A DNA stretch of 64,000 nucleotides from Macrostomum lignano (lineage: Eukaryota). Positions 1 through 64,000 of the stretch are shown here, piece after piece. Location: positions 41,883-105,882 of the forward strand of contig NIVC01000971.1 in the NCBI GenBank assembly GCA_002269645.1. Reading direction: 5' to 3'. A program made the position numbers and the translations under genes. The notes beneath the pieces were generated by a model. The model was not told where the DNA came from and did not search any database. It worked only from the letters and a program-made list of their open reading frames with translations. Numbering within the stretch: the first letter of the stretch is position 1; each line of letters starts with the position of its first letter.

Positions 1-419
1 GCTCATTGTTTCCTCCACTTTTCAATCTATGTAACTTAGCTTTGTCATGGACTGGGCATGCCATCGATGTGGTAAACAGTTCAGCACTGAATTCAACCTC
101 AAGAAACATCAGCAGACAACCAGGTGTTCGGTTTTAAAGGAAGCGACTTCCTTTGGCTCCTGCAAGTCATTCGCAGATGTGAGAGATGCGCTGCAGCGTT
201 CTCCAACCAAGGTCAAAAGTTTTTAAACCCGAATCTTTTTCCTGAACTTTTGGCAAGCGCTTTGAGAAAGTCGTCGGAATGTCTCGAGAGAACTTCAACA
301 GCTTCAGAAGCCTCATCTCTGGCTCAGTACGCACTGGATTTGTCTAAGTCAAGAGAACAGAGTATTTCTTTACCTGAAAAAACTCCGCTATGGCGTCAGC
401 TTTGAAGCCATAGGAAACG

Positions 420-1340
420 ATTTCAACATTTCTGCGCGCCACGCTTGTGAAGTCTTTTGGGAGGTGGCCAAGGATCACTAAATCAACGACCCTTTTCAAC
501 CAAGGCTACTGTCATGTGCTCCGATTGAGACGATCCTGGGACGATTTTTTGCAGGTGTTTTTGAACGATACGTTCGGGATAAGCAGCTTGTTTTGTTTAT
601 TGGTGACCATACATACTTTTTCATCGGTAAAGGCGGCCAGCACCGTCTGCAGAAACGCACATACTATGCTCCGAAGAGTAGCAACGTTTTAAAGAAACTG
701 GTCGTAGTGAATGCGACTGGCATGGTAGTTTACGCAGCACCGCTCAGCGGATCCATATCTTTTGCCCTCAGTGATGGAAATCTGGCGGCCTACCAGATAG
801 AGATGGAGCGAGAGCATCTCATTCCAGCTGCACTAACAAAACTACTCTGTGCCAATGTGCCTGGGTATCGAGTCGTGGCGATATTTGACCGCGGTTACAG
901 TCACCACGCTGCACTGATTCATCGGGCAAGAGTTTCCGCGATCTGATTGAATCAAATAGTCGAGGAAACACGCTGCTATAGTTTCCTCTCGGACCCGGCG
1001 ATCCAATACTTAATGATCGGTTTTGCTACGTAAAGAATCCAGTCTCGGCTGAGGATCGTCCCCTTCACGGAAAACTGACTGCTATTGAGTCAAATACCAG
1101 TAGGCTGGCTACGCTTTTCCGCTTTTCTGTTGAGTGCGCGTTCGCCGCAGTCAAGCAGAACACAGGTGTATTAATGAGCGGCATGAGCCATACCAGTGGC
1201 AGCAGCCAGCTGAATTCAGTACATCTAGTCAGCTAGATGTCATTATCGACAACTGTATTGCCAAATACAACCGCTCGCACATTGGATTCCCACTGAATAA
1301 AACGCTACCAAAGTCATGGAATGACAGCTCACTTTTTTAG
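420..1340 (+). pseudogene. DDE_Tnp_4 transposase remnant with stops and frameshifts
   Basis: ORF 593-946 carries D1 (GDHTY), D2 (SDG) and the DRGY motif; the catalytic E (FSVECAF) is in a different frame at ~1131. Confidence 0.75.
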
Positions 1341-2149
1341 TTTGGTCAGAATTTTACCAGGCGCATGTTTCTCAGCAATGAATTCGATCCGATTGAAGGT
1401 GTGAACTATCTGTGTGACGTGACCCGAACTCCTATCGAAGGGTCGAGGCGCTGGTCACCAGTCGATGTGCTAGATCCAGAGTCCACAGGCTTTCCTCGAA
1501 TTGAGATAGACAACCTTCAGGAAGTAAGTGTGGGACCATTTCATGTACAGCAGTCTGAAAGCTGTATCCAAAACATCCAGGTGCAACACACGCTTGAGAA
1601 TTTCGACGGTGATACGAGCTACGTGGTTAGAGCTTGAAGACCTGGCATCGCAGCTACCTCAATCGATGCGCTGCTGGAAATTCCGGCAATAACAGCAGCC
1701 AAGGAACTGGCAAAAGAAATTCGGCAACTGGCAACCGTCGTGGATATTTATGTCCGTTGTGTTTTCGAGGCACACATCTCGAACATATCGAGTCCTTCTT
1801 CGCCTGAGCGATTTACCGAATGGAAACCCTTTTGGATTCCACGATGCCGGTCTAAGGAGGCTACATGCCTACTACTCCTCGTCCAAAGTGGGTAGCCGAA
1901 CAGCTGGCTGTGACTGCCATGTAATGACAGTTCTTTTGGTCCTAGGTCATTATGCCTACCACCCAGATTCCTTTCGCCAACGATATCCTGAGCGCCGCTT
2001 CGTTGATACACAGCTTCCTAAAAGCCTCAACACTAATCTTTACACCTCTCTACCTGCTGAGGAAAATGTTAGAACAGAGCCTCGTCAAGAGCATCGTTCA
2101 GGAGCAAAGGATGCCAAACAAACATCATCAAGAAGTTCAGAGCCGCAGC

Positions 2150-2954
2150 CTTTCTGTGGACTAAGAAATAGCGGAGCAGACTGCTATGCCAATTCTGCCA
2201 TTCAGCTTCTTTACTGGATGGAGCAGAAGGGCCCATTAATGAGACGGGACATAGCTAGCGACTTGCAAAGATCTCTACAGCTACTTTTTGATCAAATGCT
2301 AGCTTTAAAAAATACTTCTGCCGCAGAAGTACAAGGAATTATCAGGCGCATCTTGCCCGGCAGATTTGCTGCTGGTGAGCAGCACTGCTTTCTGGAATTC
2401 TTGGAAGCCCTGCTTTCGACTCTCTCTCGGTCGCTAATGGCGCCCTTGCAGATGTTACTGCGCTCCGTAATTGTCGACGTTGTGGCTACAACGCAGCCTC
2501 GATTCAAACAGGAACAATCAGTGAACAAATTCTTTACGTTCCTCTCTCAGAGTGCAGCAGGGCTCCGATTAGCCTTTAAGATCTTTTGGAAGAGCGACTG
2601 CGACCACGCATTTCGCAGTGCGGCCAATTAGGATGCGAAGGCTTGATTGAAGAGCAGATTATTCTATCAGCGGCCAAGTTTGCAATTATTTACTTCAGCA
2701 GGACACCAGAAAACTATAACGCCGAAAAAGTCAACACCCAAATACGGTACTCACCAAGATCTGAGAGTAATTCCGACTTCGGCAGCCCTGTGATAGTGAT
2801 AGGCAGATCTCTCCGTCGCGGGCACTACACTACCAGTGTTTGGCATGACAATGCATGCTGGTTGATTGACGATTCCAGAATTGTGCCCAACTGCAATCCG
2901 TTTCTCCGGGATGCACAAAATATCGTTGCTGTAGTTGTGCAAAAGAAAGACTGA
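2150..2954 (+). pseudogene. Ubiquitin-specific protease (C19) domain, split by one frameshift near 2590-2630
   Basis: Cys box GLRNSGADCYANSAIQLL; QHCFLEFL (QQDAxEFL-like); His box GRSLRRGHYT; WLIDDS. Confidence 0.75.
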
Positions 2955-3317
2955 TCGTGCTTTCACCAGATCGTAGACCCGAGCTAGACAAGTTTTAGTT
3001 TATCCTTGCGATGCACTCCAAGATTCTAAAGATTTATTCCTACCTATGAACTTTTGCTTGCCACTACTTGCTCTGTTACATGTACTTTTGCTTGTTAATA
3101 TTTGCTCATGCACTTTTGGTTCCTATTATTTGCAAATGCACTGTATCATACAGTACTAAAATCGTGCATTTTAATATTTCATTAAACCTGTTCAGAAAAG
3201 TCTAATAAAGATACTTAAAAAGATATTTTAACGTTAAATACAATAACAGAAATTATTAAAACATTCTTCAACATAAAGACTCAAGGCAGCTTTACCGGCC
3301 TGCTTCATCGGTCAGAT

Positions 3318-3593
3318 TCTCATTGTCGGTCCAGTAGAGAGATCCGATCGAGAAACCGGCTCAATCGGCCACCGCTTCCATTTCAGAGCCTTAAGTTCAC
3401 ATGAAATCCCCATTTTTCCCCATTTATCCCATTCAGGGAGACCAAATGATAGAGAGATGCGGTTTTCAACGATTCGTGTCTCATTGTCGGTCCAGTAGAG
3501 AGATCCGATAGAGAAACCGGCTCAATCGACCACCGCTTCCATTTCAGAGCCTTAAGTTCACATGAAATCCCCATTTTTCCCCATTTATCCCAT
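3318..3593. repeat. Two ~115-bp direct repeats (3318-3432, 3479-3593), period 161
   Basis: ctcattgtcggtccagtagagagatccgat...ccccatttatcccat occurs twice with about 2 mismatches; possibly subterminal repeats of the upstream transposon. Confidence 0.9.
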
Positions 3594-4761
3594 GCGGAAG
3601 CGGCCGGGGTGGAAGAAAGATCAATTACGCTTTTCTTGTCTATTTTGGGTCTGAATAGTGAGAATTTCGCAGCGGTTTGGTTGCTGGACTCACGGCTTCC
3701 AAATCGCGCTTAAGTTCACATCCTCTTAGCAAAATCAATCGATCTAGAAAAATTAGCTGGCAATACACAATACACAAGCAAGCTTATTTTTCACAGGGAT
3801 ATAGCTTTGTAGCATGTGCAGGCAGGCAGTTCGGGCACCATTTTGCACTCCGTGACCCCCACCCAGCCTATCCACTTCCCTCTGCTCGAGCACATCCCAA
3901 CGCGCACTCAATGAACCGGAAATCTGTGACCAGACAATAAATATACAGGCACAGCCACATTCTATTTTTCCACCTTTTTGAGTGGCTAACTAACACTCGA
4001 AATAACCAGAGAGAATTGCTCGCTACAAGCTTTTTTTGAAAAATAACATTTTGAAAATCAACAGCTACGTACAGCTGTAAAAATAAAACTGCAACAATTA
4101 TAGTTTAAGTTATTGTTATTTAATTGTTTAAGTATTAATAAGTTATAATAAAGAGCTAACAATAATAGCTCAACTAATCCGTATATATTCTGATTATACG
4201 TTGATTTAATATTTGTCGCCGGATTGACTGTCGCCGGATCGTCTTGTCGCCGGATTGACTGGATACCGCTGGAAATTAGCAGGGTAGCGGATCTCAGATC
4301 TCTAAAAGGAAGGCCCGCAGAATCGCCTCAGCTGCCCGCCTCTGAGGAGGGTTAGAGACTAAATTAGCGATTAGTCTGGCAAGATACACGTGCACTGCAC
4401 TACAGTCTCAGAGCAGTCTGCTGTACGTGTGGTCTAAGTTTTGTCTAAAATTTAGTCTTAAGCTCCTTGTGACGTTATTAGCGTGGTGGCCTCGAGAACG
4501 AGCGGAGGCAAATAAATATAGCAGAGGCGGAATTGTAGCGGTAGCACTTGGCGGTAAATTGGATCGGCGTTATTACTAACGTTGGCTGCAGATTTGGTTT
4601 TTTGTTACGTCTTGTACTTTGATTAACAATACACTGGCGGCTGCGCAACAATAGAATAAATAGCTTAAGTAGTAGAAGTGGCGTGGCTAGAACTATGGAG
4701 GAGAGAAGGCAAATGACTAAACAAAGGCAGTCAGAGCCTACAAGCTACACAGACTCGCAAG

Positions 4762-5927
4762 TAGGGATGTCGATTCCCCGGGGAATTTTCTTATCGGGAA
4801 CCCGGGGAATTTACTGTCATTCCCCGGGGACCCCGGGGACCCCGGGGAAAAGAAAAAATAAGTACAAAACGGCGGATAACTTAGATCTTACGTCATTAAG
4901 GGGCATTTTTTAAACTTTGATTAAAGCTTTGGATGCACTACATGTTCAAGGCGCAAGGGTAAAAACTTTAAGCAATGTTTGTTTAAAACTGTATTTGACA
5001 ACGTGGGGGTACGTGGCATCACCAAATCGTGCGCGCACCTTTATCAGAAAGAGTCCAGACTCCGGAGGCGGAAAATGCATACTTACTCAGCAGCTACACT
5101 CGTGGGAGGATAATTAATGAATGAGACTGTTTTTATAATCGGAATTTTAATTTCTTGCAGATGCATGTAAATCACCATTTTGTCCTGTCTAATAGGGAGT
5201 ATTTTGTTATTGTATGACACCCCCCCCCCCCCTATGCGTCAGTGACTGACGCAGGACACAGCGCTGTGCCTGCGTCAAATGCCTCAAGCCGTCAACGCAG
5301 ACCAACACAATAGTCAGTAAGGCTTCTTTTTCCTGACGGGTTTCTACGCTCCTACGTGCAATTTGCTTGATTGAAAGACTCATAGTGAAAAAAAACATTC
5401 AAACGGGTCGCTTTCATAAGACCGAAATTTCACAACGCCGAAAATTCTGCATGCTCCTTATTGTATTAAGTTTTCTACGATGTGAATTTTCGGTCTTATG
5501 AAGTTTCGGTCTTGTGAAGTATGGTGTTTCGGCGTTGTGAAATTTCGGTCTTATGAAGTTTCGGTCTTGTGAAGTTTCGGTCTTGTGAAGTATGGTGTTT
5601 CGGCGTTGTGAAATTTCGGTCTTATGAAGTTTCGGTCTTGTGAAGTATGGTGTTTCGGCGTTGTGAAATTTCGGTCTTATGAACCCCCCCCCCCATTCAA
5701 ACGTGCGTTGTGTTTGAAATAATACATTGAAATAAGCAGTTTTGCAATAAAAAAGCATAGACAGAGTTTCAATCAGCTTTCTGTGAATGATTTTCTTATT
5801 TAAATGGCAAAAATTAAGTTAAAAATGTTTTTTTTCTCCCCGGGGTTCCCGGTCCAATTCCCCGGGGAGTATTCCCCGACAAGCTCCCCGGGGCCCCGGG
5901 GAGCACTCCCCGGGGTCGACATCCCTA
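4762..5927. mobile_element. Non-autonomous hAT element (MITE-like)
   Basis: TIR TAGGGATGTCGA..ccccgggg / ccccggggTCGACATCCCTA; perfect 8-bp TSD CTCGCAAG at 4754-4761 and 5928-5935; ccccgggg subterminal repeats. Confidence 0.92.
5405..5693. mobile_element. MULE-type MITE nested inside the hAT element
   Basis: GGG...CCC termini; 31-bp inverted repeat ttcataagaccgaaatttcacaacgccgaaa; 9-bp TSD CATTCAAAC (5396-5404, 5694-5702); internal tttcggtctt repeats. Confidence 0.88.
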
Positions 5928-8576
5928 CTCGCAAGGGAACGAGAGGCTAACAAGTCTAACAGGCGAAGGCCCCAGACGGGGTGGCGGCGGAGTTACACTG
6001 TAAAGTCTAAACAGTAGGGCAGACAGGAGCGCCCGGAGCGAGAGGCGGAGCGAGAAGAAAGGGACGAAAGTGAAAAGGCCCCGAGCGCACAGCCAGACAG
6101 AACTTAATAAGGACCGGACTGGGGGGTGGCGCGCGAGAGAAATTAGTATAATTAATGCGGCGTATTTCTATTGGCTGACTGCGAAAAACAGGAACAGAAA
6201 TTATTGATCACGCGCGCTGTACGCAGGGTTTACAATTGTACGCAGTTGAATAAAATTCTTAGGGCAACTACTTTAAGCAGACGTTAGAATACAAAACCGG
6301 CAAAATTAAAGATCGGTACCATATGTTGAAACGGCCCTTGGCGGGGCCACTGAAACTGACAACGTCACAGCTCCACAGAAAATTTCAACCCAAAACTCAA
6401 GAATAAACCGCATTGTACTAGTAGACTCAGAACGAGTGCAAAAACATATAGCTACCAAACGGCCAAATTAGTGTTGTAGTAAGGAAGCTGCGACTAGTTA
6501 CATGACATGCACATGTACCAACCTGCTGGGGTAGTGAGGTAGATAGTGATAGATGAATTGCAAGTGCACCAGATCAGGTAGTCTGACTTTCACCACTCTC
6601 AGACGTGCCGGTCGACCTTCTGCCTCGATCTCGTTGTATGCACTTCGCTACGAAGTAAGATCGAATGATAAACATGAATCGACTGTTGCATGGTCTGCAT
6701 CAAATTTTAGAATCATTCTTACATGAGTGATCAATGCGGCGAGTTTCCGAGTATTGGTTTAAAACTTAAAATAAGACATGGTTATATTATATTAGAAATT
6801 TCTGCCTTTTATTTCTTTTTTTACTTAAAATGATGCCCTGTAGGTTAAGACACACCGTTAGTAAACAGCCGTATTAAAACAAGCATATTTATTTCGGCAA
6901 AAGCAACAGACAAAATTACTTGGTTAAGAGTACACATTGGTACATTATAGCTAAATGGTTTTAACTGTGTTATAAAAACTAACATTGTTTTTAACTCGTT
7001 CATTATTGTTTAACCTGACAAAATACATCATTAGGCCTATTATCATCGTTCCTTAAATTTGTAATTTGCAGCTCTTACCATCTCGTTACACTGCAGCGGA
7101 CAATTTACACTTACAAGTAATAAAACTGAACTAAAATCTCAATTTTGTTTTGACTGAGTTTTTTTAATTTTCATTGATTTGATATTATTACTACCTACTA
7201 CTTACTAGGTGGTAGGTAGGTCGTAAAATGCTTGTTGGTAGCCTAAACTGAAAAAAATCTAGCAGATAAACTAAAGTTTTTTGAAAATTAAAAAAATCTG
7301 AATTTTACTAGTTTGGCTAGGCTTCCTAAGACTGTAGGCCTTACCAACCACAAGGCTAGGTGTAGTCTTTAAGCCTGGATGTCAAACAGCACAATTCTAG
7401 GGCCTATTATTAGGTTTTTAAAGAAAAAAAGGCCTAGCCCTACCCTTAGGGGCCTATATAGGCCTATGATATAAGATATTGTGGATGGATAGCAGGATAG
7501 GTCAGAGTCTGTAGAGACAAGGCCAAGGGTGAATGATACAGATCCTAGTCATTTTGTCAACTGGCGTTTCATCAATTGGCCATTTTGTCAACTTGGTTTT
7601 ATCACTAGTCATTTTGTCAACTAGCCAATGAAGCTATCTCAAACCTTGGTCACTTTGTCAGTTTTTTTAACTTCATCTGCCAGCAAACAAAACTTCTTAA
7701 AAATAGGCCTATAACTATATAACTTATAAAGCTATTTTTTATAATGAGATATTGCAAGTCCTGCAAAGAGTTATCATGAGATATCTTTTTTGTATATGTA
7801 ATTTTGTTTATTATAACATTTAAAAGAAGTTTTATATTAAATTTAATATCTATTAAAAAGTTTTATGATAGTGAAATTGAGTGAATCAAAAAGCAAAGTA
7901 GTTTGAAGTTGAATATGATTGTGATTAGCCAATTGTTGTGAGCATTATTATGATCCCTGGCCCCACTACTATCACACATTTGCTATCCTATTGTAGAGTT
8001 TGTTCATAATAAAAAATATTAATATATAAGTCAAGTCAACATTTGGTTAGGTCTTTTAAGTAATAATTTTTTAGATACATTTGGGACTAGCTACCCTGGA
8101 TTTCCTAGATAGGCCCTTAGCTACCCTTGATACACACTAGAATATATACTAGTAAGGAATTTTTTGTTTTTATACTTATTGCATACCATGCTTGCTAACT
8201 ATGTGCCATGTATGCCATTGTCAATAATTAACAATAAGCCTATAAATTATTTTTATAGGCTTTTGCATGCCATTATGCCATATACCCAAATATATACCAG
8301 TGCATGCCATTTTTTTAGCCAAACCAAATGCATTTCTAGCATGATGTATGCCTTCTAGAATATGGAGTGTATCTAGTAATGCTACTCAACTAAGAATTAA
8401 AAGGTTAAGATAGTGGGGGCTTAAGTTAAGATGAATTAAGCCAATAAAGAAGCCACTAGTATCTGCCACTATCAAAGAAGGCTAGATGACAAAAGAGGCT
8501 TCTTGCAAACCAATTCATAAATAGGCCATTGCCCTTGCAAAAGATCTTGGTGAGGTTTGAACTTTTGTTACTTTAG

Positions 8577-8700
8577 TTACTTAAATAAAATAAAATAAAA
8601 TAAAATAAGGAAAAGAAGAAAGAAAGTGGTGAGAAGGGAAAAAAAGACGAAAAAGAAGAGAAGAAAAGATAGAAAAAGGAAAAGGGAAAAGAGGATGTTT
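8577..8700. repeat. (AAAAT)n and purine-rich low-complexity tract
   Basis: Seen directly in the sequence. Confidence 0.85.
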
Positions 8701-10585
8701 GCCTTTGGCCTCAAGCAGTCTTTGTAGCTTAAGCAATAACAATTTATATAATGGCTCAGGTTAGTGGGCCTCCAACTAAAAGACATGGCTAAATAGTCAA
8801 AGTTGTTGCCTATGTAGTTTTATTGCAGTAGGTCAAAAGGCCATATTAGGCACATATTTGTGTAGAGTGTAGCATTGGTCTCACCATCTAAACTAATATG
8901 CACTCCAAATACCACATGCAACATGGTTGCATATGCAGAATCTAGCTGTATCCCAATGGACTATCAATGTCTAGGTCTTGGCATTGTACAATAGTTATGG
9001 AAAGTTTACTAGATGTGGATATGGATATAGATAGGCTATGGGAAACTTTTAGAAATGAAGCTATAGATATAGGAAAATTTGGTTATGGTGGAACTATTAA
9101 AAAAGAATGATAAACATATCAAATATTAAATGCATTCAGTTGTTTCCATGGGTTTAGATAAAGAATAAGCTATTATCACTCAAGTAAAAAATATATTTGT
9201 ACCAAAATTATATAATTGCCTCTTCTTTTTTTGTTTGTAAAAAGCCAATAGTTAAATGAATTTTATAGAAAAATTCTTACTTAAGTAATATATAATTAGT
9301 AAAGGGTCTTAAAATAAAAATGCATTATTTATATAGTGAAAAATTTTGTTATTTATCTCAAAGAGTTTTTTAGTGCTATATGCATAAATCTATGGAATGA
9401 CCTATTCTGAACTTCTGAACACCTTGATATATAATGCTAGCTATCTACAGAGAGCATTGCAAGCATTTGACTATTTGAAACTCTTGCTTAAACAATAGAA
9501 TTGAATACAAAACATTCCAAAAGGAAATTCAAAAGTTAAGACAAAGAAGTAGTTGGTTCTTTCTTAAATCAAGTTGTTATTCAATTGTGTTAACTACAAA
9601 CTTTCTTGATATTTGATATTGAGGTTTGTATAATATGTATTAAAATGCTTATAAAATAGGCCTGCATAACATAATTTGTAAAGATGTCTAGTAACTATAA
9701 GAGATATGGTAAGGAAAAATGATATTTATAATAAATTGAAAACTTATAGAAGTAGATTAGCATGCTGCATTTAAAAATCTTATAATTGTAGCATTTGCCT
9801 TTTATTTTTACTATGACTTAAAAATACAAAAAATAACTTAGATTATCATTTGCATCAATACAAATATAACAATGAAATATATAGTAGGTACTCAATATTG
9901 CCATGTTGTTCTAAAGTGCAGAAATAATTAAAAGTTGAATTTAAACATGTGTAACAATTAGAATAGTAATAGTCACATTGTTAACTTTTCCAATAATTAA
10001 TGAATATTTCATGGTATATATGGTGCATTTTTTGTAATAATCAATAATTTAGGAAAATTAAAAAAAAATTAGGAAAACCTTTTTTTCAGAAGGCACTTTG
10101 TCTTTAAAGCTAATGCCATGAGCAATAAATATTATTTGGATTATTGGCTAACACACTTAATGAACCCCATAGCCAAATATATAGCATATATAAGGTTATA
10201 CTTTAATATTGTAATGTAAGGTTTACATTATGACTTCATACCTATAATGCTTAACAAAGTTTTCTCACAAGGCAATGTGTCAAGATAATATAATAATGGT
10301 GTTAATATCAAAATCTTTGCAGACTTTTAATGCTAAAAATCATTGAATCATCAATCATACATTTGAAATATTTTAAACACCTTGAAAAGGTTTGCCAACT
10401 GTGTTCAAACCTAGCCTGAATCTAAGGTTTTTTATGAAGAATTTTCTTTTCTTATATAACAGCTGCAGATACGTCAGCTTTCCTTTCTTTGTCTAACTTT
10501 CTCTAACTAATACTTTATCTAATACTGAATAAATTGCTGAGCAGTAAAATAAAAAATAAGCATCAATAAGCGATTATACTTCAAA

Positions 10586-11800
10586 ATGAGTCAACAGTCA
10601 ACAATATCTATAACACTAGCGCCCAATGCCACTGAGCTCCGCCTAGTGCTAATACCTGTTGATCGCAGCCGAAATAGTGAACGAGCGCTTGCCTGGTATG
10701 CCGGCAATCTGGCCCAGCGCCGCGACCAGGTGCTGTTTGTGAACGTGTCCGAGCCGCCTGAGGTTAGCAGCGCTACTCAGACTGGCCTGGCTGGCGCTCA
10801 GGATGTCTACCAGCGGGCTATTGGCAGCGCTATTGAGAAGGGCCGCGAGCTGGCTGAGCAGGTAAACTGCTGTTTGTAATTGCTGAGTCTTGTGCAGCTT
10901 AGCTTGACTATCTTTTTGGCATTTCATCAAAGACTAGAAATCAAACAATAGCATGCATTGTTTTTAGTGCATTTGACGATATAGATAGATAGATTGATTG
11001 ATTAGATAGATAGATTAGATAGATAGATACATAGATAAATAGATAGATAGATAGATAGATACGTAGGTAGGTAGATGGAGATTGACAGACAGACACAGAC
11101 GGACAGGCAGACAAAGACAGACGGACAGGCAGACAGACACAGACGGACAGGCAGACAAAGACAGACGGACAGGCAGACAGACACAGACGGACAGGCAGAC
11201 AAACAGACGCAGACGGACAGGCAGGTAGGCAGACACAGACGGACAGGCAGGCAGACACAGACGGAAAGGCAGACAGGCAGACACAGACGGACAGGCAGAC
11301 AGACACTGACGGACAGGCAGACAGAGACAGACGGACAGACAGACGGACAGGCAGACACAGACAGACAGGTAGGCACACAGACGGACAGGCAGACATAGAC
11401 GGACAGGAAGACAGACACAGACGGACAGGCAGACACAGATGGACAAGAGGACAGACAGGCAGTGCACCCAATAAATGCTAAACTGCTTGCGCAGGTGCGC
11501 CGCCGCTGGATGGAATTCGGCATGCACCGGGCCTTCAAGGAGCCGAGATTCCTGGAGCGCCTATCGAAAGACCCCGGCCCGGCCATCTGCCAGGTGGCCA
11601 AAGACGAGGGCGTCAACCTCATAGTGATTGGCAGCAGAGGCATGAGCCGGCTGAAGCGAACATTCCTCGGCTCCGTATCCGAGTATGTGCTGCACCACGC
11701 CAAGGTGCCAATTGCTATTGTGCCGCCGCCCAAGCAGCAGAGCCTTGAAGCTATTCGCCAGGCTAGTCAGGATACTGCCTCTGGTGACGGCCAAGAGTGA
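10586..11800 (+). CDS. Universal stress protein A (UspA)-like; exons 10586-10861 and 11495-11800 (~193 aa)
   Basis: VLIPVDRS..SERALAWY N-terminal motif; IVIGSRG....KRTFLGSVSEYVLHHAKVPIAIVP C-terminal motif; phase-0 GT-AG intron (cag|gtaaac ... gcgcag|gtg). Confidence 0.92.
10976..11460. repeat. Compound microsatellite (GATA)n-(GACA/GGCA/CGGA)n in the UspA intron
   Basis: Seen directly; it accounts for the spurious ORFs at 10941-11733. Confidence 0.95.
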
Positions 11801-12026
11801 GCAGCCTAATGATTATTTTGAGCATGGTTGGCTGGCTTTGGGTGCGAGACATGGCCTTTGGAGTAAACGGAGAAGCAATTAATAAGAAAGAACACTACAG
11901 TGACACTAAACACTCACAGAATGTACAGCGGACTCTGGCTTTCTAATCGTCTGGCATAACCATATATTGGTACCAGAAAGAAAGGGTTGTACAGATATTT
12001 TGGTATCACTAATTAGATGACGAGGC

Positions 12027-12420
12027 ATTTGCTTATGTTTAGATAAGTATATAGTTACTCACAATGTTTACCCACACTGTCCAGGGGGATTAGTGATATT
12101 TTGTAGGCAAGCCCAACCGGCTAAATTCTGTCCACTAGGCCAAAACACTCAGTGGCATAATTTGACGCGAGTATCAAAAGCGCAAACTTGTTTGAGCTAT
12201 AAAACAAAGACAAAAAGATAAACAGTTGGACACAGTTTAAGGACATGGACTAAAGTTCCATTCTCTATGATTTAAATTTTTATGCTTTAGCTCTGTTTTG
12301 AATTTATGACACATTTTATAAAATCGCGGCATTGAGGCGAACAATTTACTATTCTAATATAATTTATTTTCTATGCTATACTTTTAGGATTAACCAGGAT
12401 TTTTCGCGCAATTTTTTGTT
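12027..12420. repeat. Left copy of a 394-bp direct repeat flanking the LINE
   Basis: atttgcttatgtttagataag...gcgcaattttttgtt; appears identical to 14602-14995 on reading. Confidence 0.93.
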
Positions 12421-14995
<2,575 letters not shown>

Positions 14996-15379
14996 TCTGT
15001 GCTCGTTTGAGAGCTGTAGTTCTTGATTTGAGTCAACGTTGCTCAAACGAATATTCATTCAACTTGTTTTTTACAATTCGACGAAGATATTACTCGTATA
15101 TTTTACTGATTCTCGGTAAATATTAAATAATAAGCAACTATATTGTTTATACTTTTTTATTAGGACATAGTTAAGTTAGTCTTTTTGAATGCTGATATTA
15201 TCTTTTTTCAGAATTTTCTTTTCTAGTCTACAAAAATTATAGCTTTCTGTTGTGCTCACAGATGCCAGAATGACTGGATTTGTCGCTTGATTAAAGTTGT
15301 GAAAAAGCACAGCGTCTACTCTTTTCAGTAGCTTGTCTATGCATTGTCACTAAATTATGTGGCGAAAGAAAACTTTCTT

Positions 15380-15915
15380 TCCTCAAGGTTTATGGCCTCA
15401 GGAAGCATATGGGATTAAGAATGAACAGCAAGCATTTAACTACACAAGTGGACGCAAGACGGACGAAACTCAGCCTAGAGGATAGGCCCAATCTAGCTCA
15501 GCCAATGAGAGAGCAGTAAGGAGAAAGGGTCAAAGTCAGACGGACGAAACTCAGTCTAGATGGCAGGCCCAATCCGGCTCAGCCAATGAGAGAGCAGTAA
15601 GGAGAGAGGCCAAAGTCAGATGCAAGCCGTAAGAGGAAAGCCCAACTGTTTATCGGCCGGACTGGAGCGTCTGCCCTTTAATTTACTATTATAATAGCAA
15701 AGGAGGATAGGCCCAATCTAGCTCAGCCAATGAGAGAGCAGTAAGGAGAAAGGGTCAAAGTCAGACGGACGAAACTCAGTCTAGATGGCAGGCCCGATCC
15801 GGCTCAGCCAATGAGAGCAGTAAGGAGAGAGGCCAAAGTCAGATGCAAGCCGTAAGAGGAAAGCCCAGCTGTTTATCGGCCTGACTGGAGCGCCTGCCCT
15901 TTAATTAACTATTAT
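15380..15915 (-). mobile_element. Dispersed non-autonomous element with internal ~83-bp CCAAT-containing tandem units (possibly Helitron-derived)
   Basis: Units ...ctcagccaatgagagagcagtaaggaga...aaagtcagacggac; an inverted-orientation relative lies at 51560-52050; the 15480-15700 block is repeated at 15705-15915. Confidence 0.6.
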
Positions 15916-16555
15916 AGAGGCAAAAAGCACTAATTTAGATAGCTCGTAGAGTAGATAAGCGCATCGTTTGCGAGTGACATAATCCAGTTATTCTAGAATC
16001 TGTGGTTATGCGTCACATCTATCAATTGTGCTTTTTCCTAAAGAGTTTTATTTAGTTGTTGACTGTGATTTCTCTAGCTGTTCTAGTCTAACTTGTGCTT
16101 TTATATACATACATGTTGTTTTGCACCTGTCCTATCAGCACAGCACGCGGTTTTTTAATCAATTCTAGCTTCACTGAAATTTCATAATCCGGCTTTCGTT
16201 TTGTTTGTTTGTTCTTTTGTAATGCAGTGAACTGTTTCTTTTAACGTTGTCGTGCACATATACGAGAAATAATTTATATGGCAACGAATTTTAGTCTTTT
16301 TTTCTGATCCTCAAAGCTATAGTTTGTGTTTTGTGTACCTTACTTTTCTATTCAGTCAGCCAATTTCCGTAATTACGTTTGTAATTAGATTCCTTTTCCG
16401 CTCACTAAGCCTCTTTTAGTTTGTTGGAAATAATTTCCAATTATTACTTCTGGGATTAGCTATTGTCAGCTTTTAAGCTCTCGTCTTATAGACCCAGTGC
16501 CCTCCTTAGTCGGTCGTTTTTCGTTGAAATAAGTTTAAGTAAATGGATGAGTCAC

Positions 16556-17590
16556 CTTCTGTACCCCTGAGATCTATTTGAGGTTCCCCTTTTGTACCCC
16601 TAGGATCTATCTGAGGTTCCCCTTTGTACCCCTAAGATCTATCTGAGGTTCCCCTTTTGTACCCCTAAGATCTATCTGAGGTTCCCCTTTTGTACCCCTG
16701 AGATCTATCTGAGGTTCCCCTTCTGTAACCCTGAGATCTGTCTGAGGTTCTCTTCTGTACCCCTGAGATCTGTCTGAGGTTCCCTTCTGTACCCCTGAGA
16801 TCTGTCTGAGTTCCCCTTCTGTAACCCTGAGATCTGTCTGAGGTTCCCTTCTGTACCCCTGAGATCTGTCTGAGGTTCCCTTCTGTACCCCTGAGATCTG
16901 TCTGAGTTCCCCTTCTGTAACCCTGAGATCTGTCTGAGGTTCCCTTCTGTACCCCTGAGATCTGTCTGAGGTTCCCTTCTGTACCCCTGAGATCTGTCTG
17001 AGGTTCCCTTCTGTACCCCTGAGATCTGTCTGAGGTTCCCTTCTGTACCCCTGAGATCTGTCTGAGGTTCCCTTCTGTACCCCTGAGATCTGTCTAAGGT
17101 TCCCCTTCTGTACCCCTGAGATCTGTCTGAGGTTCCCTTCTGTACCCCTGAGATCTGTCTGAGGTTCCCTTCTGTACCCCTGAGATCTGTCTGAGGTTCC
17201 CTTCTGTACCCCTGAGATCTGTCTGAGGTTCCCTTCTGTACCCCTGAGATCTGTCTAAGGTTCCCCTTCTGTACCCCTGAGATCTGTCTGAGGTTCCCCT
17301 TCTGAACCCTTGAGATCTGTCTGAGGTTCCCCTTCTGTACCCCTGAGATCTGTCTGAGGTTCCCCTTCTGTACCCCTGAGATCTGTCTGAGGTTCCCCTT
17401 CTGTACCCCTGAGATCTGTCTGAGGTTCCCCTTCTGTACCCCTGAGATCTGTCTGAGGTTCCCTTCTGTACCCCTGAGATCTGTCTGAGGTTCCCCTTCT
17501 GTACCCCTGAGATCTGTCTGAGGTTCCCCTTCTGTACCCTTGAGATCCACCTGAAGTTTCCTTCTGTAACCCTGGGATCTGTCTGAAGTT
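16556..17590. repeat. 32-33-bp minisatellite (ctgtacccctgagatctgtctgaggttccctt), about 32 copies, ending ~145 bp before the XRN2 ATG
   Basis: Seen directly; it produces spurious ORF 16705-17613. Confidence 0.95.
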
Positions 17591-17734
17591 TTACTGAGAT
17601 TCCAAGGTTCCATGCAGTTAGAACAATTTATTTATCTAATATTCATGCTGCCAGAATCGCACTAACAGACAAGAGATCAGTCGCACAGTCAGTAATTAGT
17701 TCAGCATTAACTCAGCAGCTTCAGCCAGCTAATC

Positions 17735-20700
17735 ATGGGAGTACCAGCCTTCTTTCGCTGGCTAAGCCGCAAATTCCCATCAATTGTGGTGCACTGCGTC
17801 GAAGAGAAACAGCGCGAAGTGGACGGCGAGACCGTGCCAGTTGACACCAGCCGGCCTAACCCGAACAACTATGAGTTCGACAATTTGTATTTGGACATGA
17901 ACGGCATCATCCATCCGTGCACTCATCCTGAGGATAAGCCGGCGCCGCGTAACGAAGCCGAAATGTTTGCCGCCATCTTCGAATACATGGATAGAATATT
18001 TGCTATTGTTAGGCCTAGGCGTGTTATCTATATGGCTATTGACGGAGTGGCGCCGCGCGCTAAAATGAATCAGCAACGTTCGCGCCGATTCCGCGCGGCC
18101 AAGGAGGCCAGGGAGAAAGCGATTGAGCTAGATCGGCTGCGATCGGAGCTCACAGCCCAGGGTATGACCCTGCCGCCGCCTAAAGCGCCTGAGGAGCATT
18201 TTGATAGCAATTGTATCACGCCTGGCACTCCGTTTATGGCGCGTCTGGCTGTGGCGCTGCGGTATTACATTCACGACAGGCTGCACAACGATCCGGGCTG
18301 GCGCAATCTGCAGGTCTTCCTTTCTGACGCAAATGTGCCCGGTACAGATGGCTCTTTGCGAGTTGATTTTTTCTCTTAGAAATACCTAAGGTAGCAGCGT
18401 AATATAACTATGTCCTAATCTGCTACTTTGTTAGTAGAGCAGTAGGATAAAAACCATTAGATAGTCCTGTGTGAGCGGGTGTATAGTATTGTAGGCAGGC
18501 ATCACAGATACTTTAATATTAATGTATTTATTTATTGAAGCGCACTTTAAGCGACATTGTCACACAACCGGCGAGAGGCATTACTGCCCATTCCGCCGAC
18601 TCCCCTGAGCAGGCACTCAAGCGCGCGGATGCGTACGCAGTCATACGCACAGGCACACACACAGGACTGGAGTGTACAGCAGCCCTAACTTTATTTACCG
18701 TTAGGCATGTACACTTCACTGTGCCTTGGGGCTGGCTTGTAGCAGAGCCAAGCCGAGATTCCAATTTATCCCCAAATTAGTATGACTGCGGCACTGGGGA
18801 TCGAGCCTGGGCCGCTGGCACATCAGTGCGCCGCGCTTGACCACTGGGCTACGGCCGCCCCCCGTCCCCTCTAATAAAAATTTAGCTATATTGTAGTCTC
18901 ACACAATGCTCTCCGCACAGGCGAAGGCGAGCACAAGATCATGGACTTTATTCGGCGCCAGCGCGCCCAGCCGGCGCACGATCCGAACACGCGCCACTGC
19001 CTTTGTGGCGCCGATGCCGACCTGATCATGCTGGGCCTGGCCACTCACGAGCCGCACTTCACCATCATTCGCGAGGAGTTTGTGCCCAACAAGCCGAGAC
19101 CGTGCGACCTGTGCGGCCAGCTGGGCCACGAGGCCAAGGACTGCCAGGGCCTGGCCAGGGACCAAGCAGCTGCCGAGGCGCCGCCAGTTATGGCCTCTGA
19201 GGCCGATTTCATCTTCATTCGTCTGCACGTATTGCGCGAGTATCTGCAGCGCGAATTAAAAATGGACGGCCTACCGTTTGCTTACGATTTTGAACGGGCG
19301 CTTGACGATTGGGTATTTATGTGCTTCTTTGTTGGCAACGACTTCCTGCCGCATCTGCCTAGTTTAGAGATTCGCGAGGGTGCCATTGATCGGCTGGTTG
19401 GAATCTACAAGAGAGCTGTCTATCAGGTGAGGCTCACTGTACTGTGCTGGTCTCCACAGTATGAAAATTTTATTCATTCATCTGTACCAAGGATCGGCGA
19501 ACTCCTGCCCTCGGGATCCTTTGCCCGCCAATACTGTACGCCCTGACCAAGAGTCTTGGCAAATTTACTGCTGCGCCAGACTTCGCCCGAACCCTACTTC
19601 CATAATTTTAGCTACGTAAAACTACTAGCATAATAGTAGTATCTGATAAAATTGCAACTAATATTTTAGTATAAAACTTAATCATGTATATGATAAAAAT
19701 TTGCTTTAACACAGACAGGCGGCTGGGTCACGGACTCCGGCCACGTGCACCTGGACCGGGTGCAGCTCATTATGCGCGAGCTCGGCCAGATGGAGGACGA
19801 AATATTCAAACGCCGGCGCAGCTCCGAGATGAATTTTCGTCGACGTCGCAAAGCCGACAAGCAGGCCAAACTGCGGCACACAATGATGGAGAGGGGCATG
19901 GCTGCTCCGCTTGGCAGTGGCCGGTCTAGCGGCGCTGCAGACCAACAGCTGTCGTCTGGACAGGCCATACGGGCCCTGATGCGGGAGAGCCAGATGGAGT
20001 CGCTTCAGGCTGAGCGGGACCGGCAGCAGCAGCAGCAGCAGCCGGACTCTGATGAGGAGGCCGATGCTAGAGATGAGGTATGATTGAATTTGGGGTTTAT
20101 ATGCTTTGGATACTGTCATTTGACTGTCAATGCCATTAGATTGTCAGTGTCATTTGATTGTCATGTGTCATTTGATTGTCAGTGTCATTTGATTGTCAGT
20201 GTCATTTGATTGACAGTGTCTATAAAAAGGCCTCCTTGTGTTCAAAAGAACAACCATGTACACTATAAGATGGCCAATAAATTTCATCACGTAACTGGCT
20301 TTTACACCCTTATTATCCATCATCACTCCTCATGTTTGCACTGGCGTTAAATACGAGTAAGTGAATGTTCTGTTTGCAGTGACAGTATGTTATCATATAC
20401 CTAGATTAGGCTTACCAACTAAGACCATAGGCTTTTATTAATGCCCAAACATCACCAACGCAGGTCCGCCTGTGGGAGGACGGCTGGCGGCACCGCTATT
20501 ATAGCAGCAAATTCGGGGTGGCACCGCAGGATAGTCGCGATTTCCCGCTGCTAGTTGCCAGCCACTACGTCAGGGGCCTGTGCTGGGTGCTGCGCTACTA
20601 TTACCAGGGCTGCGCCTCCTGGACCTGGTACTTCCCCTATCACTATTCCCCATTCGCTTCCGACTTCACCAACGTGGCTAGCGTCGATGTGGACTTTGAC

Positions 20701-21789
20701 AAGACTCCAACTGAGCCCTTCAAGCCGCTGGAGCAGCTCATGGCTGTGTTCCCCGCTGCTAGCGGCTCCCACGTGCCGCCATCTTGGCGCGGACTAATGA
20801 GCGATCCCGACTCGCCTATTATCGACTTTTATCCCATCGACTTCCGCGTCGATCTCAACGGTAAAAAATTTGCCTGGATGGGCGTCGCTCTGTTGCCATT
20901 TGTTGACGAGGCGCGCCTGTTGAAAACGCTGGAGTCAGTTTATCCCAGCCTCCTGCCAGACGAGGTCGAGCGCAACGTGCGCGGACCCGATCGACTGTTT
21001 GTTCGATCGACGCACCCAGCCGCCGCTCTCATCCAGCGCTTGTATGCTGCCGGCAAGAAGGCTCAGGTGGAAGACATTGAGACCAATGCCGATGCCAGCC
21101 TCACCAGCGGCGTTGGCGGCATCTACAAGCCGGATAAGCTGGCCTATCAGCCTGGCGATGATGTGCCTTCGCCAATTGCTCTGCCACAGTTCAAAACTCT
21201 GGCGCAATGCCAGGTGGCCTCCTGTCGCTATTCGGATCCCGTGTTCCCGCGCGGCCACGTGTTCCCAGCCCGTCCGCTGCCGGGCGCCCGGCCACCGCCG
21301 GCCACTCTTCGGCCGGAGGACCTGGAGCCCGGCCGGCAGTGGACGCCGAATCTTGGCCCGGGCCCCAACGGCGGTCACCGGCCGCGACAGTCGTTCGACT
21401 CTGCCGGGCCGATGCGCCGGATGGCATCGGCTGAGCTGGGCTCCGCTGAGCGATTCAACACCAGCCGGTATGGCGCTGTGCCTCCGCCTCAGCTGATGCA
21501 GCAGCAGCACAGAATGCAGCCTTCGGGTCGGTCTGTGCCGAATTTGCATCACCAGCACAATCAGTGGCCTGGCCAGTCGCCTTACCCGTCTCAGCAGCAG
21601 CAGCAGCACTATCAGCGGCAATTCCAGCAGCCACGGCATCAATTCTATCAGCAGCAGCAGCAGCAGTACCAGGGCCCGTATCCGCCGCAATACCAAACTG
21701 ACTGGAGAAGTGGCAGAGGCGGCGGCAGAGGTGGTGGCTACAGCGGCGGCGGGGGCGGTCGGGAGTCGCGCCGCTACCAGCCTTACTAA
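17735..21789 (+). CDS. XRN2: 5'-3' exoribonuclease 2; exons 17735-18341, 18921-19426, 19715-20077, 20464-21789 (933 aa)
   Basis: [57 protein letters not shown] (across the first splice), CCHC knuckle, [32 protein letters not shown]; all introns GT-AG with consistent phases. Confidence 0.97.
18520..18863 (-). mobile_element. tRNA-derived SINE in XRN2 intron 1
   Basis: Minus strand shows an A-box (gtagcccagtggtcaagcg), a B-box (ggctcgatccc) and an (AAAT)n tail; a second copy is at 59900-60237. Confidence 0.85.
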
Positions 21790-21872
21790 CTGATTTCTGA
21801 CTTTGCTTTTTTTGCTTTCAGGGTCCTGTATGTGCATATATTGGAGTGCATTTGCAGTGCCGCAACATACGT

Positions 21873-22028
21873 GCGCAACCTTGGGAATCACTCGGCCGTT
21901 TCTATTGGCAACACACGCATGTAAGTCGCTATTGGCTGAGAGCAGTCACGTGACTACTATTCCGTCCAGTAGCAACTTACATGTGTGCGTTGCCAATAGA
22001 AACGGCCGGGTGAATCCCTAGGTTGCGC
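21873..22028. repeat. Inverted repeat with ~54-bp arms (21873-21926 / 21975-22028) just 3' of the XRN2 stop
   Basis: gcgcaaccttgggaatcactcggccgtttctattggcaacacacgcatgtaagt pairs with its reverse complement at about 90%. Confidence 0.85.
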
Positions 22029-22789
22029 CCAAGCATGTGCCGCAACCAATGATGCATCAATATAATACAACTATGGGCTTTGGATATTGCGACTGACTGA
22101 GCGGTCAGAGAGTACACGGCTTTTCATTTGATTTTATTTGGGCCGTGGGGATGTAAGTTCAAGGTATCTGCGACCTGGAAAAACCTGATTGTAATTGTGT
22201 CATTTTGCTTTTCACTATATTTGTGTTTCTGTTGTCAATTTTAATTATAATTTATAGCTTTGATAGGCAAGTTCCTCTTGTGTAGCCGCCGCTCAAATCC
22301 AACTTGGTCTATTGTTCATCTTCTATTGTTTTCTCTGCTTTGTTAATCTGTTACGCTACTGACAGTTGTCCGTCTAATTTGATCGTTAATTTATTAGCTG
22401 CTAAAGCAGATTCAATTCGTATGCTGTTTTGTGTGGCTTTTTTATTTCCTGTTTTAAATTTGTTTTTCTTATCCAACATGTCTTTTATTTTGCGAAGTGT
22501 AAAATAATATTGATGCGTCATGTGTGTCATTTCCGTTCGAGAATAAACCGATGCGAGATGCCATGTCACTCAGTTGAATTCGATCAGCTTGTGCTAGGCA
22601 TCATGGATGTGTAACCACTTTTTGAGTCGTTTAATTCTATTTATTTCTAAGTTATTTTTAACTCAATCCAACTAGCGCAAATAAGGATCGCTGTAAGGAT
22701 TATTTAGGGAAATTGAGTATTTCACTTTAAAATAATGAACCAATTGTGAGACCGGGTCTCAATTGAGTTAGCTATCAGCCTCGAAGACT

Positions 22790-23940
22790 GCAGCCTTGTG
22801 TAACCTGCACCACCTCTGCAGCCCCTCAGTCAGTCACTAAAGCCTCCACTGAGACCTGCACCACCTCTGCAGCCCCTCAGTCGGGAGCACGAGAAATGCC
22901 CGCAGACGAATTGCCCGCCGAGATTTGCCCGCAGGAGATTTGCCCGTGGAGATTTGCCCGCCGAGCTTTTCCCGCGGAGATTTGCCCGCAGTGCATTTTG
23001 CCCGTGAGCGAATTGCCCGTGGAGATTTGCCCGCCGAGAATTGCCCGCCGAGATTTGCCCGCAATGCAATTTTCCCGCGAGTGAATTGCCCGCGAGCGAA
23101 TTGCCCGCCGAGTTTTTTCCCGCCGAGGTTTGCCCGCGATCCTTTTTTGCAGCGCATTTGGCAGCTAGATTCTGTCTATACATTGCTACCCCCAAAATAT
23201 GCATTTGATATGCAGTTACTATCAAAACGTTTTGATCGTGTAAATCTCTTTATTGAGATTAACACGTACTAAGCATGGGAAGGCAATGCAGACAAAATCT
23301 GCCGCGTCGCCAAATGCGCTGCAGGAAAAAAATCATTGAATCATTGCGGGCAAACCTCGGTGGGAAAAAACTCGGCGGGCAACTCGCTCACGGGCAATTC
23401 ACTCGCGGGCAAATCTCGGCGGGCAATTCTCGGCGGGCAAATCTCCACGGGCAATTCGCTCACGGGCAAAATGCACTGCGGGCAAATCTCCGCGGGAAAA
23501 GCTCGGCGGGCAAAGCTCCACGGGCAAATCTCCTGCGGGCAAATCTCGGCGGGCAATTCGTCTGCGGGCAATTCTCATGGACCCCCCTCAGTCAGTCACT
23601 GAAACCTTCACTGAGACCTGCACCACCTCTGCAGCCCCTCAGTCAGTCACTGAAACCTTCACTGAGACCTGCACCACCTCTGCAGCCCCTCAGTCAGTCA
23701 CTGAAACCTTCACTGAGACCTGCACCACCTCTGCAGCCCCTCAGTCAGTCACTGAAACCTTCACTGAGACCTGCACCACCTCTGCAGCCCCTCAGTCAGT
23801 CACTGAAACCTTCACTGAGACCTGCACCACCTCTGCAGCCCCTCAGTCAGTCACTGAAACCTTCACTGAGACCTGCACCACCTCCGAGCCCCTCAGTCAG
23901 TCACTGAAACCTTCACTGAGACCTGCACTGCCTTTGCAGC
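22790..23940. repeat. 51-bp minisatellite (cagcccctcagtcagtcactgaaaccttcactgagacctgcaccacctctg) interrupted by a MULE element
   Basis: About 1.5 degenerate units before 22882 and about 7 units after 23585. Confidence 0.9.
22883..23584. mobile_element. Foldback/MULE-type non-autonomous element with ~260-bp TIRs built from ttgcccgc repeats
   Basis: GGG...CCC ends; 9-bp TSD CCCTCAGTC (22874-22882, 23585-23593); the arms are near-perfect reverse complements. Confidence 0.9.
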
Positions 23941-24312
23941 CTTGTGTCACTGTCAATAAGCATTGCAAATGACAATTAAAAAAATATTTATAATATTCGG
24001 TGAAAGGCACATCTAAAATCTGGTGCAAGTTATACACGAAAGAAATGTATCGTTTATATTGTCAGTATTTGAGCGACTATAGGCAAAAATTGCTATTTAG
24101 TTAAAATATTTAATCAAAAACCTCTGATAATTATTCGTAAACTATTTGGCTAACTAATAGGCATATCGGGTTTAAGGTTTTAGAAAAAATCTGAATTCAC
24201 GCAACCAATATTTTCTTATTTGACATATAAAGAGTTTTGATAATATCGAATACGCATACGAAGTCTAATGTATCGTGTTCCAATTGGTCAATAAAACATT
24301 GGTATCCAGCGG

Positions 24313-25514
24313 TCAGTCTTGCAAACCGCACACCATATTCGCTGGCAGGGCCGCATCGATCTGCTTCGGATAGGGCAGGTTCAAGTTGTTCATGATGTCA
24401 ACGAACTCGCTTTTCGTCTTAGTCAGCCGGCTGTTGAACTTCTTCTCCTCGGCTACTGTGGTGACAGTCTGGCCAGTGTAGTCGTGAGCAGGATAGAGCT
24501 GGTAGTTGTCAGGCAGGCTGAATATCTGCGAGTGCACGGACTCGTATAGGCGCTCTGGCGAGCCCTGCTGGAAGTCGGTTCTACCGCAGCCGCGAATGAG
24601 CAGCGCGTCGCCTGTGAACGCCATTCGGTGGCTGTGCAGCACGTAGGTGAGGCAGCCGTCCGTGTGGCCGGGCGTCGAGCGGGTCTCCAGTTGCAGCTTG
24701 CCAAAGTCGACCTGAAACCATTAAATTCTTCTCTATGATTCAATGATTCTCTATGAGAGAGCCCAGTTACGACCTGAAACCATTAAATTCTTCTCAATGA
24801 TTCTCTATGAGAGAGCCCAGTTACGACCTGAAACCATTAAATTATTCTCTATGATTCAATGATTCTCTATGAGAGAGCCCAGTTACGACCTGAAACCATT
24901 AAATTCTTCTCTATGATTCAATGATTCTCTATGAGAGAGCCCAGTTACAGATAAAGGTCAATGAAGATTTTCCTTCAGTAATTTCTCGTGGAGAGCCTCA
25001 TACAGTTATTAATGAAGGTCAATGAAGATTTCCTTTAGTAATTCCTCGTGAAGAGCCTCAGTTACGGTTGAAGGTCAACTGATTTCCTTCAGTTTCTTGC
25101 TGAAAATTTGCTAAAAATCTTATCCATCATCTAAGGATCAATCTCGTATCCAGGTACTCGTGAATTCGGCAAATTGAAATTTTGATGGATGTGAAAGAAT
25201 GAGAAATTCACCTTATCCCCATGCTTCACTCGGACATTAGCTTTCGCTTGGCTGGCCTCCGCGATGACGCTTTGACACCCGGGAATCAGCGACTTCAGCT
25301 TGCCCGAGCCGGTCACGTGATCAGCGTGCACGTGCGTGTTGATGGCGAATTTCAGGACCAGGCCCAGCTGCTTAACGATGCCAGCGTCCCGATCGACAGT
25401 TTCAATGACGGGATCGATCAGCACGGCCTGTTTGGTGACCTCGCAGGCCAGCAGGTACGAGTAAGTGCTGCTCTTGGACTCGAACAGTTGGCGGAAAATC
25501 AGCCCGGCGGACAT
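24313..25514 (-). CDS. ETHE1: Persulfide dioxygenase (metallo-beta-lactamase fold); exons 25514-25212 and 24711-24313 (233 aa)
   Basis: [80 protein letters not shown]; aag|gtgaat ... tttcag|gtc phase-0 intron. Confidence 0.95.
24709..24949 (-). repeat. Four 54-62-bp tandem units; three extra copies of the ETHE1 3' splice junction lie upstream of the real one
   Basis: gacctgaaaccattaaatt... recurs at 24709, 24771, 24825 and 24887. Confidence 0.9.
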
Positions 25515-26339
25515 TTTTTTCCGATGAGTGCTGCTTGTTGAAGTTTTGATTTTACAGAGAAAGTTGGATTCTTGGTTTGGCTAAAAGCTGTTGCTAGTTA
25601 TAGTCGACAATCAGTTAGAGCTTATGTAGAGAACTCAAAGGGTCAACCGCATCTGTGCAGTTCTGCAGAACTTTACAGTGCGTGGCTCACACCCCTTCTT
25701 GGCCAGGATTGGTGGGGCGCCAGCAGGAGAGAGAAAAGAAGTGAAGATATAATTGCTACTTTACTGCCAATGTACACTCAAATCGTGCTCAATACAACCG
25801 TCCTTGCTTCTCTCTCCATTTGTTCGTAAAAGCGGTTTTAAAATAGGACGCTATGGAATGGGTTCAGTGGAATGTCTTTTGCCCTTTAGTTGTTACCTTA
25901 CCTTAAGTGGTTAGACTAAGGCGTTAAGCATTATTCTTCCATCCAGCTTTAAAGATATTTAAACTTTGTCAGATTACTTGAAAGTTAAGCAAACCATTTT
26001 AGAAAATGTTGATGTCTATGGCCGAATAATCATTTTCTTTCCTTTCCCGTCTATGTCTATGGGCAACACTAGATCTACTGTTGTCAAATAGGAATTCCCA
26101 ACATGGTTTGCTTAAATATCAAATCAACTTGGAGCTATATTTAAGTATATTTAGCTTATACCCAAAGATATTTCATACTCTAGACTAGATGGACTACTTA
26201 ATGCTGAGCAATAGGCTGAATCCGACCGTTGATTTCGATGAACTCATTAAACTAGCATACTTGATTAGCAATGGTACTCATAGATTAGCTAGCATGGAAC
26301 TGAGTTGAATGAAGTTACGGATGAAGGTCAATGAAGATT

Positions 26340-26770
26340 TCTTTCTGTAATTCCATGCGGAGAGCCCCAGTTACGTGTGAAGATCAATGACGATTTCCTT
26401 CAGTTTCCTCGTGGAGAGCCCCAGTTACGTGTGAAGATCATTGACGATTTCCTTCAGTTTCCTCGTGGAGAGCCCCAGTTACGTGTGAAGATCATTGACG
26501 ATTTCCTTCAGTTTCCTCGTGGAGAGCCCCAGTTACGTGTGAAGATCATTGACGATTTCCTTCAGTTTCCTCGTGGAGAGCCCCAGTTACGGGTGAAGAT
26601 CAATGACGATTTCCTTCAGTTTCCTCGTGGAGAGCCCCAGTTACGTGTGAAGATCAATGAAGATTTCCTTCAGTTTCTTGCTGAACATTTGCTGAAAATC
26701 TTATCTATCTTCCAGGGATCAATCTCGTATCTAGGCACACGTGATTTCGGTAAATTGAAATTTACTGAGT
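26340..26770. repeat. 54-bp minisatellite (~6 copies) plus unique tail, paralogous to 24950-25190 in the ETHE1 intron
   Basis: Unit gtgaagatcattgacgatttccttcagtttcctcgtggagagccccagttacgt; the tail cagtttcttgctgaa..ggatcaatctcgtatc..aaattgaaattt is shared with 25091-25185. Confidence 0.85.
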
Positions 26771-28109
26771 TGAACGAAGTTACATTCCAAGTTAAAATTT
26801 TAAGCACATTACATGTGCACTTATGCCCGGCACTGATGTCATTATTCTACATTTTTCCGCAGTCATCATTCCACACTTTTTCATCATGTTGCAATTGGCT
26901 GTTTTGAGAGTTATTTTACCATAGACAACTGTGATGTGCGTTTTAGTTAGACCATAGACAACACTCTGATGAGTGCTGATTTTGCGTGCGTCTTGCCAGA
27001 AAGCAGGGGAGCAAGCATGCAAAAGCTATTTGTCTTGTCAAGCAACTATGGCTAGTGTTTCTCGTTAAACAGCCGCGCCGCGCCTATTAATTAGAAACAT
27101 CTTTCTGTCTTTGTTCATTGCCTCCAATTTGCCTTAATTATTCACTTTGCCAACACAGCTTGCTATAAAGTACATAGTGTACTCTGACCCAAAAATTACA
27201 ATAATAGCTAAACATTTTGCTCCTGAATCATTAGTCAAAAGATTCATTGATCTGAACGACTGCGACAGAAAATCATTCTGGTTGTCAATCGTGTGGTTGA
27301 ATACTCTTGAATTCAACCATGCTTCACACAGCATTTTAATCCGACTGATCCTCCTTTTCAGAGTGTTTCTGTCTGCGCTGCTCTGCTCCCTTATACAGAG
27401 TATGCTTCGTAAGCTTAGCTGTTAAAATAAGTTAAATATTATAGTGAATGGACTAGCCATCAGCGCCCCCCGTTGCGGAGCCAACAAATGGAATACAAAT
27501 TTCTGAATAAACTACATGTAGCTTCTGACCTCAGCTTTGATGTCGCACCAATTTCCCCATAAGCCTTGAAATCTCAGCAATTCCAACAGTAAGCCTTGAC
27601 ATCTTTTCTCGAGCAAAGTCATGGTTGACTTAATGAGTGCTCGCAGCCTTCGTGAAGGAGCCACTCTGAATTCTGAAAGAAATCGAGAGAAAGGCGCCGA
27701 AAGAACAAAACTGTACTATAACTGTTTTCTTCAGAAATTGAAACAATGATAAAGAAAATTCAAAGCTTAGATAAGAATTGTCGGCTTTTTTCTGCTTGAC
27801 CGAGAAATCAGATCTTGCAAGTGCGTTACAGTCGTCGCTTATCATATCCGAGCACTGAATCGCGGCTTGGACCAAAATACATTGGTAGATCTTATCTGTT
27901 CAAAAGAAGCAAAACTTCTGCTGCCGTATGCGCTGTGAATGCACTGTCAGTGGGGTTGGCTGAATGCGCTGCTGTTTGCAGACGCCCGAGCTTTGAAATT
28001 TCAACTATTATTCAGTTATTCGTTTGAATAAAGCAGGGAATCCTATTGGCTTTCCCTGGAGGCTTCCCTGGAATAAAGACTCATCTGATCCTATCTATTG
28101 TTTTGTAGG

Positions 28110-28553
28110 TTAAATTTTATGTTCGAAGATCTAACCTGCCTGTCTGTCTGTCTGTCTGTCTGTCTGTGTGTCTGTCTGCGTGTTGAAAGTTCAGTGAATT
28201 TTCACTACTACTAATTTTGAATTCTTTGATTGCTACTTCTAGTATTATGTTGTATTCATCTATTCAGTAAAAAACTTCCACGAGCTATATTTCTTTTGCT
28301 CATCAAATTTTAACTTTTCAATTTTTCACAGGGAGGCTGTGAGCGCTGTCGCAAATTAAGTATGCGGCAGTCGACCCGCAGCCAGTGACAGGGCGAGCAG
28401 TCGTGCCCATCACGCTGACCCCAGAGCACTCACAGGAATATGTACGTATCGGCACACGCTCACAATGGTGTACAACGGCCTTTTTGACCTTTTTGACATT
28501 TGACTTTCTAATCGTCAGAAATGCACACTCTGTGCGCCTTGGGGCAGACAGAC

Positions 28554-28597
<44 letters not shown>

Positions 28598-28650
28598 TAC
28601 AGACAGAGTTAGACGCGTTGCCCTCTTGAGCTGCTTTGCCCTAAAAATTT
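28110..28650 (-). mobile_element. Helentron-associated (HINE/DINE-like) non-autonomous element
   Basis: Subterminal inverted repeats tctaac+(TGTC)n and (GACA)n+gttaga, with T-rich ends; family assignment is inferred from this architecture. Confidence 0.5.
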
Positions 28651-29180
28651 ACGTGTAGTCGAAAAAAGCAAATTAAATTTCATTTAGCTACATGCATACT
28701 CGTATTGTGTACGCAGAAACCGCAGGAATTCGAAGACAGCCATAGTTAGACAGCAGTCTTGGTGTCGAGTTACCAATTTTTGGCAGGACCCACCCGCCAT
28801 ATTTGTATATTTGATGCACGCGTCTTAGAAAGAGCCTGTAGATATGCATCAGAACGCTTGCCATACTTGGCCGCAAGTTACATTACTAGAATACTAACGG
28901 AGAGAACTGATAAAAACGCGCACTGACCGCTGAGGGGCATGAATACACAGTACTGGATGCATAACAGTGAGCGCGTGCATCTGCAAAATCTAAATATGAA
29001 GCATTGCAAAATAAAACCACGCACCATTCTGACTTTGCTATTTATTTATAAAAGCTATGCGAGCTCCAATTTAAGATTTTCAGGGTATAAAAATTTACTA
29101 CCGGTCAATAAGGCTAACGTGTTTGTTATAGCTTCCTTTTGTATATAATCTTGAAACTTGTGTGCCGCAATCCTGCCGTT

Positions 29181-32100
29181 ATGGCCCAGAGCTCCGGAGC
29201 AAGTCAAAGCGGTGAGGAATCCTTCGAGCCAGAACTCAACAAAGCGTTTCGAGATCGGCTCAAACCATGCCTGGACGCCATAGACTGTCTGCGGGCTCAG
29301 GGTCTGCAAAAGGACGTCCGACTGCCGGCTATTGCCGTTGTCGGCGACCAGTCGGTGGGCAAGTCGTCCGTGCTCGAATCCATCTCTGGCATCGACTTGC
29401 CCCGCGGTCTGGGCATCGTCACCCGCTGCCCGCTGATGCTGAGCATGCGGAACCGTGAGGAGGCCGGCTGGTCTGCCAGAATCAAGTGAGGATCAGGAGT
29501 TGCCTGCTCAATGTCTGCAACGACTTTTGATTGAAATTGAATTTTTATTGCATTGATTATGACTTGAATTTATGATTACAGATATAAAACAAAAACAGGC
29601 GAGGGCAGGGAGAAGAAACTTACTGGGGCAAGCGAAGTTGGCCAAGCGATACGCGATGCTCAGAACGAGATGACCAACTCGAGCGGAGAGGTCTCCGAGC
29701 AGCTAATCGAGCTGTGGGTTGAGAGTCCCGAGTCTCCGGACTTGACACTGATTGACCTGCCGGGAATTGCCAGGTAATATCGGATTTAAAATGCTTACAT
29801 TTTTGTCTAGCAGCAGCAGGTGTGTGCTTTGCATGCGTTGCATTAGTAGCTATTAGTAGGGAGACTACCTGCGAAATGAACTGGCGTCTAAAGTCCCAAA
29901 CCCTGCTGAATGACGCCCATCCATAGTGTGAGAAGTTCAGTAATGATCAGTGAGTAAGGGGGTGGGATACTATGGTATGGTAGAGTAGCTTAGTTGGTTA
30001 ACGCGTCTAACGTTCGAGCCGGCCATTCCGTGCGCGGCCACGTGATCATTCGGAGTGCAGTGCTAATTTTCGGCGGTGCTCAAAGACACCCTAGGGGCTG
30101 TGGGTTGATTGTCACCTTGATTTGCGGCGATGCTCACAGACACCCTAGGGGCTGTGGGTTGACTCTCACCTTGATTTGCGGCGGTGCTCACAGACACCCT
30201 AGGATCTTGTCAACTATAGACAAGCGTTAGCTGATGACACTTGTTTTCTTGCCATACAATTGATTTAATTGGCGAAGTCTGGCGAACTATCATCCAGGTA
30301 CTCCATCGACGGTGGCGGAGCCATAGCCGGTCTAACCAAGTCCCTCATCCTGAGCTACATTGAAAAGGAAGAAATTTTAATACTGGTTGTCATCCCGTGC
30401 CACGTAGACATCGAGACAGTTGAGGCTCTCTCCCTAGCCAAAGAGGTCGACCCGGAATCGAAGCGGACAATCGGAGTTCTCACCTGTCCTGACCTGGTCA
30501 ACCCAGGCTCCGAATCAGAAGTCCTGGCGCTCATGCAAAACCGGAAGATTCCGTTGAAGAAGGGCTACGTCTCCGTGAGGTGCCGAACACCGCAGCAGTT
30601 GAAGGACAACATGAGCCTGCAGCAGGCGGCCAGGGAGGAGGAAGTGTTCTTCCGGACCCATCCGCACTTCAGGGCGCTGGACAAATTCGAGTACGGAACC
30701 AAGACTCTGGCGGTGAAGCTGAGCAGCGAGCTCTACGAGGCTATCAAGCACAACATCCCTGAGCTGATGAGAGAGGTCCAGGTAATTCGCCATGACACCC
30801 GGGCAAATAAAAACATTGGAGGCGGGGGCAAGTAGGTCAGTTGTAAACGTGCCCGGCTCTGACTCGGTTCGATTCTGTGCGCAGCCACATCTATTTGATC
30901 AAAGAGAGTGTACGAGCCTGACGATTAGAAAGTCCGTGTGAGCGTGTGTATGACGATTTCGCCAAAGGCGTTGCGCCAAGGCGCCTGCAGCCCTCCTCAA
31001 TAAATAATTCAAGAATCAAAGTGATGCTAGGACCTGTAGCTAAAATTTCAAAGCCGTACGTGCCTCGGTTGTTTCGTTAAAAATGCGCACCTGTGTCCTG
31101 AAAATCGCGGCCAACAGCTTTTTTATTATTATTGTGGTCACCCATGCTCATTTCCACACACGTACGCTACTGCCTTTTTAGATGAAACGCGAGGATATCT
31201 GCAAAAAGTTGGAAACCATGGGCTGCGGACCGCCCGACTCGATTGAAGAAATGAAGAATCTGCTGGTCAGAATGATCAATAAGTTCACGACGGACTTCGC
31301 CAATGTTTCCACTGGAACCCATCGTCACGAGCCAGACAGGCTGTTTGGTCGCTGCCGCAAGCACTGGGAGACACTGGCTGACGAGATTGAGCAGTGCGCC
31401 TTCTCAGAGCGCAGTGACGGTAAGACCGATACGCTCTTATCGATATGAGTTTTGTTAGGATATGAGACGCTATTACAATAAAATAGGTGAATAGTTCTAA
31501 AGACTACTAACTTATCGTCGGACGAGTATCAGGACGTATCGGTTGCACTCATGGCTAATGATTTGAGGACCAGAAATTTAAATACACTTTACTCCGAAAC
31601 ACCGTAACTTTTAGAGGTTCTTGAGATGTACTCAAAAAGTACTCATGACTCATGATTACTTCTTGAGATTTACTCATGAATTTAGAATTCATGATGACAT
31701 AGCTCGATTAAATTATGCTGGCACATCTACATCTGCAGCACAGAATCCCTATCAGTTGCAATGCCATTCCCGTTTACACAGTGACATTACAGCACAGAAT
31801 CCTTATCGATTACAATGCTATTCCCGTTTACACAGTGACATTACAGCACAGAATCCCTATCAGTTGCAATGCTATTCCCGTTTACACAGTGACATTACAG
31901 CACAGAATCCCTATCAGTTGCAATGCTATATTCCCGTTTACACAGTGACATTACAGCACAGAATCCCTATCAGTTGCAATGCCATTCCCGTTTACACAGT
32001 GACATTACAGCACAGAATCCCTATCAGTTGCAATGCTATTCCCGTTTACACAGTGACATTACAGCACAGAGTCCCTATCAGTTGCAATGCCATTCCCGTT

Positions 32101-35100
32101 TACACAGTGACATTACAGCACAGAATCCCTATCAGTTGCAATGCTATATTCCCGTTTACACAGTGACATTACAGCACAGAATCCCTATCAGTTGCAATGC
32201 TATTCCCGTTTACACAGTGACATTACAGCACAGAATCCCTATCAGTTGCAATGCCATTCCCGTTTACACAGTGACATTACAGCACAGAATCCCTATCAGT
32301 TGCAATGCCATTCCCGTTTACACAGTGACATTACAGCACAGAATCCCTATCAGTTGCAATGCTATATTCCCGTTTACACAGTGACATTACAGCACAGAAT
32401 CCCTATCAGTTGCAATGCTATTCCCGTTTACACAGTGACATTACAGCACAGAATCCCTATCAGTTGCAATGCCATTCCCGTTTACACAGTGACATTACAG
32501 CACAGAATCCCTATCAGTTGCAATGCCATTCCCGTTTACACAGTGACATTACAGCACAGAATCCCTATCAGTTGCAATGCTATTACCGTTTACACAGTGA
32601 CATTACAGCACAGAATCCTTATCGATTACAATGCTATTCCCGTTTACACAGTGACATTACAGCACAGAATCCCTATCAATTACAATGCTATTCCCGTTAA
32701 CGCAGTGACTGCGATGTGGGAGGCGGCCAAGAAGGACATCGAGGAGCAGAGGGGCTGCGAGCTGCCAGGATTCGACAACGTGTACCCTGTGGTAGAGCGG
32801 CTCGTGCGCAACCACTTTCTCAAGCTGGTCCGGGAGCCCTGCAGCAACTTCTTGGTCTCCGTTAATCAGGAGGTCGACGAGACGGTGCGAACCCTCGCTG
32901 ATCTTGTCTTTGGCGACTATCCAACGTTCAACCAGTTCATCAAGGAAGTGTGCGAGGGCATCAGAACCGGGCAGGTAGATCTTGCCAGGGAGCAAATCAG
33001 GAACATCTTCACGGAGGAGGAGTTCGTCTTCACGCAGGACAGAATTTTCCTGCTGGAAAAGGACAAGCAAGTGCAGATTTATGAATGCATTTTTGAACGC
33101 CATTTTTTGCAACTTTATCAAACACACTGTAAGTCAAGTTGGATATTGACTTAAATTAATTTATGCATGCACATCCTGAATGTTATAAGTTAAAGAATAC
33201 CAGTTCATTTGTAGCTAGTTGAATTGAATGCAGTAAAAATGGCGTACATAGGTGCTGATGACATGCCTTTTATTATCTGTGCCGGTGCTGTATACACTCG
33301 AACACGCAGGTGAATATCGTAGATGCCAGATCAGATTTAGCATCAAATTTTAATGCCATAACGCGTCTTGTTCTTATCTATTTGTGTATTCGTCACTAAT
33401 TTTTTAGCGTACCGCTAGGAATACAAGGGAGTGGCTGCATGCTGTCTTTCCAGGGGTCTATGAAGTTTTCTTGCCGAACTTTGCTTGCCGAACTTTGCTT
33501 GCAGTAAATTTGCTTGCCGAGGTTTGCCACCCAAAGTTTTCTTGCGGAACCCTAAAGAAACTATTTTTGAGCTCTTGTATTTCTAATTTTCATTTTCTAA
33601 GATTATTGGAAGTCGCTTATAGTGTTATGATTTTGTACGAGGATATGATGGATTTGAAAAGCCCTAACGCAGAAACTTTCGAAACTCCACGGAACTTTCG
33701 GTTCTATTTTAACTTTTGTTCCTCGGTGACAAGTACACCACACTAGTACTCGTGCAAATCCGCCAGTCCAAGTGCGTTTACATTTTTATGTACACTAATT
33801 AGTATATGCAATATTATACATTAGCATCACTACAATTATCATACCTGCTCAATCGTGCTGAAATCAGGAACTACAAAGATTTATACTGTTACTGATCCCT
33901 TTCTATCTATACTAAATCTCTAATCATTCTATATAATAAAATCTTAGAATGAAACTCTATAAGCCTAGTTTGAAAGCTCAGTGTCAAGTCAGTTTACGTC
34001 GACCCTGATAAGAATCCACTTGCAAAGCATCTGTGGCAAGTAATAATTGACTGACCAACTTCACAAGCAATCAAAACAAGCAAGCAGACAAGAAAATAAT
34101 TCGGCAAGTTAAAACCTTGCAATTGTGATTGCGAATTTCTAGGAAGCAGACATCAAAATTCCGCAAGCAAAGTTCGGCAAGCAAACTTCGGCAAGCGAAA
34201 TTCCGCAAGCAAAAGTCCCGCAAGCAAAGTTCGGCAAGCAAACGTCGTACTCCCCTTGCCAGATCAGGAATAAACCGATGTTGAACTGCATGCTATCACC
34301 GAATAAACCGAAAGTACGCGAGTGCTAAAAAAAGTCATCAGATTACGAGACTAAGGATTGAGCTGGTAGCAACAATAATTTTCACAATTACTCCACGAGC
34401 AGCTTACAATGCATGGAATATATATTTGTTTATTCAAGGTAGTAGTATGGGGGCTACAATAGCCTAACCCCGCTTTAAAACCATAAACATCGGATCCGTC
34501 CAATCTGACACAATCCTGAATTGACCTGATATGCTAAATTTATACCTGAAAAGCTATAAAATTTTATTTAGCCTAAATCACGACGTATTCTGATATAAAC
34601 ATTCAAGGTTTCGACCTTGCAAAGTCTCGACTTTGTGAAGGAAGGTGCTTTCGACATTGTGAAATTTTTAGTTTGTGAACCCCCCCCCCGTGAGTCGAGA
34701 GTTTGCCCCCAATCGGGCTCTGCAGACTGCAGTATTTTAACAATGCCCGGTTAGAGAATCCTGGGTCTCACTTCGCTGAACAAACCCGTCACCGCCATCG
34801 CCACCCCTGCAGGCCGTACAACGAGAAGCTCCGCCTGCAGCACCGCAAGCCGGAGTCGGGAGGCAAGAGCGGGGAGGCTTCGATCAGCTCGGAGAAGCCG
34901 GCAGCGACAATGCAGGACATCGTCGAGCGCAACACGCAGCGAGTGCTGGAAGGAGCCGAGGCGTACATTCGAGTGGCTGTGAGGCGCCTGCAGGACACCA
35001 TCACCCTGGCAGTCATGCACTACATGCTGCACAAGATGTCTGACAAGCTGCGCGAGTCGCTCATCGTCCTCGTCACGGAGCCGCAGCCGCTGTTCGACAA

Positions 35101-35200
35101 GCTGCGCGAGGAGAATCCCCTGATTAGCGCAAAGAGGCGACACCTGGCAGACAGGATGGAGAAGTTGGCAGCTGCTGAGCAGGAGCTGGCGAGGTTCTGA
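29181..35200 (+). CDS. Mx-like dynamin-superfamily GTPase; exons 29181-29485, 29582-29773, 30298-30781, 31182-31419, 32706-33066, 34813-35200 (~655 aa; last intron boundaries tentative)
   Basis: [45 protein letters not shown]...[19 protein letters not shown], and a GED ending [22 protein letters not shown]. No PH or proline-rich domain. GDQS and TRCPL are Mx-type rather than dynamin-type. Confidence 0.88.
29983..30205 (+). repeat. Degenerate tRNA-like head followed by three 54-bp tandem units (30071, 30125, 30179) in Mx intron 2
   Basis: gtagcttagttggttaacgcgtc is A-box-like; units are cggcggtgctcaaagacaccctaggggctgtgggttg... Confidence 0.6.
31727..32705 (+). repeat. 54-bp minisatellite, ~18 copies, ending at and copying the Mx exon-5 acceptor
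   Basis: Unit acagcacagaatccctatcagttgcaatgctattcccgtttacacagtgacatt; true acceptor ttcccgttaacgcag|tgac. Confidence 0.93.
33454..34254. mobile_element. MULE-like non-autonomous element in Mx intron 5
   Basis: GGG...CCC ends; inverted arrays of (ttgcttgccgaac) and (gttcggcaagcaa); imperfect 8-bp TSD ctttccag/cttgccag. Confidence 0.7.
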
Positions 35201-36999
35201 TCGAGCCGATTCATATCGGTTGGTTGACAGAAGAGTGACCATATTGCAATGAGCGTACATTATATTTATTATCAAATAGGTAAAATTTATCTAGTTATTA
35301 ATCAATGATTTAGTGTCTTTTTTTCTAGTTTATGTTTGAGAAATTTAATTCATCTTCTCGTGGGTGGCAATAATATATTAGGAAAACCATTACGCACAAC
35401 TTCTAAACTCTACTCTTGGCCGTACACATAATATATTCCAGGTGTTGGCCGACTTTATTAACCGAATGCCACATACAATAGACTATTTTCAATTTACCCT
35501 CGAGCTCCCGTGCAACAACCCGACGTCAAGCGGCTTTTCCGCTTTTGATAGCCACCCACTATACGGCTCTGAATGTGTTTCTTGACCTAATGAATTAAAT
35601 ATTTATTTATTCGCGTTGTTTAATATATTTATATTCTTGATGTTAAGTCGTGTAGCTAATTCTTGCATGTAGCAATTTTGAATCAATTTGATGAGTTATT
35701 TATTTGTTTAGAGATCAGAGATTAATTTATACAGGGGTCGGTAACCTTCTTTCACCTCAAGTGATTAAAATTTGAATGGGACGGGCAGAAAGGTCCCTTA
35801 GTGACTGAAGGCCAGTCACAGCTGAAGCTGAAACTTCAGCCAATTGAAGTTTACTAGATGAGATATTGTGACTCTATACTAAACAACTGGAGACACTTCC
35901 TATCTTCCTATAACTTGTCATTACGCCTAAAACTTGAAAGCCTTTGATGCCCGTAGTCACAAAGCAAAAAAGTACCTGTAATTACAGTTGTCCCTTCACT
36001 AGTTTTAGTTGTCCCTGAGCCCCTCTGTTTATAGCTTCTCAGCAAGTTAGATTACTTTTACAAAGGTAGACGCACATATTACTACTAGTGGTTCACTAAG
36101 TATAGACTGATTAAGTTTGATAGCTGGGCACTTGCCTTTTAAACCTTATTAATAAATAATTAGCTGATCTAATTCTTCAATTTCAACCTATTGATAGCAG
36201 GTACACTGTAACAGCAGAATAATTAATTCTAAATGGCCGTCTGCGTCTGATTTTTAAAAAGTCAATTAGCTATATATACTGTCAAGTTTCTCTCAACGAA
36301 AACATACATTGTTATAGCGATCATAGCATTGGAAGTCCTTTATAAGCCTGCAGCATGACAGATCAGCAGCATTTCAAATGGTTCGGCAATCCGCCATTTC
36401 GATGCTCCTTTAAATTCCTTAGCCAGCGCCTCCCAGAGTTGACGAAAGCCGGCCAACTTGCCAGCTCGTTTGCCACCGCTGACGACGCCTCCGTCTGCAG
36501 CGACGCCGCGGCGCAGCAGGACTTGATGGACTCTGAAAGTGCTGTGCCGTCTGGTTCGCAGGACTTCCAGCTGAGCATGCTGAATATTGGCTGGTTCTAT
36601 CAGCGGGACAAAGGCTGCTACTCTCGGTGTCCGAAGAATCAGCTGAAGGAGGACATTCTTCAGAAACCTAACTAACCAAAACATCGAGTTTAAATGTTTA
36701 AAAAGTTTAAACGCTCTAAAAAATTGCCCTCATTTTTTCTCGAATGTCAATTCTTGTTAGACCTCCACCGCGCTACTGAGGCCACTGATACATGCAACGT
36801 GTAAGCTTAAATAAACTTTTTCTACAGGCTAATAGTTTTTTGTTATGCTTACAATGTAGGCAAATTTTACGTGAAAGACAAGGCAGAGACGAGAACTTTG
36901 ATATAATGTACATGTACATAACTTTTAGAACAAAAAATACGCTGTCAGAGCCCTTCGATGGCAGCATCACATGCAGCTAGAGCAAACCTCTGGGAAAGG

Positions 37000-37650
37000 T
37001 GGCAAACGAAGACCGCGCCGTCGACCGAATCCACGGCACCAACTTCAGCCAGCAGGCAGTCGACGTAACGCCAACAAGTGCGCGCCTGTCCCCGCCGGTA
37101 AGGTGCCTGCAGCGTCATCAGCAGCAGGTCCTACAATGGTTGTGGGCAGTGCGACTCGGCACGGATCATATGTTGCCTGTCTGGATGGACCAGGCCGGCG
37201 CGGCGATGCAGGCACCTTACCGTCGCCGATCTTGTTGTACAGCAGGACGGTCTCGACTGGAACAGCGCCGCCCTCTGGTTGTCGGGTAGGAGCCTCGGAC
37301 TGGTGCAGGACTGCCCTCGCAGAACAAAAGGCAAATCCAGGCAAGCCCGCAGCGACGCCTCAGATCCTTGTGGACGCCGGTAACCAGCAGACCGCCAAGA
37401 TAGATAACAACACGGAAGCTCGATCGGTTGTCTGTCCATCTGCGCCTCGGCACAAAATTGCAGCCTTTATGTCGTCCGCAAGGCGCAGAGCGCGACGTTC
37501 TTCTGTGTGTTGACCACACCAGGCCGACACTCCCCACAACAGCAATCAGCTTGTCAAGTTGTCGCTGGTCCTGCCTTCGACAGTTGAGGACAGCAGGGCG
37601 AGATCGTCGGCGTAGCCAAGTACGCTGAGTCACTCTCTCCAGAACGTTGC
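37000..37650 (-). mobile_element. Degenerate RTE-like LINE RT fragment with CpGs retained
   Basis: Minus strand reads LGYADDLALLSSTVEG (tacgccgacgat at 37603-37614), QRQLDKL..V.SVGLV, IYLGGL, DLRRR.GLAW, VETVLLYN; several frameshifts. Confidence 0.8.
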
Positions 37651-39079
37651 ATTCAGGCCATTGTAGATCCTATACCTGCATGTACAGTGAGACGTACTCT
37701 CAGAAAAAAGTAGCAGTTGCACTGAATTTAATGACTTGCCCCTTAGTAAATGTTTTAGACGGAATTTGGCGCCAAAGTGAAGCCCATAATTTTAGTTCTG
37801 TGCCCCGCCCCCTCACCATGAAATATTTTTATTTTAAAATTTTGTTTTTGTACGTATAGTTTTGATTCATGTTGATTGATAATTTACACGTATGTGTAGG
37901 AAATTGTTTTGAAACTAGCTCTTCGCGGTCTAATAATGGTGAGTGGTTTTCAACATTGTGACATTTCGGTCTTAAGTTTATTAGCCACGCGTGTTTAGGG
38001 AGCTCCCATCTCTCCTCCTCGATAACCGCGATTGTGGCTTTCTACTATTACTAATAGAAACCAGAAGAGGAACATTCCTTCTGCATTCATGACATGACAG
38101 TCGCCCTTGAATTACAGAATAGAAGTTGTACGACAAAGTGGAGCGGTCGGCATGGAAACCGAACAGCTGCAGAAGTGCACGCGTCAGCGCTCATTCAAAG
38201 GCTGCTCTACTACAACTCAAGCTACTTTCTTCATAGACGTGGAACATCTCAGTCAGAGTTTTCTTTACTTCGCATTGGGTTTGCTTAAATCGAAAAGAGA
38301 TTCCAGGAAAGCTGGTGGCCAATTCAAATTCACCAGGATCGTCAATTTCAAAATCTCCAACCGAACGTACGTACCATTCGAATACCACATCCACAATCAG
38401 TTTCGGGGCAATGGGCATACTTACACTTATCCACATGATATTGCATAAATGTTTATACTTTCTGACATACACTCGATCTCAATGTATTTACCATATTTAG
38501 CATATGGTAGGCCTACTTTTTGTTTTTAGCATGTCTCTGTCAGTGTCAGTGCCATGCCCATGCAGCATTGCAGTCCATTAGTCAAAGTAGCACAGTAGCA
38601 AAGACCAAAGTCTAAGTAGCACAGAAAATTTCCAACTGGACCTCCCCCCATTGTCCATATCTGACTCTCTTGATGTGGCTCTCATACCTTGGTTGGAGAT
38701 TGAGTGCCTCTTGATGAATCTTGAGTCTTGAATCTTGAGTCATGAGTCTTGAGTCATGAATCTTGATGAATCTTTTGTTTTGCCTTGGACTTTTAATTCA
38801 TATCTATGAGTATGAGTGTAGGCCTATGACTAGATGTATTTTCATAATTTAGCCTAGCCTAGGCCTATCCCAATATAGGCCTAATAATGCTGAATGCTGC
38901 ACTACAGGGCCTAGCCGCCTAGATATAAATATGCATAAGCTACATATGATAGAAGTAAAAAATAAATTCACTTTGGGCTTGCAACTGCAACATTAAAAAG
39001 TAATAAAAATAACAATCTAGTTGTTTTTTCTTTTGTATTTTATTATTATCATTATTAAACAGATGCTGGTGCAGGGGTT

Positions 39080-41960
39080 AGCAAAGCACCTACTAGTAAA
39101 AAAGTGGAGTCCAGATTGTCCAGCCAAGCTGCAGACTGAGAGATAAGGTGTCAAAGGCCTAGAGGCAGAGCCTAGTGCCTATAAGTAAATGAGAAAAATG
39201 TCAATCAAAGTGGTACAGCGCACCTGGCCCCAGTGGAGTCTCCCACAAGGTGGGCTGAGCAGCAGGTCAGCAAGCAAGGACCCAGTACCCTGTGCATAGG
39301 CTTGCCAGCAGTGGCCGATTAATATCTAGCATTGACTCTGCAAATTGTAACCTAGGGCTAAGGGCAATACGTAGGTCCAGGCCACCAGCTTAGCATTGTT
39401 CACATGCTTAGAGAACTGGATACTCAAGGCATTGCATAGGAGGTGACAATGGTAGGCCTCTAAGCTCGCCTCACAGCCAGGGTCTGGATTGTGTAATAGT
39501 GTACGCCAGAACAAAAATCCTATCTAAGCTAAATATATACCAACATATGCCAAAACAAAAAATTTCCCTAAAATGTACACCAAAAGTTCTTCCTAAAAAG
39601 GTTATTTGGTTTTCACAAGTAGAGTTTTCTAAGGCTCTTGTACAAAAAGTCTTAAAATTTAAATATTACAAATATTTTCATTTTAAACAAACTTAAATTA
39701 AACCTACAAAAAATAATGCAAAATTTATATTCTTAGCAATCATTTACACTAGTTTTATTTATTGTTAATTCTAAAAAAGCAAAAAGTTTTTCACTGACTT
39801 TCTAGACTATACAAATTTTCCTTCATTTATATAAAAAGGTTAATTTACATTACAATTTTCATACATGACATGAATTTGGTAGGCCTATGGCAAAAAAATT
39901 TCAAGCTCAAAATGGTACGCCAAAATAGCCAAGCTCAAAATGGTATGCCGGAAAATTCTGGCTTACATGTAACCTTCCTGAGTATGGCTCATAGGTGATA
40001 GTCATAGCCTATAAATTAGTAACATTGCATCTCAACTGCCAAGTGGAAAAGGGCAACCTTCAGGCTGTTAATGCAAGACAGTTAGTTGAAGATAGAATAA
40101 AAAAAGGTAGGAGGCCTGCTATGCTAGCTGCTTGCCTTGCGGTTGTTGACAATGGCATCTAGTTCAATGACCAAGATACCAAGATATTTTAACTAGTTGC
40201 ATGGGGCAATGATATTGCCATCTGGTAGAAGCAACAGTAGAAAGTTGGCAATGCCAACATCTGTGTCTTGCCATAGTTGATGTGGAGCCCTATATACTTC
40301 CCCTTGTTAGCCAGCCAACTCACCACCTTCTGCATAGCTTCTAGGCTATAGCAAGTTAGTGCCAAGTTGTCAGTGTAGGCAAGGCATGTTAGCTTGCTTG
40401 ATACAGAGAAAGCAAGAGCTATGGTAAGGCATCACTTCATAGCCATCTTTGTTGCTTAGAACCAGCTATATGCCCTATTGGAATAAATGTTAAAAACCCG
40501 CGGACGCGCGCTTTAGAAAAGAGTCAAACTATTTTACCGCGCTTTAGGATTCCGAAAGATCTGCAGTTTCGCCGAAATCAAAATTCGCTAACTTTCCAAA
40601 ATCAAAATTGAAATTTCCCGAAATCATAATTCAGAAAAACAAAGTTTAGTATGATCAACACTCACTTTTTTACTTTCAATTTACTGCTTAAGCAAAAAGT
40701 AATACATGTATATGTAGTAGAAAGTAGTTTATTTTTAATTTTTTAGCGACTTTTTAGACACTACCAAAATTTTCACTTCTAAATTTTATTTCAAAATTGA
40801 AATTCGCTCTAAAAAATTTCAAATTTTGGAAAATTGAAATTGAATTTTCGGAACATCTCTAAGCTTAATAAATTACGAGTGTATAAGCCCTTCAACAGAG
40901 GTATTATACCCATTTCCATGTATATGTATTTGCTAGAGCAGCAGCCAGTAAGAAAGGGCAGCGCGCGCAGGCGCTGCGCCTGTGCGCGCGCTGCGCTTTA
41001 GAAAAATTTCAAAAGTGCGCCGGACACCGTCCGCGGTTTTACAACTTTTTCCTATAGGGGCTATATGATGTAGTTGATTAGGATAACAAATAGAAACAGT
41101 GATAGGATATTGGACCCTAGATATGGTGGCAAATTCAGATCTAAGGCTGTGGTCGGTCTGGACAAAAGCCTTGGACAACCTATAAAGGTCCATGATCACC
41201 TGAACCAGCAGCTAAGGAATTTCATGCTGCTGGAGAAGCCAGGCAATGGCCTCCCAGCTGACAGAGTCAAAAGCTTTGTAGAAATCTATAAAAACAATTT
41301 AACCTTTTCACAAGTCTCATAGATGTCAATGATACACTAGATTGCAGTGACTTGTTCTGCTATTGACTATCCAGGTCAAAAGCCACTCTGAATATTGAAA
41401 AGCCTCTAGCTGATGATGGGTTAAATGTGGTTTTGAAGGATACTGTTAAAGACGTTGGCCAAAGTGCACATTAGGGCGATGCAAATTGTTGAGGCTATTA
41501 GAGTTGCTCTTCTTGGGGATAGCACAATCTTAGAAGTTCTCTATCACTTTAGGGCATTAGCAGTTGAGTCCCTGTCTAGGCAGCAAAAGTGGTTGAGGAT
41601 TCCAATGATCAATGATAAGCAATAGCTTAGACACCTTTAGAACATGCAGTAGGATGTCATCAATTCACACTATTGCATCAGCCCGCATGGTTCTTTGGGC
41701 CTTGGAGACTTCATCTATAAAGATTAGAGGGCAATTAAAGTCAGATAGGCAGGCAATTAGAAAGTCAGCAAGTAGGCAAAGAGCAGTGCTGGGAGCTAGG
41801 GCATTGAGCGGAAGATAGAAATGGCCCAAAATCATTTGTAGGCAATGCTTGATAGAATCAACATTGATATTAGCATTCAGCATGGCTTGCCATCCTGAGG
41901 CAGTTGATAGTGCACTAGGCCACAGCATGATAGCAGTTGTCAATGGCAGCCTTGATCTCC
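39080..41960 (-). mobile_element. RTE-like LINE RT region, strongly CpG-depleted, interrupted by later insertions
   Basis: IPKK.N, IALMCTLA.VFN.IL, QSGF*PG*S, LAYTDNLAL.C.S.EAMQ (YADD equivalent at 40366-40377), GLHINYGKTQ, KYLG, EAYH..LL..AL, LIGHCW. Confidence 0.85.
40472..41061. mobile_element. CpG-rich MITE inserted in the decayed LINE
   Basis: Imperfect ~33-bp TIR ccctat.ggaa.aa.gt..aaaaccgcggacg; flanked by tatat on both sides (TSD length ambiguous). Confidence 0.75.
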
Positions 41961-43842
41961 ATTACAGCTTCTTAAGTAGACAGCTTAGTAGCTTGGATGC
42001 TTAGCAGCTTAGCAGCTCAGCAGTAGCTTTGGTATTTAGGGCCTAATATATATATTAAGTTTACTAGGCCTAGCCTATCAAAATAAATTGTTAATTATTT
42101 CTAGCTGCTATATGCCTTATGGCAAGCAATATTTTTGATGCCTTAATTCTATAAATTTATCAATTTGTGTCATTATAGTATCTATGGTTATATTTCCTAT
42201 GATAGGCCTAATTCTTAGGCATATTATCAGTACATGGTCTAGTCTAGAGTAGATAGGCCTATTGCTAGATGATCTATCAAAATATTATTTATCAAAAAAC
42301 TTTCACTAAAGAGTAACACTATTAAATAGAAAAATATTACATTGAACTTAGTTTATTATAGTACAGAATAATAGCCATCTATGGTATATGCCACTGCCAC
42401 ATATAATGCCAGGCATGCTTATCATATTATGGATCCTATTATATGTATGCTGGAAAGTATTTGGCTATCTGGTATTAGACTTATGGCTATGACTTTCACA
42501 ATTCAACCAAAGAAAGAGATGTCTCCCCTACTGTCGCTTCTGCATATATTTATATTTGTGCTAGCTGGTTAAGCCCAGGGGTATCGCTACCCCAGGCCCA
42601 GCTAGCCAAAATTACGATCGTCTTACGGGTGCACTAGGGCCGCAGCCAGCCAAAGCCAGCTGGCCTAACAGGCAGTGGGGTGGGTGCAACTAGAGGGGGG
42701 TTGACGCAGACAGAATGGGAGGGGTTGGCGCAGGCACGCGGCCGGGGGGTGGGAGTGCAGAGCTGGGCACACTTTGACCAAGAGCCAGAGATTGCTCATC
42801 GGTGCAAGTGCACCCGGGCACAATATTATACATTGCGCCGCAGACTTGAACAAGTATAGTTAAGACCATTTTTAATGTACAGACTTACAAGCCAATGATT
42901 GTGCTAGAAATTGATATTTCCTCCTTGTATGCCAAACAAAGCCTGAACTAAACTAGCAGCTCACTACAGGTATATTGTAAATAGGATTGGTATAGGCCTA
43001 ATACAGCACATATGCACAAAATCCTTCTAGTTTTTGTGTTTATCTATCTATCTATCTATCTAATACTTTGTACAATATGCTAGGCCTATTTAAATTGCTT
43101 CAAAATTGTAGTCACCTTAATATTGGCTCAAGTAGACAGGCTTTGAAAGTAAGGATAGTATATCAGTAAGAAAAAACACAATAAGAAAGCTTAGTCTTGG
43201 TCTATCTTTAAGAACTAAAATTGCCAGATTTGTGAATAAGCCTATTCTATCTAATGAATGCAAAATATATTAAAATAATACTGGCTGATTAGAACTGGGC
43301 TTAATAAAGTGCCTGTCAATAGGTTTCTATTGAGCTCATTATCAAAAATATCCTTACTATTCTTCATCAAACTTGGCTTCATGCATTTTATATGTACTTT
43401 GCTTGTTTAATATCATTTTTGTAATTTTGGTTTTTTTGCTTTGTTTTGTTATTTAGGCTTATGTTACCTATGATATATTATTTTATTGCTAAGCATCTTC
43501 AATTAGGGGCAGTCTAATTCTTGTGCCACCAGTGACCCCTGGTTTGATTCCAGGTGCGAACACAATTCATTCATTTGGGGCTTGTGCACAAAAATATTGC
43601 AGGCTTGATTGAGTTGTTGTGCAATTCACAGCCATTAGGGCCAACTCAAAGACAGAGTGTACATGTGTGATGATTAGAAAGTCAAAGGGCTGATGTACAC
43701 TCTGTGTGAGCGTGTATATGAGTATGTGCCTGAGTATAGTAGCCACACAGTATGAGCAGAATTGCCCTAGTGCTGGTAGCTGGTTGCAGGATGTCACATT
43801 ACAAAATGAGTGATAAAGTGAGTAAATATAAAATACTTCAGA

Positions 43843-46800
43843 ATGAGCCGCTATCCGCGCTGGACAGGCCGCAATGCTGACTGCTATGCTTGGATTGGCC
43901 AGCCAGCCAGACTGACTGTTGCCAGACCCGAGCCAATAGTAGAAAGCAGACAGGCTGCTAATGAAAATCAACAGCCAGCCGATGCTGCCAATCTACAGGA
44001 CTGCTACGTGATTGACAGGAGTGGCGCGTTCGAGTTAAGCACTGGGGCTGATGACTTTGTTCCCGCTAGGCTGCTGTTACACGCTGAGTTTCTCGCTGCA
44101 CCAGCCAGTGATGAGGACCTTGCCGATGATGCTGATGAGCCTGAGGCAGCGAAACTCTTTGAGCAGCTGCTCCATGGACTGCCCTGGCGGACATCTGCAG
44201 AAGAATTAAGGTGAATATTTGAGTCTAAGGCAGGGGTAGCAATCCGGCCCTCTGATGAGCTTAGATTCTTTATCTGGCACTTTTAGATAAAAATGTTTGC
44301 TAAAACCCTACTCTAAGACAATTGACTGCCAACCTAGCCTTAAACAGTGTTGGGCATTAACTCGTTAAATATTTAACTCTTTGTTGACGAAGTTAATTTT
44401 TTTAATCAACTTTGCCCAACACTGTCCTTAACCCTAACCTAACCTCCAATCCTGAACTTAACCTAAACCTAGCCTAAACCCCAAGCCTACCCGTAGCCTA
44501 AACCCTAAACCTAACCTTCAATCCTCAACTGAACCTAAACCTAGCCTAAACCCCAAGCCTACCCGTAGCCTAAACCCTAAACCTAACCTTCAATCCTCAA
44601 CTGAACCTAAACCTAGCCTAAACCCCAAGCCTACCCGTAGCCTAAACCCTAAACCTAACCTTCAATCCTCAACTGAACCTAAACCTAGCCTAAACCCCAA
44701 GCCTACCCGTAGCCTAAACCCTAAACCTAACCTTCAATCCTCAACTGAACCTAAACCTAGCCTAAACCCCAAGCCTACCCGTAGCCTAAACCCTAAACCT
44801 AACCTTCAATCCTCAACTGAACCTAGCCTAAACCCCAAGCCTACCCGTAGCCTAAACCCTAAACCTAACCTTCAATCCTCAACTGAACCTAAACCTAGCC
44901 TAAACCCCAAGCCTACCCGTAGCCTAAACCCTAAACCTAACCTTTAATCCTCAACTGAACCTAGCCTAAACCCCAAGCCTACCCGTAGCCTAAACCCTAA
45001 ACCTAACCTTCAATCCTCAACTGAACCTAAACCTAGCTTAAACCCCAAGCCTACCCGTAGCCTAAACCCTAAACCTAACCTTTAATCCTCAACTGAACCT
45101 AGCCTAAACCCCAAGCCTACCCGTAGCCTAAACCCTAAACCTAACCTTCAATCCTCAACTGAACCTAAACCTAGCTTAAACCCCAAGCCTACCCGTAGCC
45201 TAAACCCTAAACCTAATCTTCACCTCCAACCCTAAACCTAACCTAAAACTCTTAATTCTCTTTAAGCTTTTCAATTCCTGCAGTAGTATTTTTAAAATCT
45301 AATTTCAACAGCATGGGAAAGCGTCGACCGCAGGCGTGCCAGTTTGGCGAGCCGTTCGCTTCCCACCAACCTGCGGACTCGGCAAGCGTTAGCCGCGATT
45401 GGCCGCTGTCCGCCCTGCGTCAGCTGCGTCATCGGCTTGGCAATCGGCTTGGCATTGAGTTCAACTCGGTCGTCTGCCGGCTCTACCGGGACTGCCGCGA
45501 CAGCTCTGATGATGTTGATGGCGGGGACTGTCCGAGTTTGGGCCGGCATCCCAGCATTGCCTGGCTAGTGCTGGGTCGGTGCGGCCTGCGGTTTCGTTTC
45601 ACGCAGCGGCCTGGTCGCAGGTGAGCACTGTAATCACTCCCTAAGCAATATTACCTGAGCTCCTCTGATCACTCCCTAAGCCACATTCCCTGAGCCTCTG
45701 ATCACTCCCTTAGCCTCTGATAACTCACTGAGCCTCTGATAACTCCCTGAGCCATATTCCCTGAATCTCTAATCACTCCCTGAGCCTCTGATCACTCCCT
45801 TAGCCTCTGATCACTCCCTGAGCCATACTCCCTTAGCCCCTGATCACTCCTTTAGCCTCTGATTCCCTGAGCCATATTCCCTGAATCTCTGATCACTCCC
45901 TGAGCCTCTGATCACTCCCTGAGCCATATTCCCTGAATCTCTAATCACTCCCTGAACCTCTGATCACTCCCTTAGCCTCTGATCACTCCCTTAGCCTCTG
46001 ATCACTCCCTGAACCATATTACCTGAATCTCTAATCACTCCCTGAGCCTCTGGTCACTCCCTGAGCCTCTGGTCACTCCCTGAGCCTCTGGTCACTCCCT
46101 GAGCCTCTGGTCACTCCCTGAGCCTCTGGTCACTCCCTGAGCCTCTGGTCACTCCCTGAGCCTCTGGTCACTCCCTGAGCCTCTGGTCACTCCCTGAGCC
46201 TCTGGTCACTCCCTGAGCCTCTGGTCACTCCCTGAGCCTCTGGTCACTCCCTGAGCCTCTGGTCACTCCCTGAGCCTCTGGTCACTCCCTGAGCCTCTGG
46301 TCACTCCCTGAGCCTCTGGTCACTCCCTGAGCCTCTGGTCACTCCCTGAGCCTCTGGTCACTCCCTGAGCCTCTGGTCACTCCCTGAACCTCTGGTTACT
46401 CCCTGAGCCTCTGGTCACTCCCTGAGCCTCTGGTCACTCCCTGAGCCTCTGGTCACTCCCTGAGCCTCTGGTCACTCCCTGAGCCTCTGGTCACTCCCTG
46501 AGCCTCTGGTCACTCCCTGAGCCTCTGGTCACTCCCTGAGCCTCTGGTCACTCCCTGAGCCTCTGGTCACTCCCTGAGCCTCTGGTCACTCCCTGAGCCA
46601 TATTCCTCCTGAGTGATATCACTGCATGATCACTGAATTAACTTTATTTTAGCCAATCCTCAATCTGCGCAAACTCTACCCGCACGCAACCGTGCAGGCT
46701 GCGCCACCCTCTATCGCCCGTTATCGACGTTCACCTGCCCCCTGGCGGACTTCTACTCGCTCGCGGCTCCCTGCTTCGCGACTGGCGCATCCAGCTGCCG

Positions 46801-48343
46801 CCGGACCCAACAAGGTCGCAGGCGTGCGCGGCTCTGCTGGCATTCCGTCTGGTTGTGTCGCGGCCCAGAGAGCGTCTCACTGTTGTGCCGGATCGCAGCC
46901 ACCGATCGGCGCTGTCGGAGCGACACGGCTGCCTACCAGCCGAGATGTGGTTCACCCGGGCCGGGCTGGCCAAGCGCACTGTTGGCTCGGCAACTAAAGC
47001 TTTGTACGCTTGGGCCGACTGGCTTAGGCCTGGCGAAGGTTGCGAAGGCGTCACCTGCAAGACCGTGCACTTTTCGGCTGATGGCGGCGTCTGGCCTGAT
47101 TGGATGGCTCGGCTGGCAGCCGCGGTGAGCAGCGTCACTGACAATGCCAGACAGGGCCTGCCCAGTTACTCCTATGTGGATGCGCTTCTCATGCAGCGGA
47201 TTAATGACCACCTGCCGTGGCAGCCGAGTGAGATTGGCCCGTTTATGGCTGTAGTTGCCATGGGCAATGAGGAGGTGAGTCTGCCACTCACTCAAGTCAG
47301 TCAGTCAGTCAGTCAGTCAGTCAGTCAGTCAGTCAGTCAGTCAGTCAGTCAGTCAGTCAGTCAGTCAGTCAGTCAGTCAGTCAGTCAGTCAGTCACTCAA
47401 GTCAGTCAGTCAGTCAGCCAGCCACTCACTCAAGTCAGTCAGTCAGTCAGTCAGTCAGTCAGTCAGTCAGTCAGTCAGTCAGTCAGTCAGTCAGTCAGTC
47501 ACTCAAGTCAGTCAGTCAGTCAGCCAGCCACTCACTCAAGTCAGTCAGTCAGTCAGTCAGTCAGTCAGTCAGTCAGTCAGTCAGTCAGTCAGTCACTCAA
47601 GTCAGTCAGTCAGTCAGCCAGCCACTCACTCAAGTCAGTCAGTCAGTCAGTCAGTCAGTCAGTCAGTCAGTCAGTCAGTCAGTCACTCAAGTCAGTCAGT
47701 CAGTCAGCCACTCACTCAAGTCAGTCAGTCAGTCAGTCAGTCAGTCAGTCAGTCAGTCAGTCACTCAAGTCAGTCAGTCAGTCAGTCAGCCACTCAAGTC
47801 AGTCAGTCAGTCAGTCAGCCACTCAAGTCAGTCTCTGCCCCCATCCAGGTGCGCAGGCCCCTGGAGATGCGGCGCCGGGCCGAGTCCGATGCCGACAGCA
47901 CGGCGGAGGTGCGCGGGCAGCTGCGCTCGGCCAGCGTTGTACTCGGCGCCGGCGACGTGTTGAACCTTCGGCACGGCTTCTTCCGTGACTGGCAGTTCCG
48001 CTTGCCGAGGCACCGTCAAGGCAGCGGCGGTCGCGGAGTGCTGTTCCTGCTGTTCCGGCTGTCGGCTCCAACGTCGGCGACAGCTCAGGCTGGTGATGCT
48101 GAAGCAGCTGGATTGCGGCACACGCAGTCGAGCGTCAGGAGCAGCAGCGGTGTCACTCTGCGCACAGAGCCGGAGGCGTGTCCTCACCTGTGCAAGTGCT
48201 GCGCTCGCTGCTCTGAGGCTGTCAGCCTGCTGGATCTCGGCGGCAGCGGCAGGTACGCCGGCAGTGGATTGTCGTGTCCGCTGTGCTCTAAGGAGGCGGC
48301 CCGCAGTGTCAGACTGAGCTCAGCTGCTGCCGCTCTGGCTTGA
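43843..48343 (+). CDS. Tandem two-domain ALKBH3-like protein lacking catalytic residues, with Cys-rich C-terminus; exons 43843-44210, 45312-45620, 46653-47274, 47849-48343 (~597 aa; start tentative)
   Basis: Domain 1: VIDRSGAFEL, EQLLHGLPW, FNSVVCRLYRD.RDS, PSLGRHPSIA, L..GGLLL.RG....DW, AFRL. Domain 2: DHLPW..SE.GP.MA.VAMG, RPLEMRRR, L..GDVL.L......DWQ.RLP, LFRL. Four exons with canonical GT-AG sites, consistent phases (2,2,0) and no internal stops. Confidence 0.85.
44345..44424. mobile_element. 80-bp hAT-like mini element
   Basis: 12-bp perfect TIR CAGTGTTGGGCA/TGCCCAACACTG; degenerate 8-bp flanks gccttaaa/tccttaac. Confidence 0.6.
44425..45250. repeat. 72/66-bp tandem repeat built from telomere-like CCTAA/CCCTAA(A) motifs, ~11 copies
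   Basis: Unit cctaaacctagcctaaaccccaagcctacccgtagcctaaaccctaaacctaaccttcaatcctcaactgaa. Confidence 0.92.
45630..46600. repeat. 19-bp minisatellite (cactccctgagcctctggt); degenerate 5' half, ~29 near-perfect copies in the 3' half; fills intron 2
   Basis: Seen directly in the sequence. Confidence 0.95.
47285..47832. repeat. (GTCA)n microsatellite with ccactcactcaa interruptions; fills intron 3
   Basis: Seen directly; it accounts for the VSQS run in ORF 46855-47988. Confidence 0.95.
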
Positions 48344-49084
48344 TCAGCTTGGATGTGAAATCTCTAATATTAAATTTAGTGCCTTAGCTACTGAGACTGT
48401 GATACGTGTTGTAAATCTGATATTATTGTTTGTATCCATTTTTTTCCTTTTTGGTGTTCTGATTATTTATTTATCAGAGATATTTTACTTAATGGATTAA
48501 TACCACGCTATTTCAAATAACAACTTTTTATCGAATTTTACAGCTGCTTTTTTATCCTTAATTGCTTCCCGAAATATTTTAGCTGCTTTTTGTTGAGTAG
48601 CCAATTTATTTATAGTTTAGTTGTGTTGTAAACTGTACTTTGTTGTCCGTTTTCAAAACTTTTCCGTTGTATTATTTTTAAATATACAATAAAGTGTCTA
48701 CATAATTTTAGATTGCATATATGGTAACGTCTTAGTCTTGTTTCTTTATTTGTCGGAAAGCGAATATAACGCGTAGTGCGGTTGTAGGCTTAAACTTTTC
48801 GTAGCCTAATATATATTAAATACTAGGGGTGTTGCAGAAGTTTCCAGACTCTCAACTGTACGTCATTCTGCTCACAGTGACACCAGAAAGCTGGATTTGT
48901 AAAAAAGGGACAAAAATTGGACCCGGAATAGGAGAGAACAAGCAAGGGGATAATTAGGGACTCCAAATGAGTTTAAGTTTACATAATAAGTCCCTAATTA
49001 TCATCTATGAATCATCATCTATCAGCAATGTTTCTATTACAAAGTAAAATGACTAGGTAGCTTTTATTCAGATGTGTAAAATAA

Positions 49085-49672
49085 ATGGTTAATATTTTGC
49101 CTTCCATGCGACTCGCAACAATGAGCGACAAGCAAAAGCAGAATCAAAATGGCAGCGAACTAACCAAGGTGCTGATGGGTGGCTCCTTAGGCGTGCCAAT
49201 CATGCTTGGCTATTACTCATTGATGCTGCCGAGGTTCACCGTCTGGCTGGCTATCGATGCCCAGCAGGCAGCTGATCCAGTGTATAGGCTGGGCCTCGCT
49301 CTGCGCTGGCTAGCTCCCGTGTGCCTCACTGTGGTTGCCTGCATACAGGCTGTGGCCACCTGTCGGATGTTTAATCCGTCCATTGACGGCAGGACGCCTC
49401 ATCGAATGACAGATCTTTGGCGCAGCATCCTGCAGAACACGCTTGAGCAGGCAATGGTGCTGACGCTTAACTTGCTGGCTATGTCGCAGAATCTGCCATC
49501 GGAGAAGCTGGCGGTTGTTCCTATGGCTGTTGTGCTGTTCATTGTTGCTAGGGTGATCTTTGCTATTGGCTACATCATTTGGCCGACAAGACGAGCTCTG
49601 GGCTTTAGCCTCACCCATCTGCCCAATGTGGCTATGACTGCCTACAATGTTGGCTGTTTGCTTCGCTTCTGA
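49085..49672 (+). CDS. Intronless TMEM79-like / MAPEG-superfamily membrane protein (start may be 49106 or 49121)
   Basis: Several hydrophobic helices; LQNTLEQ, NLL..S..LP...L..VP....LF.V.RVIF.IGY.....RALGF.LT.LP resemble TMEM79/MAPEG motifs. Confidence 0.7.
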   Translation: MVNILPSMRLATMSDKQKQNQNGSELTKVLMGGSLGVPIMLGYYSLMLPRFTVWLAIDAQQAADPVYRLGLALRWLAPVCLTVVACIQAVATCRMFNPSIDGRTPHRMTDLWRSILQNTLEQAMVLTLNLLAMSQNLPSEKLAVVPMAVVLFIVARVIFAIGYIIWPTRRALGFSLTHLPNVAMTAYNVGCLLRF

Positions 49673-50244
49673 AAGAAGTCCAAATTTCAACAATTGCAGT
49701 GTCCTTGATTTTCTACCTTGAACTTGCTATAGAAACAGATTCAGATCAGTGCTATCATCAGTTATCATTAATAGAAAGGTTATTATAATCTTTTTGATTA
49801 GATTTTGATTCAGATTCAATTAAGAAAAGAACAATTCTTTTAACGTTATATTCATCAGCATTGTTTAACATTCCAGTTTGTATTATTTTTTTACATCTTG
49901 ACGCTCTTGATTTTGATAATAATTTTGGTAAAATGAAATGTGAAATAAACGTATGTATACTCTTAGATAGAGTGAAGGGCGAAGATTGGATGGATTGAAG
50001 CTTCCGCCCGGTTTTAATTGTTTTTTTCAAGCATTTTTTATATCAAAATGGTTAGCCAGGTGAAAGACGCTGGTCGAAAGACACACTGCTCACTGGGGCA
50101 AAGGGTGGCGACTTTTCAATGTTGCTGAGTATATACCCTACAATATAGAGTTGTTAAGAGTTGTTAGTAGGGTTGTTATGTAGATCCCCAATTTGAAAAA
50201 ATGAAGTAAATGAAGTTATTGAGCTTATCATAGTTAAGGGGGTT

Positions 50245-50565
50245 TTAGGCTAGGGGTTGGAGCGTCGGACTCACGACTTGAAGGTCGGGGGTTCGATTCC
50301 CGATCCCACTAGAACAATTTGTGTCCTTGAGCAAGACGCTTAAATCTGCATCGCTTCAGTTCACCCAGCTGTAAAATGAGTGACAGCTTTAGCTGGGGTA
50401 GTTGAGGGTGTGTGGCGACCCCCCCCCCAGTCCTTGGATCCTTAGATTGAACAGCCGTACGCAGCCTTCAGATGCGCCGTGCAATAGCTGCGGCTGAGCT
50501 GTCGGTCGCACATCTGCCCAATTGGGCAGGTGTAATCAATTATTATTACTATTATTATCATTATA
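50245..50565 (+). mobile_element. tRNA-derived SINE with a CORE-like central domain
   Basis: B-box ggttcgattcc; tgtgtccttgagcaagacgcttaa...cttcagttcacccagctgtaaaatgag resembles the MIR CORE consensus; (TTA)n tail. Confidence 0.75.
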
Positions 50566-50657
50566 GTTAAGAATATGAATATCGATATCTGCATATCGAT
50601 TGTATTGTATATTGCTCGACAATTTCTTTCAGCTGTTCAGTTTATAACTAGACAGAC

Positions 50658-52379
50658 ATGTTCTGCAGAAGTATCATCAGCCGGACACTTTCGCACTGTC
50701 GCTATCGCCCGGCGCCCCTAGCAACCGTTGCTAGGCCAGGATCGTTGCAGCAGAGGCGATGCTACATGGTGCCAATTGTAATTGAGCAGGACGGTAGAAA
50801 TGAGCGAGCCTACGATGTGTACAGCAGATTGCTGAAGGACCGGATTGTGTGTCTGATGGGCCCGGTCAGTCAGGAGCTGTCCAATGCGGTGATTGCCCAG
50901 CTGCTGTTCCTGCAGTCTGACAGTCCAAAGTCCACCATACACGTGTACATCAACAGTCCCGGCGGCTCGGTCACTGCCGGCTTGGCTATCTACGATACTA
51001 TGCAGTACGTTGCCAGCCCTGTGGCCACTTATTGCCTTGGCGAGGCCTGCAGCATGGGCTCGCTTCTGCTTCAAGCTGGCAGTCCAGGGAAACGGTTCGC
51101 TTTGCCTAACTCGCGTGTAATGATCCACCAGCCATTGGGATCGGCTGGCGGCCAGGCCACTGATATGCAAATTCATGTGAGCATTCGGGGCTGTAAAGCT
51201 ACATCATATTTAATGCAAATCTTTAAACAAAAAAATACTGGATACTAGAATGACTAGATATGTCACGCGAAAACAATGCGCTCATCTACAATTTCATTAG
51301 TAAAATTAGCGTTTTTTGCCTTTAAAATGGTAATATTCAATATTTATTAAATTTTAGAAGATATTTACGAATAGTTACAATAATCGCCTCTGACTTTCTA
51401 TGAGCAGACCCATTAAATTAGCATCTTCATTCTATTTCACCGAATCTAGGTTGCCCCAGACTCAAAAATATTTAAAACGAAATCATTTTAAGATTGAAGA
51501 TTGCAGGAAAACTTTTAAAAAGCCAAATCCAGTGCGTATGCATAGCGAGCAAGAGAGAAAAGGGGTGGCGACTGGCGCCCCAGCCAGGCCGATAAACAGT
51601 TATGCTTTTCTACCTCTTTCATTACTACTCTCTCATTGGCTGAGCTAGATTGGGACTGCCCCCTAGGCTGAGTTTTGTCCGTCTGACTTTGGCCTCTCTC
51701 CTTACTGCTCTCTCATTGGCTGAGCTAGATTGCCTGCCCCTTAGGCTGAGGTTTGTCCGTCTGACTTTGACCTCTCTCCTTACTGCTCTCTCATTGGCTG
51801 AGCTAGATTGCCTGCCCCCTAGGCTGAGTTTTGTCCGTCTGACTTTGGCCTCTCTCCTTACTGCTCTCTCATTGGCTGAGCTAGATTGCCTGCCCCTTAG
51901 GCTGAGGTTTGTCCGTCTGACTTTAACCTCTCTCCTTACTGCTCTCTCATTGGCTGAGCTAGATTGGGCCTGCCCCTAGGCTGAGTTTCTTCCGTCTTGC
52001 ATTCACTTGTGTATATCGAGAAAATGCTTTGTTGTTCGTTCTTAAGCCATTAAGCCTGACGCTACAAACAAAGACTATCGTACACACCAAGCAGTGTACC
52101 CGCAACCCTTCTGGGAATATTTAACTTTGCTTTGTACTATTCGAATCTTACTAACAGTGTTTTATCAAACTGCATGTACAGGTGGCGGAGATATTACGCA
52201 TGAAGACGGCCCTGTTGAAGATCTATGCCAAGCATACGGGTCAGCCCGAGTCCGTGCTGGCTGAAGCGATGGAGCGCGACCGGTTCATGTCGCCAACTGA
52301 GGCGGTTCAATTTGGCCTTATCGACTCGGTGCTGGAGAAACCGCCTGAACAAGCCGAAGGCGAGGCTAAGTCGTCTTGA
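50658..52379 (+). CDS. CLPP: Mitochondrial Clp protease proteolytic subunit; exons 50658-51176 and 52182-52379 (238 aa)
   Basis: Arg-rich presequence, then [43 protein letters not shown] (Ser), MIHQP (His), MERDRFM (Asp), FGLID.VL. Confidence 0.96.
51560..52050 (+). mobile_element. Second copy (opposite orientation) of the ~83-bp-unit element, in the ClpP intron
   Basis: ctctctcattggctgagctagattg..gtccgtctgactttggcctctctccttactg repeated about 4 times; both flanks match the reverse complement of 15380-15470 and 15640-15680. Confidence 0.75.
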
Positions 52380-54525
52380 TGGAATACAAAAGTGGCTTGT
52401 TATATTTCACATTTAATTGATATGACTCTTGCTCTTTCCTGCTCTCCTCCATGGTTGGCATTTTTAGTTTTTTTAAATTTAATATGAAATACATAAGCAG
52501 GACTCGGCTTAAGGTTATGTGCACCTTTTAGGCATGCAGCATTGAATTTGAATAATCTAGCATGCATGAATACTAAATTAAAGTTTATGAGACTTCATTT
52601 CTTTATTTCAAAAAAAGTACAAGACTAGAATGCACGCGCAGATTGAAACTAATTTTTTAAATCTGAGCTTAAAAAATCGCAGGTAAAAGCTTTTTTTCAA
52701 AAAAGTGTAAAATCTCTTTACAATCGATCAAACCGTACGCTCGTACGTATGCATATTTTTGTTGATTGCAACATCATAAGTAGTAGACTTCTCTCACTAG
52801 CGGGATTCGCTATACTTGATTATTGAATTGAGACCGAAAAAGCTTTATACCATAGCTTGATTCATCCTATGTTGATTTATAGCCTAGAGCGCTATACTGA
52901 CAAGATTAAAACAAAAATTATTCTTTTTTTGAAACAGTTTCGTATAAAATCTATTTGACGTTTTCCGGTTTTTTATCAATATTTTAAAAGTATAACAAAA
53001 CAGATTAAAAATTTCAAAGAAAAAAGCATATACGCAAAAGTATTTTTAAAAAGTAAGTATTTTTTATATATCTTGATTTGCTTAGCATTGGTTTTTAAAG
53101 TTTTTACTAAAAATATTTAGCTGTGATATAGTTTAACTTGCATATTTCTGATCATTTTTCAGCGCATTTCGCAATCGAGAACTATCGATATGAGTTTTGA
53201 TAAAAAACGATGAACCAAAATATAAGCTACTAACTTAACTAATTGGTGCATATAAACTTAGTGTTATCTATATATATTTTCAGCCATGGGTCGTTTGCGG
53301 CTATCGTTTTTCGGGATAAAGAATTCTCAAAGCTCAATTAGTACTATGGTCGTGGGTCATATGACTTTTTAAAAAGAAAAAGTTAAATATAGCTACATAT
53401 GTATTTTCAACCAATGTAGAACTTGACTGATAATTTACAGGTTTAGTTAAAGCTAGTGAACATAACAATGCTTGTTTATTATTCACTCTTTAACTTTAAT
53501 AACTTTAATAACTAATTATTCTTTAATATAAGTTATATTATTGTTTGTCAAGTACTACAATCAAATAAATAACCTGGAATAATTATTGCTAAATTTAATA
53601 GTTAAATTAAGTTAAAATTATTTTCTTTTCTTATTTGAACTGCAATGAGTCTTCACTCTTCATTTATTTAAATTAAAAAAGCAGCTATTGTCACATACTA
53701 TGTTTTTCTCACAATGAAGCTATGCTCATAAAACTCCCTATTGAATATTTAAAACACCTATTTTAGATATTTTAATAGCTTATAACGAGTGTTATATTTA
53801 TGTGAAAATTCTTTCTAAACAAATAATTCAAGATGGTCAGTTACGAGTATAAATATGCATAAATTTTTCCTTTTAGTTAAATTCAGCAATCAGCTTTAAT
53901 ATTGTAAGTTAAATATTATTAATTATTTTAGCCTACATACTCGTAATAGGACAAAGCATAACTGCCAACTCTAAAAAATTTGATTACAAATTTTTCACAA
54001 AATCTTCTAATGCTAGCACCTAAACAAAAAATTGTCTTGGCCATTGTTATTAAACTTGATATTAATTTTTAAACTCTTTTAGGTTCTTAATTCTTTGTTT
54101 TCATAGGATTTCTAAGAAAAGGAAAGTCATATCTGATATAGAAATGTAAATATATATACTTTTAATTTTTTATTTGCTTTTTTAGTGCAGCATATATTCA
54201 TAGTTCATGAGCTATCTCATCTAAAAGATGCATATAATTTCGAGCTACAGTTCACTTTTTGCATTTTTTCTGAGTTGGACATAAAATAATTTAACCAATA
54301 ACCATAGTAATAAACTGAGTATAAAAATGACAATTCGGCTTCAATAACTATTTCTTTGCTTTCTTTTAATTACCCATAAATCAAGTATTGGATAAGCCAG
54401 CAAAAAATGTTTAAAATCTAAGCATATTCGAGGTTTATTGGAAATCTTTATTCAAACAAACCTTCTAAGTTAATTTACGCTTCAAAAACTTGTTCAATCC
54501 TCGCCCCGCTCTTAAAGGATCCCGG

Positions 54526-57005
54526 ATGATGCTGCACTCGGAGCGCCCCAAGACTGGCCATGGCAGGCGCCGCGGCCCAGCCTGTGGCAGTTATTATGAC
54601 TCATCCGCCTCCACAAGGGCCGACAACAACGCCTCTGCCGCAGCCGCCGAAGCCGCAGCTGCCGCCGCCGCCGCCGCCGCCGCCGTTTCTGCCAATAGCC
54701 CAGCAGAAGCTGAGCTGCAGCAGCAGCAGCATCAGCCAGCGGCGCGGCCGAAGACCGGTCACGGTCGAAGGCAGACAATGCCACCGTCAGACCAGCAGCA
54801 GATGGACGTTCAGCAGGAGCAACAGCAGCTGCCAATCGGCATCGGCAGCTCGGACGCGGACGTCCTCATTCTTGACGACCCGAGGCCGCAGACGGCCGCC
54901 ACAGCCCGGCGTCGACGACCCCAGACCGGCTACGGGCGGCGCCGACCACCGGTGCAGTCGGGAGGCGAAACAGCCACTGCCAGTACGGGAAGCCGGCCGG
55001 GTCTGCGATCTGGCTCGGCTCGGCAGCAGCAGCAACAGCAGCAGCAGCAGCTGCATCATCACCGCAACACCATCGAGGACGCCATGATGGACCTGCAGCA
55101 GCCGCCGGACCCGCAGGACTTGCTGCTGCAGCAGCAACAGCAGGAGGAGCTCCTAGCACTCGCCACTACGTTTCCCCCGGCGAGGCCATTTTCATCCAAG
55201 TACAAAGTTCTGCCCGACATCAGCGGCAATGGGAATGGCCTGCAGCAGCAGCAGCCGCAGCAGCAGCCGCAGCAGCAGCCGCAGAAGCAATCTCCTCAGC
55301 CGAAAACTGCTACACCAGCTAGTCAGGTGGGCGCGCTGTGCTAAATGTTCATATTTAAACGCAGACTAAGCCTGCTAATTGAACTCAAGCTTGCACTGAC
55401 CCCCCCCCAGGAGCGCAGATTGCGCACCTGTCTGATGTTGAGAAAGTCATAGCCGCACCGCCTTGGATTGCGGCAGCGTCCAGAGCCCCCTTGGAGAGTC
55501 TAGCGAGCCGACTGGCCGATTCAAATGTTTTTTTCTCCTTCCGGCTCTCTCTGACGAGGTCTCCAATCGTATAGGTTTCCAATCAGTTAGACAAGTTCGA
55601 TCGGTTTCTATCGATGTATTACCCTCAACAAGGATGTTTTTTTTTCTACAGCTTCCTTGATCGTTACAGTTGCAATTGTATAATCAATTCAGAGACAAGG
55701 AGAGCTACAGCTGGTCACTTTTTGATATTGTTGTAATTCTATCTTGACGCGTCTCCAGATGATCTCTGAGTTAGACCAGGATATCGGAGTCTAGGGCTCG
55801 ATTCAAAAAAGAGGTTTTCTTGATGGTGTTGGGGGACAACTCTGGATATCGTCTGAGTAGATTAGTCTAGACCACAGGTACTAGAATACCTAGATGGGCC
55901 GCTCAGCACATATGCGTGTAAGCTACTTTCAGTTCAGTAGTAAGTTGAACAGAAGCATTTTAATGCGTTTTTAAAGCAGAGGCTTATTTATTGGCTTTTA
56001 CCCTCCCACTTAAACCCTCCAACCGCGTCTTTCCAAACCCTCCGCCACCCAATTTTTATTGCCTTTCTCTGAATTCCAGCCTAAAGCGGCCATGTACATT
56101 TCAGTGGACTGGCCAATGTACATTATTGCTGAACCAATTGGCAAGCTGTTTACGCCTGCAAGCTTTTGGGGCTTCTAAATTTATCAAATTCATTTTATCT
56201 TGCCCTTATTTTTTATAAAATAGCTTATGTATTCTTCTTTGCTACTGAACTGGAAGTAGAAAGCTGTTTTTTACTAAGTGTATATGCCTGTTGCCCATCT
56301 AGTTATTTTAATATTCGTGGTCTAGACTAGAAATTCAGAGTTATATTGGGAGAATGTGAAAAGAGCGAGCAGGCGCAGGAGCGGAGAAGAGGGGGGAGGG
56401 AGCGGAAGCTTTATTCTCACTGAATGCTAGTTTATATATGTTTTCTATAACGCATTTCATTGGTGTTCCCATCACGGTATGGAATCTTTACTGACGCACA
56501 GGCATGTGCTGTAATTTCCAGATAGAAAAAATCTTATAAAGTTCGCATTAGACTATAGAATATCGTTGGACATAGCATGTCTAAATTAAGATCACCATGC
56601 AGCTCAATTTCCTCTGTTCCGCAGGCGGTCTCCGCCACCCCCATTGTCGGCGACAGCGGCGGCTCAGGCGGCGCCAACGCGGCGGCCGCGCCCGGTCTTC
56701 GCCCCGAACCTGGCCCGGACTCGCCAAGGCTGCTGCTGGCGCTGCGCATGCCGAACGGATCCCGGATGCAGCGCCACTTCCGGCCGGACAGTCCGCTGCT
56801 GGCCGTGCGCAAATTCGCTGAAGCGGCCGCCGAGGAGGACTTCAGCGAGTGCGAGCTCGTGCGCGCCGACGACAGAACGGCTTTCAGACGCCGCCAGCTG
56901 GAGCGCAGCCTGCAGGAGCTCGGCATCCGGGATCGCAGCCTGCTCATCCTGCAGGAGGCCCTGGATGACGACGACGATGATGATGACGAAGAGATGCTGG
57001 AGTGA
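54526..57005 (+). CDS. UBXN10: UBX-domain protein, UBXN10-like; exons 54526-55326 and 56625-57005 (~393 aa; start tentative)
   Basis: UBX LLLALRMPNGSRMQRHFRP..L..V..FAE...RSLQELGI..RSLL; N-terminal RPKTGHGRR and SKYKVLPDI motifs resemble UBXN10; cag|gtgggc ... ccgcag|gcg phase 0. Confidence 0.75.
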
Positions 57006-57264
57006 CGAGCCGGCGAAATTCCTATTGGCTGAGCTGCTTTTCTTCTCCTACTGCAATCATGGGTGATCCTCTCAGACGTTTCCCTGTTTGAAAGCATCTT
57101 CTGGGACTCGACTTTGCGGCTTCTGTCCCCGCCCACTCTGAATAACTTGTACCGATTTCCTGCAGTCAACTGTGCTTGAGTCAGCTTGCATCTGGCAAAA
57201 CTCAGATCAGTCAATACAAGTAATAATTTAAATATTGTTTTCTAGTTTGAGTTTTTTTTCTAAC

Positions 57265-57885
57265 CAGAGGTCGGCAAACTCCGCCCGCGGGCCACATTCG
57301 GTCCGCGACGCCTCTCTACCGGCCGTCAGGTCCTTTGAAACTTGACAATAGCAATGCGGCCTGCTCAGGGTTTGTGTCTCTTCTCAGCTCTCTTGCAAAA
57401 TCTCCTCTCTCACTTTTTCTCTACTCTCTCCTCTCCTCTCTCCTCTCTCTTTTCTTCTATCTCTTCTCTCCTCTCTCCTCTCTCTTCTCTTCTCCCCTCT
57501 CTCCTATCTCCTCTCTCCTCTCTCTTTTCTTGTATCTATTCTCCCTTCCCTCTTTTCTTCTCTTCTCTCCTCTCCTCTCTCTCCTCACTCTCCCCTCTTC
57601 TCTCTCCCCTCCTCTCCTCTCCTTTCTCCTCTCTCTCTCCTCTTCTCTTTCTTTTCTCTCCCCTCTTTTTTATTCTCTCCTCTTTCTTCTTTTCTATTCT
57701 CTTCTCCCCTCTCTCCTCTCTCCTCCCTCCTCATCCCTCCTCTCCTCTCCTCTTTTCTTCTTTATTCCCTCATCTCTCCTTTCTCCTATCCCTATTCCCT
57801 CTCTTCTCTCCTCCTCCCTTGACGTGGCAATCATGAGCCAGGCTCTCTATCTGGCCTTTAAGGTAAAAAAGATTTCCGACCTCTG
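57265..57885. mobile_element. hAT-like non-autonomous element carrying a ~450-bp CT-rich tract (57370-57820)
   Basis: TIR CAGAGGTCGG(C/A)AA at both ends; TSD is poor (5/8). Confidence 0.6.
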
Positions 57886-59899
57886 ATTTAAACTTACAAT
57901 CCAGGACAGCTGAAGCAGAAGGACACTATGCACTTTTCAAATCGTGCAGATTCTAAATAATTTCGTAAAGATTTGCTTTTTTGGTCTTTTTCTAAATTTT
58001 GCTGCAACTTTGCTTACTTGAAAGAAACAGCTTGAAGAACTTGAAAGTGCGCCTTGGATAAAACACGTGCTTGCTTGATTTGTACCTCGGATGCAGTCTG
58101 CAGTCCTTGTACTTTAGCTGTCCAATGATTAGGATTAAGATCATCTCTTAAAAAATGCACACCTGAATGCATACTTGTAGTAGTAGCACAAGCCGACTGC
58201 TTTAGAATCTGAATGTTTTATTGGCTGTAACTTTTTAGATAAGAAATAATCAGCTACCTCTATTCAGTTTAGCACTAATAATTACTATTTTATTTTTTAT
58301 TACTGTCAAAGCACTTTGCTGGATTCTCTCTCTGACTGGTACGAAGTCAGCAGCAGCCACTGTTGTAGTCAGTTCCTGCACTCACTTCATAGCTAACTGC
58401 TTCTGCGGCAATAACTATAATGCTATGAGTAGTAGTAGCTGCGAACTCCAATGACATTTTTGAATATCCAAAGACTTTAATCTCGCGATTAATCATATTT
58501 TTCCCATGTCTATACAAGTCTTGAAACAATATTATAAACTCTGTGTACTCCAACCGAATTATCATACTCGTGTATATTTATTATATTTATTTTATTATAT
58601 AGAGTTCAGTCCTGTTCTTTGCTACAGATATTGAAGCACCGCACAGCTCACTGTTTCACGTCCATTGAACTATTGATTGTTATGCAGGCGCACTCTTTGT
58701 CTGCTTGGTTCTTAACCAGCTGATGTACTCATGCACTTGGCGCATCTCATGCAGTTGGGGCCTTGACCCAGTTGTACATTGCGCAACTGCGTGCACCTCT
58801 TTGAGCCACTTGAATCTCTGTCTCAGGTTTTCTTGCTGAAACTTTTAACCGTGTTTTTGCGTTTCTTTTTTCTTCTGCGTTTTCGATCATGCCTTTATAC
58901 TTTTAGTCCTTGCTCCTCCGTGTTTAATCTTTGATTGTAGAAGAAGAGTTCACTTTCATTTGGGGGTTGTGCAGGAAAAATTGCATTGGCTACCAGAGGT
59001 TGTCGTGCGGTTCACAGCCTTGAGGGCCGACCCCTAGGGTTGTGGTGGGGATGTCGCAGTTGCGCCATGGTGCACTTGATTGATATTGCCTGATAACCTT
59101 ATAGAAGTTTTATCAGTTTTGTCAAATAAACAGGCTTAGGACAAGATTGATAAAGAGCATATATGAATATTGGCCCGTAACCATATACATACATTTTCAG
59201 TGCGGCATTGCCTTCTTCTGTAGCAGCCTCTCAGATATTCACATTCTAGTTATGGCTTCAGACATTTGATAATACTGTATTCGACAATATTGATTTAATT
59301 CACTATTTTTCAACCATTAGAATCCTTCCTTCAATGCGATTGGTTTTGCAACATTCTGTCACTAAGGCTATATTTATTTGTGCAAGCGCTGATTTATAGC
59401 TGTCTGTATTTATGTTGTCAACTCTAGACTGACTCTATAATATATTCTTTGTTTGATACTTTTCATATTTATAATATGCTGCCATACGTCTATGCACAGG
59501 TTAGTGGCACTGTACGTACATTAAACTGATGCCTTACATTATCCTTATGTTTATCATTTAATTGACTTTTCCTAAATGAATTATAATTTTATTAAATATC
59601 TATACACACAATCTGACTCAAGAATCAGAGTCCTGATTGAGCCTAGTTATGCACTGTCAGGCTGCTCGGTAACAAGCCTAAGAACTTGATTCGCATTCTT
59701 TCTGTTCGATTAAATTCGTTTTTCCTGTTACCAAGCATAGATGATTACTTGGAAGAGTCTTAAGTAACACGCAGATTGGATTTGTGTGTTTATTATAGTA
59801 ATATGGCCTTCCTAAAGTTTTATAAAAGACTAATTGCATCTATCAGAGGGATAGGGTGTATGCATTTTTATTAGAGGCAGGGGCCATGTGCACCCTGGG

Positions 59900-60237
59900 A
59901 CACTTTAAGCGCCACACTGTCACACAACCGGCGAGAGGCATTGCTGCCCATTCCACCGACTCCCCTGAGCAGGCATACAAGCGCGCGGATACGTACGCAG
60001 TCATACGCACAGGCACACACTCACACAGGAGTGTACAGCGGCCCTAACTTTATTTATCGTTAGGCATGTAAACTTCCCTGTGCCTTGGGGGTGGCCTTCA
60101 AGGCCGTTAATTGCACGAGCAGAGCCAAGCCGAGATTCCAATTTAGCCCATAAAATTAATGTGACTGCACTTGGAATCGAGCCTGGGTCGATGGCACATC
60201 AGAGCGCCGCATTGGACCACTGGGCTACGGCACCACC
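59900..60237 (-). mobile_element. tRNA-derived SINE, same family as 18520-18863
   Basis: Colinear high similarity over ~330 bp, with A-box and B-box on the minus strand. Confidence 0.85.
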
Positions 60238-61368
60238 GACGCATTAAATACATTTTATGATAATATGTTTATAGCTAAAAATGCTACAAGTATTCATAAT
60301 AATTCAGAAGTGAGGGAAGTTTCCGGAAAATACAATTGGTTCAAGGTTAGTAGATTCTAGAATTTTCGGGAAAGGCGTTATAACTGCAAGTTCAACTATC
60401 CTCAATTTGTTATAATTGAACGAACTCGGCTGTTATTCTATAAATTCTATAATCTTTTAGAATTAATAAATGGCAGGTCACGCGCATTTTACAGTTCTTC
60501 ATCTCTCAGCGACCCCTCAGCCCTCGATCACATTGCCTCACGGAAACAGAAATTTTTGCGCTGAATTTAGAAGCATTTCCGCTGTTTTGCGTAGTCTAAA
60601 ACTTTTTAGCATGCAATTATTATAGCATTTTTCGTTTTAGCTCGTATTTACAGTGTTGCCACCACTGCGATTTTTTATCGCTCAGCGATAATTTTGTCCA
60701 TTTTGCTCGTTTCCTGCGATTTTTTGTGGACACCAGTCCTTTCAACTTTTTATCAAGTACTGTGTTTCATTTTGTGCTCAATTTAAGTGTCATGAATGTC
60801 ATCAATATAGCGTGAGGCTGTGCAAGCCTCTGGTTTTGAAGCTCGGCGAAAGGAGATTGAGCATGCTGCGGTCGAGCGAGCACTAAGGAAAGCTGCTGAC
60901 GAAACGGCTCGGCGAAAGAGACAGGCGGAGTTCGGCGCTCGATCTGTCCTGCCAAAGGTTCCAAAGAAAAAATGAACATCCACTGAAGAGCCTGCAGTTT
61001 TTCTGACTAACGTTTGACTAGCCAAACAAAGATTCACGTAAAAGTATTTCTTCCCCTACAGTTACCGACATTGATCAACAATTAAAATATTAAAAGAATT
61101 CATTTCAGCTATATAGAATTGAGAACAGATTCAGACAACTGGAATATAGCACGAAATTTAGTTGTAAATATTTAGGCGCCCTCAAATTTCCGCATTGACA
61201 ACTAGCAAAATTCTATGTCAATAAGATTGTCATTAACTTAATCAATAATGCAAGAAATTTGCGGGTAACAATGTGGAAATTTGCGGGCACTATGTTAGAG
61301 ATAGGCAGAAAGTTGAGAAAGTCTATGGTCGAAGGCTATTTTTTTCGGTGGATGGGCAAATCTTTGTG

Positions 61369-62417
61369 CCATAGACTAAACACTCGGATTAATCGAGAGG
61401 ACGGGGCTATGGAGCCGCGTTTTGAAGCAACGATTCTAGAAAGTTCTGTCTGTCTAATCAACTACTGACTAAGAATGTTGAACTACGCGAATCTGCCCGA
61501 CGAACTTATCAGTGGTCTGTCAACAGAGGAGTTGAATTGGGTGTCGTCAGAGTCAGCAACCCGCTATTTGGAAGAATTGAGTGGCGAGTTCGCTCGACAA
61601 CTAGACGCTGAAGAGATTCAGGACCTAAGCGAAGATGCGCTCGAGGAACTTAAAGAAATTGAACGAGAAGGAATCCCGAAGTCCTCTGAAAGACAGATGG
61701 CGGACGCTGTGAGGAGGTTTCAAACGTTTTTGACTGATAAGCAATTATCATCAGGTCTGATGCGAGTACCTCCTACTATTTTGAACAACTATCTGCATTT
61801 CTTCTATTCAACGCTAAGGACCTAGGATGGCCTGTTCTATGCACCTCCAACACTGATTTGCATTCGAGCCGGACCTTGTAGGTTCTTCAATCTCAACCGT
61901 CCAGGAGTAAACATTATCGGAGATCCCATGTTTACCGCTGCCAATCAGATGCTAGTGTCCATGGTCCAAAAATACAAGCGCGCAAACCAGCCAAAGGTCC
62001 GAGACGAGTTCGCTGCCATCGAGAAGAACGATCTGGTCAAAATCATGGCCTACTTTGATCGGACAAACGGCGCAGTACTGCAGCAGGAGGTAATATTCCA
62101 CCTAATTTACTATTTCGGACTACGTGGACGAGAGACGCTCCCTTTGCTAGACAAAGCAAGCTTCGTTTTTCAAAAGGACTCGGAAGGCAGAGAGTATGTC
62201 GCTCTAAACCATGAAATTATCAGCAAGAATTCAAAGGCTTCGTTAAAACCCTGCGAGTTCCAGAATGTCAAGAAGGCGCGCATGTACGATACGTACGAAA
62301 TTATAAAAGTACGTCGAAAGCGTAAAAGAAAACTAAATCATAATAATCCTATAAAAGTATAATTTCTTTTGAAATATAAAAGCATACTTGGTTGGAACTT
62401 GTTTTACCATAGACTAA
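61369..62417 (+). mobile_element. Crypton (DUF3504-type tyrosine recombinase) remnant; ORF 61475-62362 has one in-frame TAG (61823-61825) and a truncated C-terminus
   Basis: IPKSSERQ..AV.RF..FL, LNNYL.FFY..LRT*DG..Y...TL..IRAG..R, DP.F..AN.ML, L...V.F.L.Y.FG.RGRE, F....D..GREYV; 11-bp direct repeat CCATAGACTAA at 61369 and 62407. Confidence 0.85.
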
Positions 62418-64000
62418 GAAAATTCGAGACGAAATTTCATTCATTGATACCCCGAAAACGGACACTTGAGCTAAGAAAAGTTAATGACAATTGTTATTAC
62501 TCATCAGCGGTCGTAGCGTCTTGGGTTTTAGTTGGTTGCTCGGGTCGGTTCCATAATGAACATCAGTAACTATATTATATGTATGCCTGTCTTCCCTTAA
62601 GAAAATGCTTGTGTTGTATGACTACTTCACTGATTCGGCGTAAATGAGAGTTGCATGCAGTTACGAGCGTATTGCAAATTGTAGTAGTTCTTTTTGGTCA
62701 AATAGAAGATGGAATTAGAAATGGAAAGCTAAAAAAATTGTTTTTGCATACTGGCGCCTTTTTCTCTATGACAAATAAGAAATTAGTTCCTGCGATTTTT
62801 TTCTTATTCTGTGATAATTTCTTTGGTTGTTGTAGTGGCAACACTGATTTAGGAAGTCGAGCATTCAATTTAAGACACGGCCAAGCATATTCAACCCATG
62901 ATTCTCTGCAGTTACCATGGAACGCCAGTTCTGTAGATTGATCTCGTCTGGTGGACTCTCAAGCTTCATTTGCAGGGCGGGCATGACTTGTCTGAATTTA
63001 ACTGCCCTAGCCTGTGTCTTAAATTCAATACTGTATCTGTGCCTGCGTCATACCGGTAGACAGACGGTGTTTTGACCATAGACGCGGTTTGTGACCATAG
63101 ACGGTTTTTTACCATAGACAGTGTTTTGATCATAGACAATACAATGTATTCTAGGAAAAAACCCTTCTATAGGCCCTTAACCGTCCGACCGTGTCCTTCC
63201 ACACAAACCTTTACCCCGCCACCAACCCTATTTTTATTGCCTCCCTCAGTGCTCCGTCCGAAAGCCGAAATGTACATTTTCAGTAGCGCTGGCTGACTAA
63301 TGTACATTACGATTGCACCGATTAGCAAGTTTTTTACGACCTAACAAGTCACTCTTTAGCGCAGCCTTATTTTCATAAAAATAGCTTACACACTCTGCCT
63401 TTCACTACTGAACTGAAAGTAAAGAAGCTGTTGGACCAAGAGCGGCTAAAATGCTCAAGTAGTAATTTATCATATAGCTATATGTGAATCTTCATAGATC
63501 CTGACACAACGTTTATTATTTAGCAACTTATCATTATTGTACATTTTATGTCAAAAAAACAGCAGAATTCATGCAAACTTAGGACTTTACGCACTGTAAT
63601 AGGTAGTTGAAATGGCAATATTTTGAGACCATGTTTAAGTCCGCAACTCTTGGACTACGTCCAGTGCCAATTATTAAAAGTGTAGTTTGTTTATTTAATT
63701 GTTCCGAAGGTAGTCCAGTAGTACTAGGATTTATTAATTTCTATTCAATACCCGAAAAATACAATGCGGAGAATGGAGGTTTTTCATTTTCAGGACAAAC
63801 ATTGTTATTACGTTTTATAGGAGACATCTTTTTATATGACTTGCCTTTTTATGGCTCTTTGGCATTTGACATTTTGTTACACAGTTAGCTAAGAAGGATA
63901 AAATGATAAAACCTATTCATTCTCCGTAATATATTTTTTGGTAAAACCTGGGTCCTAAAATTTTCCAAGTTTCCAGTCCTACTTATTAGTCCTTGTACCG

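Follow-up and report, generated by a model that had tools for sequence, protein, structure and literature searches.

The gene and its product

Positions 43843-48343 on the forward strand of the window, a 64,000-nucleotide stretch of Macrostomum lignano contig NIVC01000971.1, hold the gene BOX15_Mlig023741g2, which has four exons with GT-AG borders (Table 1). Joining 43843-44210, 45312-45620, 46653-47274 and 47849-48343 across canonical AG|exon|GT borders gives an open frame of 597 aa, the approximate length proposed in the initial annotation. The deposited protein, PAA74205.1 (P0001), differs only in the start of exon 3, which is placed at 46698 with the acceptor gtgcag|GCTGCG; this annotated acceptor lies 45 nt downstream and shortens the product to 582 aa. 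In the 582-aa form the loop is nearly as long as in ALKBH3 and in a paralogue from the same genome, Mlig033276. The GenBank annotation was built from assembled RNA-seq transcripts alone (PMC5730564). With its open frame, canonical splice borders and deposited protein, the locus is an intact gene, as first described, and when its coding sequence was shuffled 20,000 times, an open frame was never obtained. Retention of intron 3 would shift the frame, since its 574 nt are not divisible by 3.

An AATAAA downstream of the gene, which we take as a candidate poly(A) signal, precedes the next gene along, MAPEG, whose ATG is at 49085. A tblastn match at 56035-56133 (E 0.002), where the sequence looks non-coding, was set aside as noise.

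Table 1. Features of BOX15_Mlig023741g2 in window coordinates; aa numbers refer to the 582-aa form.
Feature	Position	Strand	Description
Exon 1	43843..44210	+	aa 1-122 plus 2 nt; ATG, GT donor; identical to PAA74205.1; encodes a disordered N-terminal stretch (aa 1-53), then the opening strands and helix of domain 1; motifs VIDRSGAFELS, EQLLHGLPW
Domain 1	44002..46860	+	aa 54-280, exons 1-3; predicted ALKBH3-type fold, Fe(II)/2OG site destroyed
Intron 1	44211..45311	+	1101 nt
72-nt tandem array in intron 1	44426-45222		11.3 copies, ~800 nt
Exon 2	45312..45620	+	aa 123-225; domain 1 core
FNSVVCRLYRD in exon 2	45460-45492
Degenerate metal motif in exon 2	45508-45552		DDVDGGDCPSLGRHP
Intron 2, as annotated	45621..46697	+	1077 nt
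19-nt tandem array in intron 2	45687-46599		49.5 copies
Alternative exon 3 acceptor (initial annotation)	46652/46653		+15 aa
Exon 3	46698..47274	+	aa 226-418; domain 1 end and domain 2 first half
DWRIQLP (domain 1)	46780-46800		exon 3
AALLAFR (domain 1)	46828-46848		exon 3
Domain boundary	46860/46861		about aa 280/281, in exon 3
Domain 2	46861..48067	+	aa 281-491, exons 3-4; putative remote AlkB-like fold, no complete metal triad
DHLPWQPSE (domain 2)	47206-47232		exon 3, which also encodes VPDRSHRSALS and PFMAVVAMG of domain 2
Intron 3	47275..47848	+	574 nt
(AGTC)n array in intron 3	47295-47833		132 copies; nearly all of the intron
Exon 4	47849..48343	+	aa 419-582 plus stop; domain 2 end and Cys-rich tail
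DWQFRLP (domain 2)	47987-48007		exon 4
VLFLLFR (domain 2)	48038-48058		exon 4
Cys-rich tail	48068-48340		aa 492-582; low-confidence; CPHLCKCCARC...CPLC
Candidate poly(A) signal	48688..48693	+	AATAAA; 345 nt past stop codon

Domain 1 and its active site

In a phmmer search, human ALKBH3 (8jnk, 2iuw) matched aa 98-298 of the query with E 4.7e-12, and an exhaustive search returned 75 AlkB-type matches over the same residues, all of them to AlkB proteins. Judged by these alignments, domain 1 is significantly similar to ALKBH3 over the catalytic domain. Pfam searches with the full protein and with each half, at E up to 10, returned no family, and the gathering score of PF13532 (2OG-FeII_Oxy_2) was not reached. 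A single-sequence AlphaFold run had a mean pLDDT of 32, and we used an AF2 model built with a multiple sequence alignment (MSA), in which pLDDT is below 50 for aa 1-51 and 85-94 for domain 1 from about aa 51. The top Foldseek matches of this model were to human ALKBH3 (E 1.6e-15, TM 0.79-0.86), followed by ALKBH2, ALKBH6 and AlkB, and the predicted structure of domain 1 is an AlkB-type double-stranded beta-helix.

Domain 1 is collinear with human ALKBH3 (PDB 2iuw, 8jnk, 9ncz), with which it shares the predicted fold, 27% identity and the motifs VIDR.G..E, EQL...PW, FNS..C.LYR and PSLGR.P.IA; every domain 1 motif quoted in the initial annotation was found where it had been placed. Unlike human ALKBH3, the Mlig023741 protein continues beyond domain 1 with another domain and a Cys-rich tail, and its domain 1 lacks the Fe(II) triad and the 2OG contacts N179, R269 and N271 and has changes at the pocket residues Y143, L177 and R122. 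The Fe(II) ligand columns, occupied by H191, D193 and H257 in 30 of 30 relatives, are occupied by D192, G194 and I257 in Mlig023741. The lost 2OG contacts are replaced by R (N179), A (R269) and L (N271), and the base-pocket replacements are Y143H, L177V, H191D and R122E; Y181, D194 and R275 are retained, as is the Asp equivalent to D189.

The HxD...H Fe(II) facial triad is thus absent from domain 1, and only Y181 and R275 are left of the 2OG-binding N.Y ... R.N...R set, as had been proposed for an ALKBH3-type fold stripped of its triad and of several 2OG contacts. As a clear homologue of an enzyme with its essential catalytic residues replaced, the protein would qualify as a pseudoenzyme; judging from these residues, it would be unable to carry out oxidative demethylation of m1A or m3C. 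Mlig023741 might conceivably have remained an oxygenase by recruiting other ligands, such as D192 and D195, since an Asp occupies the place of the first His and the neighboring D195 is kept. However, the distal His position is an Ile with no His, Asp or Glu nearby, the Asp of HxD is a Gly, and three 2OG contacts are lost, so that we find this reading scarcely credible.

The initial annotation also raised the idea of a methylated-nucleic-acid reader or scaffold. In a reader of methylated bases, the dead pocket would flip out and hold m1A or m3C while the methyl group stayed in place. Such a reader would be in keeping with the ALKBH3-like fold retained in the predicted structure, with the Y181 and D189/D194-equivalent Asp residues that are kept, and with a basic domain 2 (calculated pI 10). 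The idea is weakened by the replacement of the base-stacking and pocket residues Y143, L177, H191 and R122 by H, V, D and E. In human ALKBH3, the Y143A, L177A and H191A substitutions cripple base binding or activity, and with Y143A or H191A the protein binds both DNA and cofactor less well (PMC10816986). Domain 1 is, moreover, not basic (pI 6.7), and a reader function seems distinctly improbable.

Domain 2 and a two-domain paralogue

The closest relative of the protein is Mlig033276 (PAA54966.1 / A0A1I8FX44; P0005/P0081), which matches aa 56-500 with E 8e-35 and is 34% identical. Its domain 1 retains WHADDE, DWLHSVP and RINLTFR, keeps every catalytic residue, and scores 1.6e-33 (117 bits) against Pfam PF13532 and E 2.7e-53 against human ALKBH3. 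The two proteins share a genome, a two-domain layout and a homologous domain 2 (31% identity) that has no triad in either; unlike Mlig023741, Mlig033276 has no Cys-rich tail, and all three of its introns lie at positions different from those in Mlig023741. The architecture is therefore not unique to the gene under study. Since Mlig033276 has the same layout, Mlig023741 is a two-domain ALKBH3 copy that has degenerated rather than a stand-alone invention, and the combination of an intact domain 1 with a dead domain 2 in Mlig033276 implies that the tandem layout would have come first and the loss of catalysis in Mlig023741 later. A horizontal origin was considered, as some of the best non-flatworm matches to domain 1 look bacterial by eye, and was rejected on three grounds: the gene has spliceosomal introns, its GC content resembles that of the paralogue coding sequence, and the ALKBH3 of the worm itself, Mlig033276, matches at E 8e-35 over a span that takes in domain 2.

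The three domain 2 motifs noted at the outset, DHLPWQPSE (396-404), DWQFRLP (465-471) and VLFLLFR (482-488), are all present. They could be superficial mimicry of AlkB motifs by an unrelated, lineage-specific C-terminal extension. Domain 2 had no Pfam match, a profile search against PDB sequences was also empty, and neither BLASTP nor Smith-Waterman detected significant similarity between the two domains within the Mlig023741 protein. The hhalign alignment of domain 2 with AlkB, which used a two-sequence profile, had a probability of only 74.5% (score 39.7, E 2.7e-5), and the AF2 confidence in domain 2 is moderate (pLDDT 50-82). That hhalign score nevertheless lies far beyond those of 200 column shuffles (mean 14.1, maximum 26.2) and above a reversed control. 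Smith-Waterman comparison of the intact domain 1 of Mlig033276 with domain 2 of Mlig023741 gave z 6.3 (0 of 500 shuffles), with the two in register over about 185 residues. In the AF2 model, domain 2 repeats the 14-element strand/helix order of domain 1 element by element, with no AlkB sequences aligned to domain 2 in the MSA. An origin of domain 2 outside the AlkB family is consequently improbable, and the proposal of a second AlkB-like domain lacking a complete triad is supported, with the qualification that the relationship is remote.

The homologue searches found neither a domain 2 homologue nor an orthologue of the gene in any species other than M. lignano. A word-indexed search with the full protein returned that protein alone and, when the domain 2 alignment was used, nothing, not even its own query proteins; this reflects a limit of sensitivity rather than absence.

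Signs of maintenance and proposed role

Two copies of the gene, g1 and g2, are both intact. They differ by 6 synonymous and 3 non-synonymous substitutions, corresponding to a dN/dS of 0.17 (binomial p 0.011), a ratio that gene conversion could distort, since exons 1 and 4 contain all 9 substitutions and the two copies do not differ at all in exons 2-3. The frame has stayed open despite a dS of about 1.9 to Mlig033276; dN/dS against this paralogue (dN 0.74, dS 1.87) was dropped as saturated. The two intact copies, the low ratio over 9 substitutions and a frame still open at a dS above 1 from the nearest paralogue are signs of maintenance, as the initial annotation had anticipated. Mlig023741 has also evolved about three times as fast as its paralogue, with 52 unique changes versus 18 (chi-square 16.5).

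Alternatively, the gene could be a redundant ALKBH3 duplicate in slow decay, still transcribed and open but stripped of its function, drifting without a role of its own in a neopolyploid genome rich in duplicated genes. All catalytic and pocket residues are gone, evolution is roughly threefold faster than in Mlig033276, Pfam is silent, the gene is known from M. lignano alone, and duplicated blocks account for 180 Mb of the genome (PMC5730564). Yet the split from the paralogue is old (34% identity, saturated dS), and both copies still preserve all 582 codons and all six splice sites. The absence of open frames among the 20,000 shuffles and the g1/g2 dN/dS of 0.17 (p 0.011) also argue against decay, as does the pattern of change, in which fold-building motifs are kept and active-site residues replaced. 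We consider decay unlikely, though by no means negligible.

We favor the explanation that Mlig023741 is a non-catalytic paralogue, or pseudoenzyme, of the flatworm's own two-domain ALKBH3, and think it probably correct. Internal tandem duplication would be the simplest way for an ancestral Macrostomum ALKBH3 to have acquired a second domain derived from AlkB; the metal site of this second domain would then have been lost, a state that may survive in Mlig033276 with its active-looking domain 1 and dead domain 2. A later gene duplication would have produced Mlig023741, whose domain 1 would then have changed about three times faster, losing its Fe(II) ligands, three 2OG contacts and base-pocket residues while keeping the residues that build the jelly roll; a Cys-rich tail would have been gained. 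Such a protein would most likely act through binding, perhaps in a scaffolding or regulatory capacity, such as that of a decoy or partner for the binding targets of the active two-domain ALKBH3, or alternatively as a general nucleic-acid binder, given the basic domain 2. Because the base-pocket residues have changed as well, we rank a scaffold or regulator above a methyl-base reader. More tentatively, and with the odds somewhat against it, the two genes may represent a lineage-specific Macrostomum family of tandem AlkB/pseudo-AlkB proteins, with Mlig023741 as the first AlkB-family pseudoenzyme, selected as a regulator that is a decoy or partner of the active two-domain ALKBH3 or that binds nucleic acid in alkylated or single-stranded form.

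Comparison with known systems

AlkB-family proteins have been studied as DNA/RNA repair enzymes and as erasers of RNA methyl marks. The papers searched described no AlkB-family pseudoenzyme, no tandem arrangement of AlkB domains and no AlkB homologue that is inactive in nature, and searches for Mlig023741, Mlig033276 and Macrostomum with ALKBH, including the supplements of three M. lignano papers, returned nothing. Mlig033276, with one live and one dead domain, and Mlig023741, with both dead, form a natural matched pair in one genome. RNAi is routine in M. lignano. Transgenesis is established in this species (PMC5730564). With the matched pair and these two tools, both the role of a non-catalytic AlkB fold and the reuse of a tandem oxygenase domain become testable. 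The scope is modest: one species and an uncharacterized protein, for which simple decay keeps a small share of the probability.

Dead members of other 2OG-oxygenase families, such as JARID2 among the JmjC proteins, keep the fold, have lost the metal ligands and serve a non-catalytic role; they differ from Mlig023741 in belonging to another family, in having a single dead domain and in being experimentally characterized. A catalytic double-stranded beta-helix followed by a metal-less one is known outside the AlkB family in OGFOD1/Tpa1p, where duplication is the proposed origin of the second domain, which functions in partner binding or oligomerization (PMC4396695). The tandem oxygenases OGFOD1, Tpa1p and Ofd1 follow the same logic as Mlig033276, but they are prolyl hydroxylases of another subfamily, and Mlig023741 departs from them further in that its first domain is also dead. 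A relationship in sequence was not detected: the PDB sequence matches included neither OGFOD1 nor Tpa1p, and Foldseek showed only Ofd2, which is AlkB-like. The resemblance is, in our reading, one of analogy and not membership, and OGFOD1/Tpa1p provides the precedent for reusing a tandem duplicated oxygenase domain.

Gene model and genomic setting

The intact, open four-exon gene claimed in the initial annotation was confirmed. Its exons spliced to a 597-aa open frame with canonical splice sites, and none of 20,000 shuffles of the coding sequence remained open. By length and product, the gene matched BOX15_Mlig023741g2 on NIVC01000971.1 (PAA74205.1, here P0001). Its exon borders needed one revision. 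The deposited protein is 582 rather than 597 aa long, the sole difference being an exon 3 acceptor 45 nt downstream, at 46698, and the loop in the 582-aa form is close in length to those of ALKBH3 and of the M. lignano paralogue Mlig033276. The annotation that GenBank carries for this assembly draws exclusively on RNA-seq transcripts, made by StringTie/TACO and de novo assembly followed by TransDecoder (PMC5730564), and the exon junctions therefore have indirect transcript support.

Two older UniProt models, P0003 and P0004, disagree with the GenBank model. One older model lacks the first 25 aa of exon 2, and another, of 917 aa, joins an upstream ORF to the gene. They are labelled "HECT domain-containing" and "SAM domain-containing," labels that had no Pfam support on P0001 or on the 597-aa model. 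In the databases, P0001 and the paralogous protein P0005 are only hypothetical or uncharacterised.

All three introns consist almost wholly of tandem arrays, which vary in copy number between this copy (g2) and a second genomic copy (g1). The three introns of Mlig033276 are also filled with arrays, of unrelated 24-, 21- and 40-nt units. Besides the intron arrays, the window contains several other large arrays.

Features of the window and of the compared loci
Feature	Position	Strand	Detail or basis
Putative non-LTR retrotransposon, adjacent ORF pair	12732-14602	-	reverse-transcriptase and RNase H parts, by eye
XRN-type 5'-3' exoribonuclease exons	17735-21789	+	N-terminal motif, by eye
Dynamin	30269-35200	+	precomputed Pfam
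Upstream ORF joined in 917-aa model	36971-37513		
BOX15_Mlig023741g2	43843-48343	+	four exons
Intron array	44426-45222		72-nt x 11
Intron array	45687-46599		19-nt x 49.5
Intron array	47295-47833		AGTC x 132
Exons 2 and 3, identical in g1 and g2	45312-47274		g1 locus (L001) 11398-13284
Cys-rich motif	48179-48286		aa 529-564
MAPEG-family protein	49085-49672	+	precomputed Pfam
ClpP protease	50658-52379	+	precomputed Pfam
ORF inside unannotated 391-aa gene	56577-57005	+	
Mlig033276 intron arrays	L004 (paralogue locus) 8739-9424, 10081-10776, 11251-11702		

Domain 1 and its active site

Human ALKBH3 was the sole match to the protein among PDB sequences (phmmer, E 4.7e-12, aa 98-298). Run exhaustively over 1.84 billion representative proteins, phmmer returned 75 AlkB-type proteins, every one over domain 1 (aa 54-280). 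Pfam 2OG-FeII_Oxy_2 had no match at all in the protein. An AlphaFold model, made from an input alignment of 34 rows, had a pLDDT of 85-94 throughout domain 1, and Foldseek matched it best to human ALKBH3 (E 1.6e-15, TM 0.79-0.86), then to ALKBH2, ALKBH6 and E. coli AlkB. Of the fold checks proposed initially, Pfam was thus silent, while Foldseek found the AlkB fold in domain 1, upholding its ALKBH3-like character, and the model gave domain 2 the same element order.

We then compared catalytic columns across 30 relatives, using human ALKBH3 numbering. The Fe(II) ligands H191 and D193 were present in 30/30 and H257 in 29/30 (one gap), and the protein instead has D192, G194 and I257. At the 2OG contacts, N179 (30/30) is replaced by R, and R269 and N271 (each 29/30, one gap) by A and L. 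The losses claimed earlier for the metal ligands and for N179 and R269 are therefore real. Y181, D194 and R275, which have various roles and are conserved in the relatives, are retained. In human ALKBH3, H191A and L177A each abolish activity and Y143A disrupts lesion binding (PMC10816986). Judged from its residues, the protein is almost certainly not a 2OG/Fe(II) demethylase.

The initial annotation had also proposed a methylated-nucleic-acid reader. The base pocket has been remodelled as well: Y143 and R122, mostly conserved in the relatives, are H and E, and L177 reads V in the alignment block. This weakens the idea, and a specific m1A/m3C reader now seems improbable.

Domain 2 and the two-domain paralogue

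Domain 2 (aa 281-491) had no Pfam match and, searched with a profile, no match among PDB sequences, and neither BLASTP nor Smith-Waterman aligned it significantly with domain 1 of the same protein. When a two-sequence domain 2 profile was compared with a 38-sequence AlkB alignment, hhalign returned a probability of 74.5%, E 2.7e-5 and a score of 39.7, with 116 columns aligned in the correct register; 200 column shuffles averaged 14.1 (s.d. 2.9, maximum 26.2), and a reversed control scored 22.8. Smith-Waterman alignment with the intact domain 1 of the paralogue scored 74 against a shuffled mean of 35 (s.d. 6.2; z 6.3; 0/500). It was collinear over ~185 residues, pairing (paralogue first) LPW with LP..W, PSLG..P.IA..S.G with PSEIG.PFMAVVAMG, GDLLVMRG with GDVLNLRH, DWLHSVP with DWQFRLP, and INLTFR with LFLLFR. 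The AF2 model places 14 elements in domain 2 (pLDDT 50-82), running as they do in domain 1 from three strands through helix, strand, helix, five strands and helix to two strands, with two additional short helices. Because the input alignment had no AlkB sequence beneath domain 2, this topology was not copied from it. The three approaches agree that the domain is AlkB-like, and it is probably an AlkB-derived fold, in keeping with the second, diverged domain first described. The distal His column holds F here and Y in the paralogue, and the HxD motif reads W-Q/R in the hhalign register and H-L-P in the Smith-Waterman register. With at most one His left in either register, a metal triad is, as aligned, impossible in both paralogues, which for the window protein agrees with the initial claim.

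The exhaustive search found one protein, P0005, matching over both domains (E 8e-35, aa 56-500). It is M. lignano Mlig033276 (A0A1I8FX44), whose GenBank form, P0081, occurs on two contigs. As an ALKBH3, domain 1 of this protein is fully intact (WHADDE, DWLHSVP, RINLTFR; Pfam 1.6e-33; human ALKBH3 E 2.7e-53), its best matches are vertebrate ALKBH3 proteins, and its N-terminal region bears an RRQARVQGAW motif of the ALKBH3 type. The C-terminal half shares homology with domain 2 of the window protein (31% identity). The two-domain layout is therefore older than the catalytic loss and not peculiar to the window gene, which these comparisons identify as a paralogue degenerated from a two-domain ALKBH3. 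M. lignano has a third ALKBH2/3-like protein, P0114, which is intact and has a single domain.

In the window gene the intron junctions follow aa 122, 225 and 418; in P0081 they follow aa 174, 333 and 437. No position is common to both, the nearest pair lying ~7 codons apart in different phase, a pattern that suggests either turnover of introns or their gain after an origin by retrocopy.

Persistence, proposed role and known systems

Intron positions are the same in g1 (P0002, contig NIVC01000464.1) and g2, and MAPEG and ClpP lie downstream of g1 too, so the copies sit in a duplicated block. Between the two coding sequences there are 9 differences (6 synonymous, 3 non-synonymous), confined to exons 1 and 4. 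A dN/dS comparison of the two copies gave a ratio of 0.17 (dN 0.0023, dS 0.0136, binomial p 0.011), a value from tiny counts within one genome, with exons 2 and 3 invariant. The flanks differ by ~1.2% downstream and 4-6% upstream. Identity is 100% across the 886 nt of exons 2 and 3, against 7 differences in the 495 nt of exon 4; gene conversion or uneven constraint could explain identical exons beside a diverged exon 4 and upstream flank.

The window protein and its paralogue share 34% identity with saturated dS (1.87), and their split is therefore old; even so, the reading frame is open and every splice site is intact. A relative-rate test on domain 1 counted 52 unique changes in the window gene versus 18 in the paralogue (chi-square 16.5). 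Fold-building motifs are retained and active-site residues replaced, a pattern that fits a pseudoenzyme better than free decay, the less probable reading.

For such a pseudoenzyme, we lean towards a non-catalytic binding role. One possibility is a scaffold or regulator that is connected with the active two-domain ALKBH3 and, for instance, competes for that enzyme's partners or substrates or bridges them. The calculated pI is strongly basic for domain 2 (10.0) but not for domain 1 (6.7). The low-confidence C-terminal tail (aa 492-582) holds a Cys-rich motif, CPHLCKCCARC-x21-CPLC, that is absent from the paralogue and without a Pfam match; speculatively, the tail might bind zinc.

Our literature searches turned up nothing on this gene, on AlkB domains in tandem or on pseudoenzymes of the AlkB family, and we detected no domain 2 homologues outside M. 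lignano in libraries that may lack other Macrostomum transcriptomes. The earlier interpretation is borne out in part: the dead ALKBH3-like domain stands, the second domain is probably AlkB-derived, the architecture is shared with Mlig033276, and the reader role is improbable. By analogy, the protein may work like dead members of other 2OG-oxygenase families. The Mlig033276 layout, a catalytic jelly-roll followed by a metal-less domain, parallels OGFOD1/Tpa1p, whose metal-less second jelly-roll has been attributed to duplication and assigned a part in binding partners (PMC4396695). No sequence relationship to the OGFOD1 subfamily was detected, which places the window protein outside it. Its descent places it in the ALKBH3 lineage, although the catalytic features that define that family are missing. 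It is best described as a derivative of a two-domain ALKBH3, specific to its lineage and with both domains dead.
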